Shown: positions 1 through 64,000 of the stretch, one piece after another | Layout of the letters: each line of letters opens with the position of its first letter | Position numbering within the stretch: position 1 is the first letter of the stretch | NCBI GenBank assembly: GCA_002269645.1 | Contig: NIVC01003283.1 | Location: forward strand, 40,569 to 104,568 | Direction of reading: 5' to 3' | Length of the DNA stretch: 64,000 bases | From: Macrostomum lignano | Lineage: Eukaryota | Notes under the pieces: generated by a model | The model's database searches: none | What the model saw: the letters and a program-made list of their open reading frames with translations, nothing else | Told to the model about the DNA's origin: nothing | Made by a program: the position numbers and the translations under genes

Positions 1-2270
1 AGTAACTCCTTCTGCAGGTGGTAGACCTCCGGCGGCGCAGCTCGTCAACATTGTGCACAGTCCGCTGGAGAGCGCCTTCTCTCTGGCGCAGCTTCTTGAT
101 CTCCAGTTTCAGCACGCGAATGTCCTCCAAGCGCTGGTTGTAACTGGCACTTCGCCCTTGTTCAGCAGCGACTGCTGGATCTTGATCTTCTCGTACAGCA
201 GGGCCAGCTCGTCGTTGCGACGAACCAGCTGCGTGCCGAGGATGTCCCTCTCGCTGACCAGCTTGTCCAGCTCCTTCTTCTGGCGAAGTCTCTCGGCATC
301 CGCCTCGTTGATCATCTTAGTCAGTTTCTTCTTCTCAACCTCCTGAGCCTCGATGTAGTCGCTGTTCTCCTTGTGCAGCTTTTTCATAGCCTGCAGCTCT
401 TTGCTGAGCTGGTCCTTCTCCTTCTCCACCTTCTGTCGCTCCATGTTCTCCTTGACCAGCTGGCCGTCCTTCATGGCCGTCTCCTCCTTCAGCTGGTCAA
501 TCTGGTGCGACATGATCTTGTGCTTCCGCTTCAGTTCCGTGATCTCATCCTGGGCCTCGATCAGGTTCTTGCTGTACAGGTTTCGGTCGCTGCGGACGGC
601 CTCGTACAGATTCTGCTGCTGCCGGAGGCGAGTCTCGGCCTCGGCAATCTTCTTCTTGTAGTCGAAGATCTGCATTTCGCGCACCTTCACATCCTCCATA
701 TGCTGTAGCACCTTCTGCGTCAGGTCTGAGGCCTCGTTGATGTACCGATCTCGCTCCTTTTCCAACTGGTAGATGATCTTCGCTGTTTCTGCGCCTCATC
801 TTTGTAGTTCTCAATCTCCTGCTCCAGAGTTTTCTTCGAGGCCTCGTGCAGCTTCACCATGCCGCGCTGCTTCTCCGTGGCGTTGGCCGCCTTGATGAGA
901 TTTTTGTTGAGAATGTCGCGCTCTCTGGTCAGCTCGTCGACAACCTTCTTGTCCTGTTCGTTGGCCTTCTTGATCAGGTCCATCTCTGCACAATGATGAT
1001 GGGACGGTGTTAGCGCGTGATAGAATCTCTTTTTGTAGGAACTGGTCCTCTAAACCAGTTCATGCATTCAAAGCCTGGTCTTACCCTTCTCCATGCCGTG
1101 AATCTCATTCTTGAGCTGTTCTCTCTGGCCTTCCAGGTTGCTTTTGTTGTCCTCGGTGAGGCGCAGCTTTCGTAGCGTCGTCTCGCGAACTCGCACGAGC
1201 TTTTGAATTTCACTCTTCAGCGAATTCACTTCGTCCTCGCGTTGCTGTGTTGTTGGTAAGACAGTGGAAATGTTTATTCCTGCTTTGAATATTTATTTTA
1301 AATATAGAATATCAGGTAATTATTTTAGACCATTAACTCACCTTGAGCTCTAGAGTCTTCGACTGGTTGTCTCCGATGAGCTGCTGCACCCGCTGACGCT
1401 GATCGTTGAGTACCATTGTGTCATCCTTGATCTTGGTCTCCAGGAAGTGCTGGTGCCGCTGGGCCTTCTCCAGCTCGGCTTTGGTCGCTCGGATCTCCTC
1501 CTCTCGGGTTTTGTTCTCCTGGGTCACCCCGGCCAGCCGAGATCGCAGAGTTTGAATCTCGCCCTCTTTAGCCTCGGCTTCCGCTTTCGCCTGTTTGAGA
1601 TCGCGCTCCATTTTCTCCTTCTTGCGCTGCTCGCGGGTGGCCTCGCTGTTCTTGGTTTGGATCTCCTGCTCCAGCTCGGCCACCTTCGTCTGACAGTCGG
1701 TCAGGTCCGTCTCCAGCCGCAGCTTTTGCGACTTGTTCTCTTCAAGCTCATCTCTCAGATGGCTGTTCTGCTGCATGAGTTCGTCGCGCTGCTTCGTAAG
1801 CTCCTCCTTTGCCTCAAGCAGCTCGCTGACGTTCTGATCCTGACCAGAGGTTAAGCCTGCACCCTGCTCCACCAGCTTGCTGAGATTGGCGATTTCCAGT
1901 TTCAAGCTCTGGATAGTGTCGCGAGCTCGGCCTCTTTGTCGTGAGCAGCGTCCACCATCTTCCAGGCTTTCTCGATCTCCTTTTTCAGCGAAGCAATGGT
2001 AGCCTGGTCTTCCTCTGAGAGTTTCAATGCAGAGGTCATCTTGGCCGAGTTGGCCACAATTTCAGCCTTGAGCTCGCGGCACTTCTGCATCAGTCGCTTT
2101 TCGCTTTCGTGGCTCTTTTGCAGGGCGCGCATCAGCTTCTCGTATTCGAGTTTGAACTTGTCCAGGCCTTTGTTGCCCTGCAGCTCCTGCAGCACTTCCT
2201 GGAAGTCTTTCTCAAGCGTGTCGAACGCTGAGTCATCCATCATACCCTTTTCCTTTCGGTCCTCCTTCTC
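1..2270 (-). CDS. CFAP58: Cilia- and flagella-associated protein 58 (CCDC147), partial. Exons 2270-1342, 1244-1085 and 985-<1, with several apparent small frameshifting indels.
   Basis: Translations DDSAFDTLEKDFQEVL, EIEKAWKMVDAAHDKE, KERDRYINEASDLTQK, QQQNLYEAVRSDRNLYSKNLIEAQDEI and RRNDELALLYEKIKIQQS match CFAP58 as I recall it. GT-AG sites are phase-consistent (AAG|gtgagt at 1342/1341, G|gtaag at 1085/1084, tgcag|AG at 986/985). An acceptor at 2271 precedes in-frame EKEDRKEKG-MM, so the true start may lie in an upstream exon. Confidence 0.95.
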
Positions 2271-3602
2271 CTGTGAACAAGTTAGTATGGTTTAAATTCT
2301 TAAAGTTGATTATAAAGTACCAGCTATCCTTTAATTCTATAAGTTGACGATGTTTGCTTTCATATATTCAAAATTATTTCCTTGCCAGCAAAAATTGTAG
2401 CCATTCGTAGCAATCGTGATTTCATAAGGTGGCATACAAATAATAATCACATTTATTCAGATAAGCAAATATATCTAAATTGTTTAAAATATAATGTATG
2501 TTTGTCTATATTGTTATTTTATGAAACTGTGCATTAATGACATTTACATGATTGACCGATTAAGAAAAGCATCAGAAAACTGGAAACTGGAAGCATCAGG
2601 AACAAGCTCTTAGCATTTATCGATACATCATGGACATTATTATCAAACAATGTCTTGGTAATTTCAGTCTCAGCAATTTTACAATATAGTATTGTATCTT
2701 TTTAATCCAGATTTTGGTTTTGGGTTAGATTAATTTTGGTCTTGTTGGTTAATAAATCTTGGTTAATAAATCTTTAAAGATAAATTTTCTTAATTTTTAA
2801 AAATAGTTCTCTTTTCAGAATAAAATTTCACTCTTGGAAAAAATGGAAGAAAAATTCTATAAGTAAAAAATCTTACCTCAGTCATTTCAGTGCCTTTGTG
2901 CACTTACTTTGAACGCTTTATACAGGTGTTCTATATACTATTGTAAGTTGGAATTGAATGAATCTTCTGTTGTGCGACGATTTTCGGAACAAATAATTTC
3001 AATGCAAGATTCAAACAGTCTCGTTAGTATTGGTTTCCATAGGTTATGTGTACTTTTTTGCTTTAATGATTAATTAAGTTCGTATAAAACCTGTATACAT
3101 ATGAATAATATTTTCTTAAAATGAAATCTAGTCGCAAAGACACAGAGAAAAAAGTAGGTTTTGTTTTAATGTATAACTTTTTCCGCAACTTAAAACCGTT
3201 GGACGAACGAAACGAAGCAAGACAGTTCCTATCGTCACAAGCCCATCTTAATTCGTGGTTTTGTATTCTAAATTTTGCTATATTGTTTTAAAGCCTACTA
3301 CAGTTTCTAAATTTTTAGAGTTCGATTAACATCGGATTTAGCAATTTTTTACTTCACTTTTAAATAATTAAAGAATCGTTTATGCACCATGTAGTTCACG
3401 TACGTGTTTGTTAAATTGTTAAGAATAAAAACTATTTCAACATTTAGATTGATAGTTTTTTACTTTCAATAGTTTTCTAACTTAAGTTATTTGATATCTG
3501 GTAAATTCAGAAACATTCCTAACTAAATTAAAAGACCTTAACTTGCTTGCATATAGGGACTTCTAATTGAAAAAAGTTTTTTCAAATTTTAACATTCAAC
3601 AT

Positions 3603-3677
3603 TGCGTATACCAAGGACCACTGTAGTAGTGGGGTTCGTGTTGGCAGAGTGCTTCTACTACAGTGGTCCTTGACGCA
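3603..3677. other. Inverted repeat / hairpin with perfect 18-bp arms and a 25-nt loop
   Basis: caaggaccactgtagtag (3612-3629) is the exact reverse complement of ctactacagtggtccttg (3655-3672). tgcgt (3603-3607) and acgca (3673-3677) extend the stem past a 4-nt bulge. Confidence 0.9.
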
Positions 3678-4867
3678 TGTATGCATAGATACACACGCTC
3701 GTATAAGTACTAAGTAATCTAAAATTAGTGAGTTCTAGGAAAGAGTTTTGCAAAAGAATCGGTGACAATAAATAACAACAAAAAATTCTGTGCATTAAGT
3801 ACAACGCGTTCGTTGCAGGCCGGCTGATTAATTATATGAAGCCGTATTTAAGACAAAGAGACAAAATGAGTCACATGAGGCCTAATTATAAATTATGTAT
3901 TGAATTATTTTGTATTCAATGGATTATTATGAATTCCATTGTGCTGCTTTCGTTTTTTATACGCTCGTACATTGTGCAATTTATAGCTTTTTGCGTTCTA
4001 GTTTGAACTGCGGGCTTTTAATTTGGACACAGAAGTCAAGCAAAGCCCAGAGAATGCTGGCTAGTCTATGGCACAAACCAGAAGCAACTGACGGGCTTTT
4101 AAATTCGACAGTCATATTCGAATCAAATTTTTAACAAACACCAATTTACCATCTGAGGCCACAGATTCAAAATATTTATTATTTTCATAGAAAAATCTAA
4201 ATATAACCCGCAGCTTATAAAACACGGCATTTCACCCATCATTCATCCGGAAAAATGGAGAAATCTGAGACCGAAATCGTGGACGATTTTATCCAGCCTC
4301 GACAGGCCAGCCCAAGCTCTCGATATTCCGATTCGAAATTCGAGATTCGACAGGAAGCTATAAAGATCCCAGTCGCATAAATCCGTGTGGGATTAGCAGC
4401 ATCCACCGCCGCTGGTACAGTATAAGCCATTAGCAAAGTGCCCCACCCATCACTTCATTCTCTCTCCCTCCTGTTTCTCTCTCTGTCCGTCTGAGCGCTC
4501 CCTCCAGCGCCACTATTGGCCCATCCGTAGACACTGTTGCCGTTGGGAGGGGCCGCCGGCCTGCGCCACTGGCAAGTTTTTGGGCACGGCGCACGGCGCT
4601 AAGGTTGGTCGGGCAACACGGATGAAAGGGAGCGAGCATGCAGAGGCTGAGAGAGAGGGGGGAGGGAGAATAAAACCGGGCGTGGTTCGAGAGATCGCGA
4701 TGAGGCTCTGAGCATCTGAAACGCTCACACGAGCCACTCTGGATGCTCATCTATACTGACGCTGCGGAGATTAAGGAGCCAAACTGGTACGATATCCCCG
4801 GATTCATCTCAAGAATCTTGAGCAGTATCATCCCGGATAGCACGAGAAGACAGGGCAGCCAGCAACA

Positions 4868-7800
4868 ATGGAGACTCAATCGGGCAGCAGCGTAGGCGGA
4901 GTCTCTGGAGCTTCGGCTGAGTGAGTTCAATGATACAGAATCCCCATGGAACAGTGTGTATGAGCAGTTCAATGATACAGAATCCCCATGGAACAGTGTG
5001 TATGAGCAGTTCAATGATACAGAATCCCCATGGAACAGTGTGTATGAGCAGTTAAATGATACAAAATCCCCATGGAACAGTGTGTATGAGCAGTTCAATG
5101 ATACAGAATCCCCATGGAACAGTGTGTATGAGCAGTTCAATGATACAGAATCCCCATGGAACAGTGTGTATGAGCAGTTCAATGATACAGAATCCCCATG
5201 GAACAGTGTGTATGAGCAGTTCAATGATACAGAATCCCCATGGAACAGTGTGTATGAGCAGTTCAATGATACAGAATCCCATGGAACAGTGTGTATGAGC
5301 AGTTCAATGATACAGAATCCCCATAGAACAGTGTGTATGAGCAGTTCAATGATACAGAATCCCCATAGAACAGTGTGTATGAGCAGTTCAATGATACAGA
5401 ATCCCCATAGAACAGTGTGTATGAGCAGTTCAATGATACAGAATCCCCATAGAACAGTGTGTATGAGCAGTTCAATGATACAGAATCCCCATAGAACAGT
5501 GTGTATGAGCAGTTCAATGATACAGAATCCCCATAGAACAGTGTGTATGAGCAGTTCAATGATACAGAATCCCCATAGAACAGTGTGTATGAGCAGTTCA
5601 ATGATACAGAATCCCCATAGAACAGTGTGTATGAGCAGTTCAATGATACAGAATCCCCATAGAACAGTGTGCATGAGCAGTTCAATGATACAGAATCGCA
5701 GTGAGCTGGTGCAGAACCGAATAGCATAAACAACTAACAGATATATAAATTCCCTGGAAACCGCGTCACGCCCACACGCTTGCAGGAGCGGTGACACCGA
5801 GGAGGTGCTCAGCATGCGGAGCAGCCGCCTAGAATGCCTCACCGCCGGGCTGGTGCTCGCAGACCTGGCGCTCGTGACCCACCAGCTCGCACTGGATGCC
5901 TCCAGCGGCGAGTCCTCTGGAAATAAAAACTGTAAGAATTACAGTTGGTGCAAGAAGGAAACCAACAGTTAGAATTGATTAAAATAATCCATTTCAATAT
6001 TTCGGGACAAAAATGATTTCCAGATACGGTCACTGCTCCACCGAAATGGCAACAGGGCAGGAATCAGTTTTTCACGGCTGTTCTCATATTCAGCGTAATC
6101 TTCGTCATTGAGGTGAGTACATTCGTTTGTCGTCATGCTTTCACGTTTCCGCCTCTTATATATAAAAATATTGTTTTGTAGAGCGTCTGGCGAAATGGCA
6201 GAAATCTGATGAAACATCGACGGCTGCTTGCTTTGGATGTGAGACTTGGATTTGACGACAAATATGCTATTATTCGAATCCTAATTCAAACTTTTACCAT
6301 GTTAAACAAAACCTCAGCTGATAAGCAAGCCCTCACTCCTCCACCCACCTCACGCCTCCATCTACCTCACTAATCCAACCACTTCACTTCTCCACCCACC
6401 TCACTCCTCCACCCACTTCACTCCTCCGCCCACCTCACTCCTCCGCCCACCATACTCCTCCGCCCACGTCACTCCTCCAACCACCTCACTAACCCATCCA
6501 CCTCACTCCTCCACACACCTCACTCCTCCGCCCTCCTCACTCCTCCGCCCACCTCACTCCTCGCCCTCCTCACTCCTCCGCCCACCTCACTCCTCCGCCC
6601 TCCTCACTCCTCCGCCCTCCTCACTCCTCCGCCCACCTCACTCCTCCGCCCACCTCACTCCTCCGCCCACCTCACTCCTCCACCCACCTTACTCCTCCAC
6701 CCACCTCACTCCTCCACCCACCTCACTCCTCCGCCCTCCTGACTCGTCCAGCATCCACTCTGCAGCATCAAAACTAGAAAAAACCGTGACCCTTTTCTCA
6801 ACCAAGGCCTTCGACTGTTGCGTGTGCATCGGCAGCTGCTTGGTAAATTTCGGGCTGCACTTCAGCGGTGCCAAAAAACTGCTGCGAGACCTGCTAGCGC
6901 TGCTGGTGGCGGCTCGGCTAAGCAGGACCGTGCAGCTCTGCCGAGGTGAGCCGCTTCATAGAGCATTTGTTCAGGTAAAAATGACTTCGCGTAACTCAGG
7001 CACACCGCTGCAATGCAGGCCTGAGCTACACCGAAAAGCAGCGGCTCATTCAGCTGCTCAATAGTCAGCATCAAGTTGAAGCCGCCGGCGCTGAGAGGCT
7101 GCGAAAGCTGCAGACGGAACTGGCCAACAGGGACCTTGAGTGCCAGGACCTGCGAGCGCTCATCAAGGCAGCAACTTTGTCCAGACACCGGCTGAAGATG
7201 AGTGAGTTGCCTGGTTCAAAGTGTTTGCTTGCGGCCAGTCTGAGTATCTCATGGGTTATATCAGAATCTCATCTAAGGATCTCAAAGCTATCTCTAAAAT
7301 CTCATCTCAGTATCTCATGGGCCATCACTAAAATCTAATCTCAGAATCTTACAGCCAATTCTAAAAATCTCATAGCCAAATTTAAAATCTCATCCAGTAT
7401 CCCATAGCCAAATCTAAAATCTCATCTCAGTATCCCATAGCCATCTCCAAAATCTCATCTCAGTATCTCATAGTCATCAATGAAATCTTATCTCAGTATC
7501 TCATGGGCCATCATTCTAAAATCTCATCTCAGTATCTCATAGCCATCCCTAAAATCTCATCGCAGAGCAACAGTTGCAAATGGAGAAGCCGCTACCAGAG
7601 CATCGAATGCTGTCACCGCCGCCATCGACTCCAACGGAGCGAGTCTCCCAGCATCAGCAGCGCCATCACCCGTACGACTCGGGGCACAGCTCGGACTCGG
7701 CGCCGGAGAGCCCGCAGGAGCCGGAGCCGGCCGCGGCAATCCAGCCAGACGAGGACCAGCAGGTGATGGGTGAAGCTGCGGCATCAGAGCAAGGACAACT

Positions 7801-9655
7801 TAAGTTTAACAAAGTGACTTCAGTGGTCCTTGCATCCGAGACCGATAAGGCTGAAGGTTCGTGCTGGTGGGTCATGGGATTATGGAAAGTGGGTCATGGG
7901 ATTATGGAAAGTGGGTCATAGGATTATGGAAAGTGGGTCATGGGATTATGGAAAGTGGGTCATGGGATTATGGAAAGTGGGTCATGGTATTATGGAAAGT
8001 GGGTCATGGGATTATAGAAAGTGGGTCATGGGATTATGGAAAGTGGGTCATGGGATTATAGAAAGTGGGTCATGGGATTATGGAAAGTGGGTCATGGGAT
8101 TATTGAATCTGGGTCATAGGATGATATAATCGGAGTCATTGGATTATTGAATCTGAGTCATAGGATTTTGGAATCTGGGTCATGGGATTATTGAATCTGG
8201 GTCATGGGATTATGGAAAGTGGGTCATGGGATGATAGTGTTGTGAGCCCCGTCCTCCGGAGCAACGCCTACAGCTTTAACCTGTCGGGAAGCTGCGACCC
8301 CCAGGTCCCCAGTCAGAGCTCCCGTCCCGCGCCCTAGGGAGAAGCAGAAAAAGGACAGTAAATCGCGAACACGAACTTACACACCGTAGCCGATGCAATT
8401 CGCCGTGCACTTTTTATGGTAGATCGACGAGTCGTTTTAGTCAATAGCCAACGGAGGCGGACCAACGCGCGCAAGGGAGGAGTCTGCCCTCCAGACAGCG
8501 ACTATATATTTTTCATTGGTCCTACGCGTACATGAATATACCTTAAGAACAAATGTACGGTACAGCAGGGGAGGTGGGCGGGGTGGCGTGATCGGCGTAC
8601 GCATTGATTATTGATTGGAGGGGTGGGGCAGACTGGAGGGTTGGGGCGGGGCAGGAGGGCGAGAAAGGGCACGATTGCACAACAATAGAATCTGGGTCAT
8701 GGGATTATGGAACGTGGGTCATGGGATTATGGAAAGTGGGTCATGGGATGATAGAATATGGGTCATGGGATTATGGAATCTGGGTCATGGAATTATGGAA
8801 AGTTCGTCATGGAATTATAGAATTATGTCATGGGATGATAGAATATGGTTTATGGGATTATAGAATCTAGGCTATGCGATTATAGAATCTCGGTCATGGG
8901 ATTATGGAATCGGGGTCATGGGATTAGAAAATCTGGGTCATGGGATTATAGAATCGGGGTCATGGGATTATAGAATCGGGGTCATGGGATTAGAAAATCT
9001 GGGTCATGGGATTATAGAATCGGGGTCATGGGATTATAGAATCGGGGTCATGGAATTAGAAAATCTGGGTCATGGGATTATAGAATCGGGGTCATGGGAT
9101 TATAGAATCGGGGTCATGGTATTAGAAAATCTGGGTCATGGGATTATAGAATCGGGGTCATGGGATTATAGAATCGGGGTCATGGTATTAGAAAATCTGG
9201 GTCATGGGATTATAGAATCGGGGTCATGGGATTATAGAATCGGGGTCATGGTATTAGAAAATCTGGGTCATGGGATTATAGAATCGGGTCATGGGATTAT
9301 AGAATCGGGGTCATGGTATTAGAAAATCTGGGTCATGGATTGTAGAATCTGGGTCATGGGATTATAGAATCTGGGTCATGAGATTATAGAATCTAGGTCA
9401 TGAGATTATAGAATCTGGTTCATGGGATTACAGAATCTTGGGTCATGGGATTATAGAATCTGAGTCAAGGGATCGATTATATAAATCTGGGTCAAAGGAA
9501 TTTAGAATTTGGGTCATAGGATTATTGAGTCGGGTCAAGGGATTATAGAATCTGGACATTCGCAACATATCAGGCAACATCAACCTATCCATCATTGCAT
9601 TGCAGTTGTCAGTGAAACAGCAGCAGCGGAAACCGCAGGCCTTGAAGGAGATTAA
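4868..9655 (+). CDS. Divergent Hv1/HVCN1-like voltage-sensing-domain protein, about 363 aa. Predicted exons 4868-4920, 5786-5931, 6024-6112, 6182-6238, 6807-6945, 7019-7201, 7566-7856, 8274-8357, 9606-9655.
   Basis: Manual splicing using only GT-AG sites gives consistent phases and a 1092-nt CDS. S1 RSSRLECLTAGLVLADLALVTHQLALD aligns with human Hv1 [27 protein letters not shown]. S2 ends in FVIE (F150/E153 equivalents), S3 is FDCCVCIGSCLVNF (D174 and S181 equivalents) and S4 is LLALLVAARLSRTVQLCRG, followed by a coiled coil. The N-terminus and the last two exons are less certain. Confidence 0.75.
4921..5697 (+). repeat. 42-bp minisatellite, about 18 copies, in intron 1 of the Hv-like gene
   Basis: Unit gagcagttcaatgatacagaatccccat(g/a)gaacagtgtgtat. 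The array starts at the gtgagt donor. Confidence 0.97.
6333..6740 (+). repeat. About 17-bp C-rich minisatellite, intronic
   Basis: Unit ctcactcctccgcccac with variants. Confidence 0.95.
7250..7562 (+). repeat. Degenerate 40-45-bp minisatellite, intronic, ending at the acceptor
   Basis: Recurring aaaatctcatctcagtatctcatagcc. The last unit runs into cgcag| at 7565. Confidence 0.85.
7867..8232 (+). repeat. 22-bp minisatellite, block 1
   Basis: Unit gggtcatgggattatggaaagt. Confidence 0.95.
8690..9555 (+). repeat. 21-22-bp minisatellite, block 2, same family as 7867-8232
   Basis: Units gggtcatgggattatagaatc(g/t). In the middle of the block they show a three-monomer (66-bp) periodicity. Confidence 0.95.
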
Positions 9656-10151
9656 TTAAGGAGCGGACTAACAAAATCTGCCAATTCTATCTTACCCATA
9701 CAAAGGCAAACTTGCTTTGAAAATACTGGACAATACTGCAATTTAAAACGCTTACTGGGCTTGGCTTTTGTGTCTATTTTGCCCAGATATTTTTCCTATT
9801 TTTGAGTTAAGGATTGTTCTCACATCTCATACGGAGTTGCTTGAGTGCTCAAATACAGCAAGAACTCAATACACACCCGATGTGAATCGCGGAAAATCAA
9901 TATTTTCAAAAGCTATAAATTAAATAATGCTCTCGGCATTGATTTTTTTAGTTATAGTCATCAACCAATTACGTTGCGATGAATGCAAGGACCAATAGGA
10001 GTTTCAGGTATTTAAACTACACTCAATCATAGCTTATACACCCAATCAGGTAGAGAATTCTATTAAAATTCGGTATCAAATGTAGAAATAAAGATCTGTG
10101 GCAAGAATATTTGCTTTGAAATTCTCCTCCTGATCGTCTTCTTATCAACTC

Positions 10152-10388
10152 GATTGGCTTCATTGTCTATGGCCGAGAGCAGTTCTGTGGTAGAGTTTAT
10201 GATTGGCTTCATTGTCTATGGCCGAGAGCAGTTCTGTGGTAGAGTTTATGATTGGCTTCATTGTCTATGGCCGAGAGCAGTTCTGTGGTAGTGTTTTTAT
10301 TGGCTTCATTTGTCTATGGCCGAGAGCAGTTCTGTGGTAGTGTTTTTATTGGCTTTATTGTCATGGCCGAGAGCAGTTTTGTGGTAGT
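10152..10388 (+). repeat. 49-bp tandem repeat, about 5 copies
   Basis: Unit gattggcttcattgtctatggccgagagcagttctgtggtagagtttat, starting at 10152, 10201 and 10250. Confidence 0.9.
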
Positions 10389-11069
10389 GGAATACGAAAA
10401 AAGCACTATCAGTCAAATATACATGTACGAGTATGGTATTTCAATTGCCGATAAGAGCGAAAACTCATAGACTAGGGGGACATTCTCCGTTTGTCTAATT
10501 ATTTGTCTTAATGCCTATGCCATGCACAATACTCTTTTGGTACCAGTGGCACTCGTGTTTGAGGCCGAGCACAGAAGTAACGGACTAATTTCTGCATACA
10601 TGCTAAGCACCTGTACTTCAAATCAGCTACAGCACTTATTTAAAAGTACACACATTTTAGTCAATGCCGCCCACACGTGTTTGATGCTTGCGCGTCATCA
10701 GATCAGCAATCAATCTTAAGCCCGCTCATCGACCCCTCCTCCCAGCCCAGGTAGCCTGTCGGAAATGTCGCACTGAACGGAATGCAGTGTCGGCAGGGAA
10801 ATTATCGACCGCGATGGCTACCCGCATGTTGTGGCCGGGTGACCCCACCCGATTTGGGCAACACGAGAAGGGGAGCAACTCATATTTCCCCTTTTGCTTC
10901 CCAGTCTCATACTTCGGGAGCACTGACTGCAACTGAAGGGAAGACAGGGCTGATTTATTCGATTTAGGATCTGATAATAACAATAAGTACAAATGGCAAT
11001 TGCAGCACCGGAGTCTGATAGAATGCTAGCAATATACTACTTGTGCAGTGATATGCGGAACAGCTGAGG

Positions 11070-11482
11070 CCGAGGGGTAAACAGGGGAGGCGGTGGGGTA
11101 AACAGGTGAGGCGGTGGGGTAATCAGGGGAGGCGATGGGGTAAACAGGGAAGGCGGTGGGGTAAACAGGTGAGGCGGTGGGGTTAACAGGGGAGGCGGTT
11201 GGGGTTAACAGGTGAGGCGGTTGGGGTTAACAGGTGAGGCGGTGGGGTTAACAGGGGAGGCGGTTGGGTTTAACAGGTGAGGCGGTTGGGGTAAACAGGT
11301 GAGGCGGTGGGGTTAACAGGGGAGGCGGTTGGGGTTAACAGGTGAGGCGGTGGGGTTAACAGGTGAGGCGGTGGGATTAACAGGTGAGGCGGTGGGGTTA
11401 ACAGGGGAGGCGGTTGGGTTTAACAGGTGAGGCGGTTGGGGTAAACAGGTGAGGCGGTGGGGTTAACAGGGGAGGCGGTGGG
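11070..11482 (+). repeat. 21-22-bp G-rich minisatellite, about 19 copies
   Basis: Unit ggggttaacagg(t/g)gaggcggt. Confidence 0.95.
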
Positions 11483-12239
11483 GTCAAGTTGAGGACAACT
11501 AAAGACCTGAAATGAAGAACAATCCATTGGAAAGAGCCGCACAGCTCACAATAATGCCATGTTGCAATTATTTGTGTATCAGTGCACAAAGTTTGCCTGT
11601 ATCCCAGCATATGACGCAGGCAGACGGAAAATATTAAATTATATTATTAAATAGTTATAACATATTATTTATTATATTAATAAACTTTGAGACGGTGAGA
11701 CAGATATCAAGGACATACGAGTACGTTTATACAGTTAGCAATTCATTGTGAGGCGCAAAAAATCCTAATTGAAAAGAGCAGAAGCTTTGGTCTGGAAATA
11801 AGGATCTGAAGAAGTGCACTGTTTAGAATAAATTAATGAGGACACTACAAAAAGCAGACTGGCTATTTGGCCAAGCGGCAAATGACAGCCAATTTGTAAC
11901 TGAAGGATTCACTCTTTTATATGTTAAATATGTTAAATTGTGGCAGAAAAAAGCCCTATTCGGCGGGTAAGGAATCTGCTTCAGTCTACAAAGCAGAGGT
12001 GGGAAACAAAAAGCAACAGACAAATGAGCAGAGACAAGCTATCAGAAGTTCTCTAAGAAAATATACTTTCTTCTCAGGAATATTATTTATGGTCTTTGCT
12101 GTGAATTTCAAAAACGATAGAAGCGTTTTTTAGATCCTACAGATTGCTCAAGCCACACACTGTGACAAAATACGAGGTATTCGAATAAGTGGAGCATAAC
12201 GCATAAGCAAATAATAAGGATAGTTGACAAAACAAAATC

Positions 12240-12892
12240 AGTGACATCACCTGGGGATGCGGGAGAGTCGGTGACATCACCTGAGGATTCGGGAGAGTCG
12301 GTGACATCACCTGGGGATGCGGGAGAGTCGGTGACATCACCTGGGGATGCGGGAGAGTCGGTGACATCACCTGGGGATGCGGGAGAGTCGGTGACATCAC
12401 CTGAGGATTCGGGAGAGTCGGTGACATCACCTGGGGATGCGGGAGAGTCGGTGACATCACCTGGGGATGCGGGAGAGTCGGTGACATCACCTGGGGATGC
12501 GGGAGAGTCGGTGACATCACCTGGGGATGCGGGAGAGTCGGTGACATCACCTGGGGATGCCGGAGAGTCGGTGACATCACCTGGGGATGCCGGAGAGTCG
12601 GTGACATCACCTGGGGATGCGGAGAATCGGTGACATCACCTGGGGATGCGGAGAGTCGGTGACATCACCTGGGGATGCGGGAGAATCGGTGACATCACCT
12701 GGGGATGCGGGAGAATCGGTGACATCACCTGGGGATGCCGGAGAGTCGGTGACATCACCTGGGGATGCGGGAGAATCGGTGACATCACCTGAGGATGCGG
12801 GAGAATCGGTGACATCACCTAAGGATGCGGGAGAATCGTTGACCTCTCCTGAGGATGCGGGAGAATCGGTGACATCACCTGGGGATGTGGGA
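12240..12892 (+). repeat. 30-bp minisatellite, about 21 copies, downstream of UBE2Q
   Basis: Unit gtgacatcacctggggatgcgggagagtcg. Confidence 0.97.
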
Positions 12893-13370
12893 GAATTGAT
12901 TGAATGATGAGACACTCAGCCAAAGCAAGCCGAGACACAAAGCCAAAGACAATGCGATTACTTATGAGTAGTAGCGAGAGAGAAAGTGTGCGAAAACTGA
13001 AAGACACCAAAAAAACAAAACAACACTTATAGCAACGTATAAAATTACATACTTAGACAGTGAGAGTAAATTTTCAAAGTTAAATAAACAATTTATTGTA
13101 TGTCGTTTTTCTGTGAGAGACAAAGAAGAAAACGTTTTAACTGACAAAAAAGCAGGCAGACAAAATTCATCAAATTTTTTTGACAGCGTGGTAACTTGGA
13201 TATAAATAAGCGAAATTATCTTGGGGGAAAAAGCACAAAAAAGCTGTTCTGCCACAAGGAGAGATCGGTAAGTCCGCTGAGTCTACAGTTTAGTGTCTTG
13301 CGATTCCTGCCCAACTCTTGGGAGGGGGGAGAGGGAGAATATCCCAATAAGCGATCAATCACTGATAGAG

Positions 13371-15474
13371 TTAGCCATCCTCCTTTGGCGGAGTGAACCA
13401 GCCTTTCTTCTCGTGAATGTGCACCAGCGCCCGGAAGCTGTGCTGCGCCCTGGCCAGGCTGTAGGCATTCTTACTAGCTGAGAACTGCACCCGGGCCTTG
13501 CCTTTGACCAGAGTGGCCGAGATCTGCAGCACCAGAGACTCCAGGCTGTAGGCGGACGACCAGCCCTGGGTAGCGGTTGGTGGGTGGCATAAGTAATAAG
13601 TAGCACGTGACCTTGAGATTGCGGCTTGTAGCCTACACTGGAGAGGGGAACTGATGACCCTGAGGGACCAGAGAGGGGAACTGATGACCCTGAGGGACCA
13701 GAGAGGGGAACTGATGACCCTGAGGGACCAGAGAGGGGAACTGATGACCCTGAGGGACCAGAGAGGGGAATGATGACCCACAGCAAGCATCAGAGGGGGG
13801 AACTGATGACCCACAGCAAGCATCAGAGGGGGGAACTGATGACCCACAGCAAGCATTAGAGGGGGGAACTGATGACCCACAGCAAGCATCAGAGGGGGGA
13901 CTGATGACCCACAGCAACCATCAGAGGGGGAACTGATGACCCACAGCAAGCATTACCCAGCCCTAACCTGCTTGGTGAGCAGCTCCATGCAGATAGCTCC
14001 GCCCTGCAGCACATAGCCGTTGGTAAGCACGGGATTAACAACACGCACAAAAGGCGGCTCGAATGGGAATGCGTCTTTAAAATAGAATCCCAGAGTAATC
14101 CGGCCAGCGTCTGAGTCGCCATTCCGGCTGAGCTGCTCTAAGTCGCGCTGCAGCGGACTGTCCGGGTCAACGCGCAACAGGTGCACATGCCATTCGTACA
14201 GGCTGTCGTTAACCAGCTCAACGGAGAACATGCCAGCCTTCAAACTGGACGATCTGGGATTTGGGTTTAATAGCGAGTGTGCAATGATTACAACACTGTT
14301 TATATATTCGCAAATTGATTCACTACTTACTACTAACGAGGTTTGGCAGTAGAGTTTTTCAGCGATAAAATCTAGAAACAGTGAAACTATTCTTAGAAAT
14401 CCGGAACACGGCTCTGACTTTCTAATCGTGAGGCATGTACACTCTTCGAGCACACAAGAGCCCGTGCACAGGATTCGAACCAGGGGCATTTTGGTGCGAA
14501 AGGGTCAGGCGCGTCAGCCTTGTGAGTAGCAAGGAGAGGCCTGAGTTCAAACGCTCGCAAGCGTCACAGTGAGAGACTCACCTGTACAGCTCCTTTAACT
14601 CCTTCATAAGCCGATCTGTGGCCTGCACGGAGCCAAAAGCCGGGGCCGCCTGTTTAGCGTAGGCCTCCCGTTGCGCAGTTTTCAATCTGCGCAGCGTTTC
14701 AATATGGGCGCGCGAATCGATGCCGGCAAACTCGCACGACAGGTCGGAGGTAGCGGCAGCGTCGGCCGAGGCGAAGGAGGCGTTGGCGGCGCCGGATGTT
14801 GAAGAGCAGCCGCTCGGCTCCGAGCCGGCGATGCCGGAAGCAGCGTCCGACATGTGCAGATCGTCCTCGTAGTCCTCGAAGCCGGTGTCCTCCTCGTCCG
14901 ACATGCTGCTGCCAGCGGCGCCGTCATCGTCCTGCAGGTTTAATAATAAACCAAATAGTGCTACTTATAGTAGGCTAATGCGGAATAGTCGGAGAAAATG
15001 AACCAGAGTGGCCAGTTGGCATCAATAAAAACTTGAAAATTTGATATTTTTCATGTTGCGTGTCGCGTTGAGGGTCAGATATAAGTTAAGCTAAGCTGGC
15101 CATGGTTAGTAGGCAGTTAAACAGCCTAGATTCACACATCAAGGAAGTCACAGTGTCGGCGAGTGATCAGTTGCAAAACTTCTATAGAAAATGAAAACCA
15201 ATACAATAAGGCTTACAGCATCATGATATTCTTCATCATCATCTGCAGCGGCGGCGGCAGCTGCCCCACTTGCTTGGCGGCGTGTGGCGGCAGACGAGAG
15301 ACGCAGCTGGGCAACCTCGGGCGGCACAGTCAGGCCGAAGGAGGCGCACAGGCGGTCCAACAGACTGCAGGTCTGGCAAACCAGATTGCAATTTCGCGGG
15401 TAGGCCTCCTGCAGTTCGGCCAGCCCTGACGTCACTTTCTGATTGTCGGAGTCTGAGAACCACAGCGCTGGCGT
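13371..15474 (-). CDS. UBE2Q: Ubiquitin-conjugating enzyme E2 Q family, 5'-partial. Exons 15474-15217, 14931-14582, 14253-13968, 13565-13371.
   Basis: [64 protein letters not shown]|GWSSAYSLE and the C-terminus [14 protein letters not shown] are typical of UBE2Q1/2. All four junctions are GT-AG and phase-consistent. The N-terminal exon was not found. Confidence 0.95.
13636..13950 (+). repeat. Compound 30-bp (x4) and about 33-bp (x6) minisatellite in the last UBE2Q intron
   Basis: Units gaggggaactgatgaccctgagggaccaga and gaggggggaactgatgacccacagcaagcatca. Confidence 0.95.
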
Positions 15475-17682
15475 CTGGGGATAATTTTCCTAAATAGTAG
15501 CGAAATAGAAATTAACAATTCCAATTACAATTCCAATTCCAATTTTTACCAATACAACAGATATGTTACCAATAGAAACAGCTGGGTGAATGTGAAAGCC
15601 ATGCATTTATGAACTATATTGTTCTATTGTCTAGAACATATTGCCAATGGCTATAGATCATACGTGAACAAGAATTAACCCTAAGCTAGAAGCGAGTCAT
15701 TATATATTTAACATTTATCAGTAAAAAAATTTTTGCTATATGATGAACAATATTGAACTTAGATAATTTGTCTTATGTTATTTTAATTTTGACAAATTTG
15801 TTGGCTTGTAGATTCAGGGCCAGCTCATTCTAATGCCTTCAAAACATTAAGACTTGAGTCCTAAGGAGTTGAATTAGAATCCTAGAATCCCAGAAATTTA
15901 TAATTCTGAAGAATAGGAATTTATAGAGGTCAAATACAATCAATTTTGGAATGAAATCCCAATTCTTGTTACAATCTTAGAATGTGGAATTAGGATCTTA
16001 TTTTTTATTAAATTGCAGCAAGCAAACCTTTTTGGCCCATAAGAAACCTTTGTAGTAAAACTTTGGCAATAGACCCACTTTAAGTAAATTCTTTTAAAAC
16101 ACTTTTAGAAACCCAAAATTTAAAAAATTGTTTTTTTGTGATTTGATTTTTACTTTTACTTTATGTGCATAGCCTACAAATATATAACACTTATAATTGA
16201 CATTTAATTTGTGCAAGATGCAATAAAATATTCATATAGTCCAACTTGCAACTATTAAAGAAGTTTGTATATAAGTAACTTTATTCTTAGCAATAAACAG
16301 TTATTTTTTTAATTTAATTCTGTTTTAGTTTTAGTTATAGGCACAATGATATATATTTAAAGATAAAGAATAGGGGATGGCTAATACCTAGCAAATCAAG
16401 AAAGGTCAAAAAAGGTCAAGAAAGGCAATTGTTATGGTAATTTATAGGCCTAGTATAGAGCAACATTTGATAATTAAAAAAGCAGAGTAGCTAATAGTTA
16501 TAACAAGTTCTAATATAATCTTGCCATCAATAGTTTTTTAGTTTAAAAATTGCTTATCAAACAACATGAAAATAAAGTCAAGAGTAGATAATTAATAAAA
16601 TAAAATTGTAGAATTAAGATAGTCCTAAAACTTGATGAAATAATGCATTAGAATTGATACTGCTGCCCATAGTCCAGATCATGGCAGGTGTACATCAGAA
16701 TAAAAATTCATGTTTTATTCAATTTTACTAGGATGTAGAATAAAAAATACAATATGTTCTTTGTTTTAATTTTGTTTTTCTTATAAATTGTGCTGATATT
16801 TTTTTTAGTTATCAACTATTTTAAAAAGAGCTTTTGTTGGTTGATATTTAACTGCACAATTACATTAGCCCTGAACTATTTTTAGTATGCCAACTATGTA
16901 CCTTTATGTTAAACCAAAAAATTCTATATACCAAGTGTACGCTAAGATTGTCAGCAAGAACAAAAATACATTTGGAATTTTCTGGTGTGAAGGCCACTTT
17001 CTAGACTATAGGTTGCTGCTAAGCTTAGCAGTTGTGAGAGAAGTTATCATATGTTATACAAATTTATAATTTTTTCATAAATAATTAACACTGAATTTTC
17101 TATATATATTTGGCAGCAAAGTAATTTATCGCTGAAGTGATATTAATAAAGTAATTATAATTCATTAGCAAGGCATCCTATAGCTATATATAGGCACCAT
17201 AGTCCAGATCATACTGGGTGCACACCTAAACAAAAATTGAATAATTACAAATGCATACTGAAAAAATTGAGTGCATGCCAATTCTTAAAAATATGCTGGT
17301 GTTGCAACAATAAATAACCTTTTTACATTGTGACAAAAATGTCCTTTTTTAAAATTGCATAAAGAACTTTTTCTAGCACTGCAAAGATTTGTTTAACTGA
17401 ATTTTTTTACTAAACTGTAGAAAACGAGTTCATTTTAACTATTTTTGTTTTACTTTTCATTTCTTGGAAAAGTTAAACCTGGTTTTTGAATTTAGTTTTC
17501 TGTTTTTTCATAAAAGGCTGGCTATTCTTTCTGATCAAAATTTAGCTACTGTAACTATGTACATGGAGACTATGCCAAATGCAAACTTAAACATTTTTGT
17601 ATGCTAATTTAATTGTGTACATTGATTGTTGGGACTCGGAACTTTTGGTCCCACCTGCTGGTCTTGGCAATCTCTATATGCC

Positions 17683-18758
17683 CCATACTCAGGAAGGTGG
17701 CCTGCACGCGGGAATTTTCCCGCGTGCACAAGCCACGCTAAAATTTTGGCGTGCAAAGTTGGCGTGCAAATAGGGGTCTCAAGCCACGCCTAAATTTTCA
17801 GCATACAAGTTTTTTACTTGGCATGTAACCTTGGCGTGCAATTACAAACTGACAGTATATCAACAAGTCAGATATAGATGTATACACTATATATATATAC
17901 AATATATAAAGTTAAACGTGAACAATTGAATTTGAATATTGATTAAACCAACTAGTTGAGGCTACAGCCAGGTCTACACTCTACAGCCTACATTAAAATT
18001 AAAATATCCAATAACTTTTAAACGCTCATATTTTGTGACTCTTGTAGACTTTTAGTTTATTTGTTTCTTGAAATTTGAAGAAAAAGTTTTTGATACTCAC
18101 TATGTTCTTTGTAGCGAATTTCCTTTTTTATATAAACTTTGTTTAACGTAAGTAGAAAATTTATTTAAAAATAGTATCTAATACGGTTAATATCTACCAT
18201 ATTTGAAAAATATTTCACGCTTTGAAATATCGTGCGCTTGCAAAATACTACATCTTTTAACAAAAAAACGCTCTTTCAAATACCTTAATAATTTTACAAA
18301 TATCGTAACTCGCATCGTAACTCATGTAAAAATTTAACCTTTTGAACAAATTTAACCTTTTGAACTTAATCGTAATTAAACAACTAATGCTAAAATATCT
18401 CAAATACACAGAAATATACTGGCCAAACAGGCTTCTTGCCTGAGCCAACTTACTACTACTACTACTACTAAAAAAACACTTGTCGAATCATCTTTTTAAA
18501 CTTCCATCTCGAAAATTTTTCCAAATACATTGCTCTATAATATATTGGCCAAACAGGCTAATTGCCTGAGCCAAATTCTTACTACTAATATTCAAATCAC
18601 ACGTACATGAGGTGTACATGATTTTTGGTATTCAAGATTTTTGGCGTGCAACAGAAATGTCATGTTAAGGGTTTTAAAAAATTGCCATACATTGGTGTGC
18701 ACCAAGGATTTTTCCATAAATTGATTCCCGCGTGCACTTGCCACCTTCCTGACTATGG
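17683..18758. mobile_element. 1076-bp non-autonomous TIR DNA transposon with 8-bp target-site duplication
   Basis: The left end ccatactcaggaaggtggcctgcacgcgggaat and the right end attcccgcgtgcacttgccaccttcctgactatgg form about 33-bp imperfect TIRs. TATATGCC flanks both sides (17675-17682 and 18759-18766). There are subterminal ttggcgtgca repeats and no transposase ORF. Confidence 0.9.
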
Positions 18759-21700
18759 TATATGCCAAGCGATATGCCAAGAGGGCATGCCAGGCTCCTT
18801 TGTATGCCAAGTTGTTTTTCTGTATTTAATTTTGTTTATGGTTTATGTGTCTGAATACTCTGGGACAATTCAAAACAATCTACACAGGAAGAAAACAATA
18901 TAATTAGTTTGATTTCTTTTCTTAAATATATTCTTTTGACAAAAATTTTTATATATATTACATAACATAAATCTTAACAAAATAACTACAACCGAATATT
19001 ATGAAATGCCTCTTATCGTTAAAATGACAATACTCATAAAATCTTTGATTCTTCATTGAAAATGATTCATTGAAAATGAAATGTCTATCACAATAGCAAC
19101 TTGTCACTGAAACAACTATTTGTCACCAAAATGTCTGTCACCAAAACGTCTTGTCACTGAAATGACTGGTACCCAGAGTGTGGTATAGGCAATATGCTAT
19201 CTAGAAAATTTCAATATATAGGCCTAAAAGCTTTAATTTTGATAATAAAATGTAGGATATGTATACAAGGTACATAAGGTAACCTATATAAGCTATTTGA
19301 AAACTTTTTGCAAACAGAAAAGATTGCAAAGAAAGTACAAGAAAATACAAAATACAAAGTTAAAGTCATAGGCCTAAAGAATTGATGTTTACTGGGATAT
19401 CAAAATAACAAATTGTTTAAATATCAGTTTTAATTACCATAATTGTTGCAGTTAGGTCAAATGACTTGTTATTGCACAAAAACTTGCAGTTGACTTCATC
19501 AAGGCTAGATGAGACAATTCGGAAAATATTGTGGGTTTTAGGAAATGTCTTTTTAAGACGCTCAAGATCTTCTTTTAAGTTTCTCAAGCTAGACATTCTA
19601 CTTCGTAGGCCAAATGCTTACTGATAAAAATAGTGTTAATGCTTTTTCTTCGCGCTTTATTGTGAGCGAAAAATGTAATCAAATAAACGTCAGTTCTTTA
19701 GATTAGATTAAAAACGGAAAGTAAGCTAATTGCCTTCGAATACCGATAGGCCTAGTTTATTGTGACATACGATTTCAGTTTGGGACTAATTCACTATTTT
19801 GTATTATCTGCTTGGTTAAAAAAACTAAGTCTAAACAACGGCTAAACAATATATTTATGATTTACAGCAAAGAGCTCGTATCATTATTTCATTTAATCAA
19901 TATTTCTGTGTTTCCGCTGCTTGCCTGTTGCTGAGTAAATTCTTTTCTCCGAACACAGTCATTCGAAAACAGAAGTATAAATACGCAGCTGACTTTTCAA
20001 GTTAAAACTTGTAAATTTATTTTTACATTTAAAAAAAGACTAATAACTTTTTTGCCTTTATTAATCAAATTCAGCTTTTTACTATGGTTTTATTTGTTTC
20101 TTGACTCACAAGTTTATGAAAAAAATTTAAGTTCACGAATATAACATTTTTCTTCGAATGTCGTTTGTCTCTCACCGTCACCGTCATCGTCATCGAGCTG
20201 TTTCGACATCATCTATGTTAGAATTTTAAGGGGAATAGAGGGGGGGCATTCCGTGAAGTTGTAAAGTATCAAGTTTTTTAACTTTGCGGCTTTGTATGGC
20301 CTGCGTATCGATAGTGTAAATTGGACATTCTTTAACATACTGAATCAGTGTGAATGCTCATTTTATTGTCTGGATGACTATATATATCCTCTGCTCTGTA
20401 TCCGCTGTAAATTAGGGTCAGTTACAGTACAGTACCAGTACTAATATCTATTGTATTTTTTACGACACGCATTTCAATATAAAGTTCCAAGCAGCACAGC
20501 TATAGTGAGTCAAAGTCCTAAGTATGGTTTATTTTGCAACCTAAGTTACTAAAGTTGAATCTAAAATTGGCTTGGCCTTAGTCAATTTTAAATATTATAT
20601 ACGATTAGTTTGTTTGATTTAGGTGCTAGGCCTAGACTTATGCTACTATTATGTAACAGGCGTGTTTCCTGTACGATATGAAATCCCACCATTAAGCCAC
20701 TAGCTATAACAGGCATGATTGCTCTCACTGAAATTATCCCACCATTGCAACCAGGCACCAGCTGTTGTAGGGCTACTTTTCTAATTCCTATTATTGAATA
20801 TCCTAAAGCTGCCACCAAAGTTTTCGAAGGGCTAAACTTGTCTTTATAAATTGTTCTAATGTTGGTAGCTGCCACCAAGACTAGAATATAGATTCTATTA
20901 ATAAATTATGAGTTTATTAAATAATCTTAGAATAAGTCTGAGAAAGGTTTCTTGGAATTAGGCCTAGTCTGAGTACATATCTTAGTAGTTGTCTAAGTAT
21001 ATATTTAATTCAGAATTTGTCTGAGTATATTGTTCTTAGAATACTATTTAGCCCTTGGCCCCTTACAAGTATTGTTCTTCTGTTATTCTAGTAGCATTTA
21101 CTATTATTCTAGTAGCGTTTACTGTTATTCTGGCCTGAGTGGTATATTGGCTTACTGGTATATTGCATGTACTTTCAAGTCCTAGGCATTACCAAGATCA
21201 GAGGGTCACAGCCTCCAGTTCATACATGCGCAACCCCCCTGATTTACACTGGCCATACACTGGCTATCCCGGGAACACCAGGACTGAGAGATATAATAGT
21301 AGACAGTGCCAATAGACTGCTCAGGCAAAAGGTACAGTACATGTACAACCGCTACCATTAGATAAGTATACGCTAGCAATAGAAGTGGACACTACCAGTA
21401 ATAATAGTACGTTTATGCAAAAGTACATTAAGTAGAAAGACAGAAAGTTCACCACTAGTATAACTTTGGTGGCATTTAGTGGGAATTTTCATAGAAAGCC
21501 AAAAGGCCTGTTACAACTTTAGTGACAGCTGTGGAATCATTTGTAGGGGCAGAAGTTAACCCCTAGCACAGTTTATGCCCAAAAATTTAGGCCTATATTG
21601 GCCTTGCATGCCAAAAGTAGAAATAAAAAAAGTATTTTTCTAAGTTTCAAACAAAGTAGCTAGTAGGTTCTTCGTTTTAATAAACTATTTATTTTTGAAA

Positions 21701-21892
21701 GTTAGTGATGGAGTCTGTAAATGCAAGGCAAAAAGCTAGATCTCAAAACTGTTTTTTCTTCATGTATGTATTGATGACACAGATGGTATTGGAAAATTTA
21801 CTCATTGTTTTTAATGTTACTCTTGTAGAATGATGTAATGGATATAATGTTGTTTTTTGGAAAATAAAAAAAGAATACACATGTAGTGCATA

Positions 21893-22157
21893 CATACATG
21901 CACAACAGTCGGCCAAGTCGGCCGATCCGGCCAACCGATTTGGCGGCCAACCAAGGAAGTTGCAAAAATGCCCACCCAAAAATACCAAAGTAGTAGTACT
22001 AAGTAGCTGACGAGGCATTTAGACTTAATTTTGTTTGCGTTAATTTTGCGTTAGGGTTTTTTAACATGTAAGTCGCATTTTTGGCCAAAAACTACGTCGC
22101 ATTTTTGTTAAAACTAAGTCGCATGGCCAACCGAATTTTGAAGGTTGCGCATATATG
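21893..22157 (+). mobile_element. MITE copy 1 (265 bp), CATACATGCGCAAC-type TIR, 8-bp TSD
   Basis: Ends are catacatgcacaac and gttgcgcatatatg. AGTGCATA occurs at 21885-21892 and 22158-22165. The body is homologous to 36552-36851 in inverted orientation. Confidence 0.92.
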
Positions 22158-22944
22158 AGTGCATATAGTTTAGAACTGCAAAAAAGGTCTTTTATTGTTG
22201 CAACGCCTCATGGGCCCTGCATATAAAGCATAACTGCTAGTTGCGCACTATGCACAACTTCTGTGGCAGCTGAAAAAATTTTCCTGCATGGCTGGTGAAT
22301 CCATAAGACTATGGGTCAATAAAATTGTACTTAATTGATAGAAAAATATTCAATATATATATTTAACAGTTAGGTCTATATACAAGTATAAAATCTTTTC
22401 TTTTATAGGGTTTATATAAAATAAGAATATAAGAATATAATGTTTCTAAATAAAGCAAATTTTATATTTTCCTATTCAATATTTTTTAGGTTTATCTAAT
22501 ATTGTTATTTATTAGCATCTTGGAATTTTTTATTTGAATTTCCAGATTTGCAATTTAGCAACCTACTTTGCTTTTCTGCTTTTAATGTTTACCCTATATG
22601 ACCTATTGACTTTTAACTTTGTTGTTTTTTTGTTAATAATACATTTTTTAGACTGTAAGTTTGATAAAATATGACAATATTTTAATAGTTAATATAATAA
22701 TTTTAAATGAAAAACTAAATGATTTCTCTGAATATTATTTGTTGACATTGAAAAGAAAAAATGATTAGGTCTAAGCTTGTTAGTCAGATATAAGAAGCTT
22801 GCTATTTATTAGTGACATACATCCCAACACCCATCCGACCTATCCAAACTAGATGGGTGAAATGGCCATTGGCAAAGGTAAGTTGCAAAATTTAAAATGC
22901 GAAAAACAAAAAATTAGGGAAGAAAGAAAGGAGAGGATGAGAAA

Positions 22945-23125
22945 NNNNNNNNNNNNNNNNNNNNNNNNNNNNNNNNNNNNNNNNNNNNNNNNNNNNNNNN
23001 NNNNNNNNNNNNNNNNNNNNNNNNNNNNNNNNNNNNNNNNNNNNNNNNNNNNNNNNNNNNNNNNNNNNNNNNNNNNNNNNNNNNNNNNNNNNNNNNNNNN
23101 NNNNNNNNNNNNNNNNNNNNNNNNN
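22945..23125. other. Assembly gap (181 N)
   Basis: Run of N. Confidence 1.
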
Positions 23126-23550
23126 TTGCTAATTGGTTCAGCTGAATGGTAGTGTGGAAAGGCGCGGTTGGAGGTTTAAGCTGGGGGTAAGAGCAATAAA
23201 TGAGTCTCAGCTTTAAAAGTACATGTTTCTGTTTAGCTTACTACTGAAGTGAAAGTAGCTTACACGCAAAGTGCTGAGTGGCTCATCTAGTTATTCTAGT
23301 GGCAAACTCCGGCCCGCCAATGTTTTTCTCTTCTCATCTCTCCCTCTCCATTCTCATCTATCTTATCTCCTATCCTCTCTCATTTCTCCTCTCTTATTTC
23401 TTTATCTGCCCTTGAAGTAAAAGAAGTTTTTCAACCACTGCACTAAAGACTAGCAGACAGGAACGAAACCCAACCAAAATTACAGCAGCTCCTTTGTATT
23501 TATTAATGTAAATCTAATTAATCTGTGTATTATAACAAATAATAACAAAG

Positions 23551-26500
23551 GTCGCCAAAGGCCTGGCCTTCCTCAACCGCGACTGCCGCCTGCTCCACGG
23601 TCGCGTCGTGCAGCCTCCGTGTTTGTCAATAGCGCCGGCGAATGGAAACTGTGGGCCTTTCAGCACACCGCGCCGCTGGGAATCCGTCTGGCGCGGTGGC
23701 TTCGGCTGGTGTTGAACTGCCTGACATTTACCTGCCTGGCGATGCGGACAGGCTGGTTAAGGCTGCCGACCGGGAGACCATCGACTCCTGGGGACTGGGC
23801 TGCTTCGTCTGGGAGGTTGGTTGCTTCATCTGTATTGGTGTATGCAAACTTGACTGGGGGTTCTGCCTGTTTCTCCTGTTTTGGGGATTCTTGTTGTAAC
23901 AACAGATTCTTGTTATTTTGATGGGTGAGATTTTGAATGGATTCTTGTTATTGTGATGGGTGAGATTTTGAATGGATTCTTGTTACTGTGTAATGGGTGA
24001 GATTTTGAATGGATTCTTGTTATTGTGATGGGTGAGATTTTGAATGGATTCTTGTTACTGTGTAATGGGTGAGATTTTGAATGGATTCTTGTTATTGTGT
24101 AATGGGTGAGATTTTGAATGGATTCTTGTTATTGTGTAATGGGTGAGATTTTGAATGGATTCTTGTTATTGTGATGGGTGAGATTTTGAATAGATTTCAT
24201 CGTAATTTTCATACCGTTTGTGGGAGAAAAGTGGGTTTTAGCCTAGCGGTCAGAGCGTCGGACTCACGACTTGAACGTCGGGGGTTCGATTCCCGATCCC
24301 ACATGAACAATTTGTGTCCTTGAGCAAGACACTTAACTCTGCACTGCTTCAGTTCACTCAGCATTAGCTGGGGTAATTGGGGTCCAGTCCTTGGACTGAA
24401 CAGCCGTACGCAGCCCTCAGATGCGCTCCATTGGGGCAGGTGTAATCAACTATTTTTTATTATTATTATTACTATTGTAGGAAAATGAAATGATTTCTCC
24501 AATTACTCAACCTGTCAACAGGTGTTCAACAGGCCGCTGACCTCGCGCCAGGATCTGCGCCAGTGGCCACGTGCCGCAGGCGCTGCAGCCGGCTTACGCG
24601 AGCTCATCCGCGACCGGGCGGCCCAGCGCTGCCCTGCGGCAGACTTTCTGCAGCGCTGCTCCAAGCCCGGCGGGTTTTCGATAATCCTTACACCAGGGCG
24701 CTGCTGCAGCTGGAGCAGCTGCACGTGCTGGCTGCGGAGGAGAAATCTCAGTTTCTTGGCCAGCTGGCGGAGCAGGTGAGATGCCCAGATTCTCTGGCTG
24801 ACCCTGCTTTGCTGTTTTTATCGACTCTAGATTAACAGTATCACCTACCCAGGTCCTAGCATGCACCCCTACCATTCCAGATCTGCCCCTACCATCCCAG
24901 ATCCGCCCTATCATTTCAGATCTGCCCTATCATTCCAGATCTGCCCTACCATCCTAGATCCGCCCCTATCATTTCAGATCCGCCCCTACCATTCCAGATC
25001 TTCCCCTACCATCCCAGATCTGCACCTACCATCCCAGATCCACCCCTACCATCCCAGATCCCCCCTTATTCCAGATCCGCCCCTATCATTCTTGATCCGC
25101 CCCTACCATTCCAGATCTTCCTCTACCATTCCAGATCTGCACCTACCATCCCAGATCCGCCCCTATCATCCCAGATCCGCCCCTACCATCCCAGATCCGC
25201 CCCTATCATCCCAGATCCGCCCTATCATTCCAGATCCGCCCCTACCATTCCAGATCTGCACCTACCATCCCAGATCCGCCCCTACCATCCCAGATTTGCC
25301 CCTATCATCCCAGATCCGCCCCTATCATTCCAGATCTGCCCCTACCATCCCAGATGCGCCCCTACCATCCCAGATCCGCCCTACCATCCCAGATATGCCC
25401 CTACCATCCCAGATTCGCCCCTACCATCTCAGATCCGCCCTACCATCCCAGATGCGCCCTACCATCCCAGATCCGCCCCTACCAATCTCAGATCCGCCCC
25501 TACCATCCCAGATGCGCCCCTACCATCTCAGATCCGCCCCTATCATCCCAGATCCGCCCCTACCATCCCAGATCCGCCCCTACCATCTCAGATCCGCTCC
25601 TATCATCCCAGATCCGCCCCTACCAATCTCAGATCCGCCCCTACCATCCCAGATCCGCCCTATCATCCCAGATCCGCCCCTACCATCCCAGATGCGCCCC
25701 TACCATCCCAGATCCGCCCCTACTAAATAAGGCAAGCTCACTCCCAATCGCAGCTGTCCAACTTCCAGACGACGTGGCCAAGCACAAGGTGCTGCCCCAG
25801 CTAGTCAATATTCTTCAATACGGCGGCGGCGGCTCGGAAGTTCTGCTGCCTCTGCTGCGCCTATCCCGCCTGTGCGACAAATCGGAGTTCGAGGGCCGCA
25901 TCGTGCCCTGCCTGATTCGCCTGTTCTCCCTGCCCGAACGGGTCGCCCGAGTCCGCCTGCTTGAGCAGTTGCCGTCCTACATTGGCCACCTGCCCGACCG
26001 GGTGGTGAACGAGCAGATTCTGCAGCCGTTCTGCCAGGGATTCCACGACACCAGCCCAGTTGTTCGGGAGCACACTATCAGAGCCGCCGTTCACCTGGCC
26101 GAGAAGCTCAACGCTAAGAATCTCAACGAGGAATTGCCCAAGCATTTGACAAGGCTGCAGGTGAGCTTCTTTTGCAGTTTAGCGGCTCTTTTTTAGCTTT
26201 TCGTGTCATTAGGGAGTGTTCTTGCCATTCAAATTTCTTTCATTTCACCTTTCATTAAAAACCTTTAAATGCGTGTCTTCACCCTTCATCATCAGAGGCC
26301 TTACAAATGCCTGTCTTCACCCTTCATCATCAGAGGCCTTACAAATGCCTGTCTTCACCCTTCATCAGCAAAGGCCTTACAAATGCCTGTCTTCACCCTT
26401 CATCATCAGAGGCCTTACAAATGCCTGTCTTCACCCTTCATCATCAGAGGCCTTACAAATGCCTGTCTTCACCCTTCATCATCAGAGGCCTTACAAATGC

Positions 26501-29500
26501 CTGTCTTCACCCTTCATCATCAGAGGCCTTACAAATGCCTGTCTTCACCCTTCATCATCAGAGGCCTTACAAATGCCTGTCCTCACCCTTCATCATCAGA
26601 GGCCTTACAAATGCCTGTCTTCACCCTTCATCATCAAAGGCCTTACAAATGCCTGTCTTCACCCTTCATCATCAAAGGCCCTCAAATGCCTGTCTTCACC
26701 CTTCATCATCAGAGGCCCTCAAATGCCTGTCTTCACCCTTCATCAGCAAATGCCCTCAAATGTCTGTCTTCACCCTTCATCATCAGAGGCCTTACAAATG
26801 TCTGTCTTCACCCTTCATCAGCAAATGCCCTCAAATGCCTGTCTTCACCCTTCATCATCAGAGGCCTTAGAAATGCCTGACTTCACCCTTCATCATCAGA
26901 GGCCTTACAAATGCCTGTCTTCACCCTTCATCATCAAATGCCCTCAAATGCCTGACTTCACCCTTCATCATCAGAGGCCTTAGAAATGCCTGACTTCACC
27001 CTTCATCATCAGAGGCCTTACAAATGCCTGTCTTCACCCTTCATCATCAGAGGCCTTACAAATGCCTGTCTTCACCCTTCATCATCAGAGGCCTTACAAA
27101 TGCCTGTCTTCACCCTTCATCATCAAAGGCCTTAGAAATGCCTGACTTCACCCTTCATCATCAGAGGCCTTAAAAATGCCTGTCTTCACCCTTCATCATC
27201 AGAGGCCTTACAAATGCCTGTCTTCACCCTTCATCATCAGAGGCCTTACAAATGCCTGTCTTCACCCTTCATCATCAAAGGCCTTAAAAATGCCTGTCTT
27301 CACCCTTCATCATCAGAGGCCTTACAAATGCCTGTCTTCACCCTTCATCATCAGAGGCCTTACAAATGCCTGTCTTCACCCTTCATCATCAGAGGCCTTA
27401 CAAATGCCTGTCTTCACCCTTCATCATCAAAGGCCTTAAAAATGCCTGTCTTCACCCTTCATCATCAGAGGCCTTACAAATGCCTGTCTCACCCTTCATC
27501 ATCAGAGGCCTTACAAATGCCTGTCTTCACCCTTCATCATCAGAGGCCTTACAAATGCCTGTCTTCACCCTTCATCATCAGAGGCCTTACAAATGCCTGT
27601 CTTCACCCTTCATCATCAGAGGCCTTACAAATGCCTGTCTTCACCCTTCATCATCAGAGGCCTTACAAATGCCTGTCTTCACCCTTCATCATCAGAGGCC
27701 CTCAAATGCCTGTCTTCACCCTTCATCAGCAAATGCCCTCAAATGTCTGTCTTCACCCTTCATCATCAGAGGCCTTACAAATGTCTGTCTTCACCCTTCA
27801 TCAGCAAATGCCCTCAAATGCCTGTCTTCACCCTTCATCATCAGAGGCCTTAGAAATGCCTGACTTCACCCTTCATCATCAGAGGCCTTACAAATGCCTG
27901 TCTTCACCCTTCATCATCAAATGCCCTCAAATGCCTGACTTCACCCTTCATCATCAGAGGCCTTAGAAATGCCTGACTTCACCCTTCATCATCAGAGGCC
28001 TTACAAATGCCTGTCTTCACCCTTCATCATCAGAGGCCTTACAAATGCCTGTCTTCACCCTTCATCATCAGAGGCCTTACAAATGCCTGTCTTCACCCTT
28101 CATCATCAAAGGCCTTAGAAATGCCTGACTTCACCCTTCATCATCAGAGGCCTTAAAAATGCCTGTCTTCACCCTTCATCATCAGAGGCCTTACAAATGC
28201 CTGTCTTCACCCTTCATCATCAGAGGCCTTACAAATGCCTGTCTTCACCCTTCATCATCAAAGGGCTTAGAAATGCCTGACTTCACCCTTCATCATCAGA
28301 GGCCTTAAAAATGCCTGTCTTCACCCTTCATCATCAGAGGCCTTACAAATGCCTGTCTTCACCCTTCATCATCAGAGGCCTTACAAATGCCTGTCTTCAC
28401 CCTTCATCATCAAAGGCCTTAAAAATGCCTGTCTTCACCCTTCATCATCAAAGGCCTTAAAAATGCCTGTCTTCACCCTTCATCATCAGAGGCCTTACAA
28501 ATGCCTGTCTTCACCCTTCATCATCAGAGGCCTTACAAATGCCTGTCTTCACCCTTCATCATCAGAGGCCTTACAAATGCCTGTCTTCACCCTTCATCAT
28601 CAAAGGCCTTAAAAATGCCTGTCTTCACCCTTCATCATCAGAGGCCTTACAAATGCCTGTCTCCACCCTTCATCATCAGAGGCCTTACAAATGCCTGTCT
28701 TCACCCTTCATCATCAGAGGCCTTACAAATGCCTGTCTTCACCCTTCATCATCAGAGGCCTTACAAATGCCTGTCTTCACCCTTCATCATCAGAGGCCTT
28801 ACAAATGCCTGTCTTCACCCTTCATCATCAGAGGCCTTACAAATGCCTGTCTTCACCCTTCATCATCAGAGGCCTTACAAATGCCTGTCTTCACCCTTCA
28901 TCATCAAATGCCCTCAAATGCCTGACTTCACCCTTCATCATCAGAGGCCTTAGAAATGCCTGACTTCACCCTTCATCATCAGAGGCCTTACAAATGCCTG
29001 TCTTCACCCTTCATCATCAGAGGCCTTACAAATGCCTGTCTTCACCCTTCATCATCAGAGGCCTTACAAATGCCTGTCTTCACCCTTCATCATCAAAGGC
29101 TTAGAAATGCCTGACTTCACCCTTCATCATCAGAGGCCTTAAAAATGCCTGTCTTCACCCTTCATCATCAGAGGCCTTACAAATGCCTGTCTTCACCCTT
29201 CATCATCAGAGGCCTTACAAATGCCTGTCTTCACCTTTCATCATCAAAGGCCTTAAAATGCCTGTCTTCACCCTTCATCATCAGAGGCCTTACAAATGCC
29301 TGTCTTCACCCTTCATCATCAGAGGCCTTACAAATGCCTGTCTTCACCCTTCATCATCAGAGGCCTTACAAATGCCTGTCTTCACCCTTCATCATCAGAG
29401 GCCTTACAAATGCCTGTCTTCACCCTTCATCATCAAAGGCCTTAAAAATGCCTGTCTTCACCCTTCATCATCAGAGGCCTTACAAATGCCTGTCTCCACC

Positions 29501-31065
29501 CTTCATCATCAGAGGCCTTACAAATGCCTGTCTTCACCCTTCATCATCAAAGGCCTTAAAAATGCCTGTCTTCACCCTTCATCATCAGAGGCCTTACAAA
29601 TGCCTGTCTTCACCCTTCATCATCAGAGGCCTTACAAATGCCTGTCTTCACCTTCATCATCAGAGGCCTTACAAATGCCTGTCTTCACCCTTCATCATCA
29701 GAGGCCTTACAAATGCCTGTCTTCACCCTTCATCATCAAAGGCCTTACAAATGCCTGTCTTCACCCTTCATCATCAAAGGCCTTAAAAATGCCTGTCTTC
29801 ACCCTTCATCATCAAAGGCCTTAAAAATGTCTGTCTTCACCCTTCATCATCAGAGGCCTTACAAATGCCTGTCTTCACCCTTCATCATCAAAGGCCTTAC
29901 AAATGCCTGTCTTCACCCTTCATCATCAGAGGCCTTACAAATGCCTGTCTCCCCTGCAAATCAGGTCAAAGACGAGCAGGGCGGCGTGCGCGCCAACGCC
30001 ACCGTGTGCCTGGGCAAGCTGGCTGGCCACATGGCCCCGGCAACGAGGCAGGGCCCCCTGCTGGCCCAGTTCCTCAAATGCCTGCGCGACCCGTTCCCGC
30101 CGGCGAGACAGGCCGCCCTGCTAGCCTGCGCGTCTACCCTGTCATTCTACACACTGCGGGACACCGCCTGCCGCCTGCTGCCGGCCCTCTGCCCGCTGAC
30201 ACTGGACCCGAGCAAAGAGGTTCGCGAGCACGCGTTCCAAGCTATTAACGCCTGTCTGCAACGCCTGCGCAAAGCGTCGGACAGTCCAGAGGAGGCAGCG
30301 GATCTCGAGAGTCAAGTGGCCGCCACTAGAGGCGCGGATTCCACTAGCAAGTCTTGGGCCAACTGGGCCGTGTCCGCTCTGTCAGCCAAGTTCTACAAGA
30401 CCGCCCCGTCTGCGTCTGCTGCCGCCCCCGCTGCCGCTGTACCATCCGCTTCGGCACCTACTCCGGCATCTGCTACTGCCGAGCCTACTAACAGCAGTAG
30501 TATCAGCAAGCCATTGCCGCCTGTCGCTAATACAGCTTCCGCTGCCGCTGCTGCCAATGCGTCGGTAGTTGCGCCAGCCACCACCGACTGGAACGACGCC
30601 TGGAGCGACGCTGACGATGACGGTGATTGGGGCAGCATCGAGGAGGCTGGATCGTCGGCGATGGAGAAGCAATCGGCATCAGGGTTGGCTCCGAGCTCTT
30701 CTTCCTCCGCTGCTGCCAGCGCCTGGGACACCAACTGGGGCGACGAGGAGGACGACACCCAGAAGGAGCCGATCCAGTCGGCGGTGGAGCCGCCGCCAAT
30801 TCGTGCGGCATTGTCGTCGGCTGCAAAATCCGGCGGCGGTGGACTCAAGCTTACTGGCGCTAAAAAGTTGGCGCCGAAATTGGCGCCTAGCGCCGGTAGC
30901 AATCTGGACGCCATCCTATCTGAAGAGATGGCCAGGCAACAGCTGGCACCGCAAAAGCAGCAGCAGCAGCAGCAACAGCCGATCCGAAATCCACAGAAGG
31001 AACAGAAGCACAGAAGGCAGCAGAAGAAACCAAGTGACGATGAGGATGATTGGGGAGCCTGGTAA
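23551..31065 (+). CDS. SCYL1: SCY1-like pseudokinase 1 (NTKL), 5'-partial. Exons 23551-23815, 24522-24775, 25754-26160, 29965-31065, with small apparent deletions in the first three.
   Basis: VAKGLAFLNRDCRLLH, VFVNSAGEWKL, DSWGLGCFVWE|VFN, KHKVLPQL, GFHDTSPVVREHT, RLQ|VKDEQGGVRANATVCLGKL, RDPFPPAR, DPSKEVREHAF and an acidic tail ending DDEDDWGAW match SCYL1 as recalled. Confidence 0.93.
23915..24192 (+). repeat. 35-37-bp minisatellite, 8 copies, in SCYL1 intron
   Basis: Unit gggtgagattttgaatggattcttgttattgtgat. Confidence 0.95.
24231..24476 (+). mobile_element. tRNA-derived SINE with a Deu/Nin-like central domain and (TTA)n tail
   Basis: A box tagcctagcgg (24239-24249), B box ggttcgattcc (24283-24293), acceptor-stem pairing gtgggtt/atcccac and a CAC anticodon loop. 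These are followed by gtgtccttgagcaagacacttaactctgcactgcttcagttcactcagc and a ttattattattatt tail. Confidence 0.85.
24860..25722 (+). repeat. About 20-bp C-rich minisatellite in SCYL1 intron
   Basis: Unit cccagatccgcccctaccat with variants. Confidence 0.95.
26275..29950 (+). repeat. 38-bp satellite-like array (about 3.7 kb, about 95 copies) filling a SCYL1 intron
   Basis: Unit cttcacccttcatcatcagaggccttacaaatgcctgt. The array ends about 15 nt before the acceptor at 29964. Confidence 0.98.
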
Positions 31066-31319
31066 TGCTGGAAGCTGGTAGATGAATATGTGGGTAGGTA
31101 GTCAGACCAGTAGGCTGGTAGATGAATAGGTGAGAAAGTAGTTAGACCAGTAGGCTGGTAGATTAGTAGTATCAGTAGTAGTATAGTAGTATTAGTCATT
31201 AGAAGTATGTTGGTGGAAGAAGTATTAGTAGAATACCAGCAATCTACGCCCCCCGTTGGGGAGCAAACAAAGAATGTAATATTTTTTTAGATAAACTACA
31301 CGTAGCTTCTAACCTCAGC

Positions 31320-31450
31320 CTTGGTATCTTAGCAATTCCCCCCAAGCCTTTATATCTCAGCAATTCCCCCAAGCCTTTATATCTCAGCAATTCCCCCAAG
31401 CCTTTATATCTTAGCAATTCCCCCAAGCCTTTATATCTCAGCAATTCCCC
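31320..31450 (+). repeat. 27-28-bp tandem repeat, about 4 copies
   Basis: Unit ctcagcaattcccccaagcctttatat. Confidence 0.85.
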
Positions 31451-31999
31451 CCACGCAGCAGGCTCTGTACATTTGCATAATATCGGCACTCGCTCGTTAT
31501 CATCATTTAATTGGTGTTCAGAGGCATAAATTCATTTTATCATGCTCATTACTTTGTCTAATCTAAATGATCTACTTTTTGTGCTAAAAAAAGCCAGTTG
31601 CCAAAAGATGAAAATAGATAGAAGACAAATCCTACTGCCTACTTGCGAGTAGTGTAGTAAAAATACGAGTATAATTTTGCAAATCTGTTATTCTGCTTTG
31701 TCGGTTAAACACTTGATTGCTTCCTTGTTTTGCCTTCTTCATATTATCCTGATTAATATTGATTGCAATTGCATTCAGACTGCCTCTTAAATGTTATGAG
31801 CGTATTCTTATTTCCTCTGATTTAGCTGTTTGCAATAAAAATAATAAAAAATAAGGTATATGTAATCGTAAAAATATTTCACTGCTTCTTTTGCAACCGA
31901 GGCTAACCTTTGCTTGTAAACTAATATCTGACATTTGGTCTTTTTATTCTATTTATTTCTAGTACGTTGGAATTTATCTAATCATCATGCTTCTATAAA

Positions 32000-32800
32000 T
32001 ATTCAGTTGCTAGGTCAGCCTTTCAGATCTTCAGTTGCTGGATCAGCCTCCCAGATCCTAAGTTGCTGGTCCACCGCCAGCCTCCCAGATCCTCAATTGC
32101 TGGACCAGCCTTTCAGATCCTCAGTTGCTGGACCAGCCTCCCAGATCCTCAGTTGCTGGACCAGCCTTTCAGATCCCCAGTTGCTGGACCAGCCTCCCAG
32201 ATCCCCAGTTGCTGGACCAGCCTCACAGATGCTCAGTTGCTGGACCAGCCTTTCAGATCCCCAGTTGCTGGACCAGCCTTTCAGATCCCCAGTTGCTGGA
32301 CCAGCCTCTCAGATGCTCAGTTGCTGGACCAGCCTCACAGATCCTCAGTTGCTGGACCAGCCTCACAGATCCTCAGTTGCTGGACCAGCCTCCCAGATCC
32401 TCAGTTGCTGGACCAGCCTTTCAGATCCCCAGTTGCTGGACCAGCCTCCCAGATCCCCAGTTGCTGGACCAGCCTCACAGATGCTCAGTTGCTGGACCAG
32501 CCTTTCAGATCCCCAGTTGCTGGACCAGCCTTTCAGATCCCCAGTTGCTGGACCAGCCTCTCAGATGCTCAGTTGCTGGACCAGCCTCACAGATGCTCAG
32601 TTGCTGGGCCAGCCTCACAGATGCTCAGTTGCTGGACCAGCCTCACAGATGCTCAGTTGCTGGACCAGCCTCACAGATGCTCAGTTGCTGGACCAGCCTC
32701 ACAGATGCTCAGTTGCTGGACCAGCCTCACAGATGCTCAGTTGCTGGACCAGCCTCACAGATGCTCAGTTGTTGGGCCACTGCCAGCCTCCCAGATCCTC
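32000..32800 (+). repeat. 28-bp minisatellite, about 28 copies
   Basis: Unit ctcagttgctggaccagcctcacagatg. Confidence 0.97.
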
Positions 32801-33332
32801 AGACTAAGCCGTTACTCCCTGTCCTAAGCCCTCCCTTCTGATTCTTGAGCGTCTGTACTGTTGAAAGACGCTTCGAAAGTGCAAGACGCTTTAAATCTTC
32901 TTGTTACAGCACAGGTGCGAGCTAAAATGAAATTTGAGAATCAATAAAAATCCAAGGAAGAATACGTTTAAAAACAAACTTGGAGGCAGTCAATTCTGCG
33001 AATGAAAAACCTTTCTTTTACAATTTTATTGAGTTATATAGTAAATCAGATAAAATAGTTTTCTTAGCGACCGAGGGAAAAAATTTGAGCAGCAGTTAAT
33101 TGAATCTGCGTTAATTGAGAAATCAATTCAAATCAAAGCGTTAAAAAAACCAGGTTGGAAGCGGCCGAGGCAAACTTTTGGGTCAGATATTTGACCAGAT
33201 CGGGCCATTACAATACAGTTTTCACGTGCATGCAAACATTTATGCAACTGCGGCGCTGTGAAAGAAGCGGACAAGCGACTGTGCTGAGGTGGAGACGGAC
33301 AGCTGTTTGAAGGATTTGGGGGTATTTTAACG

Positions 33333-34012
33333 AGCTGGGGTATTTTGAGGAGATAAGGTACTTGGAGAAAGCTGGGGTATTTTTTAGGAGATAAGTTACT
33401 TGGAGAAAGCTGGGGTATTTTGAGGAGATAAGGTACTTGGAGAAAGCTGGGGTATTTTTGAGGAGATAAGGTACTTGGAGAAAGCTGGGGTATTTTTGAG
33501 GAGATAAGGTACTTGGAGAAAGCTGGGGTATTTTTGAGGAGATAAGGTACTTGGAGAAAGCTGGGGTATTTTTTAGGAGATAAGGTACTTGGAGACAGCT
33601 GGGGTATTTTGAGGAGATAAGGTACTTGGAGAAAGCTGGGGTATTTTGAGGAGATAAGGTACTTGGAGAAAGCTGGGGTATTTTGAGGAGATAAGGTACT
33701 TGGAGAAAGCTGGGGTATTTTGAGGAGATAAGGTACTTGGAGAAAGCTGGGGTATTTTGAGGAGATAAGGTACTTGGAGAAAGCTGGGGTATTTTGAGGA
33801 GATAAGGTACTTGGAGAAAGCTGGGGTATTTTGAGGAGATAACGTACTTGGAGAAAGCTGGGGTATTTTGAGGAGATAAGGTACTTGGAGAAAGCTGGGG
33901 TATTTTGAGGAGATAAGGTACTTGGAGAAAGCTGGGGTATTTTGAGGAGATAAGGTACTTGGAGAAAGCTGGGGTATTTTGAGGAGATAAGTTACTTGGA
34001 GAAAGCTGGGGC
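33333..34012 (+). repeat. 37-bp minisatellite, about 18 copies
   Basis: Unit gctggggtattttgaggagataaggtacttggagaaa. Confidence 0.97.
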
Positions 34013-35180
34013 ATTTTGACGATCTGGTGTATATGGACGAGTTGCGGTATTTGGAGGGGTATTCTGGGGAGCTGGGCACAGCAATAATCAGAGCCAATAG
34101 ACATGTACGGTACACAGCAATCATCGGCTCCCGCCAGTCGCAGGGAAATGCAGAGGTGCTCAAACGCGCGCACAGCGCGCAAAGCAGACAAAATTAGTCC
34201 AAGGTTTGTAACTCTGGCTAGAAAAAGCAGTTGGATTGGTGGGTGATAGATAAATGTATGGGGATTGCTGCAGCTACAGGCAAAATTACTTGTTTATCAC
34301 AGTCTAAAATGGCTACTGAAAATCTAAACCGAAATTCTAAACAAAACTTTAAAAGATAAATAATAGAACTACTTATACTGTAATTTTGCTTCTCAAATCA
34401 GTGGATCAATCACAGAAAGTTATAAAAATAGTTGAAAAATTCACCCATTGAGGAATAACGGAAAGCTCGTTGCAGATAATAGACTTTTAGAAATAGAAAC
34501 CATCTTCAATTCTGTTACCTTCACTCTCTCCTGCTCAGGCTTCCGTTTGACAAATTTGACAATGAAGGCTGCGCATTTTATGTCCAGAAATGTGCCAGAG
34601 TTTTCCATCATTCTCTCCTTGCGCTCTGATGTGCCAGCGGCCCAGGCTCGATTCCAAGTGCAGTCACATTAATCTGGGGCTAAATTGGAATCTCGGCTTG
34701 GCTCTGCTAGTGCAACTAACGCCCTTAAGGGCCAACCCCCAAGGCACAGTGAAGTGTACATGCCGAACGATAAATAAAAATAGGACCTGTGTGAGTGTGT
34801 GCCTGTGCGTATGACTGCGTACGTATCCGCGCGCTTGTGTGCCTGCTCAGGGGAGTCGGTGGAATTGGCAACAATGCCTCTCGCCTGTTGTGCGACAATG
34901 TCGCTTGAAGTGCGCCAGAGTGCACACAGCCCCCTTGTATCTACGATCTAGTATAAAAAATCAGCTTAGGAGAGTTCGTCTACTGATAAAAGTAGAAAGT
35001 GTAGAATGTGGTGCTAAAAGTTTGCACGGCGAGCTAAGAGTTTTCGCCATGCTGGACAGTGCAAAGATTTAATAGATTTCTGTTCTCTATAAACCCTATA
35101 GCTGGCTGAGAATGACTGACTGGGGCTGTAACAGAGACCTAAGCAAGCCCCCCCATGTACACACACGTCATTAGGCTAGG

Positions 35181-38631
<3,451 letters not shown>

Positions 38632-41468
38632 TGTTGTTGAGGAACTTTTGTGCTTAGCAGTCAACAGTAACTGTTGAAGAGGTTTAAGTAATTATTGCCG
38701 CGCTGAAAAAAGGATTGTTCTAGTTAAAAATATTTGCATAGAATTCTTAGGAAATAAAAATTTTTTTTCGCAGTGTTGACTGGAAATCAATAGATTATCA
38801 AATGGCAAATTAGTCAGTTTAAACGTGAATTAAAAATGCACGAATATATATATATATAAATATGATATTTCATATTTAACTTACATTTACTCGTATAATA
38901 CCTTATAAATATTTACCTTACGCTGGTAAATTTACATGTACAAGGCTAACTAACAGAGATGGAATTATGACGAGAAAAGGAATTCTATTACCTTTAGCAT
39001 AAATATTTCTGGGCTTTCAAATATAACTTAATTATCTGACAAAAATTAATATAGCAGGTGTAAAATACAGGTAATAATATTAATGGAACAGTGTTACAAG
39101 GCATCTATATAAACACTGAACAATATAATCCAATCAAAAAGTAAAATTTTAAAGGCTAAGGAATCTAATTTTTTGATAAAATTAAGAACCTCTGGATCAA
39201 TTATTGTGCCTTGAGTAGCCTAAATATATAGGCTACTCAAAAATCTTCTAAATCTTTTGAGTTTTAAATTCTAAATTCATAAAAATTAATTGCAACATGA
39301 GGCTGGCTGTTGAGTTGATTGACAACAACACTATTACGAAAGCATTTAATAGTAATATTGTCATTTTCAGAACACTCATTTAGCCATAAGAGTAAGAAAA
39401 GGTGAAACTGTAACACATTGCAATAACTCCAACAACGAGAGAGGACTCTGTGTTTGCTTACTTTTGTTTTTCATTGTAAATTTTTAAGTATTTAATTTTA
39501 AGACGATGCGTGATATTCTCTCTCAAATTTTTTTAAATATAACATTTAGGTTAAGAAGCCGAAGCCAAGGTAATCCAGTTCACGAGTTCAATCCTTTCCA
39601 AAAATCTATCAGAGTTCTGCGTTACTTACAAATAATTTCAATAAAATCCTAAGTTGAATCCGTGCGCATTTTTGTTTACCCTGATTGTCCTAGAGAGCAA
39701 GCAGTATATTAAATTTCGTGATAAACGACTTTGAAGGAATTACTTTCACTGTAAAATTCAATAACTTGTATTTTTTGCCAGAAAATTGGCCTCTAAAAAT
39801 AGCAGTCTTTAGGTTTTACAGCTGTACGTGCTGTTATACATGGCGGAGCGCATGGCAAGTTTATTTTTACGCGTAGATCCCTCAAAAGAGTAAATTGTAA
39901 GAGTACGTCAGAGTTAATCATGCAAGGTAAATTTAGGCCATTGATCCTCGCAGCACTGTAGCGGCACAAGGACGACTAATTATTTATCGTCTTTCTTACT
40001 TACGTTAAGTCCGGTAAGTTAGTTGGTTAGTAAGTAGTCCTAAAGCGGCCAGAATCCGGCATCGGATGGTACCGCAGATATCCCACGTACTGGTGCAGCC
40101 GGTACATGCTATATAGCTTGCTATTAGCTGCATACTAGGACCGATCTGCAGCTCTGGCCAAACTGATCGCCTTCAGCGGAGCGAGGTTGAACTTGAAGTT
40201 ATTTTCTGATGTCTCGCACACAGTCGAACAATATTGCGGATGAATCGCTTAGTTCTTAAGACGCCTTAGTGTATAGCTGTTCACGTCGGTCGAGTACATG
40301 TAAGGCCGGGAAGCGAGGAAGTTGCCGAATTGTTTCAACCCCTTCCAATGGCTACGAGCGTAAAATGCATAATTCAGTGTGAAAATGGATGATAATAAAA
40401 ATAATTAATCCATATAATCATTCCAATGGCTAAATAATCAGAGCAATGTTATTAAGACACTCGATGCATCCTAAACCTGCTGCAGTTTATTCACTTCCAT
40501 GGTTTAAGCATGCAGAACATCGATCGGGGTGCTTTCACAACGTACGTCGAAAACTCGAATAGCAGCTACTTTTACATCTGCAGTTCGAAACTTCGTAAGC
40601 TCGAAATTTTACAACTCCGAAAACTGAATACGCTCGTATAGCAACAAACCATGCAGTTTTCGGTGAAATTTTACTCAACAACATTACTTATCATTACTTA
40701 ATTTTATCAACAAGCTAACAAGAAACTGACAGTGAGCTCTGCATTGGAGTGTGATGTACGGACTGGTGTAATAGACATGCTTTTTTACATGCCAGGATCA
40801 TTTCAGGAAAATCACATTTGATTGTGATGTACATGTAACCTGGGGAATGATAACTCAGAGCTATGGCCCGAGGTACTGATGCCAGGGTAGAAGGGGATCA
40901 GACCTCACCCTCCCCAGGGGCACCCACCCTAGATGGAGAACTGGTGGCTTGGGTTGTGGTCCGATAGCAAGGTCCGACTGTTCTAATCCCAACTACGGCC
41001 CATGAGTTTTGAAGATAGGGACTGCTTAAAGTACATGTAGTTCTGCCATCACCCCTAATAATAATTACATTACAGAATAATAATTACATTAATACATCTG
41101 AAATCTCCTTACGATCTGCCAGCAGCTTCAGTTTTGTATCCCTGCAGTCCTAGCCTTCTCACTAGCCTGTATGCTTAAAAGATTAATAAATTAAAGCAGG
41201 ATAACTGGGTTATGATTTTCATCTGATAGTTAAGTAGCTCAGCTGCAGATACTACAATACTACTCGAGAATGAATGATTGAATTGTTGCAAAGCGGGATC
41301 GGGATCCCGATGGTCAATCCCGGGATTTTCGAATCTCGGACAAGTGTGATCCCGGGATTTAGGCCTAATCCCGAGATCCCGGGATTGTATTCACTATAGG
41401 TAGATTGTGTATATGGTTTTGGAAGTAGACAATGATTAATTTTTCACAAGTGGCGAAGTGGCGAAGCC

Positions 41469-41992
41469 AACCATTGCATGAAATTAGACACAACTAACCA
41501 TTGCATGAAATTAGACACAACTAACCATTGCATGAAATTAGACACAACTAACCATTGCATGAAATTAGACACAACTAACCATTGCATGAAATTAGACACA
41601 ACTAACCATTGCATGAATTAGACACAACTAACCATTGCATGAATTAGACACAACTAAACCATTGCATGAAATTAGACACAACTAACCATTGCATGAAATT
41701 AGACACAACTAACCATTGCATGAATTAGACACAACTAACCATTGCATGAATTAGACACAACTAAACCATTGCATGAAATTAGACACAACTAACCATTGCA
41801 TGAAATTAGACACAACTAACCATTGCATGAAATTAGACACAACTAACCATTGCATGAATTAGACACAACTAACCATTGCATGAATTAGACACAACTAAAC
41901 CATTGCATGAAATTAGACACAACTAACCATTGCATGAAATTAGACACAACTAACCATTGCATGAAATTAGACACAACTAACCATTGCATGAA
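41469..41992 (+). repeat. 27-bp minisatellite, about 19 copies
   Basis: Unit aaccattgcatgaaattagacacaact. Confidence 0.97.
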
Positions 41993-44004
41993 ACGACTCT
42001 AACCAATAAGCGGTCTTGTGCCATTGTAACATGATTTAAATGTGTAAAAGCGTGCTTAAATGGCTCGTGATCGCGTATTGGCTATAGAGTCATTTAACGC
42101 ACGAGATATATATGTTGTGATTACAATGCTGGTTCTTCTTGCTATGTTATGGCCACATACGAGTATGGCCACATGTCTATGGCCACTCGTACGCTCTACC
42201 TATTCGCCTTATCTATTTGATCCCAAGTGTTAAAACTTGTGGAGATTATCAGTAGCTTATATCTCCTACCATAGACAGCGGAATTCTTCTTTTGGTATCG
42301 GTGCATTATAACATCTATATCCGTTGATCTCCGCTCCCTGTACAGATCCATCGCGGCTCACAGGCCGTGAATCCCATTAAAATATTGCACTTAAATTCAG
42401 AGATACTCTATGGCACAAACTCCAAAGAACTGAACCTCCTCGTTTCAGTGTATTATATATTTAAAACCACTTCGCGCCCAAGCTTGGTTCTGTAAGATGG
42501 CTTAAAAGCCCAAAGGCCTGCAGAGCAGTCCATAGACAAATTTGTCTTTTTTGCTGAATCGAGTGCACACCCTAGAAGCCCAGAAGTAAAGTATATTGTA
42601 GTGTTACTCCTTCTCGGGTTCTTTAAGATGTTCCTAGCAAATAGAACCCGCTGCTCCTGAAGAAGCTAGATAGCACCGCAGTACTACCTATCGATTTGCC
42701 TGAAAATGAACCTAAAACGTTAGCCGTGACTTGGTAGGGTTGCTGCCACCTTGGTGTGCGGACTCGACGCGTCGGCAGAGTTGTCTATCCGTCACCTGAA
42801 AGAAAAATAACAAAGTCGCTCGGAGCAAAGCCAAATCTGAAAAATGTCTCGACAGTCGATCGTCTTAGTAGAATGCTGCTCGAACCTGAAAACCTGAAAA
42901 CCTGAAATGAGAGAGAAGAGCTCGGAGGCAGAGGCAGCTCCAATCGAGGAAGCTCCCGAACGCGGCTCACGATCTGGAGAAAATGGCTCGCAGATGCTCC
43001 GTATTTATAGCCGAGCGGACCCCCAAAAGTCACGTGAGTTTCATGCGGTGAGCGCGTGAAACTTCCTTATTTGGTTACTAAAATCATGCGAGCGACGCGT
43101 GATTCAAGGCCAACTTCCAAATAAGGCAACCCTGCACGCAGCAGTGGCGTGACTCAAGGTCAGTGGCCACGCTCCAGCTAAGAAGACAGTATTTTGCTGC
43201 AGCCAATGTCCCGGAAATCCTGGTCTCTGTCCAGATCCATGCTAATTCATCCACGCTTTAATTCCCCTTTAACATTTCCCATTTGAGTGAAAACACAATG
43301 GAAATGCATAATGGACGTCTTTAAATCAGTCATGGCCTGCACAGCAGGCCATACTGGGCACTTGCTTTAGTGATTGGGATATGGTTTTTGATGCCATAGA
43401 CATTTTTCAATCTCTGGGTTTCTGGGCCGTTTCGGTATGGCCTGCAGTGCAGGCCTTTGGCTTCCAAATGGTTAAGCACTCAAAACCACAGATTTATACC
43501 TAAGGTATATTAATACCCATGCTGCAAGAATGAAAACGAGAAGTTGGGGTGTGAGGGGCGAGCCCCCCACATTCCAACCATAGACATTTCCACTTCAATG
43601 TAGGCTTAAATGTACGGTATTAAAGGGATGAATTAAGTCGCAGGCAAAAAGGTCATATAGAATCTGTGCTCAAAACCGACTATTCAACTCCTCAGTTGAG
43701 CACGCTTTTGACGTTTAATGCACGCTTTTTCATATTTGAATTGTGTTACAATGGACGTTTCGGGCACGCTTTTCTCCGCCAATGCGTTGTCTAATTATAT
43801 TTGATGGTTGGACTGCGTCAACAAACGCTCGAATGGCGCTATTTGATCAATCTGTCATCAAGCAAGCAAATGCAAATGCATGCATTATATTTTCATGGCT
43901 AGTCAGGCTGCTTCAATTCAGTCTAGTCAGCCTTGTTTTTGTAAGGGACTTTAACTCAAACAACTTCGCTACTCGGACCGGAAAAACGTGACAACTTATT
44001 GCCC

Positions 44005-44010
44005 TATAAA
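44005..44010 (+). promoter_or_regulatory. Candidate TATA box of the Glu/Lys/His-rich gene
   Basis: cccTATAAAt lies 79 nt upstream of the ATG at 44089. Confidence 0.5.
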
Positions 44011-44088
44011 TTTGCAGACCTCGTCTCCGACTCTGGTGACTTTCGCCGACGACGATTCACATACTCGACGACTCGCTCAATAGCAACC

Positions 44089-45279
44089 ATGAAGTGGCAG
44101 CTCGCTCTCGGATTTTTGCTGTGCGCAGCCCTGGCTGCCCAGGCCGCAAACTCCGGCAATCGTGAACAAGCTCAGGAGCACGAAAAGGAGCACGAGGAGA
44201 AGAGGGAGCTCGAGAAGGAGCGCGAAAAGGCGCACGAGGAGAAGAGGGAGCTCGAGAAGGAGCACGAAAAGGAGCGCGAGGAGCGCGAGGAACTCGAGAA
44301 GGAGCGCGAAAAGCAAGACGACGAGCACGAGGAGGTCGACCAGGAGCGCGAAGAGCTCGAAAAGGAGCGCGAAAAGGCGCACGAGGAGAAGAGGGAGCTC
44401 GAGAAGGAGCGTGAAAAGGAGCACGAGGAGCGCGAGGAGCTCGACAAGGAGCGCGAAAAGCAAGACGAGGAGCGTGAGGAGCTCGACAAGGAGCGCGAAA
44501 AGCAGGACGAGGAGCGCGAAGAACTCGACAAGGAGCGCGAAAAGGAGCACAAGGAGCGCGAAGAGGAGGACGAAGAAGAGCACAAGGACCACAAAGAAAA
44601 GCACAAAGAGCACGAGGAGCACGAGGAGCACGAGGAGCACGAGGAGCACGAGGAGCACGAGAAGCACAAGGTGAAGAAGGAGCTCGAGAAGGCTGAGGAG
44701 GAGCACGAGAAGCACAAGGTGAAGAAGGAGCTCGAGAAGGCTGAGAAGGAGCACGAGAAGCACAAGTTGAAGAAGGTGCTCGAGAAGGCTGAGGAGGAGC
44801 ACGAGAAGCACAAGGTGAAGAAGGAGCTCGAGAAGGCTGAGAAGGAGCACGAGAAGCACAAGTTGAAGAAGGTGCTCGAGAAGGCTGAGGAGGAGCACGA
44901 GAAGCACAAGGTGAAGAAGGAGCTCGAGAAGGCTGAGAAGGAGCACGAGAAGCACAAGTTGAAGAAGGTGCTCGAGAAGGCTGAGGAGGAGCACAAGGAG
45001 CGCAAGGAGCAGAGGGAGCTCGAGAAGGCCGAGAAGGCCGAGAAGGCCGAGAAGGAGCACAAGGAGCGCAAGGAGCAGAGGGAGCTCGAGAAGGCCGAGA
45101 AGGCCGAGAAGGCCGAGAAGGAGCACAAGGAGCGCAAGGAGCAGAGGGAGCTCGAGAAGGCCGAGAAGGAGCACGAGGAGCACAAGGAGGAGGTAGAAAA
45201 GCGCGATGCTATGCTGGAGGCTCTGGCCAACCTGGACAGTTTCAACATGCTGGAGGAGAGGGCCGAGAACCTCAACTAG
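44089..45279 (+). CDS. Intronless secreted Glu/Lys/His/Arg-rich low-complexity helical protein, 396 aa
   Basis: ATG in a good context (gcaaccATGa) and a signal-peptide-like N-terminus MKWQLALGFLLCAALAAQA. G/C-ending codons run throughout. The repeats are imperfect but stay in frame, and the C-terminus is unique (KRDAMLEALANLDSFNMLEERAENLN). A TATA lies upstream and AATAAA is at 45494-45499. Confidence 0.88.
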   Translation: MKWQLALGFLLCAALAAQAANSGNREQAQEHEKEHEEKRELEKEREKAHEEKRELEKEHEKEREEREELEKEREKQDDEHEEVDQEREELEKEREKAHEEKRELEKEREKEHEEREELDKEREKQDEEREELDKEREKQDEEREELDKEREKEHKEREEEDEEEHKDHKEKHKEHEEHEEHEEHEEHEEHEKHKVKKELEKAEEEHEKHKVKKELEKAEKEHEKHKLKKVLEKAEEEHEKHKVKKELEKAEKEHEKHKLKKVLEKAEEEHEKHKVKKELEKAEKEHEKHKLKKVLEKAEEEHKERKEQRELEKAEKAEKAEKEHKERKEQRELEKAEKAEKAEKEHKERKEQRELEKAEKEHEEHKEEVEKRDAMLEALANLDSFNMLEERAENLN

Positions 45280-45957
45280 AATTTCATCAATTTTGGGGTT
45301 GGTTAGATCGGTCTGCAGTGCAGCTGAGACAGAACGAGCGAAATCGCTCCATTGAAGATTGAGGACCGGCCGTACACCGAAAGCCAACTGTTTGTAACTC
45401 TGTTTCCCACATTCATTGCTGAGTGACTTACAAATACTTGAGTGTTCTCGTTTGAAACTACAACAACTTTGATTTCCTGATCAGTTAACACCAAATAAAA
45501 TACTAAAGTGCCCTTAATCTATCGAGTTTGGTTATTCTTCATTTAGAAATTTTGAATTCAGAATTAAAAAGCACAGATTGTAGCTATATAAAATTAAATA
45601 TGATGACTTATAGTAGCACGAAGGTGCCTGAAGTTGAGTCAGAACATTGGGTCATGGGTCAAGACTAAATCAATTTAAATTACATTACAGACACGTACCA
45701 CCGGAAATCACCTGAACTAGACGCTCTACATGCATATGGTCCATAGCATATAGATCTCTGGATTAGAGTAGGAACCCCTACACTTGCAAATCGATAAAAC
45801 TTCTCGTTTGTTGATGAAAACTTTCAGCTCGAACAAGGCGCACACTTAATTGTCCATTGCACTAGGCTTCATTACATTGTGAGCTCGATACATATTGTAG
45901 ACACTAAAAATGGTCTGTGACCAGCATAGTTACAGAGAATACTAAATAATTTTCTTG

Positions 45958-46355
45958 GGCTGCCTTTCGTTCTGTGAGGGCAGTCCTGCAGTCCAAGGCT
46001 GTCAGAAAACCGTCCTGCTGTACAACGCTGAGACCTGGATAGCTGACGTGCTCGCTCGAGCAACAAGTAGGCGCGGCTCGACGCCTTCAAGCTCGACGAC
46101 GAGCGGGTCTCCAATGCGACACTGAATAGCGGCGCCGGCCTGATTCATCGAAGCGACCTGTTGAGCCGTCGGCGACTCCAGCTGGCAGGCCACATCATCC
46201 GCGCCGAGTCGTGGTGCTCACAGCCGGTGGCACCCTACCGGCGGGGGCAGGCGCGCACTCGGCGTTTCGTCGATTGCCTGCTGGCTGACGCTGGCGCCCT
46301 TCTTCGGTCAGCGGCGTAGGCTTCGTTCGCGGGCTGGCCCAGAAGCGCGCCCTAG
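45958..46355 (+). mobile_element. Degenerate 3' fragment of an RTE-type non-LTR retrotransposon ORF (post-RT region)
   Basis: Pieces translate to AFRSVRAVLQSKA, TVLLYNAETW, RRRLQLAGHIIRAE and RRGQARTRRFVDCLLAD, typical of RTE-clade C-termini. The fragment is frameshifted and internally deleted. Confidence 0.8.
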
Positions 46356-46924
46356 CTGTGACGCTGACTTCCAAAGACCCTGACAGCGTATTTTGTTGTT
46401 TGGGTTGTAAATACCAGCGTATTTAAATACTCAAATATAATCGTTTTCTGTTGGAGCATCATAATTCCTACAGCTTAATCCAGATTTCAACAATTTCTTC
46501 CAGATGTTTTACTAGCTCGGTAAGTCAAATTTTAAGCACCAGAAAGAAGCGTACTAGATTTTAATGCCTAGATGAGTTCAAAGACGGGACATTCCCGCGG
46601 TCCATCGCCTGAGCTTGCACGTGAGCTAAATTTGAGTCGGACCTTGCTTCTCAGTAAATAGCGTGAGTAATTAATTGGCTTGTTAGCTGACAGGCTGGAC
46701 AATCAAATTCAAGCGCCGCTCGATTTTTCTCAGCGCAAGTGTATTCAATTTACTGCACTCTCCCATCTGATTGTTTGCCAAGATGCGAGCCGTGGAGTGC
46801 TAGAGCAGATGGGAGTTCTCGGACTCCATAATGTGTGCGTGCGTTCTTGAGTAAGCTGGAAAGCATGGAAAAAGCATTAGCAAGGCAACGTCTCTTACTG
46901 TTGAATCTGCCAGCGCCATCCCTC

Positions 46925-47310
46925 ACCCACCCCTCCCTCACCCGCCCTCTCTCACCCGCCTCTCCCTCGACCGCCCCTCCCTAACCCGCCCCTCCCTCAC
47001 CCGCCCCTCCCTAACCCGCCCCTCCCTTATCCGCCCCTCCCTGATCCGCCTTTCCCTCATCCGCTCCTCTTCACCAGCCCCCCATGATCCGCGCCTCTCT
47101 GATTCGCGGCTCTGATCCGCCCTCCCTGATCCACCCTCCCTGATCCGCCCTCCCTGATCCGCCCTCCCTGATCCGCCCTCCCTGATCCGCCCTCCCTGAT
47201 CCGCCCTCCCTGATCCGCCCTCCCTGATCCGCCCTCCCTGATCCGCCCTCCCTGATCCGCCCTCCCTGATCCGCCCTCCCTGATCCGCCCTCCCTAATCC
47301 TTCTTCCCTA
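46925..47310 (+). repeat. 14-bp C-rich minisatellite with a degenerate left half
   Basis: Unit ccgccctccctgat. Confidence 0.93.
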
Positions 47311-48132
47311 ATCGACTCTCAAATGTTTTTGAGCTTTTTAAAATTGAAATTTCGGACTAAAAACAGGTTAGTACTGAAATATGATTTAGTACCGTTTACT
47401 ACTAACAGTAGATTGATGAAAAGAAAAATAAGAAAATAATTTGACGAATAAAGCAAAATTAGTTCAGCTCTGCCACAAAGTGTGAGGTGGCAGCCAGCTA
47501 CAGCACGGAGATAGTTGATGATAGTTCAGATCGGATTAGGCCCAATAAATATCCCACATGTGATTTGTTCTTACAAAGAGAAAAGTCTGCTTGATTTCAT
47601 TGCGTTTCCAATGCTACAGCTTGGAAATAAGCACTGTTAACATACCCAATGACTGAATAGCATTCTTATTGCACAAGCAAACAAGAAATATTGCTACAAT
47701 CCAAACAATTATTATCGGTTGCAGCTGCCCAGCCTGAGATGAATACAGCAGGTAAGCATTGTGGCATCGGTATTAAGTGCCAGATGTAGACGAACGCTTC
47801 CACCCCAAACTAAGCTCTCACATATTGCTACCTTTAGATAAATGAGAAACTTCTCCTAGCTACTGCCATCAGCTGGATTCCGATTTTCCCACGAGCTTGG
47901 CGATTGTCCTGCAACTGCAGTCGTGAAAATCCTCAGGGGAAATCTGTGCCGGAATAAGCAATCGGGATTCCAGTAGCCAAAGGCGGAGACAGTTAAAACT
48001 GATACACGCAACAGGGACCCGATTGAATTGCCGCTTCTCCCTTCGTTTCACTGAATTATTAATTAGTTTTTCAACTAATTGAGACAAGCCCAGGCGACCT
48101 AGGACAGGTGCCTGGAGTGGCAGTTCCCATTG

Positions 48133-50368
48133 TCAGGCAGGTGCAGGCGAGGCAATTTTTTGCCAAATGTTTTGGCGCAAAGTCACCACTGGGGGCGTAG
48201 TTATACCATAGACAAGTGTCTAATGAACATTCACCCATTCTTGCAATGGTGTCTGTGGCATTCACCCATTCTTGCAATGGTGTCTGTGTCATTCACCCAT
48301 TCTTGCAATGGTGTCCGTGGCATTCACCCATTCTTGCAATGGTGTCTGTGGCATTCACCCATTCTTACAATGGTGTCTAATGAACATTCACCCATTCTTG
48401 CAATGGTGTCCGTGGCATTCACCCATTCTTGCAATGGTGTCTGTGGCATTCACCCATTCTTGCAATGGTGTCTGTGGCATTCACCCATTCTTGCAATGGT
48501 GTCTGTGGCATTCACCCATTCTTGCAATGGTGTCTAATGAACATTCACCCATTCTTGCAATGGTGTCTAATGAACATTCACCCATTCTTGCAATGGTGTC
48601 CGTGGCATTCACCCATTCTTGCAATGGTGTCTGTGGCATTCACCCATTCTTGCAATGGTGTCTGTGTCATTCACCCATTCTTGCAATGGTGTCCGTGGCA
48701 TTCACCCATTCTTGCAATGGTGTCTGTGGCATTCACCCATTCTTGCAATGGTGTCTGTGGCATTCACCCATTCTTGCAATGGTGTCTGTGGCATTCACCC
48801 ATTCTTGCAATGGTGTCCGTGGCATTCACCCATTCTTGCAATGGTGTCCGTGGCATTCACCCATTCTTGCAATGGTTATTTCAGCCAGTTCTGAAGGCCG
48901 TTGCTCATGATCGGAACCACCAATTTGGCAAAAGTGACTTCAATTTTGGCCAGCCCATCGACAAAACGTTAATTTACCTTTCGGCAATGTCTATGGTAAC
49001 TGTGGCAGAATCAGATAAAAGCCTAAAACAATCACTGTTACTGATTCAATGATCTAAATTTCATTGATGAAGTCACTGAAAAAAACATTTTCTTTTGTCC
49101 TCACGTTGCTTCAAAGCAACGCTAGCTTCAGTGACAAATCTGTGAATGATCGCCTCGGCCTTGGTTCTCTTCATGTCAGTCGTCTCCAGTCTCTTCTTTC
49201 TTGGATGCTGCGCATCAATCCGTTCTCCATCCTTCAGACCGCCACTCCAGGCCTCTGGTCCTGGGCCTCCTTGGACAAGCGCAGGGTTGGTTTGAATTTT
49301 TAATTAGCCGAGCGGCTCGGTGTGAGATGACAAACGAATTCTGTCACGAGAGAATTTCAAAAAACAGAAATCTAGTTCAAAATCTTTTTGCTTCATTGAA
49401 TTGTCTTGAAATGACGGAATTTGCTTCCAAGAGTTGGAAACTGACCGGATTAAAGGGGTGATTGTTATTTTGATCTGAGTCGGGATGCAGTAAGAGTGGG
49501 GATCTATAGAGATTAATGATTCCGGGATCCACTAGGATTTAGCATCAGTAATCAAATAGAAATAGAGTCTATATCAATTAGGATCCGTTAGGATTAGAGT
49601 GGTTAGGCATTAAGATTGGAGTTGGGACTCATTAAGAGTATAATACTGGTTTCAACTTTTATTGCGAACTATTGTATCAATAACTTCTATTGTATCCAGT
49701 AAGTTCCTATTTTAGCTTTTACTAGCATACTATATTCAGATGATAAATCTTCATTGCGAGATACTAGCTCGTATAAATATGAATTCACACTCTTAATTGT
49801 TTTATAGTGACAAGAGTACCTGACTTCGACAGTAACGGTGTCACAGTGTATTACATCACGCTTGTATCAATTCAATACGTAGACGGCAGCGCCAAATTAA
49901 ATTGCCTTCTTTGAGGAAAGAGATGATGATTTTTTGGACAGCTACAAGTTGAATTTGTGCCGGTTAAACGTTTCAAACATCTCTGTCTTCTAAGCTGTTT
50001 CGTTCGACATTTCTAATATATAAACAAAGTAATAATGTATACCTACAAACAATGCATTGCTACGCAGGATACCAGAAATGAAAGCGAAAATGCAGTTAAA
50101 TGATTATATTCTAACACTTCATACCATCTTGAAAGTACGGGTACAATGTAAAACCACATTTGCAAGCCATAGGGTTTAAAAACATAGCTTACTTGCTGCG
50201 ACAATTTCTTAATCTAGCGTAGGTTCTTTTACCCCTTTTAGTCCAATCAGGAGCTTTGGAAGCGATATTTGCGATTGGTTCGACTACTACCTGAGCAGCG
50301 AGTTGAAGTTCGCTGACAGACTCACCTAAGTTGAGAAGCAGTTTACTAACTGTTAACTCCTGGCACAT
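48133..50368 (-). CDS. Tentative small 5-exon gene of unknown function (about 120 aa). Exons 50368-50326, 49269-49105, 48999-48978, 48937-48861, 48188-48133.
   Basis: Phase-consistent GT-AG joins give MCQELTVSKLLLNLGGPGPEAWSGG...KKRLETTDMKRTKAEAIIHRFVTEASVALKQ... Exon 2 is GC-rich with a GTGAG donor, and a minisatellite starts exactly at the exon 4 donor. No homology was recognised, and splice sites were hand-picked. Confidence 0.35.
48215..48875 (+). repeat. 31-bp minisatellite, about 21 copies
   Basis: Unit ggcattcacccattcttgcaatggtgtctgt. Confidence 0.97.
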
Positions 50369-50448
50369 TGTGGCAGCGCTTAAACGGCGAGCATCTCGAA
50401 ATTCGTCTGGAACCGCTTGGAGCTCGCGAATTTTAGCAGCTGCCCATC

Positions 50449-51027
50449 ATGCGCCCGCTAATCTCTTGCTGGCTCTTTGTAGCCGCTCTTTGTCTGACCG
50501 CCGTTGCCGTCAGCAACGCGAACTCCAACCTGGATGAAGACGATGACTACATTGGAGTAGCTCCTGAGCATGAGCAGCTCCGATACAACTCAAAAGGCCT
50601 CCGTAGAGATCTTCGTAAGTGGCAGTACAACGGCGGCATGTTCGGAAAACGGCAGTACAACGGCGGCATGTTCGGAAAGCGGCAGTACAACGGCGGCATG
50701 TTCGGAAAGCGGCAGTACAACGGCGGCATGTTCGGAAAACGGCAGTACAACGGCGGCATGTTCGGAAAACGGCAGTACAACAGCGGCATGTTCGGAAAAC
50801 GGCAGTACAACGGCGGCATGTTCGGAAAACGGCAGTACAACGGCGGCATGTTCGGAAAACGGCAGTACAACGGCGGCATGTTCGGAAAACGGCAGTACAA
50901 CGGCGGCATGTTCGGAAAACGGCAGTACAACGGCGGCATGTTCGGAAAACGGCAGTATAACGGCGGCATGTTCGGAAAACGGCAGTACAACGGCGGCATG
51001 TTCGGAAAACGGCAGTACGAAGAGTAA
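50449..51027 (+). CDS. Neuropeptide precursor, 192 aa, with 13 tandem amidated peptides of the QYNGGMF-amide type
   Basis: Signal-peptide-like MRPLISCWLFVAALCLTAVAVS, an acidic spacer, then 13 units of QYN(G/S)GMF-G-KR (30 nt each, 50623-51012). G-KR is the canonical amidation plus convertase cleavage signal. Confidence 0.93.
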   Translation: MRPLISCWLFVAALCLTAVAVSNANSNLDEDDDYIGVAPEHEQLRYNSKGLRRDLRKWQYNGGMFGKRQYNGGMFGKRQYNGGMFGKRQYNGGMFGKRQYNGGMFGKRQYNSGMFGKRQYNGGMFGKRQYNGGMFGKRQYNGGMFGKRQYNGGMFGKRQYNGGMFGKRQYNGGMFGKRQYNGGMFGKRQYEE

Positions 51028-51764
51028 ACTTTAAAGAGACGCGAACAGATAAAAATCTTATAATTCCATTAGCTACCGCTTGCGGTGAGCCGCATCAATG
51101 CGATGACCTGCGATTCAGCGGGACATTCCATGTGCTTGTTGTGCAATACCCTCGGCCTCTAACTTATTTCTTGGAAAATGACACTTCGATCTCTCTGAGA
51201 GAATAAGTAAAAAAGTGTTCAAGCACGATGTTCACAATCAAAAGCTAACACAATAAAAAAATCAAAATCTTTTGATTGAAGACAAAGCTTGCACCGAAGC
51301 GTACGTGGTTTGTGTGTTCCTAAAACTCAATGTTCATTCATCAAGTCACTTGACTTTTCTTAAGGTTTGAATCTTGAGCCATCTTCGCTGAAAACATTTG
51401 GGAATAGTTCTCTATTCTCAAGTTACATAGTACACTCAGCAACATGATAAAGTTTTTCACACCGAAACCAGTAGTCAAAATTTTCTCAGATCTACCCCAA
51501 GTGAGCAACTTACAACCACGCCCGCGGTTCTGGTCTCAACTGTAGCTGAGTGATGCAGGTTGCGTCACAAGGCCGTAGCTTAGGCTGGTGAGGAGAGAGT
51601 GGAGAGTTTTGGCTAGAGTTGAATTAATGTGCCGCTTGATGACCACTGGTTTCGGAAAGGAAACTTTTGCATGTTGCTGAATGTAGATCCTCTATCCTCT
51701 AGATGTAAATATACATCCTCTACCCCTTTTAAATGTGCATCCTTTCCAATCCTATGTGCACATT

Positions 51765-52100
51765 CTCTACCCCTCCAAATGTACATCCTCTCCCGCCCTA
51801 GTGCGAATTCTCTACCCCTCCAAATGTACATCCTCTCCCGCCCTAGTGCGAATTCTCTACCCCTCCAAATGTACATCCTCTCCCGCCCTAGTGCGAATTC
51901 TCTACCCCTCCAAATGTACATCCTCTCCCGCCCTAGTGCGAATTCTCTACCCCTCCAAATGTACATCCTCTCCCGTCCAAAGTGCGCATTCGCTACCCCT
52001 CCTAAATGTACATCCTCTCCCGTCCTAAGTGCGCATTCGCTACCCCTCCTAAATGTACATTCACTCCCGTTATAAGTGTACATTCTCTACCCCTCCTTAG
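51765..52100 (+). repeat. 45-bp minisatellite, about 7 copies
   Basis: Unit ctctacccctccaaatgtacatcctctcccgccctagtgcgaatt. Confidence 0.93.
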
Positions 52101-53164
52101 TGTATATACTCTATCCCCTCCGACTAAATTCTCTAGCCCTAAAAAGTACATAAAAGCCGAATACGAGTATAGGGTGATATCATGCTACAAACGAACCATA
52201 AACCATTCTATACAAGAACTTCATCTGCAGTATCTGCGACAAGTTAAGAAGCCACTGACAGTTCTTTTAAGCCTAGGCAAGCTAACGCACTCAATAGCCA
52301 AAGTCCACACAAGTCTAAATTTAAAGCCCACCCTCGCTGCTAAAGAGCCGTCCATTTATATTCAAACAGCAGCTGAAACTCCCCGGGGGACTGGAGCCGG
52401 CAACAAGAAAAACTTGATGGCCCATGAATTAAGCAACAGTATGTATAGTGCTGCAGCCTGTAGTGCTTAGAGCGGCACCCAGATGGACGGCAACTTGCTA
52501 TAAAACGGATCGTCTCGCATTGTTGACTTAGGAACTTTCCACTCGCTCGCTCACTAATTCATGCAGCCGGTTTTCTCACTTTCACTCTCGCCTCCGATTA
52601 ACCTGGGTGAGCCATGATATAATTATGGGAATATAAACTTGTGGCTGAGCCAGTATCGACCCTGCATGGCAACCGCCTTTCAGCAGCCCCAGAGGGCAGC
52701 TCTCAAGCAGTTTACTCGGTGCGTCACACCCACGCTTCGATGCCAGATTTCTTCCTCGTTCGCAGAAAGAAACGCGAAATTTTATAAGTTTTGCCCAAAG
52801 TCATGCGCGCACGCGATTGGAGACTGAAATTGGCCATTAAAAACATGAAATAGCTAAAAAAATTGCAGGAAACTTCGGCAGCGACTGCAGAGCGTAGTTT
52901 GGTTCTAATGAGAAAAACAGCACGTATCAGGCAAACGAATGCAGGGCCAGGAGCTCACGTGACTCGGTGGAGTAGCCTTGACTTACAGTTGCTTACTGTG
53001 CGGGAAGTGAGGACCGGGGACAAGTCTTATGGGGTTTCATCGTAGGGCGATTGTCTGTGATCAACAGGGCCAGCTTGAAGATTCTTATACATGCACATGC
53101 ATCCGTGAGGAGGGAAGTTATAATGGCGGAAGAGCGGTTTTAGGCAATGCGACATCAAAAACGG

Positions 53165-53305
53165 CGATTGTTCAGGGGATTGGGAGGGCGATTGTTCAGG
53201 GAATCAGGAGGGGCATTGTTCAGGGATCGGGAGGGCCATTAGGCAGGTTCAGGGCATTGGGAGGGTGATTGTTCAGGGGATCGGGAGGGCGATTGGTCAG
53301 GGGAT
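53165..53305 (+). repeat. About 24-bp degenerate G-rich tandem repeat, 5-6 copies
   Basis: Unit approximately gattgttcaggggatcgggagggc. Confidence 0.75.
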
Positions 53306-53887
53306 TAACGTAGTAAACTTCAAAGATAAAAAGGATAGCTTTTAAAACTATTTAGGAGTTGTTCATTCTGTGTGAATTGAATTGCAAAAAGATGTCAAGA
53401 AGGCAAAAATAGTTAAGCCAGATTTGAGAACACAAGACTTGCTGACTCAGAATGATAGGTCGCGTGCCGGCTGCTCTGTGGCGGCCAGCAACTGGGACCC
53501 GATGGCAGGCTGGCGCAATTAGCAGCCAGTGCCAGGGGTTGACAGAGACTTAAGGGAAAATCATCCCTGCCCAAGTCTATACCTGACTGTTCACGCTCCG
53601 CATGGGGGGGCGGCTGAGGTTTCAGTCTATGACAGAAGGCCAATTAAGCGTGCGTACATGTATTCTGGCAGGCATCAGCCTGGGCGTAGAAATTATAATC
53701 AACTATCAGAGTTCTTTTGCATGATTAGGAGTTCGGCAAGGTAGCTCAGGTGTGACTGGGCGAATATGCCAGATAAGAGAAGGCCGCTAAATTTCTTCTT
53801 TTGGAAGTTTGTCGGAGTTGAACTTAATTGCGCTGTATAGTAACTGGACCAAAATCGTAACTCGATATACGAATTCAGGAGCCTCTG

Positions 53888-54957
53888 CACACAGCTAGAC
53901 TTCATACACTCCCTGACACAAATCACAGCTAGATTTCATACACTCCCTGACACAAATCACAGCTAGATTTCATACACTCCCTGACACAAATCACAGCTGG
54001 AATTCATACACTCCCTGACACAAATCACAGCTAGATTTCATACACTCCCTGACACAAATCACAGCTAGATTTCATACACTCCCTGACACAAATCACAGCT
54101 GGAATTCATACACTCCCTGACACAAATCACAGCTAGATTTCATACACAGGCTGACACAAATCACAGCTAGATTTCATACACTCCCTGACACAAATCACAG
54201 CTAGATTTCATACACTCCGACACAAATCACAGCTAGATTTCATACACTCCCTGACACAAATCACAGCTGGAATTCATACACTCCCTGACACAAATCACAG
54301 CTAGACTTCATACACTCCCTGACACAAATCACAGCTAGATTTCATACACTCCGACACAAATCACAGCTAGATTTCATACACTCCCTGACACAAATCACAG
54401 CTAGATTTCATACACTCCGACACAAATCACAGCTAGATTTCATACACTCCCTGACACAAATCACAGCTGGAATTCATACACTCCCTGACACAAATCACAG
54501 CTAGATTTCATACACAGGCTGACACAAATCACAGCTAGATTTCATACACTCCCTGACACAAATCACAGCTAGATTTCATACACTCCCTGACACAAATCAC
54601 AGCTAGATTTCATACACTCCCTGACACAAATCACAGCTGGAATTCATACACTCCCTGACACAAATCACAGCTAGATTTCATACACTCCCTGACACAAATC
54701 ACAGCTATATTTCATACACTTCCTGACACAAATCACAGCTAGATTTCATACACTCCCTGACACAAATCACAGCTGGAATTCATACACTCCCTGACACAAA
54801 TCACAGCTAGATTTCATACACTTCCTGACACAAATCACAGCTAGATTTCATACACTCCCTGACACAAATCACAGCTATATTTCATACACTTCCTGACACA
54901 AATCACAGCTGGATTTCATACACTCCCTGACACAAATCACAGCTGGAATTCATACAC
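53888..54957 (+). repeat. 34-bp minisatellite, about 31 copies
   Basis: Unit tcacagctagatttcatacactccctgacacaaa. Confidence 0.97.
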
Positions 54958-55599
54958 AAAAGTAAAAAGCCAAAACATTCGAGCTTCTTTTTCGAGCGAG
55001 TTTAAATCAGAAAGTTTCCAGTAAATCTTTGATTTTATCCTGTAGCAGCTGGTCTATAATAGTTTGTATCGTCAATAATTTTGTTAACACAGACAGGACA
55101 AAAACGCGGTAAGGAAGTTGAGAATTTTTCGAATTCTTTTGAGAAACCGGCACTAACAAAATGCACAACAGCGGCACAGGCAATAAATTCGAATCATCAC
55201 TGTATCGTTCATCTCGAATGGAAATAATGGAATTAATTAAACGTTAAACACATAATAAAGTAGCGGTTAAACACGTTTTAACGCAATAAACAACATTTTA
55301 ATTAGCATACAACACCCAAAACCGTAGCGTGTACAGTAGAGTCTAAGGTACATCAAGCAATAAAAAACGCAGAAAATGAAATCATGTAATTTTAAAACTA
55401 GAGCCATAAAACCAACCAAATTATATATTTTTTCGTTTAACGTACACCAATAGCACAAAGAAAACACTGTATAAATAATGGAATACATTTAACAGTAGAA
55501 ATACCTTTTTAAACTCTCACTCTGTCATACTGTCGATATCGATTTTCCTACGCACAAGTTGCAATACAATTGACGGGCAACCTCACTCCCAACCCCTCC

Positions 55600-56782
55600 A
55601 TTTCTATCCGCCTTCTCTCCCTCTCTCTCCCTAGCCCCACTCTTCCTTATTATCAGCCTTCTCTCTCTCTCTCCCTAGCCCCACTTCCTTATTATCAGCC
55701 TTCTCTCTCTCTCTCTCTCTCTCCCTAGCCCCACTCTTCCTTATTATCAGCCTTCTCTCTCTCCCTAGCCCCACTCTTCCTTACTATCAGCCTTCTCTCT
55801 CTCTCTCTCTCTCTCTCTCCCTAGCCCCACTCTTCCTTACTATCAGCCTTCTCTCTCTCTCCCTAGCCCCACTCTTCCTTACTATCAGCCTTCTCTCTCT
55901 CTCTCTCTCTCCCTAGCCCCACTCCTCCTTACTATCAGCCTTCTCTCTCTCTCCCTAGCCCACTCTTCCTTACTATCAGCCTTCTCTCTCTCTCTCCCTA
56001 GCCCCACTCTTCCTTACTATCAGCCTTCTCTCTCTCTCTCTCTCTCTCTTCCTAGCCCCACTCTTCCTTACTATCAGCCTTCTCTCTCTCTCTCTCTCTC
56101 TCCCTAGCCCCACTCTTCCTTACTATCAGCCTTCTCTCTCTCTCTCTCTCCCTAGCCCCACTCCTCCTTACTATCAGCCTTCTCTCTCTCTCCCTAGCCC
56201 CACTCTTCCTTACTATCAGCCTTCTCTCTCTCTCCCTAGCCCCACTCTTCCTTACTATCAGCCTTCTCTCTCTCTCTCCCTAGCCCCACTCTTCCTTACT
56301 ATCAGCCTTCTCTCTCTCTCTCTCTCTCTTCCTAGCCCCACTCTTCCTTACTATCAGCCTTCTCTCTCTCCCTAGCCCCACTCTTCCTTACTATCAGCCT
56401 TCTCTCTCTCCCTAGCCCCACTCTTCCTTACTATCAGCCTTCTCTCTCTCCCTAGCCCCACTCTTCCTTACTATCAGCCTTCTCTCTCTCCCTAGCCCCA
56501 CTCTTCCTTACTATCAGCCTTCTCTCTCTCTCCCTAGCCCCACTCTTCCTTACTACCAGCCTTCTCTCTCTCTCCCTAGCCCCACTCTTCCTTACTATCA
56601 GCCTTCTCTCTCTCTCCCTAGCCCCACTCTTCCTTACTATCAGCCTTCTCTCTCTCTCTCCCTAGCCCCACTCTTCCTTACTATCAGCCTTCTCTCTCTC
56701 TCCCTAGCCCCACTCCTTACTATCAGCCTTCTCTCTCTCTCTCTCTCCCTAGCCCCACTCTTCCTTATTATCAGCCTTCTCT
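55600..56782 (+). repeat. Compound VNTR: variable (CT)n plus a constant core of about 31 bp
   Basis: The core ccctagccccactcttccttactatcagcctt alternates with (CT)n tracts of differing length. Confidence 0.97.
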
Positions 56783-56904
56783 CCGACTTTATATTTTGTT
56801 TAAATCATTTACTACTAAATCAACTTGCATGGATTCTTATTCCGTCATCAGCCTGACCTTTGTGACCTTCAGCATGACTAATTATAGAATAACTAACTAT
56901 AGAT

Positions 56905-59900
56905 TTATTCCTTTTTCAGCCGCAGCCGCTCGTTGATAATCTTGCACCGCTGGGCGCACTCGTCCGCGCTGCGGGAGCCCACGGCCGCAGCCACCTGATC
57001 CCAGCGCTCCTTCGTACCTTTGGGAAATTGTCTGAGCGCCGCCTCCAGCTTAGACTGCTCAGCCTGACTCCAGGCCCGAGTCCGCTGCTGAGCTTCATCT
57101 ATATCGTCTTCTTCTGCTTTAACGGTTACGCCTCTCTGCTGCTGCTTCTGGCGCTTATTTCGACGCCTTCGCTGCGCCCTGCCGGCGCCGCCATCCGAAT
57201 CGGCGTCGCTGTCAGAGTCCGATTCGCCGCACACCGCTGCCCCATCGGTGTTGACTTCGAAAGCGGCGTTGAGGCTGGCGGCAGCCTGGCGCCGCATCTG
57301 CTGCTCGGCCTCGCGAGCCCGGGCGGCCACGTCCGGCACGGCGCGATGCAGCAGGGCGGCGATTTTCTCCCAGCGGCCGGGCGTGCCGCTGGGGAATCTG
57401 GCAACTGCCTTGACCAGAAGCTGCTGCTCCGCCTCGCTCCAGGGACCCTCGACTAGAGCCGGCGGAGTCGTTGATTCCGCCTGGTCGCCGTTGCTGACGG
57501 CGGCTTTGACTGGCGGAGTCGGCAACGGCTGCTGCTGTTCTGCCAGCAATTGCTGCTGCACCTGGGCCAGTTGCTGCTCCCGGCGCTCGCGTTTCTGCTG
57601 CTTTCTCTGCTCCCGCCTGCGGGCCTCCTCGGCTGCGGCTTCCGCTTCCGCTTTGGCCGCCCGCTTCCGTTGCAGTTCGGCGTCGCGCCAATCGGCCAGG
57701 CTGTCCAGCGCCCAGCGGCAGGCGCCTGGCGCGCCAACAGCGCAGGCGTAGAGGCCGCGACCGATGGCCAACGGCAGGAGGTCCCGCCAGCCTGGGCCCA
57801 CTAGCGGCTCCTGTTCCAGCTCTTCTTCCAGTTGTTTCTGCTTTTTCTTGCTCTTCCGCCGGAATAGATCGTCGAATGCTAGTTTCCTTTCAATGTAGAC
57901 ACCCCACAGGACTAAATAGTGGCCGACTGTGAACGCCAAGCAGAACACCAGCATCACTTCCGCTAAGCTCATCTTGCGCCACTTCCGGTAATAAAACATC
58001 GGGGTGCGCCAGTCGGGCAGCCCATTGTCAAGGATCTCGTCGTACCTGGCCAGGGTAGAGGGCAGATGGGGAGGTTCAGACTCGATTCTCGGTTCTCGTG
58101 ATTGAAAAAAAAACTTTGAATCAGGCCTAGGAGTGATTCTTGGTTCCCGGGCGGTTCTTGATTTTGGTTACCAGCCTTTCTTGAAAATTAGCCAACCCCA
58201 CAACAGAGTGTACATGCCTGACGATGTACACCCTGTGTGAGCGTGTGCATGAGTGCGTGCACCGTTTGCAGGATGGTGTTGCCGAAGGCACTGCGCCAGG
58301 CTGCCCACAACCCAATTGCAAGTATTATTAGTAGGAGTTATTCTGAGAATATCTTATGAAAATTCATTTTCGGAATTGACACCGCCGAGATACTTGCGAG
58401 CTGGGCGGATCCCACCTGAGCGCTCGCAATAAGGTATCATTACTTTAGGCATGAGAAATTTCCAAACGCGTCACAAAATGGGGAATTGAAGTATTCGATA
58501 AAAAAGTACTTTTTCACCTGCTGGGATCAAAGCATAAAATTTGATGGACTTTTAACTTGATTAAAAGCTATTAACCGATTAAAAGGCATGTCATGTGCGT
58601 TACAATCAATATAATCACATAAAAGTTTTTAGCTTGTCTAGACACTTATATAGGACAATCGATAAATAAAAAATGGGGAAACACAAATGCTTGAAAGTAG
58701 ACGATTATAATTGTATGCGTAGCTAATAACTAGATATTAGGAATGGGCTATTGCGAGCGTAAACAATCCAATTAGAATCGCCGATGACACCCATTAAGAA
58801 TCGCCCACGACACAATGAGGAATCGCCCATGACACCATGAGGAATCGCCCATGACACCATGAGGAATCGCCCATGACACAAAGGAATCGCCCATGACACC
58901 ATGAGGAATCACCCATGACACCATGAGAAATCGCCCATGACACCATGAGGAATCACCCATGACACCATGAGAAATCGCCCATGACACCATGAGGAATCGC
59001 CCATGACACCATGACGTATCGCCCATGACACCATGAGGTATCGCCCATGACACCCATGAGGTATCGCCCATGACACAATAAGGAATCGCCCATGACACAA
59101 TAAGGAATCACCCATGACACCATGAGGAATCACCCATGACACCATGAGAAATCGCCCATGACACCATGAGGAATCCGCCCATGACACAATAAGGAATCGC
59201 CCATGACACCATGAGGTATCGCCCATGACACAATAAGGAATCGCCCATGACACCATGAGGTATCGCCCATGACACCCATGAGGTATCGCCCATGACACCC
59301 ATGAGGAATCGCCCATGACACCATGAGAAATCGCCCATGACACCCATGAGGAATCGCCCATGACACCCATGAGGAATCGCCCATGACACCCATTAGGAAT
59401 CGCCCATGACACCCATGAGGAATCGCCCATGACACCCATGAGGAATCGCCCATGACACCATGACGTATCGCCCATGACACCCATTAGGAATCGCCTATGA
59501 CACCATTAGGAATCGCCCATGACACCATTAGGAATCGCCCATGACACCATGAGGAATCGCCCATGACACCATGAGGAATCGCCCATGACACCCATGACAC
59601 CATGAGGAATTGCCCATGACACCCATGACACCATGAGGAATTGCCCATGACACCCATGAGGAATCGCCCATGACACCCATGACACCATGAGGAATTGCCC
59701 ATGACACCCATGACACCATGAGGAATTGCCCATGACACCCATGACACCATGAGGAATTGCCCATGACACCCATGACACCATGAGGAATTGCCCATGACAC
59801 CCATGAGGAATCGCCCATGACACCATAAGACATCGCCCATGACACTATAAGGACTCGATGCCATTAAATCAAACGCACCTCCGCCTCAGAGTTTCATCCT

Positions 59901-60186
59901 TGAGCACTTCATTGATGGCGTTGAGTTTGCGGAAATAATCCACAGTCTCATCGTCGTGCTTGTTCACCCGATCCGGGTGGTACTGCATCGACACCCGACG
60001 GAAGGCCCGTCGAATCTCCTGACTGCTGGCTTCACGTTTCGTGCCCAATAGATCGTAGAAATTGCCGTTGACCTCTTCAACTAAGTCGAATAGTTGCAGC
60101 TCGCGCTGGTCGAATGCGCTAACGGAGGGCGCGTGAGATAGCACTAGCAGAGTCAGTAGTAGCGAGGGAAGCGGCCACACCTTCAT
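56905..60186 (-). CDS. DNAJC1: DnaJ homolog subfamily C member 1 (MTJ1/ERdj1), 482 aa. Exons 60186-59879 and 58045-56905.
   Basis: Signal peptide, then a J domain with HPD (QYHPDR), then RRR|YDEILDNGLPDWRTPMFYYRKWRKMS, a transmembrane segment, and two SANT/Myb repeats (WSEAEQQLLVKAVARFPSGTPGRWEKIA and WSQAEQSKLEAALRQFPKGTKERWDQVA). Splice AG|gtgcgt...ccag|G. Confidence 0.95.
58790..59850 (+). repeat. 21-23-bp minisatellite in the DNAJC1 intron
   Basis: Unit gaggaatcgcccatgacaccat with variants. Confidence 0.96.
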
Positions 60187-60289
60187 GCCGATGGCTGCCT
60201 GGAATTTAGCATTTAATGAAAATGGCTTGTACGTTTCAAGTTAGAAAACTGTGAGCTGACGACGGAGAGGGTAATTCGTGATGAAGTGA

Positions 60290-60925
60290 TGGGAAGATGG
60301 AAAAACAGGGGAGGAGATAAGAGTGGAGAAGATGGGGAAGGGAGAAGAGATGAGGGGAAAGATGGGGAAGGGAGAAGAGATGAGGGGAAAGATGGGGAAG
60401 GGAGAAGAGATGAGAGGAGATGGGAAGGTAGAGGAGATGAGAGAAGATGGGGAAGGGAGAGAAGATGGGGAAGGGAGAAGAGATGAGAGGAGAAGATGGG
60501 GAAGGGAGAGAAGAGATTAGGGGAGAAGATGGGGAAGGGAAAAGAGATAAGAGGAGAAAAGATAGGGAAAGGAGGAGACAACTGGGGAGAAGATGGGGAA
60601 AGGAGCAGACAACTGGGGAGAAGATAGGGAAAGGAGCAGACAACTGGGGAGAAGATAGGGAAAGGAGGAGACAACTGGGGAGAAAATAGGGAAAGGAGGA
60701 GACAACTGGGGAGAAAATAGGGAAAGGAGGAGACAACTGGGGAGAAGATAGGGAAAGGAGGAGACAACTGGGGAGAAAATAGGGAAAGGAGGAGACAACT
60801 GGGGAGAAGATAGGGAAAGGAGGAGACAACTGGGGAGAAGATAGGGAAAGGAGGAGACAACTGGGGAGAAGATAGGGAAAAGAGAGGAGATAAGAGTGAA
60901 GAAGATGGGGAAGGGAGAAGAGGTG
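60290..60925 (+). repeat. Purine-rich low-complexity / degenerate tandem repeat upstream of DNAJC1
   Basis: Units gatggggaagggagaagaga and about 32-bp ggagacaactggggagaagatagggaaagga. Confidence 0.9.
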
Positions 60926-61849
60926 ATTTCGATTGAGATTTCACAAACCAAACTATATCTAAATAAACTCGAACTCTATGATGCTTCACAACCATTCTAC
61001 TCGTTCATAAGGCCATTCTGTAAGCTGATTTAGCCTCTTTAATACCCTGTTAATGCGTAGCAATCTAGCCAATATTCTCTACAGAAATATTTATGCACTT
61101 TTATCCAGTATAAAATCACTAAAAAACAGCGCAGGTTGCAACTAGGAAGAAAAGGCATGGGATATTAAAAATACAATTAAGACTCAAGCTGAAGCTTAAT
61201 TATCTGCTTATAAAGCTCAAGTTTATCCTGCTTTTTGGGAGCAGAAAAAATGATTGCAAGGAAAACAGAATAAAGGGCACGTATTTGCACTAATTAGCGG
61301 TGTTGTGCCGCAGTTAAATTTGCTGTTTGTATTTAAATGATCAAACGGGATTTCTGTTTCAAACACATTCAACCAAATGATACAAACAAATTATGAGCGA
61401 ATTAAAAACTAGTTTTAATGGTAATTAATTTGCAATTATAACTATGTTCTAGACTTGAAAGACAGGACAATGTAATAACAATGGATACAATATTTACATA
61501 GCAGAATAGATTTTCTGCACATCGGCCGTATGTGAATGAACCAAATTTCACTTCAAATCATCTTTTTGGACTGGGTGGGCGGCTAAACAAATGGAATTAC
61601 AATATGATATTACTGTGTAATTGCAACGATATGGATTAGTATTATATGATACAAAGCTTTATAATCGGTAACAAGACATTTGGGCCGAGTGAATTACAAA
61701 TTTAAAACAGAATTTCTATTCATAGCGCAGTAAAACATTTACCGGTTAGAGAGCATAGCAGACATGTACACAACCACGGCCTACGAAACTCCACCCTTGC
61801 GAGTGCACTAAAGCCGGTTTGCAAGGTCACAAGCTAGGTGGCAATTATC

Positions 61850-62850
61850 TGGGATTAGAAACCGATTCTCAGAGATGGGATGGCGATTATCTGGGATTAG
61901 AAGCCGATTCTCAGCGATGGGATGGCGATTATCTGGGATTAGAAGCCGATTCTCAGCGATGGGATGGCGATTATCTGGGATTAGAAGCCGATTCTCAGAG
62001 ATGGGATGGCGATTATCTGGGATTAGAAGCCGATTCTCAGAGATGGGATGGCGATTATCTGGGATAAGAAGCCGATTCTCAGCGATGGGATGGCGATTAT
62101 CTGGGATTAGAAGCAGATTCTCAGCGATGGGTTGGCGATTATCTGGGATTAGAAGCCGATTCTCAGCGATGGGTTGGCGATTATCTGGGATTAGAAGCCG
62201 ATTCTCAGCGATGGGTTGGCGATTATCTGGGATTAGAAGCCGATTCTCAGAGATGGGATGGCGATTATCTGGAATTAAAAGACGATTCTCAGAGATGGGA
62301 TGGCGATTATCTGGGATTAGAAGACGATTCTCAGCGATGGGATGGCGATTATCTGGAATTAGAAGCTGATTCTCAGAGATGGGATGGCGATTATCTGGGA
62401 TTAGAAGACGATTCTCAGCGATGGGATGGCGATTATCTGGGATTAAAAGACGATTCTCAGAGATGGGATGGCGATTATTTGGGATTAGAAGCCGATTCTC
62501 AGAGATGGAATGGCGATTATCTGGGATTAGAAGCCGATTCTCAGAGATGGGATGGGCGATTATCTGGGATTAGAAGCCGATTCTCAGCGATGGGATGGCG
62601 ATTATCTGGGATTACAAGCCGATTCTCAGAGATGGGATGGGCGATTATCTGGGATTAGAAGCCGATTCTCAGAGATGGGATGGCGATTATCTAGGATTAG
62701 AAGCCGATTCTCAGAGATGGGATGGCGATTATCTGGGATTAGAAGCCGATTCTCAGCGATGGGATGGCGATTATCTGGGATTAGAAGACGATTCTCAGAG
62801 ATGGGATGGCGATTATCTGGGATTAGAAGCCGATTCTCAGCGATGGGATG
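61850..62850 (+). repeat. 42-bp minisatellite, about 24 copies
   Basis: Unit gggatggcgattatctgggattagaagccgattctcagagat. Confidence 0.97.
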
Positions 62851-63005
62851 CTGATCTTTGGGGATTGGAGGGCGATTTTAGGGGTTTAGAGGGCGACTCT
62901 AGGGGATCGGATGGCGATTCTTTAGGATTAGAAGGCGATAGTCAGACAGGGGCTGAAATGATTCTAAATGGATTAGAAAAAATATTTATTACACTAGTTG
63001 CAGAG

Positions 63006-63328
63006 TTATTGAGTCTTCGTAGGCGCCTTTTTATCACTGCTACTAGTAGTAGCGCTAGTAGTAGCTTCATCCTTCTCGTAGTACCTGTGCTTGAGCGCCC
63101 GGTACTTGCGCAGCATGTACAGCGCCTCCAGCTCTTTGATGACGAACTCACCCCGGCCAATCAGCACCTTGATCTGGTCCGGGTCCTTGACTCCGCTATT
63201 CTTCAAGAATACGGACTTTAGTCGTCGCGAAAGTAAGCGTAACCTTTGGGATAGTCGCGTCCCATGTACAGCAGGTTTTTGTACAGGGCGATCACCTGAG
63301 AGCGGAGCTGCGGCGGCGGTGACGTCAT
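63006..63328 (-). CDS. ETFRF1: ETF regulatory factor 1 (LYRM5), intronless, with one apparent 1-nt deletion near 63224
   Basis: [35 protein letters not shown] in one frame, then [49 protein letters not shown] in another, matching ETFRF1/LYRM5 as recalled. ATG to stop spans 323 nt, one short of 108 codons. Confidence 0.92.
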
Positions 63329-63439
63329 TGGGTCAGAGATCGAGCTTTGCAACTAGCTGCGAAATAAAATGTTGAGAAAGCCTGATTAATTTCCGACTTG
63401 ACAGAAGACGTACTAATCGAGGCATTTTAAATGACAGGG

Positions 63440-64000
63440 GAAGGACGGAGGGAGAAGCGGGCATTACTGAAGGGCACGGAGAAGCGGGCATCACTGAAGG
63501 GCACGGAGAAGCGGGCATCACTGAAGGGCACGGAGAAGCGGGCATCACTGAAGGGCACGGAGGGAGAAGCGGGCATCACTGAAGGGCACGGAGGGAGCAG
63601 CGGGATCACTGAAGGGCACGGAGGGAGAAGCGGGCATCACTGAAGGGCACGGAGGGAGAAGCGGGCATCACTGAAGGGCACGGAGAAGCGGGCATCACTG
63701 AAGGCACGGAGAAGCGGCATCACTGAAGGGCACGGAGGGAGAAAGCGGGCATCACTGAAGGGCACGGAGGGAGAAGCGGGCATCACTGAAGGGCACGGAG
63801 GGAGAAGCGGGCATCACTGAAGGGCACGGAGGGAGAAGCGGGCATCACTGAAGGGCACGGAGAAGCGGGCATCACTGAAGGGCACGGAGGGAGAAGCGGG
63901 CATCACTGAAGGGCACGGAGGAGAAGCGGCATCACTGAAGGCACGGAGGGAGAAGCGGGCATCACTGAAGGGCACGGAGGGAGAAGCGGGCATCACTGAA
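63440..64000 (+). repeat. 27/31-bp minisatellite running off the window end
   Basis: Unit gggcatcactgaagggcacgga(ggga)gaagc. Confidence 0.96.

Follow-up and report, generated by a model that had tools for sequence, protein, structure and literature searches.

In the window, a 64,000-nucleotide stretch of contig NIVC01003283.1, the flatworm Macrostomum lignano has an intact + strand gene, made up of eight coding exons (4868-9659) and a 5' leader exon (Table 1). Splicing yields an uninterrupted 305-codon open reading frame, with GT-AG at each intron, and a second isoform of 334 aa; the intron upstream of exon 1 carries an in-frame stop codon at 4838-4840. Three M. lignano database protein models, P0128, P0001, and P0006, match all junctions exactly except that between exons 4 and 5. 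P0128 is the exact translation of 4508-4603, 4841-4920, 5786-5931, 6024-6112, and 6182-6238; P0001 starts exactly at 6807, in exon 5. The exon 7 donors at 7762 (305-aa isoform) and 7856 (334-aa isoform) are exact matches to P0001 and P0006, respectively. Joined to 9606 (P0001) or 9613 (P0006), both isoforms end ...KQQQRKPQALKEIN, with TAA at 9657-9659. The last junction drawn earlier, 7856 to 9606 with a stop at 9653-9655, does not keep the reading frame of either.

No database model of the window gene spans the exon 4-exon 5 junction; support for it comes from a paralogue whose exons agree in size and phase (57-nt exon 4; 139-nt exon 5). (The tandem array at 6331-6749 sits exactly at the break between the database fragment models.) In UniProt the two halves of the gene appear as fragment models; among the matches no GenBank (BOX15) protein represents it, only fragment models do. 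The gene is not entirely unannotated, and the paralogue bears the automatic UniProt name "Voltage-gated hydrogen channel 1". In the N-terminal half, the two variants recorded in the databases are distinguished by only two residues, both outside the helices.

Table 1. Exons and repeats of the window gene (positions in the window).
Feature	Position	Strand	Remarks
5' leader exon, untranslated	4508-4603	+	minimum extent; donor GT at 4604; known part without ATG
Exon 1	4841-4920	+	CDS from ATG 4868 (coding 4868-4920); cytoplasmic N-terminus
Intron 1 tandem repeat	4924-5697	.	42 bp x 18.5
Exon 2	5786-5931	+	helix S1 (LECLTAGLVLADLALVTHQLALDA); D44, Q51, D55
Exon 3	6024-6112	+	S1-S2 loop, helix S2; F93 (6101-6103), E96 (6110-6112)
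Exon 4	6182-6238	+	57-nt S2-S3 linker (SVWRNGRNLMKHRRLLALD); both ends phase 0
Intronic tandem array	6331-6749	.	17 bp x 24.7; fills exon 4-exon 5 intron
Exon 5	6807-6945	+	139 nt; S3 and S4; ends phase 1 within G162 codon
Intron after exon 5	6946-7018	+	phase 1 within Gly162 codon (CGA G/gt...ag/GC)
Exon 6	7019-7201	+	helical/coiled-coil extension of S4; conserved Cys203 (ECQDLR)
Intronic tandem array	7239-7565	.	unit about 33 bp
Exon 7	7566-7856	+	disordered Pro/Ser/Gln-rich tail; conserved DSGHSSDSxPxSP motif
Intronic tandem arrays	7867-8232 and 8685-9555	.	22 bp
Exon 8	9606-9659	+	acceptor 9606 (donor 7762) or 9613 (donor 7856); stop TAA 9657-9659

The encoded protein has four hydrophobic segments; S4 is followed by a long helix, and the tail of 73-102 aa is disordered and of low complexity. 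Its open reading frame includes no pore or enzyme domain, and a Pfam search returned no other domain. The earlier description, a voltage sensor alone whose S4 is extended by a helix or coiled coil, with neither pore nor phosphatase, is upheld. An AF2 model of the paralogue places helices at 25-70, 91-123, 127-153, and 158-252, the last with pLDDT of at least 90 over roughly 201-250; Foldseek returned no significant structural matches. The post-S4 helix is colinear with the Hv1 coiled coil in a MAFFT alignment; its heptad pattern is weak, it has no PF16799 match, and residues 163-230 on their own reach 2.2 bits with the Hv1 HMM. This cytoplasmic helix is probably a dimerising coiled coil.

Homology to Hv1 is distant. 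Against the Hv1-family HMM the window protein scores 20 bits, compared with 9.4 for the highest of 2000 local shuffles; the paralogue scores 45, and its isoform P0005 scores 35 (local shuffles at most 18). The match is beyond chance. Profile-profile alignment (hhalign) to an 18-sequence Hv1 profile gave 88.5% for the window protein alone (E 2.7e-6) and 97.0% with the paralogue; a TMEM266-like profile gave 95.9% for the family and 41.9% for the window protein alone, and in the TMEM266-like comparison the paralogue scores 48 bits. KvAP, Kv1.2, NavAb, and Ci-VSP all gave at most 2.8%, and a reversed control 2.4%. Among the single sequences that the family profile matches best are the canonical Hv1 proteins of amphioxus, Saccoglossus, human, and Limulus (80-90%). 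The alignment to Hv1 is colinear from S1 into the post-S4 helix, with the charge-transfer residues all in register. One of the seven coding introns, in the Gly162 codon, coincides in position and phase with the chimpanzee (human-type) HVCN1 intron in Gly215 (AAT G/gt...ag/GG; locus L004), for which a rough chance estimate is about 0.06; the remaining introns have no such counterpart.

These comparisons support placing the protein in the Hv1/TMEM266 lineage rather than among Kv, Nav, or VSP sensors. Its divergence from Hv1 is extreme. Neither PF00520 (E of 10 or less) nor PF16799 in Pfam, nor any PDB sequence, matched the window protein, the paralogue fragment models P0003 and P0005, or a profile of the window protein plus P0005; the Pfam Ion_trans search had been proposed earlier as a check. 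In the Hv1-HMM ranking the window protein (20 bits) falls below NavAb (24) and Ci-VSP (44), with all recognised Hv derivatives at 46-142, the Hv reference sequences being noisy copies from an OCR'd supplement. The earlier label "Hv1-like" suggests a much closer relation to Hv1 than this. An NJ tree left the place within the Hv/TMEM266 group unresolved, and split that group from Kv, Nav, and VSP at 45% bootstrap.

Two other assignments were considered and rejected. A VSP or TPTE protein would carry PTEN-like phosphatase and C2 domains after S4, and neither is present; the Ci-VSP sensor gave 1.5% by hhalign. A Kv, Nav, or Cav channel would have an S5-P-S6 pore, which is also absent, as is a PF00520 match; the KvAP, Kv1.2, and NavAb sensors stay at or below 2.8%.

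The residue map to human Hv1 drawn earlier was reproduced by hhalign. Equivalences in S1-S3 are D44=D112, Q51=E119, D55=D123, F93=F150, E96=E153, D118=D174, and N129=D185; those in S4 are R152=R205, S154=W207, R155=R208, Q158=R211, R161=N214, and G162=G215. A MAFFT alignment of the paralogue, window-gene fragments, and 11 mammalian Hv1 sequences gave the same helix register. Every codon named in the sequence-only reading occurs as described in the spliced frame: D44, GAC 5862-5864; R152, CGG 6915-6917; S154, 6921-6923; R155, AGG 6924-6926; Q158, 6933-6935; and R161, CGA 6942-6944. The codons of D118 and N129 lie at GAC 6813-6815 and 6846-6848. That reading was also right that a D174 equivalent is retained, but its place is D118 (exon 5, kept in the paralogue), not D115 (end of exon 4, Asn in the paralogue). 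The mid-S1 acidic residue of Hv1 (D112) is present as D44, 11 residues from D55 as in Hv1, and is kept in the paralogue. The charge-transfer centre (F93, E96, D118) is present and conserved, and the D185 position is Asn in both paralogues. The S4 signature RxWRxxR/K is absent from both; the window-protein S4, RLSRTVQLCRG, lies outside both the Hv1 and the TMEM266 motifs, as first noted.

The paralogue, 34% identical to the window protein, is covered by one GenBank model (P0127) with all four helices and the tail. Its S4 (R-L-V-R-L-L-T-L-F-G) keeps only arginines R1 and R2. At the Q158 and R161 positions it has Thr and Gly, so those two residues are not family features, and R161 is peculiar to the window gene. 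Cys203 in the post-S4 helix and the DSGHSSDSxPxSP tail motif are common to both. Sequence comparison describes a small, very fast-evolving paralogue family, so far seen only in M. lignano. (Both paralogues, though only 34% identical, have the S1 Asp, which speaks for retained conduction.)

Hv1/HVCN1 (human Q96D96; invertebrate Hv1), the best profile match, shares with the window protein a pore-less S1-S4 domain leading directly into a helical C-terminal extension; the S1 Asp with D-x10-D spacing; S2 F-x-x-E; the S3 Asp; R1 and R2; Gly after S4; and the phase-1 intron in that Gly codon. In contrast to Hv1 S4, RLWRVARIING, the window protein lacks the Trp, has Gln at R3, and has Arg at the Asn214 position. 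It differs further in having Asn for D185, Gln for E119, a disordered tail, two extra introns, and no Ion_trans or VGPC1_C match.

TMEM266/HVRP1 (C15orf27) and its invertebrate homologues have a similar order of parts: voltage-sensor domain, S4 extension (a coiled coil in TMEM266, a probable one here), and disordered C-terminal tail. A conserved Cys in the helix is common to them, and the D185 position is neutral in both. The TMEM266 tail is roughly 250 residues, however, and that of the window protein is much shorter. TMEM266 is hydrophobic at both the D112 and D185 positions (V111, M185) (PMC6392501); this pair is absent from the window protein, which has Asp (D44) at the first and polar, neutral N129 at the second. 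The TMEM266 S4, RxWRxKR, contains three Arg (R208, R211, R214) plus K213 (PMC6392501), whereas the window protein lacks the Trp, has Gln at R3, and has no preceding Lys. (TMEM266, closer to Hv1 than the window protein is, does not conduct, an observation that counts against the explanation favoured below.)

Lineage-specific Hv duplicates in which parts of the consensus are missing have been listed (Chaves et al. 2023, PMC10377628 sec. 2.2). They include Saccoglossus LOC102802600, with Gln in S1 and no Trp; a "tryptophan-free" Hv from Limacina antarctica; an Oikopleura S4-deletion pair; and an Hv of Penicillium brasilianum whose R3 is replaced by Gln (PMC10377628). Like the window protein, these have altered S4 or selectivity residues; the Limacina protein shares Trp loss with a retained S1 Asp, and the P. 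brasilianum channel shares Gln at R3. None of those listed joins Trp loss, R3 loss, and Arg at the N214 position. The Saccoglossus, Limacina, and two Oikopleura proteins score 71-142 bits against the Hv1 HMM and are easily recognised as Hv, whereas the M. lignano family scores 20-45. The molluscan AcHv3 type (LPWRxxR), a natural Hv that has lost R1, still conducts protons; therefore, a change in the S4 motif alone does not abolish conduction. Unlike the window protein, AcHv3 still has Trp, R2, and R3, and its loops are huge; hhalign against it gave 67% for the family (weak) and 1.1% for the window protein alone. A signature search for RxWRxxR plus the S1 acidic residue would miss the M. lignano family.

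What might these substitutions do? Two points offered earlier as established are contested. The N214R mutant, said to block proton current, conducts in HEK cells with inward rectification (Ramsey 2010; Sakata 2010; meta-analysis PMC4969798); current was absent only in Xenopus patches (Tombola 2008; PMC4969798). R211, said to govern selectivity, can be replaced by Q, A, H, or C, or lost by truncation after R208, and the channels stay proton selective (PMC4969798). Proton conduction also persists in the single mutants W207S, D185N, and E119A (PMC4969798). A natural blocked channel is thus not implied, because W207S, R211Q, and D185N conduct, as does N214R in mammalian cells. Also in favour of retained conduction, the Hv1 relatives TMEM266 and Ci-VSP, without the S1 acidic residue, do not conduct protons, and a Saccoglossus paralogue, likewise without it, was judged unlikely to (PMC6392501, PMC10377628). 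Against it, single mutants give no basis for predicting what five or more substitutions do together.

The explanation we favour, and consider rather probable, is that the gene encodes a pore-less voltage-sensor-domain protein, with a long post-S4 helix and a disordered tail, descended from the Hv1/HVRP1 (TMEM266) lineage. The family has kept the S1 Asp with the spacing of Hv1 (D44...D55), the charge-transfer centre F93/E96/D118, R152, and R155, and has lost the S4 tryptophan, R3, D185, and E119. S4 would still respond to voltage by moving, with two charges on it (three in the window gene if R161 counts). Our best guess from these residues, a tentative one close to an even call, is that the D44-R155 pair may still support some proton-selective permeation. 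Without the Trp, such a channel would gate quickly; its voltage dependence would be shallow, and R161 would cause rectification or partial block.

It is also quite possible, though we think it short of probable, that the domain moves with no proton current, in the manner of TMEM266/HVRP1, and passes its output through the coiled-coil dimer and the DSGHSSDSxPxSP tail to cytoplasmic partners. The S4 without Trp and R3, the neutralised D185 and E119, and R161 at the site where N214R killed current in Xenopus patches (PMC4969798) all point this way, as do the TMEM266-like succession of coiled coil, disordered tail, and helix Cys, the tail motif common to both paralogues, and an overall divergence greater than that of non-conducting Ci-VSP. 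Yet both paralogues keep, at the exact Hv1 spacing, the S1 Asp that is missing from TMEM266, Ci-VSP, and the Saccoglossus paralogue, and every substitution singly leaves Hv1 conducting in mammalian cells (PMC4969798).

An unlikely third role is that of modulatory partner, tuning or silencing a canonical M. lignano Hv1 as its coiled-coil heterodimer. Hv1 subunits joined in a coiled-coil dimer gate cooperatively (PMC6392501), but TMEM266, whose coiled coil is more Hv1-like, left Hv1 unchanged on co-expression (PMC6392501), and the post-S4 helix here is far from the Hv1 coiled coil, as its HMM score indicates. Candidate partners may exist: a 2012 transcriptome survey found three M. lignano transcripts homologous to human HVCN1 (PMC3447372), and PMC10377628 includes an Hv from Macrostomum (suppl. 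Fig. S1). The three transcripts are probably canonical, because the paralogue scores only 25 bits against human Hv1 (BLASTP).

A decaying, functionless duplicate, a transcribed pseudogene within a repeat-rich genome that was duplicated recently, is very improbable: very fast evolution, introns packed with tandem repeats, the lack of a GenBank (BOX15) protein among the matches, and a family so far unseen outside M. lignano would fit, but the reading frame is intact over eight coding exons with canonical splice sites, functional voltage-sensor residues and exon structure are kept relative to a 34%-identical paralogue, and the two differences between N-terminal variants spare the helices. Least credible of all is a generic or convergent four-helix membrane protein that resembles Hv1 by chance or composition, for despite the blank Pfam, PDB, and Foldseek searches and an HMM score comparable to that of NavAb, hhalign separates Hv1 (88-97%) sharply from other voltage sensors (at most 3%) and from reversed and shuffled controls, the alignment holds the charge-transfer residues in register from S1 into the post-S4 helix, and one intron is common to HVCN1.

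The Hv1-like gene lies on eukaryotic DNA (4500-10200) in which exons are short and the introns between them are crowded with tandem repeats. Eight exons splice to an open frame of 305 codons, with GT-AG boundaries at all introns. The S4 and other codons listed in the sequence-only reading all lie in the spliced frame where that reading placed them; its last junction, leading to a stop at 9653-9655, is out of frame with both isoforms, and the true stop is the TAA at 9657-9659. The spliced product is 99-100% identical to UniProt fragment models of Macrostomum lignano, a free-living flatworm: P0128 (A0A1I8IQA6), a 5' leader exon (4508-4603) plus exons 1-4, matching at every residue; P0001, exons 5-8 with the junction 7762 to 9606; and P0006, a second isoform (334 aa) with the junction 7856 to 9613.

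Coordinates of features within the window
Feature	Positions	Strand	Remarks
Window gene, coding exons	4868-4920, 5786-5931, 6024-6112, 6182-6238	+	open frame, GT-AG
Window gene, further coding exons	6807-6945, 7019-7201, 7566-7762, 9606-9659	+	open frame, GT-AG
Window gene, repeat-bearing introns/arrays	6239-6806; 4924-5697; 7239-7565; 7867-8232; 8685-9555		
CFAP58 coiled-coil protein	109-2243	-	Pfam E 3e-91
Ubiquitin-conjugating-enzyme-like fragment	13953-14489	-	weak
HEAT-repeat protein	24861-31065	+	upstream part swamped with in-frame repeat arrays
Glu/Lys-rich repeat ORF	43999-45279	+	extremely Glu/Lys-rich; N-terminal hydrophobic (signal-like) segment
192-aa ORF	50449-51027	+	no Pfam match
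Protein with two Myb/SANT domains	56905-57999	-	presumably DnaJC2-like

P0128 stops precisely where exon 4 does, and the first base of exon 5 is precisely where P0001, P0002, and P0006 all begin; the intervening intron is occupied by a 17-bp repeat in 25 copies. We infer that one transcript was cut in two by a break in the assembly behind these models. No model in the databases searched spans the junction between exons 4 and 5, and the gene is without a full-length model in them. Within the 64-kb window, tblastn found no second copy.

Tandem repeats make up most of four of the seven coding introns (units of 42, 17, 33, and 22 bp; up to 40 copies). In the last intron the 22-bp unit forms two blocks, and the break between database models is exactly the intron with the 17-bp array. 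At 7553-7700 a third model, P0002 ("DMAP1 domain-containing"), follows another frame through part of exon 7 before returning to frame, reflecting either an alternative acceptor or an indel in a near-identical gene copy, or else a modelling artefact. The UniProt names of the fragments (Ski_Sno, DMAP1, Cation_ATPase_C, and Si:ch211-160o17.6) seem to be spurious, whether domain-based or transferred; Pfam and PDB searches return only weak coiled-coil noise, DMAP1 included.

For a paralogue, P0127 (GenBank PAA67992.1, 342 aa), a single model carries S1, S2, linker, S3, S4, and tail together. At the paralogue's locus a 57-nt exon of phase 0 precedes one of 139 nt that ends, in phase 1, within a Gly codon, an arrangement identical in the window gene. 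The isoform P0005 lacks the S2-S3 linker, which was rejected as a genuine feature: the 57-nt exon is present in P0127 and in the genomic locus. P0127 has three genomic copies (L001, L002, and L003 in GCA_002269645.1), each followed by a pyruvate carboxylase gene; their spans are unequal (3.1-4.2 kb), so their introns must differ. The three copies fit the recent genome duplication known in M. lignano. One exon of the paralogue also appears in P0129, a chimeric model.

Standard Pfam and PDB tests do not support Hv1-likeness; they say no. With hmmscan the window protein has no match to Pfam Ion_trans or to VGPC1_C. No voltage-sensor family is found by Pfam hmmscan in the window protein or in the fragments P0003, P0005, and P0006 (weak coiled-coil noise only), and phmmer against the PDB, with the window protein or with a profile joining it to P0005, retrieves only troponin and DMAP1 coiled coils.

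More sensitive comparisons used Hv HMMs whose members come from a set of about 35 Hv-type sequences in the Chaves et al. 2023 supplement (PMC10377628). These copies carry OCR errors, chiefly at highlighted S4 residues, and three S4 segments were restored. The human Hv1 query is P0007 at 100% identity, with only mammals, and thus no M. lignano Hv, among the matches listed. Against an 18-sequence canonical Hv1 HMM the window protein scores 20 bits (P ~1.5e-8), P0127 45 bits (3e-16), and P0005 35 bits; in 2000 local shuffles each, the maximum was 9.4 bits for the window protein and 18 bits for P0005. On the same HMM, NavAb scores 24 bits and Ci-VSP 44 bits. Recognised Hv derivatives (TMEM266-like, Hv3, Oikopleura, Saccoglossus-2, Limacina, and Schistosoma) score 46-142 bits, so by raw score the family (window protein plus paralogue) is more divergent than all that are now called Hv-related.

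Profile-profile comparison separates better than HMM bits. By hhalign the family of window protein and P0127 matches the Hv1 profile at 97.0% (E 1e-10) and a TMEM266-like profile at 95.9%; the window protein alone gives 88.5% and 41.9%, respectively. A profile of the window protein and P0005 gives 80-90% against single canonical Hv1 sequences (amphioxus, Saccoglossus, human, and Limulus). Ci-VSP, KvAP, NavAb, and Kv1.2 reach 0.1-2.8%, and a reversed control 2.4%. Independently of these scores, MAFFT brings the family into the same register as mammalian Hv1, beginning at S1 and continuing through the whole helix; the phase-1 intron within the Gly162 codon coincides exactly with the chimpanzee HVCN1 intron within Gly215; and the paralogue's automatic UniProt name is "Voltage-gated hydrogen channel 1". 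A neighbor-joining tree groups the two flatworm proteins in 298/300 replicates and usually sets them, with weak support, inside the Hv/TMEM266 group; it assigns no subfamily, and attraction to Oikopleura is probably a long-branch effect. We conclude that the window gene product belongs among the pore-less sensors of the Hv1/HVRP1 lineage. The family is too divergent for assignment to Hv1 proper or to TMEM266, although the window protein alone leans toward Hv1.

The hhalign alignment maps human Hv1 onto the window protein as follows: D112=D44, E119=Q51, D123=D55, F150=F93, E153=E96, D174=D118, S181=S125, D185=N129, R205=R152, W207=S154, R208=R155, R211=Q158, N214=R161, and G215=G162. D115 was considered as the D174 equivalent and rejected on this map and on comparison with the paralogue locus. 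The paralogue is 34% identical to the window protein and shares D44, Q51, D55, F93, E96, D118, S125, N129, R152, R155, and G162. The family signature therefore comprises the S1 Asp, the charge-transfer centre, R1, and R2. The paralogue's counterparts of W207, R211, and N214 are Val, Thr, and Gly, so the Gln158 and Arg161 stressed in the sequence-only reading are peculiar to the window gene.

Kyte-Doolittle analysis of the window protein identifies four hydrophobic segments (about 31-56, 78-102, 109-137, and 136-160). Beyond S4 the chain runs on as a charged helix of about 65 residues, and then as a tail rich in Pro, Ser, and Gln; no further domain is recognised by Pfam. Heptad periodicity after S4 is only moderate, so the proposed "coiled coil" is a label by analogy. 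The AlphaFold2 model is that of the paralogue P0127: it predicts four helices (25-70, 91-123, 127-153, and one unbroken at 158-252). Its membrane helices have a pLDDT of 67-75 and its distal helix (about 201-250) one of at least 90, with an overall mean of 62. Foldseek of this model against the PDB finds nothing at E<1, with KCNQ channels at negligible probability only.

Both paralogues keep ECQDLR (with its Cys) in the helix and DSGHSSDSxPxSP in the tail. The latter, DSGHSSDS(A/S)P(E/D)SP at window 7674-7712 and P0127 281-293, is conserved amid a poorly conserved disordered tail; we take it to resemble a beta-TrCP-type DSGxxS phosphodegron. The adjoining 7-mer PESPQEP also occurs in the Saccoglossus Hv1 C-terminal tail (OCR'd supplement copy), which may be a low-complexity coincidence.

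What would such a protein do? Two premises given as established, that N214R blocks proton current and that R211 governs selectivity, stand only in part: N214R lacks current only in Xenopus patches, but gives inward-rectifying conduction in HEK cells and is slow in mouse Hv1; and R211A/H/C, as well as truncations between R208 and R211, keep proton selectivity (PMC4969798). Moreover, W207S still conducts, about 100-fold faster and H+ selectively; mouse R207Q (human R211Q) conducts with gating unchanged; and D185N conducts with a +36 mV shift (PMC4969798). Some residual permeation of protons, with gating that is fast, shallow, and rectifying, is slightly favoured, if at somewhat under an even chance, because two paralogues that have diverged deeply both keep the Asp at its exact spacing. 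A pure sensor is a serious competitor that also falls short of probable, and the modulatory-partner role that it includes is improbable. The remaining weight falls to non-function or misassignment. TMEM266, with Val at the Asp position, neither conducts nor modifies Hv1 (PMC6392501).

In a bolder and unlikely scheme, the third gating arginine would be shifted one helical turn inward (Q158/R161), with the S4 Trp gone and the S1 selectivity Asp kept. Either of the two alterations might leave a subunit that is plugged by nature, only senses voltage, and regulates canonical Hv1 or other partners; or the protein might be a channel whose selectivity filter is D44-R155 alone. Such a filter, if real, would speak directly to a long-running question, the identity of D112's partner (R208 or R211) when the proton channel is open.

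The Hv1 field uses engineered mutants to probe the S4 tryptophan, R3, N214, and the S1 aspartate. The window gene and its paralogue are natural combinations: no Trp, no R3, with or without Arg at N214, and the Asp kept. Proton conduction by the window protein would support D112-R208 as a sufficient selectivity filter; non-conduction would make it a second independent Hv-type sensor recruited beyond conduction after TMEM266, here with the Asp present. Published Hv surveys picked homologues largely by RxWRxxR and the S1 selectivity residue and would miss such families, which probably leaves the diversity of the Hv lineage under-counted. M. lignano is amenable to RNAi, in situ hybridisation, and transgenesis, making cellular function testable in vivo. 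The family is not a new kind of system, since several lineage-specific Hv duplicates that have lost consensus elements are already described (PMC10377628) and the paralogue carries its automatic Hv1 label; it is an undescribed subfamily, distinctive in its S4 and divergent to an unusual degree.

When P0001 (S3 to tail) was run by phmmer exhaustively against 1.84 billion representative proteins, all matches were M. lignano proteins except P0004, an 843-aa repeat protein (E 1e-4) regarded as spurious. A profile search again returned M. lignano proteins only. Restriction to Macrostomum is provisional, because the protein sets are without other Macrostomorpha. According to a 2012 survey, human HVCN1 has three homologous transcripts in M. 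lignano (PMC3447372). These are probably canonical Hv genes, since a BLASTP comparison of the paralogue with human Hv1 yields only 25 bits. A Macrostomum Hv also is listed by Chaves et al. (PMC10377628).

Finally, the 192-aa ORF begins with a hydrophobic stretch resembling a signal peptide, after which QYNGGMFGKR is repeated in tandem about 13 times. This layout is typical of a neuropeptide prohormone; its dibasic cleavage sites and Gly amide donor would predict amidated QYNGGMF peptides.

What the first reader, a model, noticed from the sequence alone, without database searches (positions are those of the whole stretch)
44089..45279. Secreted Glu/Lys/His polyampholyte with modular repeats and a unique C-terminal peptide after KR
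Seen: after the signal peptide and NSGN, the chain uses almost only E, K, H, R, L, A, Q, D and V, with no Pro, Gly, Cys or aromatic residue until the tail. The N-terminal half is acidic, followed by an (HEE)5 run, seven 16-aa HEKHK(V/L)KK(E/V)LEKAE(E/K)E repeats in alternating pairs, and HKERKEQRELEKAEK repeats. There are four KR sites, the last releasing DAMLEALANLDSFNMLEERAENLN. Established: E/K-rich tracts form single alpha-helices or coiled coils, His clusters bind metals, and granins are acidic, dibasic-cleaved granule proteins. Inference: a pH- or metal-switchable secretory granule component (rhabdite, mucus, adhesive, eggshell or granin-like). I recognise no homolog.
Basis: partly seen in the sequence, partly recalled or inferred. 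Interest (0 to 1): 0.7.

Follow-up and report, generated by a model that had tools for sequence, protein, structure and literature searches.

The report
Orphan secreted charged-repeat protein, flatworm
This is a real, annotated, intron-less gene of the flatworm Macrostomum lignano that encodes a secreted, almost purely charged (Glu/Lys/His) helical repeat protein with no detectable relatives; its sequence suggests a pH-switchable gland or granule cargo, but nothing here shows where it is made or what it does.

Summary
ORF 44089-45279 (+) encodes 396 aa: a signal peptide, a strongly acidic 14-aa-repeat block, an (HEE)5 hinge, seven 16-aa and three 22-aa repeats, four KR sites and a unique 24-aa tail.

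The window is Macrostomum lignano contig NIVC01003283.1. The gene has a TATAAA box, no upstream ATG and an AATAAA signal. All its repeat periods are multiples of 3. The RNA-seq-derived GenBank annotation calls a gene at exactly ATG..stop.

A near-identical duplicate contig carries a 365-aa version. It differs only by in-frame repeat number and lacks the (HEE)5 hinge.

No homolog or family was found in Pfam, PDB, 5.8 billion clustered proteins or 1.84 billion representatives; the only hits were spurious low-complexity ones.

AlphaFold2 predicts two long helices broken at the His hinge. Computed charge is about -50 at pH 8.1 and -9 at pH 5.5. At pH 5.5 the N block is -23 and the C block +21.

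Best reading: a lineage-restricted secreted gland or granule cargo whose His-rich block lets it condense at acidic pH. This mechanism is inferred, not shown. The granin-like label is analogy only. Eggshell and adhesive roles are disfavoured by composition. Interest is modest.

The parts
44005..44010 (+). TATAAA box, 79-84 nt upstream of the start codon. No ATG lies between it and 44089.
44089..45279 (+). Uninterrupted coding sequence, 396 codons plus stop. A gene is called at exactly these limits in GCA_002269645.1.
44089..44145 (+). Signal peptide, residues 1-19 (MKWQLALGFLLCAALAAQA). Predicted cleavage is AQA|AN by the -3/-1 rule; no SignalP was available.
   Evidence: inspection
44176..44598 (+). 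Acidic block, residues 30-170. It holds about ten diverged 14-aa units (ELEKEREK + 6) arranged as a 49-aa super-repeat. Net charge is about -36, and three KR sites lie at residues 38, 52 and 101.
44599..44655 (+). His-rich hinge, residues 171-189, including (HEE)5 at 44611-44655. It is the only break in the predicted helix. A 21-aa stretch here (63 nt, including the whole (HEE)5 run) is missing from the duplicate copy.
44656..44991 (+). Seven near-identical 16-aa repeats HEKHK(V/L)KK(E/V)LEKAE(E/K)E, residues 190-301. Each has an HxxH pair and a small V/L-L-A patch. Charge is +2 at pH 8.1 and +17 at pH 5.5. The duplicate copy has five units.
44992..45204 (+). Three HKERKEQRELEKAEK(AEK)n repeats and the stretch ending in EEVEKR, residues 302-372. 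The fourth KR is at 45199-45204. The duplicate copy has four units.
45205..45276 (+). Unique C-terminal 24 residues, DAMLEALANLDSFNMLEERAENLN. Net charge is -5 and 33% are hydrophobic. This is the only place downstream of residue 24 with M, F, S or N. It has no amidation Gly and no KDEL.
45494..45499 (+). AATAAA polyadenylation signal, 215 nt after the stop codon.

Best explanation
This is a real, transcribed, intron-less, TATA-driven gene restricted to Macrostomum lignano or its close relatives. It encodes a secreted protein that is almost wholly charged and predicted to be helical.

After the signal peptide is removed, the mature chain of about 377 aa is a block polyampholyte with four parts:
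- an older, diverged, strongly acidic N block;
- a His-rich hinge;
- a recently expanded Lys/His/Glu C block;
- a short unique acidic-hydrophobic tail.

The most likely mechanism is inferred, not shown. The protein is cargo or matrix of a gland cell's secretory granules. In the acidic lumen the 19 His of the C block protonate, the chain approaches net neutrality, and the positive C block pairs with the negative N block of the same or other chains, with Ca2+/Zn2+ helping. This allows dense packing. On release into seawater at about pH 8 the chain becomes a polyanion of about -50 that dissolves and swells. There it may act as a hydrated polyelectrolyte and cation binder.

The repeat arrays evolve fast by slippage or unequal exchange.

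Confidence is split: about 0.8 that it is a genuine secreted-protein gene, and about 0.3 for the pH-switch packaging mechanism.
For: **Gene reality**
- TATA box, no upstream ATG, A at -3, and a poly(A) signal.
- Only frame +1 of the plus strand is open.
- 16 of 16 repeat periods are divisible by 3, against 32 of 74 elsewhere in the window.
- Codon choice is strongly G/C-ending: GAG:GAA 125:20, AAG:AAA 80:2, CAC:CAT 35:0.
- A gene is called at ATG..stop in both duplicated contigs of GCA_002269645.1. That annotation was built only from RNA-seq and transcript assemblies plus TransDecoder (PMC5730564).
- The duplicate copy keeps the frame through three separate length changes: -63, -96 and +66 nt.

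**Secretion**
- Signal-peptide-like N-terminus, no second hydrophobic segment, no KDEL.

**Charge switch**
- pI 5.2.
- At pH 8.1: whole chain -50, N block -36, C block 0.
- At pH 5.5: whole chain -9, N block -23, C block +21.
- 15 HxxH pairs.

**Helical prediction**
- AF2 gives helices 7-170 and 184-395 with mean pLDDT 80.

**Orphan status**
- No family or homolog was found.
Against: - There are no data on tissue, granule localisation, processing or metal binding.
- The charge switch is a calculation with model pKa values.
- The AF2 model is single-sequence with pTM 0.30. AF2 tends to call any E/K-rich tract helical.
- Opposite-charge i,i+3/i+4 pairs are not enriched over shuffles: 90 against 85 +/- 6, and 93 against 86 +/- 7.
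- The (HEE)5 hinge is absent from the duplicate copy.
- The two copies are about 99% identical in their flanks, so they give no test of purifying selection.
- Differences among the repeats show only a mild third-position excess.
- The GenBank models are 16 and 60 aa shorter than the ORFs, so the exact transcript structure is unverified.
- Conservation in other Macrostomum species could not be checked.
Confidence: 0.4

Rival explanations
1. Young orphan gene with little or no function. A GA-rich coding microsatellite expanded behind a chance or borrowed signal peptide. It is transcribed and perhaps translated, but its repeat content drifts neutrally.
For: - No homolog was found anywhere.
- The C-block repeats are 98-100% identical at DNA level and differ in number between the duplicated contigs.
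- The (HEE)5 run is dispensable.
- 35% of the window is tandem repeat, so the genome expands repeats readily.
- Third-position excess among repeat differences is weak.
Against: - The N block repeats are older (82-90% identical) yet stay within one nine-residue alphabet with no stops.
- Both copies keep the same termini and frame.
- Codon bias is strong.
- The promoter and poly(A) architecture is canonical.
Confidence: 0.2
2. Reproductive or other gland secretion that acts outside the body, for example a prostate seminal-fluid protein or a cement or pharyngeal gland product. It would work as an extracellular polyelectrolyte rather than as a granule-packing aid. This overlaps with the best explanation.
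For: - In M. lignano, 76 prostate-limited transcripts are known. Of the 65 with an identified ORF, 38 have predicted signal peptides. 31 of the 76 have no BLAST hit (PMC5977470).
- The target is secreted, orphan and fast-evolving in its repeats.
Against: Nothing links this locus to any tissue. The published screens give no sequences in the text held here.
Confidence: 0.15
3. Prohormone. The KR sites are cut by a prohormone convertase, and the C-terminal 24-mer (and perhaps ELEKEREKAHEE) is a signalling peptide. The charged repeats would be only a spacer.
For: - There are four KR sites, and the last lies directly before the only non-repetitive peptide.
- A classical KR-processed, amidated multi-copy neuropeptide precursor lies 5 kb downstream (50449-51027), so the organism uses such processing.
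Against: - A spacer of about 350 aa for a single non-amidated peptide is atypical.
- Three of the four KR sites are simply part of the EEKRELEKE repeat.
- The tail has no match in any library.
- Adjacency to another precursor is not evidence in a eukaryote.
Confidence: 0.1
4. Not a gene. It would be a purine-rich minisatellite whose T-poverty leaves frames open by chance.
For: T is only 6% of the segment. A minus-strand frame has no stop at all and gives a 436-aa Leu-rich ORF.
Against: - All repeat periods are multiples of 3.
- The unique, normally composed 5' and 3' ends are in frame and encode a signal peptide and a tail.
- TATA and AATAAA lie in the right orientation.
- A transcript-based gene call exists on the + strand in two contigs.
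Confidence: 0.05
5. The long-sought negatively charged releasing factor of the duo-gland adhesive organ, displacing the Lys/Arg-rich cohesive protein Mlig-ap1.
For: The product is secreted and carries net -50 at seawater pH. The published model calls for an unknown negatively charged secreted substance (PMC6410801; PMC9229212).
Against: The same authors predict a small molecule. They report PAS-positive polysaccharide and a low protein density in releasing vesicles. No tail-plate expression is known for this gene.
Confidence: 0.02

Closest known systems
Granins (chromogranin A/B, secretogranins)
   Same: Signal peptide, acidic Glu-rich chain, several dibasic sites, and predicted aggregation at acidic pH with divalent cations. 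This is the role proposed here.
   Different: No sequence relation: there is no Pfam Granin hit. The mature chain has no Cys and so no disulfide loop. It has a far lower-complexity alphabet and a Lys/His block that granins lack. Granule localisation is unknown.
Histidine-rich calcium-binding protein (HRC) of sarcoplasmic reticulum
   Same: Signal peptide followed by tandem repeats that combine His with long acidic runs. HRC is a high-capacity cation binder of a secretory-pathway lumen. This comparison rests on my own knowledge.
   Different: No Pfam hit to the HRC repeat family. The repeat units are different (HEKHK.../ELEKEREK). It is rich in Lys, and there are no orthology data.
ER/K single alpha-helix (SAH) domains (myosin-6/10, caldesmon, MAP4K4-type)
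   Same: E/K/R-rich tract predicted as a long uninterrupted helix with no hydrophobic seam. The N block has one Leu per 14 residues.
   Different: SAH domains are cytosolic and close to charge-balanced, with enriched i,i+4 E-K pairs. Here the protein is secreted, the N block carries net -36, and opposite-charge i,i+3/4 pairs are not enriched over shuffles.
pH-triggered His-rich or oppositely charged coacervating secretions (squid beak HBPs, sandcastle-worm cement polyelectrolytes, mussel preCol His domains)
   Same: His protonation or paired polyanion and polycation blocks control condensation in granules and behaviour after release into seawater. This is an analogy of mechanism, drawn from my own knowledge.
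   Different: Those proteins are Gly/Tyr/Ser(P)/DOPA-rich and become structural materials. This chain has no Gly, Tyr or Cys and almost no Ser, so it cannot be cured the same way.

Membership tests
Granin (Pfam PF01271) | Sequence match to the granin family profile or its conserved terminal motifs | tested here: not met
   Pfam scans at E<=0.01 and E<=10 return only a sub-threshold DUF3450 hit.
Granin (Pfam PF01271) | N-terminal disulfide-bonded loop (CgA/CgB) | tested here: not met
   The only Cys is residue 12, inside the signal peptide.
Granin (Pfam PF01271) | Acidic, Glu-rich secretory protein with multiple dibasic sites | tested here: met
   pI 5.2, 37% Glu, 4 KR, 7 KK and 3 RK. Cleavage itself was not tested.
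Granin (Pfam PF01271) | Storage in dense-core granules of the regulated pathway | not testable with these tools
   Needs in situ hybridisation or immuno-EM.
Histidine-rich Ca-binding protein | Match to the HRC repeat profile | tested here: not met
   No Pfam hit. No PDB or protein-library relative.
ER/K single alpha-helix | Long predicted helix without a hydrophobic core positions pattern | tested here: met
   AF2 helices 7-170 and 184-395, with pLDDT above 90 over residues 40-160. Hydrophobic fraction is 0.06 in the N block. The single-sequence model is a caveat.
ER/K single alpha-helix | Enrichment of opposite-charge pairs at i,i+3/i+4 and near charge balance | tested here: not met
   90 pairs against a shuffle value of 85 +/- 6 (N block); 93 against 86 +/- 7 (C block). 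The N block carries net -36.
Neuropeptide prohormone | Signal peptide plus dibasic-flanked peptide(s), usually repeated or amidated, and conserved across species | tested here: inconclusive
   A signal peptide and KR before a unique tail are present. There is no Gly-KR amidation site, only a single copy, and the tail has no match. The neighbour at 50449-51027 shows what a typical precursor looks like.
Flatworm adhesive proteins (Mlig-ap1/ap2 type) | Very large proteins with Lys/Arg-rich repeats and known carbohydrate- or protein-binding domains | tested here: not met
   396 aa, net acidic, no Pfam domain. The family's features are as described in PMC9229212 and PMC6410801.

The most novel reading that the evidence does not exclude
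The protein is a self-coacervating block polyampholyte that arose de novo from GA-rich coding repeats. It would serve as a flatworm analogue of granins. His protonation would make its C block cationic in acidic granules, so that it condenses with its own acidic N block and packs a gland's secretion. It would then dissolve explosively at seawater pH. A far less likely variant is that it is the anionic de-adhesion factor of the duo-gland organ.
Probability: 0.12. Interest if true: 0.6.

Novelty: new member of a known kind. Interest (0 to 1): 0.3.

Why it matters
If the charge-switch reading is right, this is a very simple, genetically encoded pH-responsive polyelectrolyte. It has nine residue types, no cysteine and no glycosylation sequon. 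That would interest people who study granule packaging in invertebrates, where no granin homologs are evident, and people who work on biomimetic coacervates. It also shows how fast secreted repeat genes change between the duplicated chromosomes of M. lignano. As things stand it is one of many orphan secreted low-complexity genes in a repeat-rich flatworm genome. It is already present as an uncharacterised gene model, so its value is as a candidate, not as a discovery.

Tried and rejected
- **Exact-sequence look-ups.** The 396-aa product, the 365-aa duplicate and seven guessed 380-aa forms (one 16-aa unit removed) were not in the collections. The neighbour's annotated protein is also missing from the protein collection. 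Absence there therefore says nothing about M. lignano's own annotation. I could not obtain the BOX15_Mlig locus tag, and so could not look the gene up in expression tables.
- **Homology searches.** The whole protein against 5.8 billion clusters gave nothing at E<=0.001. The unique N- and C-termini, concatenated, gave nothing at E<=1. The whole protein against 1.84 billion representatives gave 23 hits, best E 4.7e-24. The six inspected, including the five best, are unrelated coiled-coil or low-complexity repeat proteins, such as a butyrophilin/SPRY protein with KERESLAKERE repeats and bacterial ERD-repeat proteins. None has a matching signal peptide or tail.
- **Family and structure libraries.** Pfam gave nothing at two thresholds. 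PDB sequences gave nothing for the whole protein or the tail.
- **Literature string searches.** Searches for peptide fragments of the target and of the neighbouring neuropeptide found no paper.
- **Published M. lignano screens.** The prostate and seminal-fluid screen and the adhesion papers hold no sequences that would let me place this gene.
- **Amphipathic-helix sorting signal in the tail.** Rejected: the hydrophobic moment at 100 degrees is 0.34, below the shuffle mean of 0.58.
- **Selection test between the two genomic copies.** Uninformative: there are no point differences in the unique coding parts, and the flanks are 98.9-99.8% identical.
- **Structure search with the AF2 model.** Not run. 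A long helix with pTM 0.30 would give meaningless matches.

Full report
**What the window is.** An exon at 56905-57996 (-) is 99% identical to NCBI 'hypothetical protein BOX15_Mlig009023g1 [Macrostomum lignano]'. An exact look-up of the neighbouring ORF 50449-51027 returned two contigs of assembly GCA_002269645.1 (Mlig_3_7). Locus L002 (NIVC01003283.1) is base-for-base identical to window 40449-61027. The window is therefore genomic DNA of the free-living marine flatworm M. lignano. Tandem repeats cover 35% of it, in line with the published description of this genome (PMC5730564).

**Checking the observation.**
- The N-terminus MKWQLALGFLLCAALAAQA|ANSGN looks like a signal peptide.
- Residues 25-372 use only E, K, H, R, L, A, Q, D and V.
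- The acidic N-terminal half is built from about ten diverged 14-aa units arranged as a 49-aa super-repeat.
- (HEE)5 lies at residues 175-189.
- Seven 16-aa HEKHK units follow in the order X,Y,Z,Y,Z,Y,Z.
- Three HKERKEQRELEKAEK units follow those.
- KR occurs at residues 38, 52, 101 and 371.
- The unique tail is DAMLEALANLDSFNMLEERAENLN.

**Is it more than a chance ORF?** ORF length alone is not evidence here. The segment has only 74 T in 1191 nt, and one minus-strand frame has no stop at all. Four independent points support coding.
- Frames +2 and +3 carry 9 and 10 stops, while frame +1 carries none.
- All 16 Tandem Repeats Finder rows inside the ORF have periods divisible by three, against 32 of 74 outside it.
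- The normally composed, non-repetitive ends are in frame. They encode a signal peptide and a distinct tail.
- The gene has a canonical layout: TATAAA at 44005-44010, no ATG between it and the start codon, A at -3, and AATAAA 215 nt after the stop.

Codon choice is strongly G/C-ending: GAG:GAA 125:20, AAG:AAA 80:2 and CAC:CAT 35:0. That is the same direction as, but stronger than, most neighbouring exons; the neuropeptide gene is an exception (AAG:AAA 3:12). Differences among the older 14-aa repeats show a mild third-position excess (86 against 53 and 61). All replacements stay inside the same charged alphabet.

**Transcript evidence.** The annotated assembly calls a + strand gene at exactly ATG..stop of this ORF (L002 3641-4831), and at the equivalent place on a second contig (L001 1701-2798). 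The 483-aa model called next to it in L001 matches the length of the named GenBank protein P0001. These called genes are therefore the GenBank annotation. That annotation was derived solely from RNA-seq and de novo transcripts (StringTie/TACO/TBONE, with ORFs by TransDecoder) and then filtered for submission (PMC5730564). I take this as indirect evidence that the locus is transcribed.

The annotated products are 380 and 305 aa. They are 16 and 60 aa shorter than the uninterrupted ORFs. 48 nt is exactly one 16-aa unit, and GT..AG pairs 48 nt apart exist within the repeats. I infer spliced-alignment artefacts or repeat-number differences in the underlying transcripts. I could not see the exon structure.

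**The duplicate copy.** M. lignano DV1 carries large duplicated blocks. L001 (NIVC01001785.1) is such a copy. The 1.7 kb upstream is 99.8% identical and the 1.6 kb downstream is 98.9% identical. Its ORF is 365 aa.

The unique coding parts and the whole N block are identical to the window's copy. The only differences are three in-frame length changes:
- a 63-nt deletion that removes a 21-aa His-rich stretch containing the whole (HEE)5 run;
- two fewer 16-aa units;
- one more 22-aa unit.

So the C-block arrays are young (98-100% identical units) and unstable. The (HEE)5 run is not essential to the architecture. The copies are too similar to test for purifying selection.

**Relatives.** None was found.
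- Pfam gave only a sub-threshold DUF3450 hit.
- PDB sequences gave nothing.
- The 5.8-billion-cluster search found nothing at E<=0.001 with the whole protein. It found nothing at E<=1 with the concatenated unique termini.
- The exhaustive HMMER search of 1.84 billion representatives gave 23 hits. The ones I inspected (the five best and one more) are unrelated repeat or coiled-coil proteins that match only through E/K/R/L periodicity.

One caveat applies. The protein collection lacks even the neighbour's annotated product. These searches therefore do not cover M. lignano's own gene set well, and probably not other Macrostomum transcriptomes either. The correct claim is that no homolog exists outside the genus in these libraries. 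Conservation within the genus is untested. Literature string searches with peptide fragments found no paper.

**Physical character.** AlphaFold2 (single sequence, mean pLDDT 80, pTM 0.30) predicts two long helices, 7-170 and 184-395. The only break is at the His hinge. The relative position of the two helices is not reliable.

The N block has one Leu per 14 residues and no second hydrophobic position, so a canonical coiled coil is unlikely. The 16-aa units carry a small V/L-L-A patch, but their 16-residue period does not keep a seam on one face. The tract is also not a textbook ER/K single helix. Opposite-charge pairs at i,i+3/i+4 are not enriched over shuffles, and the N block is far from charge balance.

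Computed charges, with pI 5.2:

| Region | pH 8.1 | pH 5.5 |
|---|---|---|
| Whole mature chain | -50 | -9 |
| N block (25-170) | -36 | -23 |
| C block (190-372) | about 0 | +21 |

There are 15 HxxH pairs. The mature chain has no Cys, no N-x-S/T sequon, no Tyr, no Gly after residue 23, no KDEL ending and no second hydrophobic segment. The tail is acidic and one-third hydrophobic. It is not a strongly amphipathic alpha-helix: its hydrophobic moment is below the shuffle mean.

**Most likely mechanism.**
- *Shown:* a gene with promoter and poly(A) signals that encodes a signal peptide followed by a block polyampholyte.
- *Inferred from the annotation:* it is transcribed.
- *Inferred from the sequence:* it enters the secretory pathway and is released or stored, not retained.
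- *Inferred from charge calculations and general knowledge of acidic secretory granules:* at granule pH the His-rich C block becomes cationic and the chain becomes nearly neutral. Intra- or intermolecular pairing of the two blocks, helped by Ca2+/Zn2+, would then allow dense packing. At seawater pH the chain becomes a soluble polyanion.

This resembles what granins and HRC-type proteins do, and what pH-triggered marine coacervates do. It is an analogy of mechanism. Membership of those families was tested and is not met.

The composition argues against a quinone-tanned eggshell precursor or a cured adhesive, which need Tyr/DOPA, Gly or Cys. It also argues against the large domain-rich Mlig-ap1/ap2 type.

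A role as the anionic releasing factor of the adhesive organ is conceivable from charge alone. However, the authors of that model predict a small molecule, and they report PAS-positive, protein-poor releasing vesicles.

**Rivals.** Five rival readings are scored in their own section:
- a functionless young orphan gene;
- an extracellular gland or seminal-fluid product, which overlaps with the best explanation;
- a prohormone releasing the C-terminal peptide;
- a non-coding repeat;
- the de-adhesion factor.

The main uncertainty is biological context, and the tools here could not supply it.

**Verdict.** Localisation, processing and metal binding remain untested.

It is a new member of a known kind, the lineage-specific secreted charged repeat proteins. 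Interest is modest at 0.3. It would rise to about 0.6 if the self-condensing granule-packing role were demonstrated.

Noticed in passing
window 50449-51027 (+): Intron-less ORF of 192 aa that looks like a classical neuropeptide precursor. It has a signal peptide, an acidic spacer, and 13 tandem copies of QYNGGMFGKR (one is QYNSGMFGKR). These would yield pyroGlu-YNGGMF-amide after KR cleavage and amidation. It is annotated as a gene on both duplicated contigs. No Pfam hit, and no paper contains the peptide string.
   Followed up: partly
L001 (NIVC01001785.1:32921-53499) versus window 40449-61027: A second, 98-99% identical copy of the whole neighbourhood exists in the assembly, as expected from the duplicated chromosomes of line DV1. 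The copies differ mainly in tandem-repeat lengths. The stretch between the target gene and the neuropeptide gene is about 1.9 kb shorter in L001.
   Followed up: partly
window 44077-45387 (-): A 436-aa Leu-rich ORF on the opposite strand of the target, plus a 367-aa Ser/Cys/Phe-rich one. These are mirror artefacts of the T-poor coding strand, not genes.
   Followed up: yes
L002 3641-4831 and L001 1701-2798: The annotated products (380 and 305 aa) are shorter than the uninterrupted ORFs (396 and 365 aa) by 48 and 180 nt. These are probably spurious introns placed inside perfect repeats by spliced alignment, so the deposited protein sequences are likely truncated internally.
   Followed up: partly
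window 26267-29950 and throughout: Tandem repeats cover 35% of the window. One example is a 38-bp unit repeated 97 times just upstream of a HEAT-repeat protein exon (29638-31065). Others are (CTGT)n at 37332-38409 and a 34-bp unit repeated 32 times at 53890-54957. Many of them create long spurious ORFs in several frames.
   Followed up: partly
window 109-1905 (-), 13953-14489 (-), 29638-31065 (+), 56905-57999 (-): Exons of ordinary conserved genes flank the target. They include a coiled-coil protein, a ubiquitin-conjugating-enzyme-like fragment (weak UQ_con hit), a HEAT-repeat protein with a low-complexity acidic C-terminus, and a DnaJ/SANT (Myb-like) protein identical to BOX15_Mlig009023. None has an evident functional link to the target.
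   Followed up: partly

What the first reader, a model, noticed from the sequence alone, without database searches (positions are those of the whole stretch)
50449..51027. Multi-copy neuropeptide precursor encoding an unfamiliar pQYNGGMF-amide
Seen: 13 units. The first follows RK and would yield WQYNGGMFamide, eleven would yield QYNGGMFamide and the sixth QYNSGMFamide. The units are nearly identical at the DNA level (only aaa/aag, tac/tat and one ggc/agc change), implying recent expansion or concerted evolution. Established: G-KR gives C-terminal amidation and N-terminal Gln cyclises to pyroglutamate, so both ends would be protected. Inference: I cannot assign it to a known family. It is not an RFamide. 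Tyr six residues from the amidated Phe loosely recalls sulfakinin/gastrin spacing, but the multi-copy architecture does not. It may be a new peptide-receptor system.
Basis: partly seen in the sequence, partly recalled or inferred. Interest (0 to 1): 0.76.

Follow-up and report, generated by a model that had tools for sequence, protein, structure and literature searches.

The report
Flatworm multicopy SIFamide-like neuropeptide precursor
This is a real, transcript-annotated gene of the flatworm Macrostomum lignano encoding 13 copies of a small amidated peptide (pQYNGGMF-NH2); the peptide is unnamed in databases but is not an orphan, because it closely matches the nematode NLP-10/SIFP-1 and arthropod SIFamide peptides.

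Summary
ORF 50449-51027 (+) encodes 192 aa: a signal peptide, an acidic spacer, then 13 ten-residue units (1x WQYNGGMF-GKR, 11x QYNGGMF-GKR, 1x QYNSGMF-GKR).

The window is Macrostomum lignano contig NIVC01003283.1. 34% of it is minisatellite, so a tandem array alone means little. This array is different:
- It is the only one of 37 with a G-K-R site in every unit inside an ORF that starts with a signal peptide.
- It is a called gene in an RNA-seq-derived annotation.
- M. lignano has an unlinked paralogue (BOX15_Mlig004279, about 31x FNGGMF-GKR) that shares only the peptide core. All 4 consensus codon differences in that core are synonymous.

An exhaustive HMMER search hit hookworm NLP-10. C. 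elegans NLP-10 (AIPFNGGMYamide) is the ligand of the NPFF/SIFamide-type receptor NPR-35. Arthropod SIFamide ends in FNGSIFamide. The shared motif is [FY]-N-G-[GS]-[MI]-[FY]-NH2. The sulfakinin idea fails.

Caveats: trochozoan SIFamide/FFamide precursors look different, a relation to AstA/buccalin (FNGGLamide) is possible, and no receptor or expression data could be obtained. The verdict is a new member of a known kind, of moderate interest.

The parts
50432..50437 (+). ttttag, a splice-acceptor-like motif 11 nt upstream of the ATG. It could be a cis or SL trans-splice acceptor. Speculative.
   Evidence: Sequence read directly. 38.8% of M. lignano genes are trans-spliced (PMC5730564). Not tested.
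50449..51027 (+). Complete single-exon CDS of the prepropeptide (192 aa plus stop).
   Evidence: ORF. It is a called gene with exactly this product on two contigs of GCA_002269645.1. The called genes are the transcript-based GenBank models: the neighbouring DnaJ/Myb gene is a multi-exon model, and none of the many minisatellite ORFs is called.
50449..50520 (+). Predicted signal peptide MRPLISCWLFVAALCLTAVAVSNA (n-region Arg2, about 19-residue hydrophobic core, small residues at -3/-1: S-N-A|N).
   Evidence: Mean Kyte-Doolittle hydropathy of residues 3-21 is +2.28, against -1.57 for the spacer. 11 of 12 residues are hydrophobic in the best window. The cleavage site is inferred from the -3/-1 rule, because no SignalP was available.
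50521..50619 (+). Acidic spacer propeptide NSNLDEDDDYIGVAPEHEQLRYNSKGLRRDLRK, ending in the RK cleavage site. It contains an internal RR.
   Evidence: Translation. Acidic spacers are typical of neuropeptide precursors (established knowledge).
50620..51012 (+). Peptide array: Trp58, then 13 x 30-nt units (Q-Y-N-G/S-G-M-F plus G-K-R). Predicted products are 1x WQYNGGMF-NH2, 11x (p)QYNGGMF-NH2 and 1x (p)QYNSGMF-NH2.
   Evidence: Each unit ends in Gly-Lys-Arg, which is the amidation donor plus a dibasic site. Variants: 2 synonymous types and 1 Gly>Ser.
51013..51027 (+). Degenerate truncated 14th unit QYEE plus the TAA stop.
51252..51257 (+). AATAAA, the first canonical poly(A)-signal-like hexamer, 224 nt after the stop (putative 3'UTR end).
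   Evidence: Function inferred, not tested.

Best explanation
The ORF is the prepropeptide of a multicopy amidated neuropeptide of Macrostomum lignano. Its best family candidate is the protostome SIFamide / NLP-10 (SIFP-1) family, which is the orthologue group of vertebrate NPFF.

Proposed mechanism:
1. The N-terminal signal peptide takes the protein into the secretory pathway.
2. A PC2-type convertase cuts after RK57 and after each KR.
3. A carboxypeptidase trims the basic residues.
4. Peptidylglycine alpha-amidating enzymes convert the exposed Gly into a C-terminal amide.
5. N-terminal Gln cyclises to pyroglutamate.

One precursor molecule therefore yields 11 pQYNGGMF-NH2, 1 pQYNSGMF-NH2 and 1 WQYNGGMF-NH2. 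The peptides are released from peptidergic cells and most likely signal through a rhodopsin-beta GPCR of the NPFF/SIFamide type.

Shown here: the ORF, the signal-peptide-like N-terminus, the regular GKR sites, annotation as a transcript-based gene, a paralogue with protein-level conservation of the core, and similarity to NLP-10/SIFamide.

Inferred: every processing step, neuronal expression and the receptor.
For: (1) Anatomy: as listed under parts.

(2) Transcription: the ORF is a called gene on both homeologous contigs. The GenBank annotation of Mlig_3_7 comes from an RNA-seq genome-guided transcriptome from which non-coding and repeat-overlapping transcripts were removed (PMC5730564).

(3) Selection on the peptide:
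- An exhaustive phmmer search of 1.84 billion representatives found a M. lignano paralogue, P0001 = BOX15_Mlig004279 (E 8e-9).
- Its genomic array is 27 bp x 31, encoding FNGGMFGKR.
- The two genes share no blastn HSP, even across the arrays, and no blastp HSP in the non-repeat parts.
- The core NGGMFGKR is identical, and all 4 consensus nucleotide differences are synonymous third positions (S = 5.33 and N = 18.67 sites; chance that all four are synonymous is about 0.002).
- Within the paralogue array, variation is concentrated at one Gly third position, with A/G/T in 7/5/16 units.

(4) Family:
- The same search hit Ancylostoma ceylanicum EYC05570.1 (E 8.4e-5), which contains AAIPFSGGMY, identical to C. 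elegans NLP-10-3.
- The NLP-10 peptides are AIPFNGGMY, STMPFSGGMY and AAIPFSGGMY (PMC11532408 supplement).
- NLP-10 = SIFP-1 activates NPR-35 = SIFR-1, an NPFF/SIFamide-family receptor, in vitro and in vivo (PMC7615250, PMC11532408, PMC11004728).
- Arthropod SIFamide is (G/T)YRKPPFNGSIFamide.
- C-terminally anchored BLOSUM62 scores over 6 residues are 24-32 against C. elegans NLP-10 (unit 6 variant: 18-23) and 22-25 against SIFamide (variant: 16). All other families score 12 or less.
- SIFamide-type GPCRs are 'generally present in lophotrochozoans' (PMC8557429) and have been reported in a monogenean flatworm (PMC9645230).
- NLP-10 precursors are also multicopy and follow a spacer (P0003).
Against: - Flatworms are spiralians. 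The SIFamide-type precursors of other spiralians (annelids, molluscs, nemerteans) are different: two peptides directly after the signal peptide (...LLFamide...NMNSLFFamide) and a Cys-containing tail. Their peptides score only -1 to 11 against the M. lignano peptides. Homology would therefore require trochozoan divergence or a nematode-like multicopy reorganisation.
- Six-residue similarity can arise by convergence.
- The phmmer E-value to NLP-10 is inflated by repeats and shared GKR processing sites. An unrelated-looking Plectus ...GMMFGKR precursor scored similarly.
- No expression pattern, mass-spectrometry or receptor evidence was obtainable.
- The two-copy comparison gives no extra evidence of constraint. 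The CDS is 579/579 identical, but so is the whole 3.1-kb block 50050-53212 except for one base.
- The flatworm catalogues of McVeigh 2009 and Koziol 2016 could not be read, so a prior description cannot be excluded.
Confidence: 0.5

Rival explanations
1. It is a genuine neuropeptide precursor, but a lineage-restricted flatworm multicopy peptide (MCP). Its similarity to NLP-10/SIFamide is convergent, and it signals through some other receptor, such as a flatworm-specific orphan rhodopsin GPCR or a peptide-gated DEG/ENaC channel.
For: - Clade- or species-restricted MCPs are very common in neuropeptidome surveys (PMC6188537; PMC8557429).
- No relative outside M. lignano and nematodes reached E<=1e-3 among 1.84 billion representatives.
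- The planarian prohormone set has no GMFG, GGMF or YNGG strings.
- Trochozoan SIFamide-type peptides are dissimilar.
- Flatworms have large orphan rhodopsin families (PMC6114109).
Against: A 5/6 identity (FNGGMF against FNGGMY), plus amidation and a multicopy-after-spacer architecture shared with NLP-10, is a lot to attribute to chance. The same Asn at position -5, small residues at -4/-3, a hydrophobic residue at -2 and an aromatic amide at -1 recur in arthropod SIFamide.
Confidence: 0.24
2. It is a derived allatostatin-A/buccalin-type precursor. Spiralian AstA/buccalin genes are highly multicopy with units ...[FY]-[NSTG]-G-G-L-GKR. The M. lignano unit would be a C-terminally extended variant (FNGG-L to FNGG-M-F) acting on an AstA/galanin-type receptor.
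For: Nemertean AstA precursors carry ...RFNGGLGKR...MMYSGGLGKK and similar units in up to about 30 copies (PMC8557429 supplement). These share the F-N-G-G string and the multicopy architecture. McVeigh et al. 2009 reportedly found buccalin-like peptides in flatworms (from memory of the abstract; the paper was not readable).
Against: - The amidated C-terminus is the key determinant in this family (...GLamide). Here the peptide ends ...MFamide.
- C-terminally anchored scores are -5 to 4.
- No AstA/buccalin precursor reached significance in the exhaustive search, whereas NLP-10 did.
Confidence: 0.1
3. It is a secreted multicopy peptide precursor that is not neuronal, for example an antimicrobial, gland, adhesive or seminal-fluid peptide processed by furin-like enzymes.
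For: Expression site is unknown. Multicopy dibasic-flanked precursors also exist for antimicrobial peptides, and some nematode 'NLP' genes are epidermal antimicrobials (established knowledge, from memory). A neighbouring gene (44089-45279) is also a secreted repeat protein.
Against: The peptide is short (7 residues), uncharged, carries an obligatory amidation signal, and matches a deorphanised neuropeptide family. It has no cationic or amphipathic character expected of antimicrobial peptides.
Confidence: 0.08
4. It is a CCK/sulfakinin-type peptide, the first reader's loose suggestion based on Tyr lying six residues from the amidated Phe.
For: Tyr is at -6 and Met at -2 relative to the Phe-amide, as in ...YGHMRFamide (sequence from memory).
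Against: - There is no acidic residue next to Tyr for tyrosylprotein sulfotransferase.
- There is no RFamide, DFamide or GGGR[FW]amide ending.
- There are 13 copies instead of 1-3.
- Tyr is replaced by Phe in the paralogue.
- Anchored scores are 3-8 (sulfakinin) and -4 to -2 (CCK8).
Confidence: 0.02
5. It is a non-functional minisatellite that happens to be open, with the gene model an annotation artefact.
For: 34% of the window is tandem repeat, many arrays have open frames, and the array is 98% homogeneous.
Against: - The ORF starts 172 nt upstream in unique sequence with a signal peptide, has GKR in every unit, and stops immediately after the array.
- It was annotated from transcripts, while none of the other 35 arrays was.
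- An unlinked paralogue conserves the peptide with only synonymous core differences.
Confidence: 0.03

Closest known systems
Nematode NLP-10 / SIFP-1 (C. elegans AIPFNGGMYamide, STMPFSGGMYamide, AAIPFSGGMYamide; ligand of NPR-35/SIFR-1)
   Same: - The C-terminal hexapeptide matches almost residue for residue: FNGGMY against FNGGMF in the paralogue (5/6) and YNGGMF in the window gene (4/6, the rest conservative).
- Each unit ends in Gly-Lys-Arg, so both are amidated.
- Both are multicopy precursors with the units after a signal peptide and an acidic spacer (P0003).
- It is the only non-M. lignano family found by exhaustive HMMER.
   Different: - Nematode peptides carry an N-terminal extension with a conserved Pro (xxPF...). 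The M. lignano peptides are only 6-7 residues and start with pGlu or Phe.
- The terminal residue is Phe, not Tyr.
- There are 13 (about 31 in the paralogue) near-identical copies against 4-8 diverged ones.
- Nematodes are ecdysozoans and M. lignano is a spiralian, so orthology is unproven.
Arthropod SIFamide ((A/G/T)YRKPPFNGSIFamide)
   Same: - The C-terminal motif is F-N-G-S-I-F-NH2 against [FY]-N-G-G-M-F-NH2. Asn at -5, Gly at -4 and Phe-amide are identical, and Ser/Gly and Ile/Met are conservative.
- It belongs to the NPFF/SIFamide receptor system, which is present in lophotrochozoans.
   Different: The SIFamide precursor has a single 12-residue peptide directly after the signal peptide and a C-terminal Cys-containing associated peptide. 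Here there are 13 copies after a spacer, and no Cys beyond the signal peptide.
Trochozoan SIFamide/FFamide precursors (Platynereis SIFamide-1/2, mollusc FFamide, nemertean SIFa/FF peptide)
   Same: Phylogenetically these are the expected relatives, being spiralians. The peptides are amidated and end in Phe, with Asn at -5 in ...NMNSLFFamide.
   Different: - They have a two-peptide architecture immediately after the signal peptide plus a Cys tail.
- Peptide similarity is low: anchored scores -1 to 11.
- This is the main argument against simple orthology.
Spiralian allatostatin-A / buccalin precursors (...RFNGGLamide, ...YSGGLamide)
   Same: They are highly multicopy with dibasic-flanked amidated units and share the internal F-N-G-G string.
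   Different: They end in Gly-Leu-amide. The M. lignano peptide has Met-Phe-amide, which is one residue longer at the pharmacophoric end. They gave no significant hit in the HMMER search.

Membership tests
Multicopy amidated neuropeptide precursor (generic kind) | N-terminal signal peptide | tested here: met
   The N-terminus is hydrophobic (KD +2.28 over residues 3-21), with Arg2 and S-N-A at -3..-1. This is a heuristic test only, because no SignalP was available.
Multicopy amidated neuropeptide precursor (generic kind) | Repeated short peptides, each flanked by dibasic cleavage sites, with C-terminal Gly as amide donor | tested here: met
   All 13 units end in G-K-R, and the first is preceded by R-K.
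Multicopy amidated neuropeptide precursor (generic kind) | Gene is transcribed | tested here: met
   Indirect. It is a called gene on two contigs of an annotation built from RNA-seq transcripts. No read-level data were seen.
Multicopy amidated neuropeptide precursor (generic kind) | Expression in neurons or endocrine cells, and detection of the mature peptide | not testable with these tools
   No expression atlas or peptidomics for M. lignano was accessible.
SIFamide / NLP-10 (SIFP-1) / NPFF family | C-terminal motif of the protostome members: aromatic-Asn/Ser-Gly-Gly/Ser-Ile/Met-aromatic-amide | tested here: met
   YNGGMF and FNGGMF were compared with FNGGMY (NLP-10-1; 4/6 and 5/6 identical) and FNGSIF (SIFamide; 3/6 and 4/6). 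These gave the highest scores of 19 peptides compared.
SIFamide / NLP-10 (SIFP-1) / NPFF family | Canonical arthropod/trochozoan precursor architecture: one or two peptides directly after the signal peptide, plus a Cys-containing C-terminal peptide | tested here: not met
   There are 13 copies after a 33-residue spacer, and no Cys after the signal peptide. The accepted nematode member NLP-10 also lacks this architecture, so it is not universal to the family.
SIFamide / NLP-10 (SIFP-1) / NPFF family | Statistically significant precursor similarity to a family member | tested here: inconclusive
   phmmer gave E 8.4e-5 to A. ceylanicum NLP-10 in a library of 1.84 billion proteins. The score rests on repeated short units that include the generic GKR site.
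SIFamide / NLP-10 (SIFP-1) / NPFF family | Peptide activates an NPFF/SIFamide-clade GPCR. This feature actually defines the family. | not testable with these tools
   It needs receptor cloning and a cell-based assay.
SIFamide / NLP-10 (SIFP-1) / NPFF family | An NPFF/SIFamide-clade receptor is encoded in the M. lignano genome | not tested
   Literature only: the receptors are 'generally present in lophotrochozoans' and present in one monogenean. No M. lignano proteome search with a tree was run.
Allatostatin-A / buccalin | C-terminal [FY]-x-[FG]-G-[LI]-amide | tested here: not met
   The peptide ends G-M-F-amide. Anchored scores are -5 to 4. Only the internal FNGG string is shared.
CCK / sulfakinin | Sulfatable Tyr in an acidic context, a C-terminal ...M-R-F / W-M-D-F / G-G-G-R-[FW] amide, and 1-3 copies | tested here: not met
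   Tyr is flanked by Gln and Asn. The ending is G-M-F-amide. There are 13 copies. Tyr is replaced by Phe in the paralogue.

The most novel reading that the evidence does not exclude
pQYNGGMFamide and FNGGMFamide are the ligands of a flatworm-restricted signalling system, for example one of the orphan platyhelminth-specific rhodopsin GPCRs or a peptide-gated DEG/ENaC channel. The near-identity to nematode NLP-10 would then be convergence. This would be a new peptide-receptor pair in a transgenic-tractable flatworm, and a possible lead for orphan receptors shared with parasitic flatworms.
Probability: 0.22. Interest if true: 0.6.

Novelty: new member of a known kind. Interest (0 to 1): 0.45.

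Why it matters
If the assignment holds, this gene and its paralogue would be the first flatworm SIFamide/NLP-10-type ligands that I could find in the searchable literature.

The near-identity of a spiralian peptide (FNGGMFamide) to ecdysozoan peptides (FNGGMYamide, FNGSIFamide) would point to an ancestral protostome peptide of the form F-N-G-[GS]-[IM]-[FY]-amide. The trochozoan FFamides would then be the derived form.

It also gives a concrete, cheap hypothesis to test: two synthetic peptides, one receptor clade and defined masses. M. lignano has transgenesis and RNAi, and in C. elegans this system controls locomotion speed, feeding and aversive responses. SIFamide/NPFF-type receptors are reported in parasitic flatworms, so a validated ligand template could help deorphanise those drug-target candidates.

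If the assignment fails, the gene is one more lineage-specific multicopy peptide, which is routine.

Tried and rejected
1. The search for homologous proteins with the full precursor and with an 88-aa N-terminal query found nothing, not even the M. lignano paralogue. The word index seems blind to these repeats. The exhaustive HMMER search was what worked.

2. I hoped the comparison of the two homeologous copies (L001 vs L002) would show purifying selection. I rejected it as evidence because the identical block spans 3.1 kb of mostly non-coding DNA, including another minisatellite.

3. Within-array dN/dS is not usable, with only 3 variant types.

4. Pfam gave no family for the precursor, and Rfam gave nothing in the window.

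5. Literature string searches for YNGGMF, GGMFamide, MFamide with flatworm, and FNGGMY/GGMYamide found nothing relevant in main texts. The planarian prohormone supplement has no GMFG, GGMF, YNGG, GGLGK or FFGKR strings.

6. McVeigh et al. 2009 (PMC2749192 / PMID 19361512) is not held. Koziol et al. 2016 has no PMC id in the reference list I saw, so I did not try to fetch it.

7. Contig look-ups for P0003 and P0004 found nothing on record. Their organisms came from cluster names instead.

8. Opioid-like reading (YGGFM against YNGGMF): rejected. The N-terminus is blocked or extended, the order of residues differs, the peptide is amidated, and the score is low.

9. I ran no further search on an oyster SIFamide receptor query (sequence obtained). 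Any M. lignano hits would be buried under trochozoan and arthropod receptors, and orthology would still need a phylogeny.
Full report
**1. What is there.** Window 50449-51027 (+) is an ATG-initiated ORF of 192 codons. A 30-bp tandem array of 13.3 copies with 98% matches spans 50621-51018. After the sequence ...RRDLRK-W come 13 units of Q-Y-N-G-G-M-F-G-K-R. Unit 6 has GGC>AGC (Gly>Ser), units 2 and 3 have AAA>AAG, and unit 12 has TAC>TAT. A degenerate QYEE-stop follows. The N-terminus MRPLISCWLFVAALCLTAVAVSNA has the layout of a signal peptide: Arg2, a hydrophobic core with mean hydropathy +2.28, and small residues at -3/-1. An acidic spacer follows it. AATAAA lies 224 nt after the stop.

**2. 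Where it comes from.** The exact protein is a called gene on two contigs of GCA_002269645.1 (NIVC01003283.1, which is this window, and NIVC01001785.1). The literature identifies NIVC00000000 / GCA_002269645 / Mlig_3_7 as the genome of the free-living flatworm Macrostomum lignano. Neighbouring genes in the window are CFAP58, a UBE2Q-like E2, a SCYL1-like HEAT protein, a secreted Glu/Lys/His-rich repeat protein and a DnaJ/Myb (DNAJC-type) gene.

**3. Is it more than another minisatellite?** This question had to be asked. The window contains 37 non-overlapping tandem arrays covering 34% of its bases, many with periods divisible by three and open frames. The paper describing the genome reports that simple and tandem repeats make up 15% of the assembly. 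Four things set this array apart.
- (a) Only two arrays lie in an ORF that begins upstream in unique sequence with a strongly hydrophobic N-terminus, and both are annotated genes. Only this one has G-[KR]-[KR] in every unit.
- (b) The 'called genes' returned for the locus are the GenBank models. The neighbouring DnaJ gene is a 480-aa product spread over 3.3 kb, and none of the numerous minisatellite ORFs is called. That annotation was built from RNA-seq-guided transcripts after non-coding and repeat-overlapping transcripts were removed (PMC5730564). The gene is therefore transcribed, although I saw no read-level data.
- (c) An exhaustive phmmer search of 1.84 billion representative proteins with the N-terminus plus three units found a second M. 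lignano gene, BOX15_Mlig004279 (P0001, E 8e-9). It lies on other contigs.
- (d) That paralogue has a 27-bp x 31 array encoding F-N-G-G-M-F-G-K-R. The two genes share no blastn HSP, even across the arrays, and no blastp HSP in their non-repeat parts. Yet the core N-G-G-M-F-G-K-R is identical, and all four consensus nucleotide differences are synonymous third positions (5.33 synonymous against 18.67 non-synonymous sites; about 0.002 by chance). Inside the paralogue array, variation is concentrated at a single Gly third position.

This pattern is protein-level purifying selection on the peptide, not a spreading DNA repeat.

**4. A test that did not work.** The two homeologous copies of the window gene are 579/579 identical. 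However, the identical block runs from 50050 to 53212 with a single difference, and it includes non-coding DNA and a 45-bp minisatellite. The 1 kb upstream has 19 differences. This comparison therefore says nothing specific about the CDS.

**5. Mechanism.** From established knowledge of prohormone processing, the product enters the secretory pathway and is cut at RK/KR by a PC2-type convertase. Collins et al. 2010 used pc2 RNAi in their peptidomic analysis of planarians (supplement list). The basic residues are trimmed, Gly is converted to an amide, and Gln cyclises. One molecule gives 11 pQYNGGMF-NH2, one pQYNSGMF-NH2 and one WQYNGGMF-NH2. All processing steps are inferred. In the paralogue the Gln is absent and the Tyr is Phe, so the conserved pharmacophore is [FY]-N-G-G-M-F-NH2, not the pGlu or the Tyr.

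**6. Comparison with known families.**
- The HMMER search also hit a hookworm protein (Ancylostoma ceylanicum EYC05570.1, E 8.4e-5) with units such as AAIPFSGGMYGKR. That string is identical to C. elegans NLP-10-3.
- The C. elegans NLP-10 peptides are AIPFNGGMY, STMPFSGGMY and AAIPFSGGMY (PMC11532408 supplement).
- NLP-10 has been renamed SIFP-1. It is the ligand of NPR-35/SIFR-1, a member of the NPFF/SIFamide receptor family, as shown in vitro (PMC7615250) and in vivo (PMC11532408). The review is PMC11004728.
- Arthropod SIFamide is (G/T)YRKPPFNGSIFamide.

Anchoring comparisons at the amidated C-terminus, the M. lignano peptides score 24-32 against C. elegans NLP-10 and 22-25 against SIFamide, with 4-5 of 6 and 3-4 of 6 residues identical; the single QYNSGMF variant scores lower (18-23 and 16). 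Every other family scores 12 or less, including sulfakinin (3-8) and CCK-8 (-4 to -2). The shared motif is [FY]-[NS]-G-[GS]-[MI]-[FY]-NH2. Like the M. lignano genes, nematode NLP-10 precursors are multicopy and follow a spacer. SIFamide-type receptors are reported as generally present in lophotrochozoans (PMC8557429) and in a monogenean flatworm (PMC9645230).

**7. Why I stop at 'candidate member'.**
- The SIFamide-type precursors of other spiralians (Platynereis, molluscs, nemerteans) have two peptides (...LLFamide...NMNSLFFamide) directly after the signal peptide and a Cys-containing tail. Their peptides resemble the M. lignano peptide only weakly.
- Spiralian allatostatin-A/buccalin precursors are multicopy and contain ...RFNGGLGKR. 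A derived AstA-type origin, with one extra C-terminal residue, therefore cannot be excluded, although the C-terminus does not fit.
- The HMMER E-value is inflated by repeats and the generic GKR site. A Plectus ...GMMFGKR precursor scored similarly.
- The family is defined by its receptor, which I could not test.

**8. Novelty.** The peptide strings occur in no searchable full text. They are absent from the planarian prohormone catalogue. They are also absent from the stored part of the large neuropeptide compilation in the Thiel et al. supplement, where the only M. lignano entry is an NPY-like precursor. The paralogue is named 'hypothetical protein' in NCBI and 'Uncharacterized protein' in UniProt; the window protein's own names are masked by the tool. 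Two subscription-journal flatworm catalogues could not be consulted (McVeigh 2009 is not held; Koziol 2016 was not available to me by PMC id), so prior description cannot be ruled out. Lineage-restricted multicopy peptides are routinely found in such surveys. This is a new member of a known kind, made more interesting by its close match to the ecdysozoan SIFamide/NLP-10 peptides.

**9. Verdict.**
- Observation: confirmed.
- Interpretation: partly supported. The precursor reading is right, the 'no known family / new system' reading is probably wrong, and the sulfakinin reading is wrong.

| Claim | My probability |
|---|---|
| Real secreted multicopy peptide precursor | about 0.9 |
| Neuropeptide | about 0.75 |
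| SIFamide/NLP-10-type signalling | about 0.5 |

Interest 0.45.

Noticed in passing
L005 3001-4045 and L006 3001-3965 (M. lignano contigs NIVC01001722.1 and NIVC01000162.1): The paralogue BOX15_Mlig004279 is annotated as a 114-aa protein with 5 FNGGMF units and an 'intron'. The genomic array has 31 units (28 in L006). Two units (one in L006) are 26 nt long, with GGGG instead of GGGGG/GGTGG, and this shifts the frame. They look like homopolymer assembly errors that the gene model skips, so the true product probably has about 30 copies. Real pseudogenising frameshifts cannot be excluded.
   Followed up: partly
window 44089-45279 (+): This is an annotated gene (380-aa product) for a secreted protein. 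It has a signal peptide (MKWQLALGFLLCAALAAQA) followed by highly charged Glu/Lys/His-rich coiled-coil-like repeats (EKEREK..., HEEHEEHEE, KVKKELEKAEEEHEKH). It has no Pfam family above threshold, and its function is unknown.
   Followed up: partly
window 48994-53297 vs L001: Divergence between the two homeologous contigs is very patchy. There are 19 differences in 48994-50049, one difference in 50050-53212, then 15 differences within 53213-53297. The 31-bp array at 48228-48876 differs by more than 1 kb in length between the copies. This suggests gene conversion or mosaic assembly in this neopolyploid genome.
   Followed up: partly
window, whole (e.g. 26267-29950, 37332-38409): Tandem-repeat load is extreme: 37 arrays cover 34% of the window. 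They include a 38-bp x 97 array (3.7 kb) lying between coding ORFs of the SCYL1-like gene (presumably intronic) and a 1.1-kb (CTGT)n tract. Many arrays give long spurious ORFs in several frames, which is a trap for ORF-based reading of this genome.
   Followed up: partly
P0004 (UniProt A0A914W1R3, Plectus sambesii): An uncharacterised nematode multicopy precursor encodes ELPGMMFamide and ...DMGMMFamide peptides. It is another ...MFamide family, with no name that I could find. Its relation to NLP-10 or to the M. lignano peptides is unknown.
   Followed up: no
window 50557-50601 (residues 37-51 of the precursor): The spacer segment ...APEHEQLRYNSKGLRR... contains R-Y-N-S-x-G-L-R-R. It loosely resembles a degenerate unit (compare KR-Q-Y-N-S-G-M-F-G-KR) and may be a decayed ancestral copy. 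This is weak and unquantified.
   Followed up: no
window 1-1905 (-), 13953-14489 (-), 25354-31065 (+), 56905-57999 (-): Neighbouring genes are ordinary housekeeping genes: CFAP58 coiled-coil exons (Pfam E 2.9e-91), a UBE2Q-like E2 exon, a SCYL1-like HEAT-repeat protein with a low-complexity Ala/Ser/Gln-rich tail, and a DnaJ plus double Myb/SANT protein (DNAJC1/2-like). There is no sign of a neuropeptide gene cluster.
   Followed up: partly
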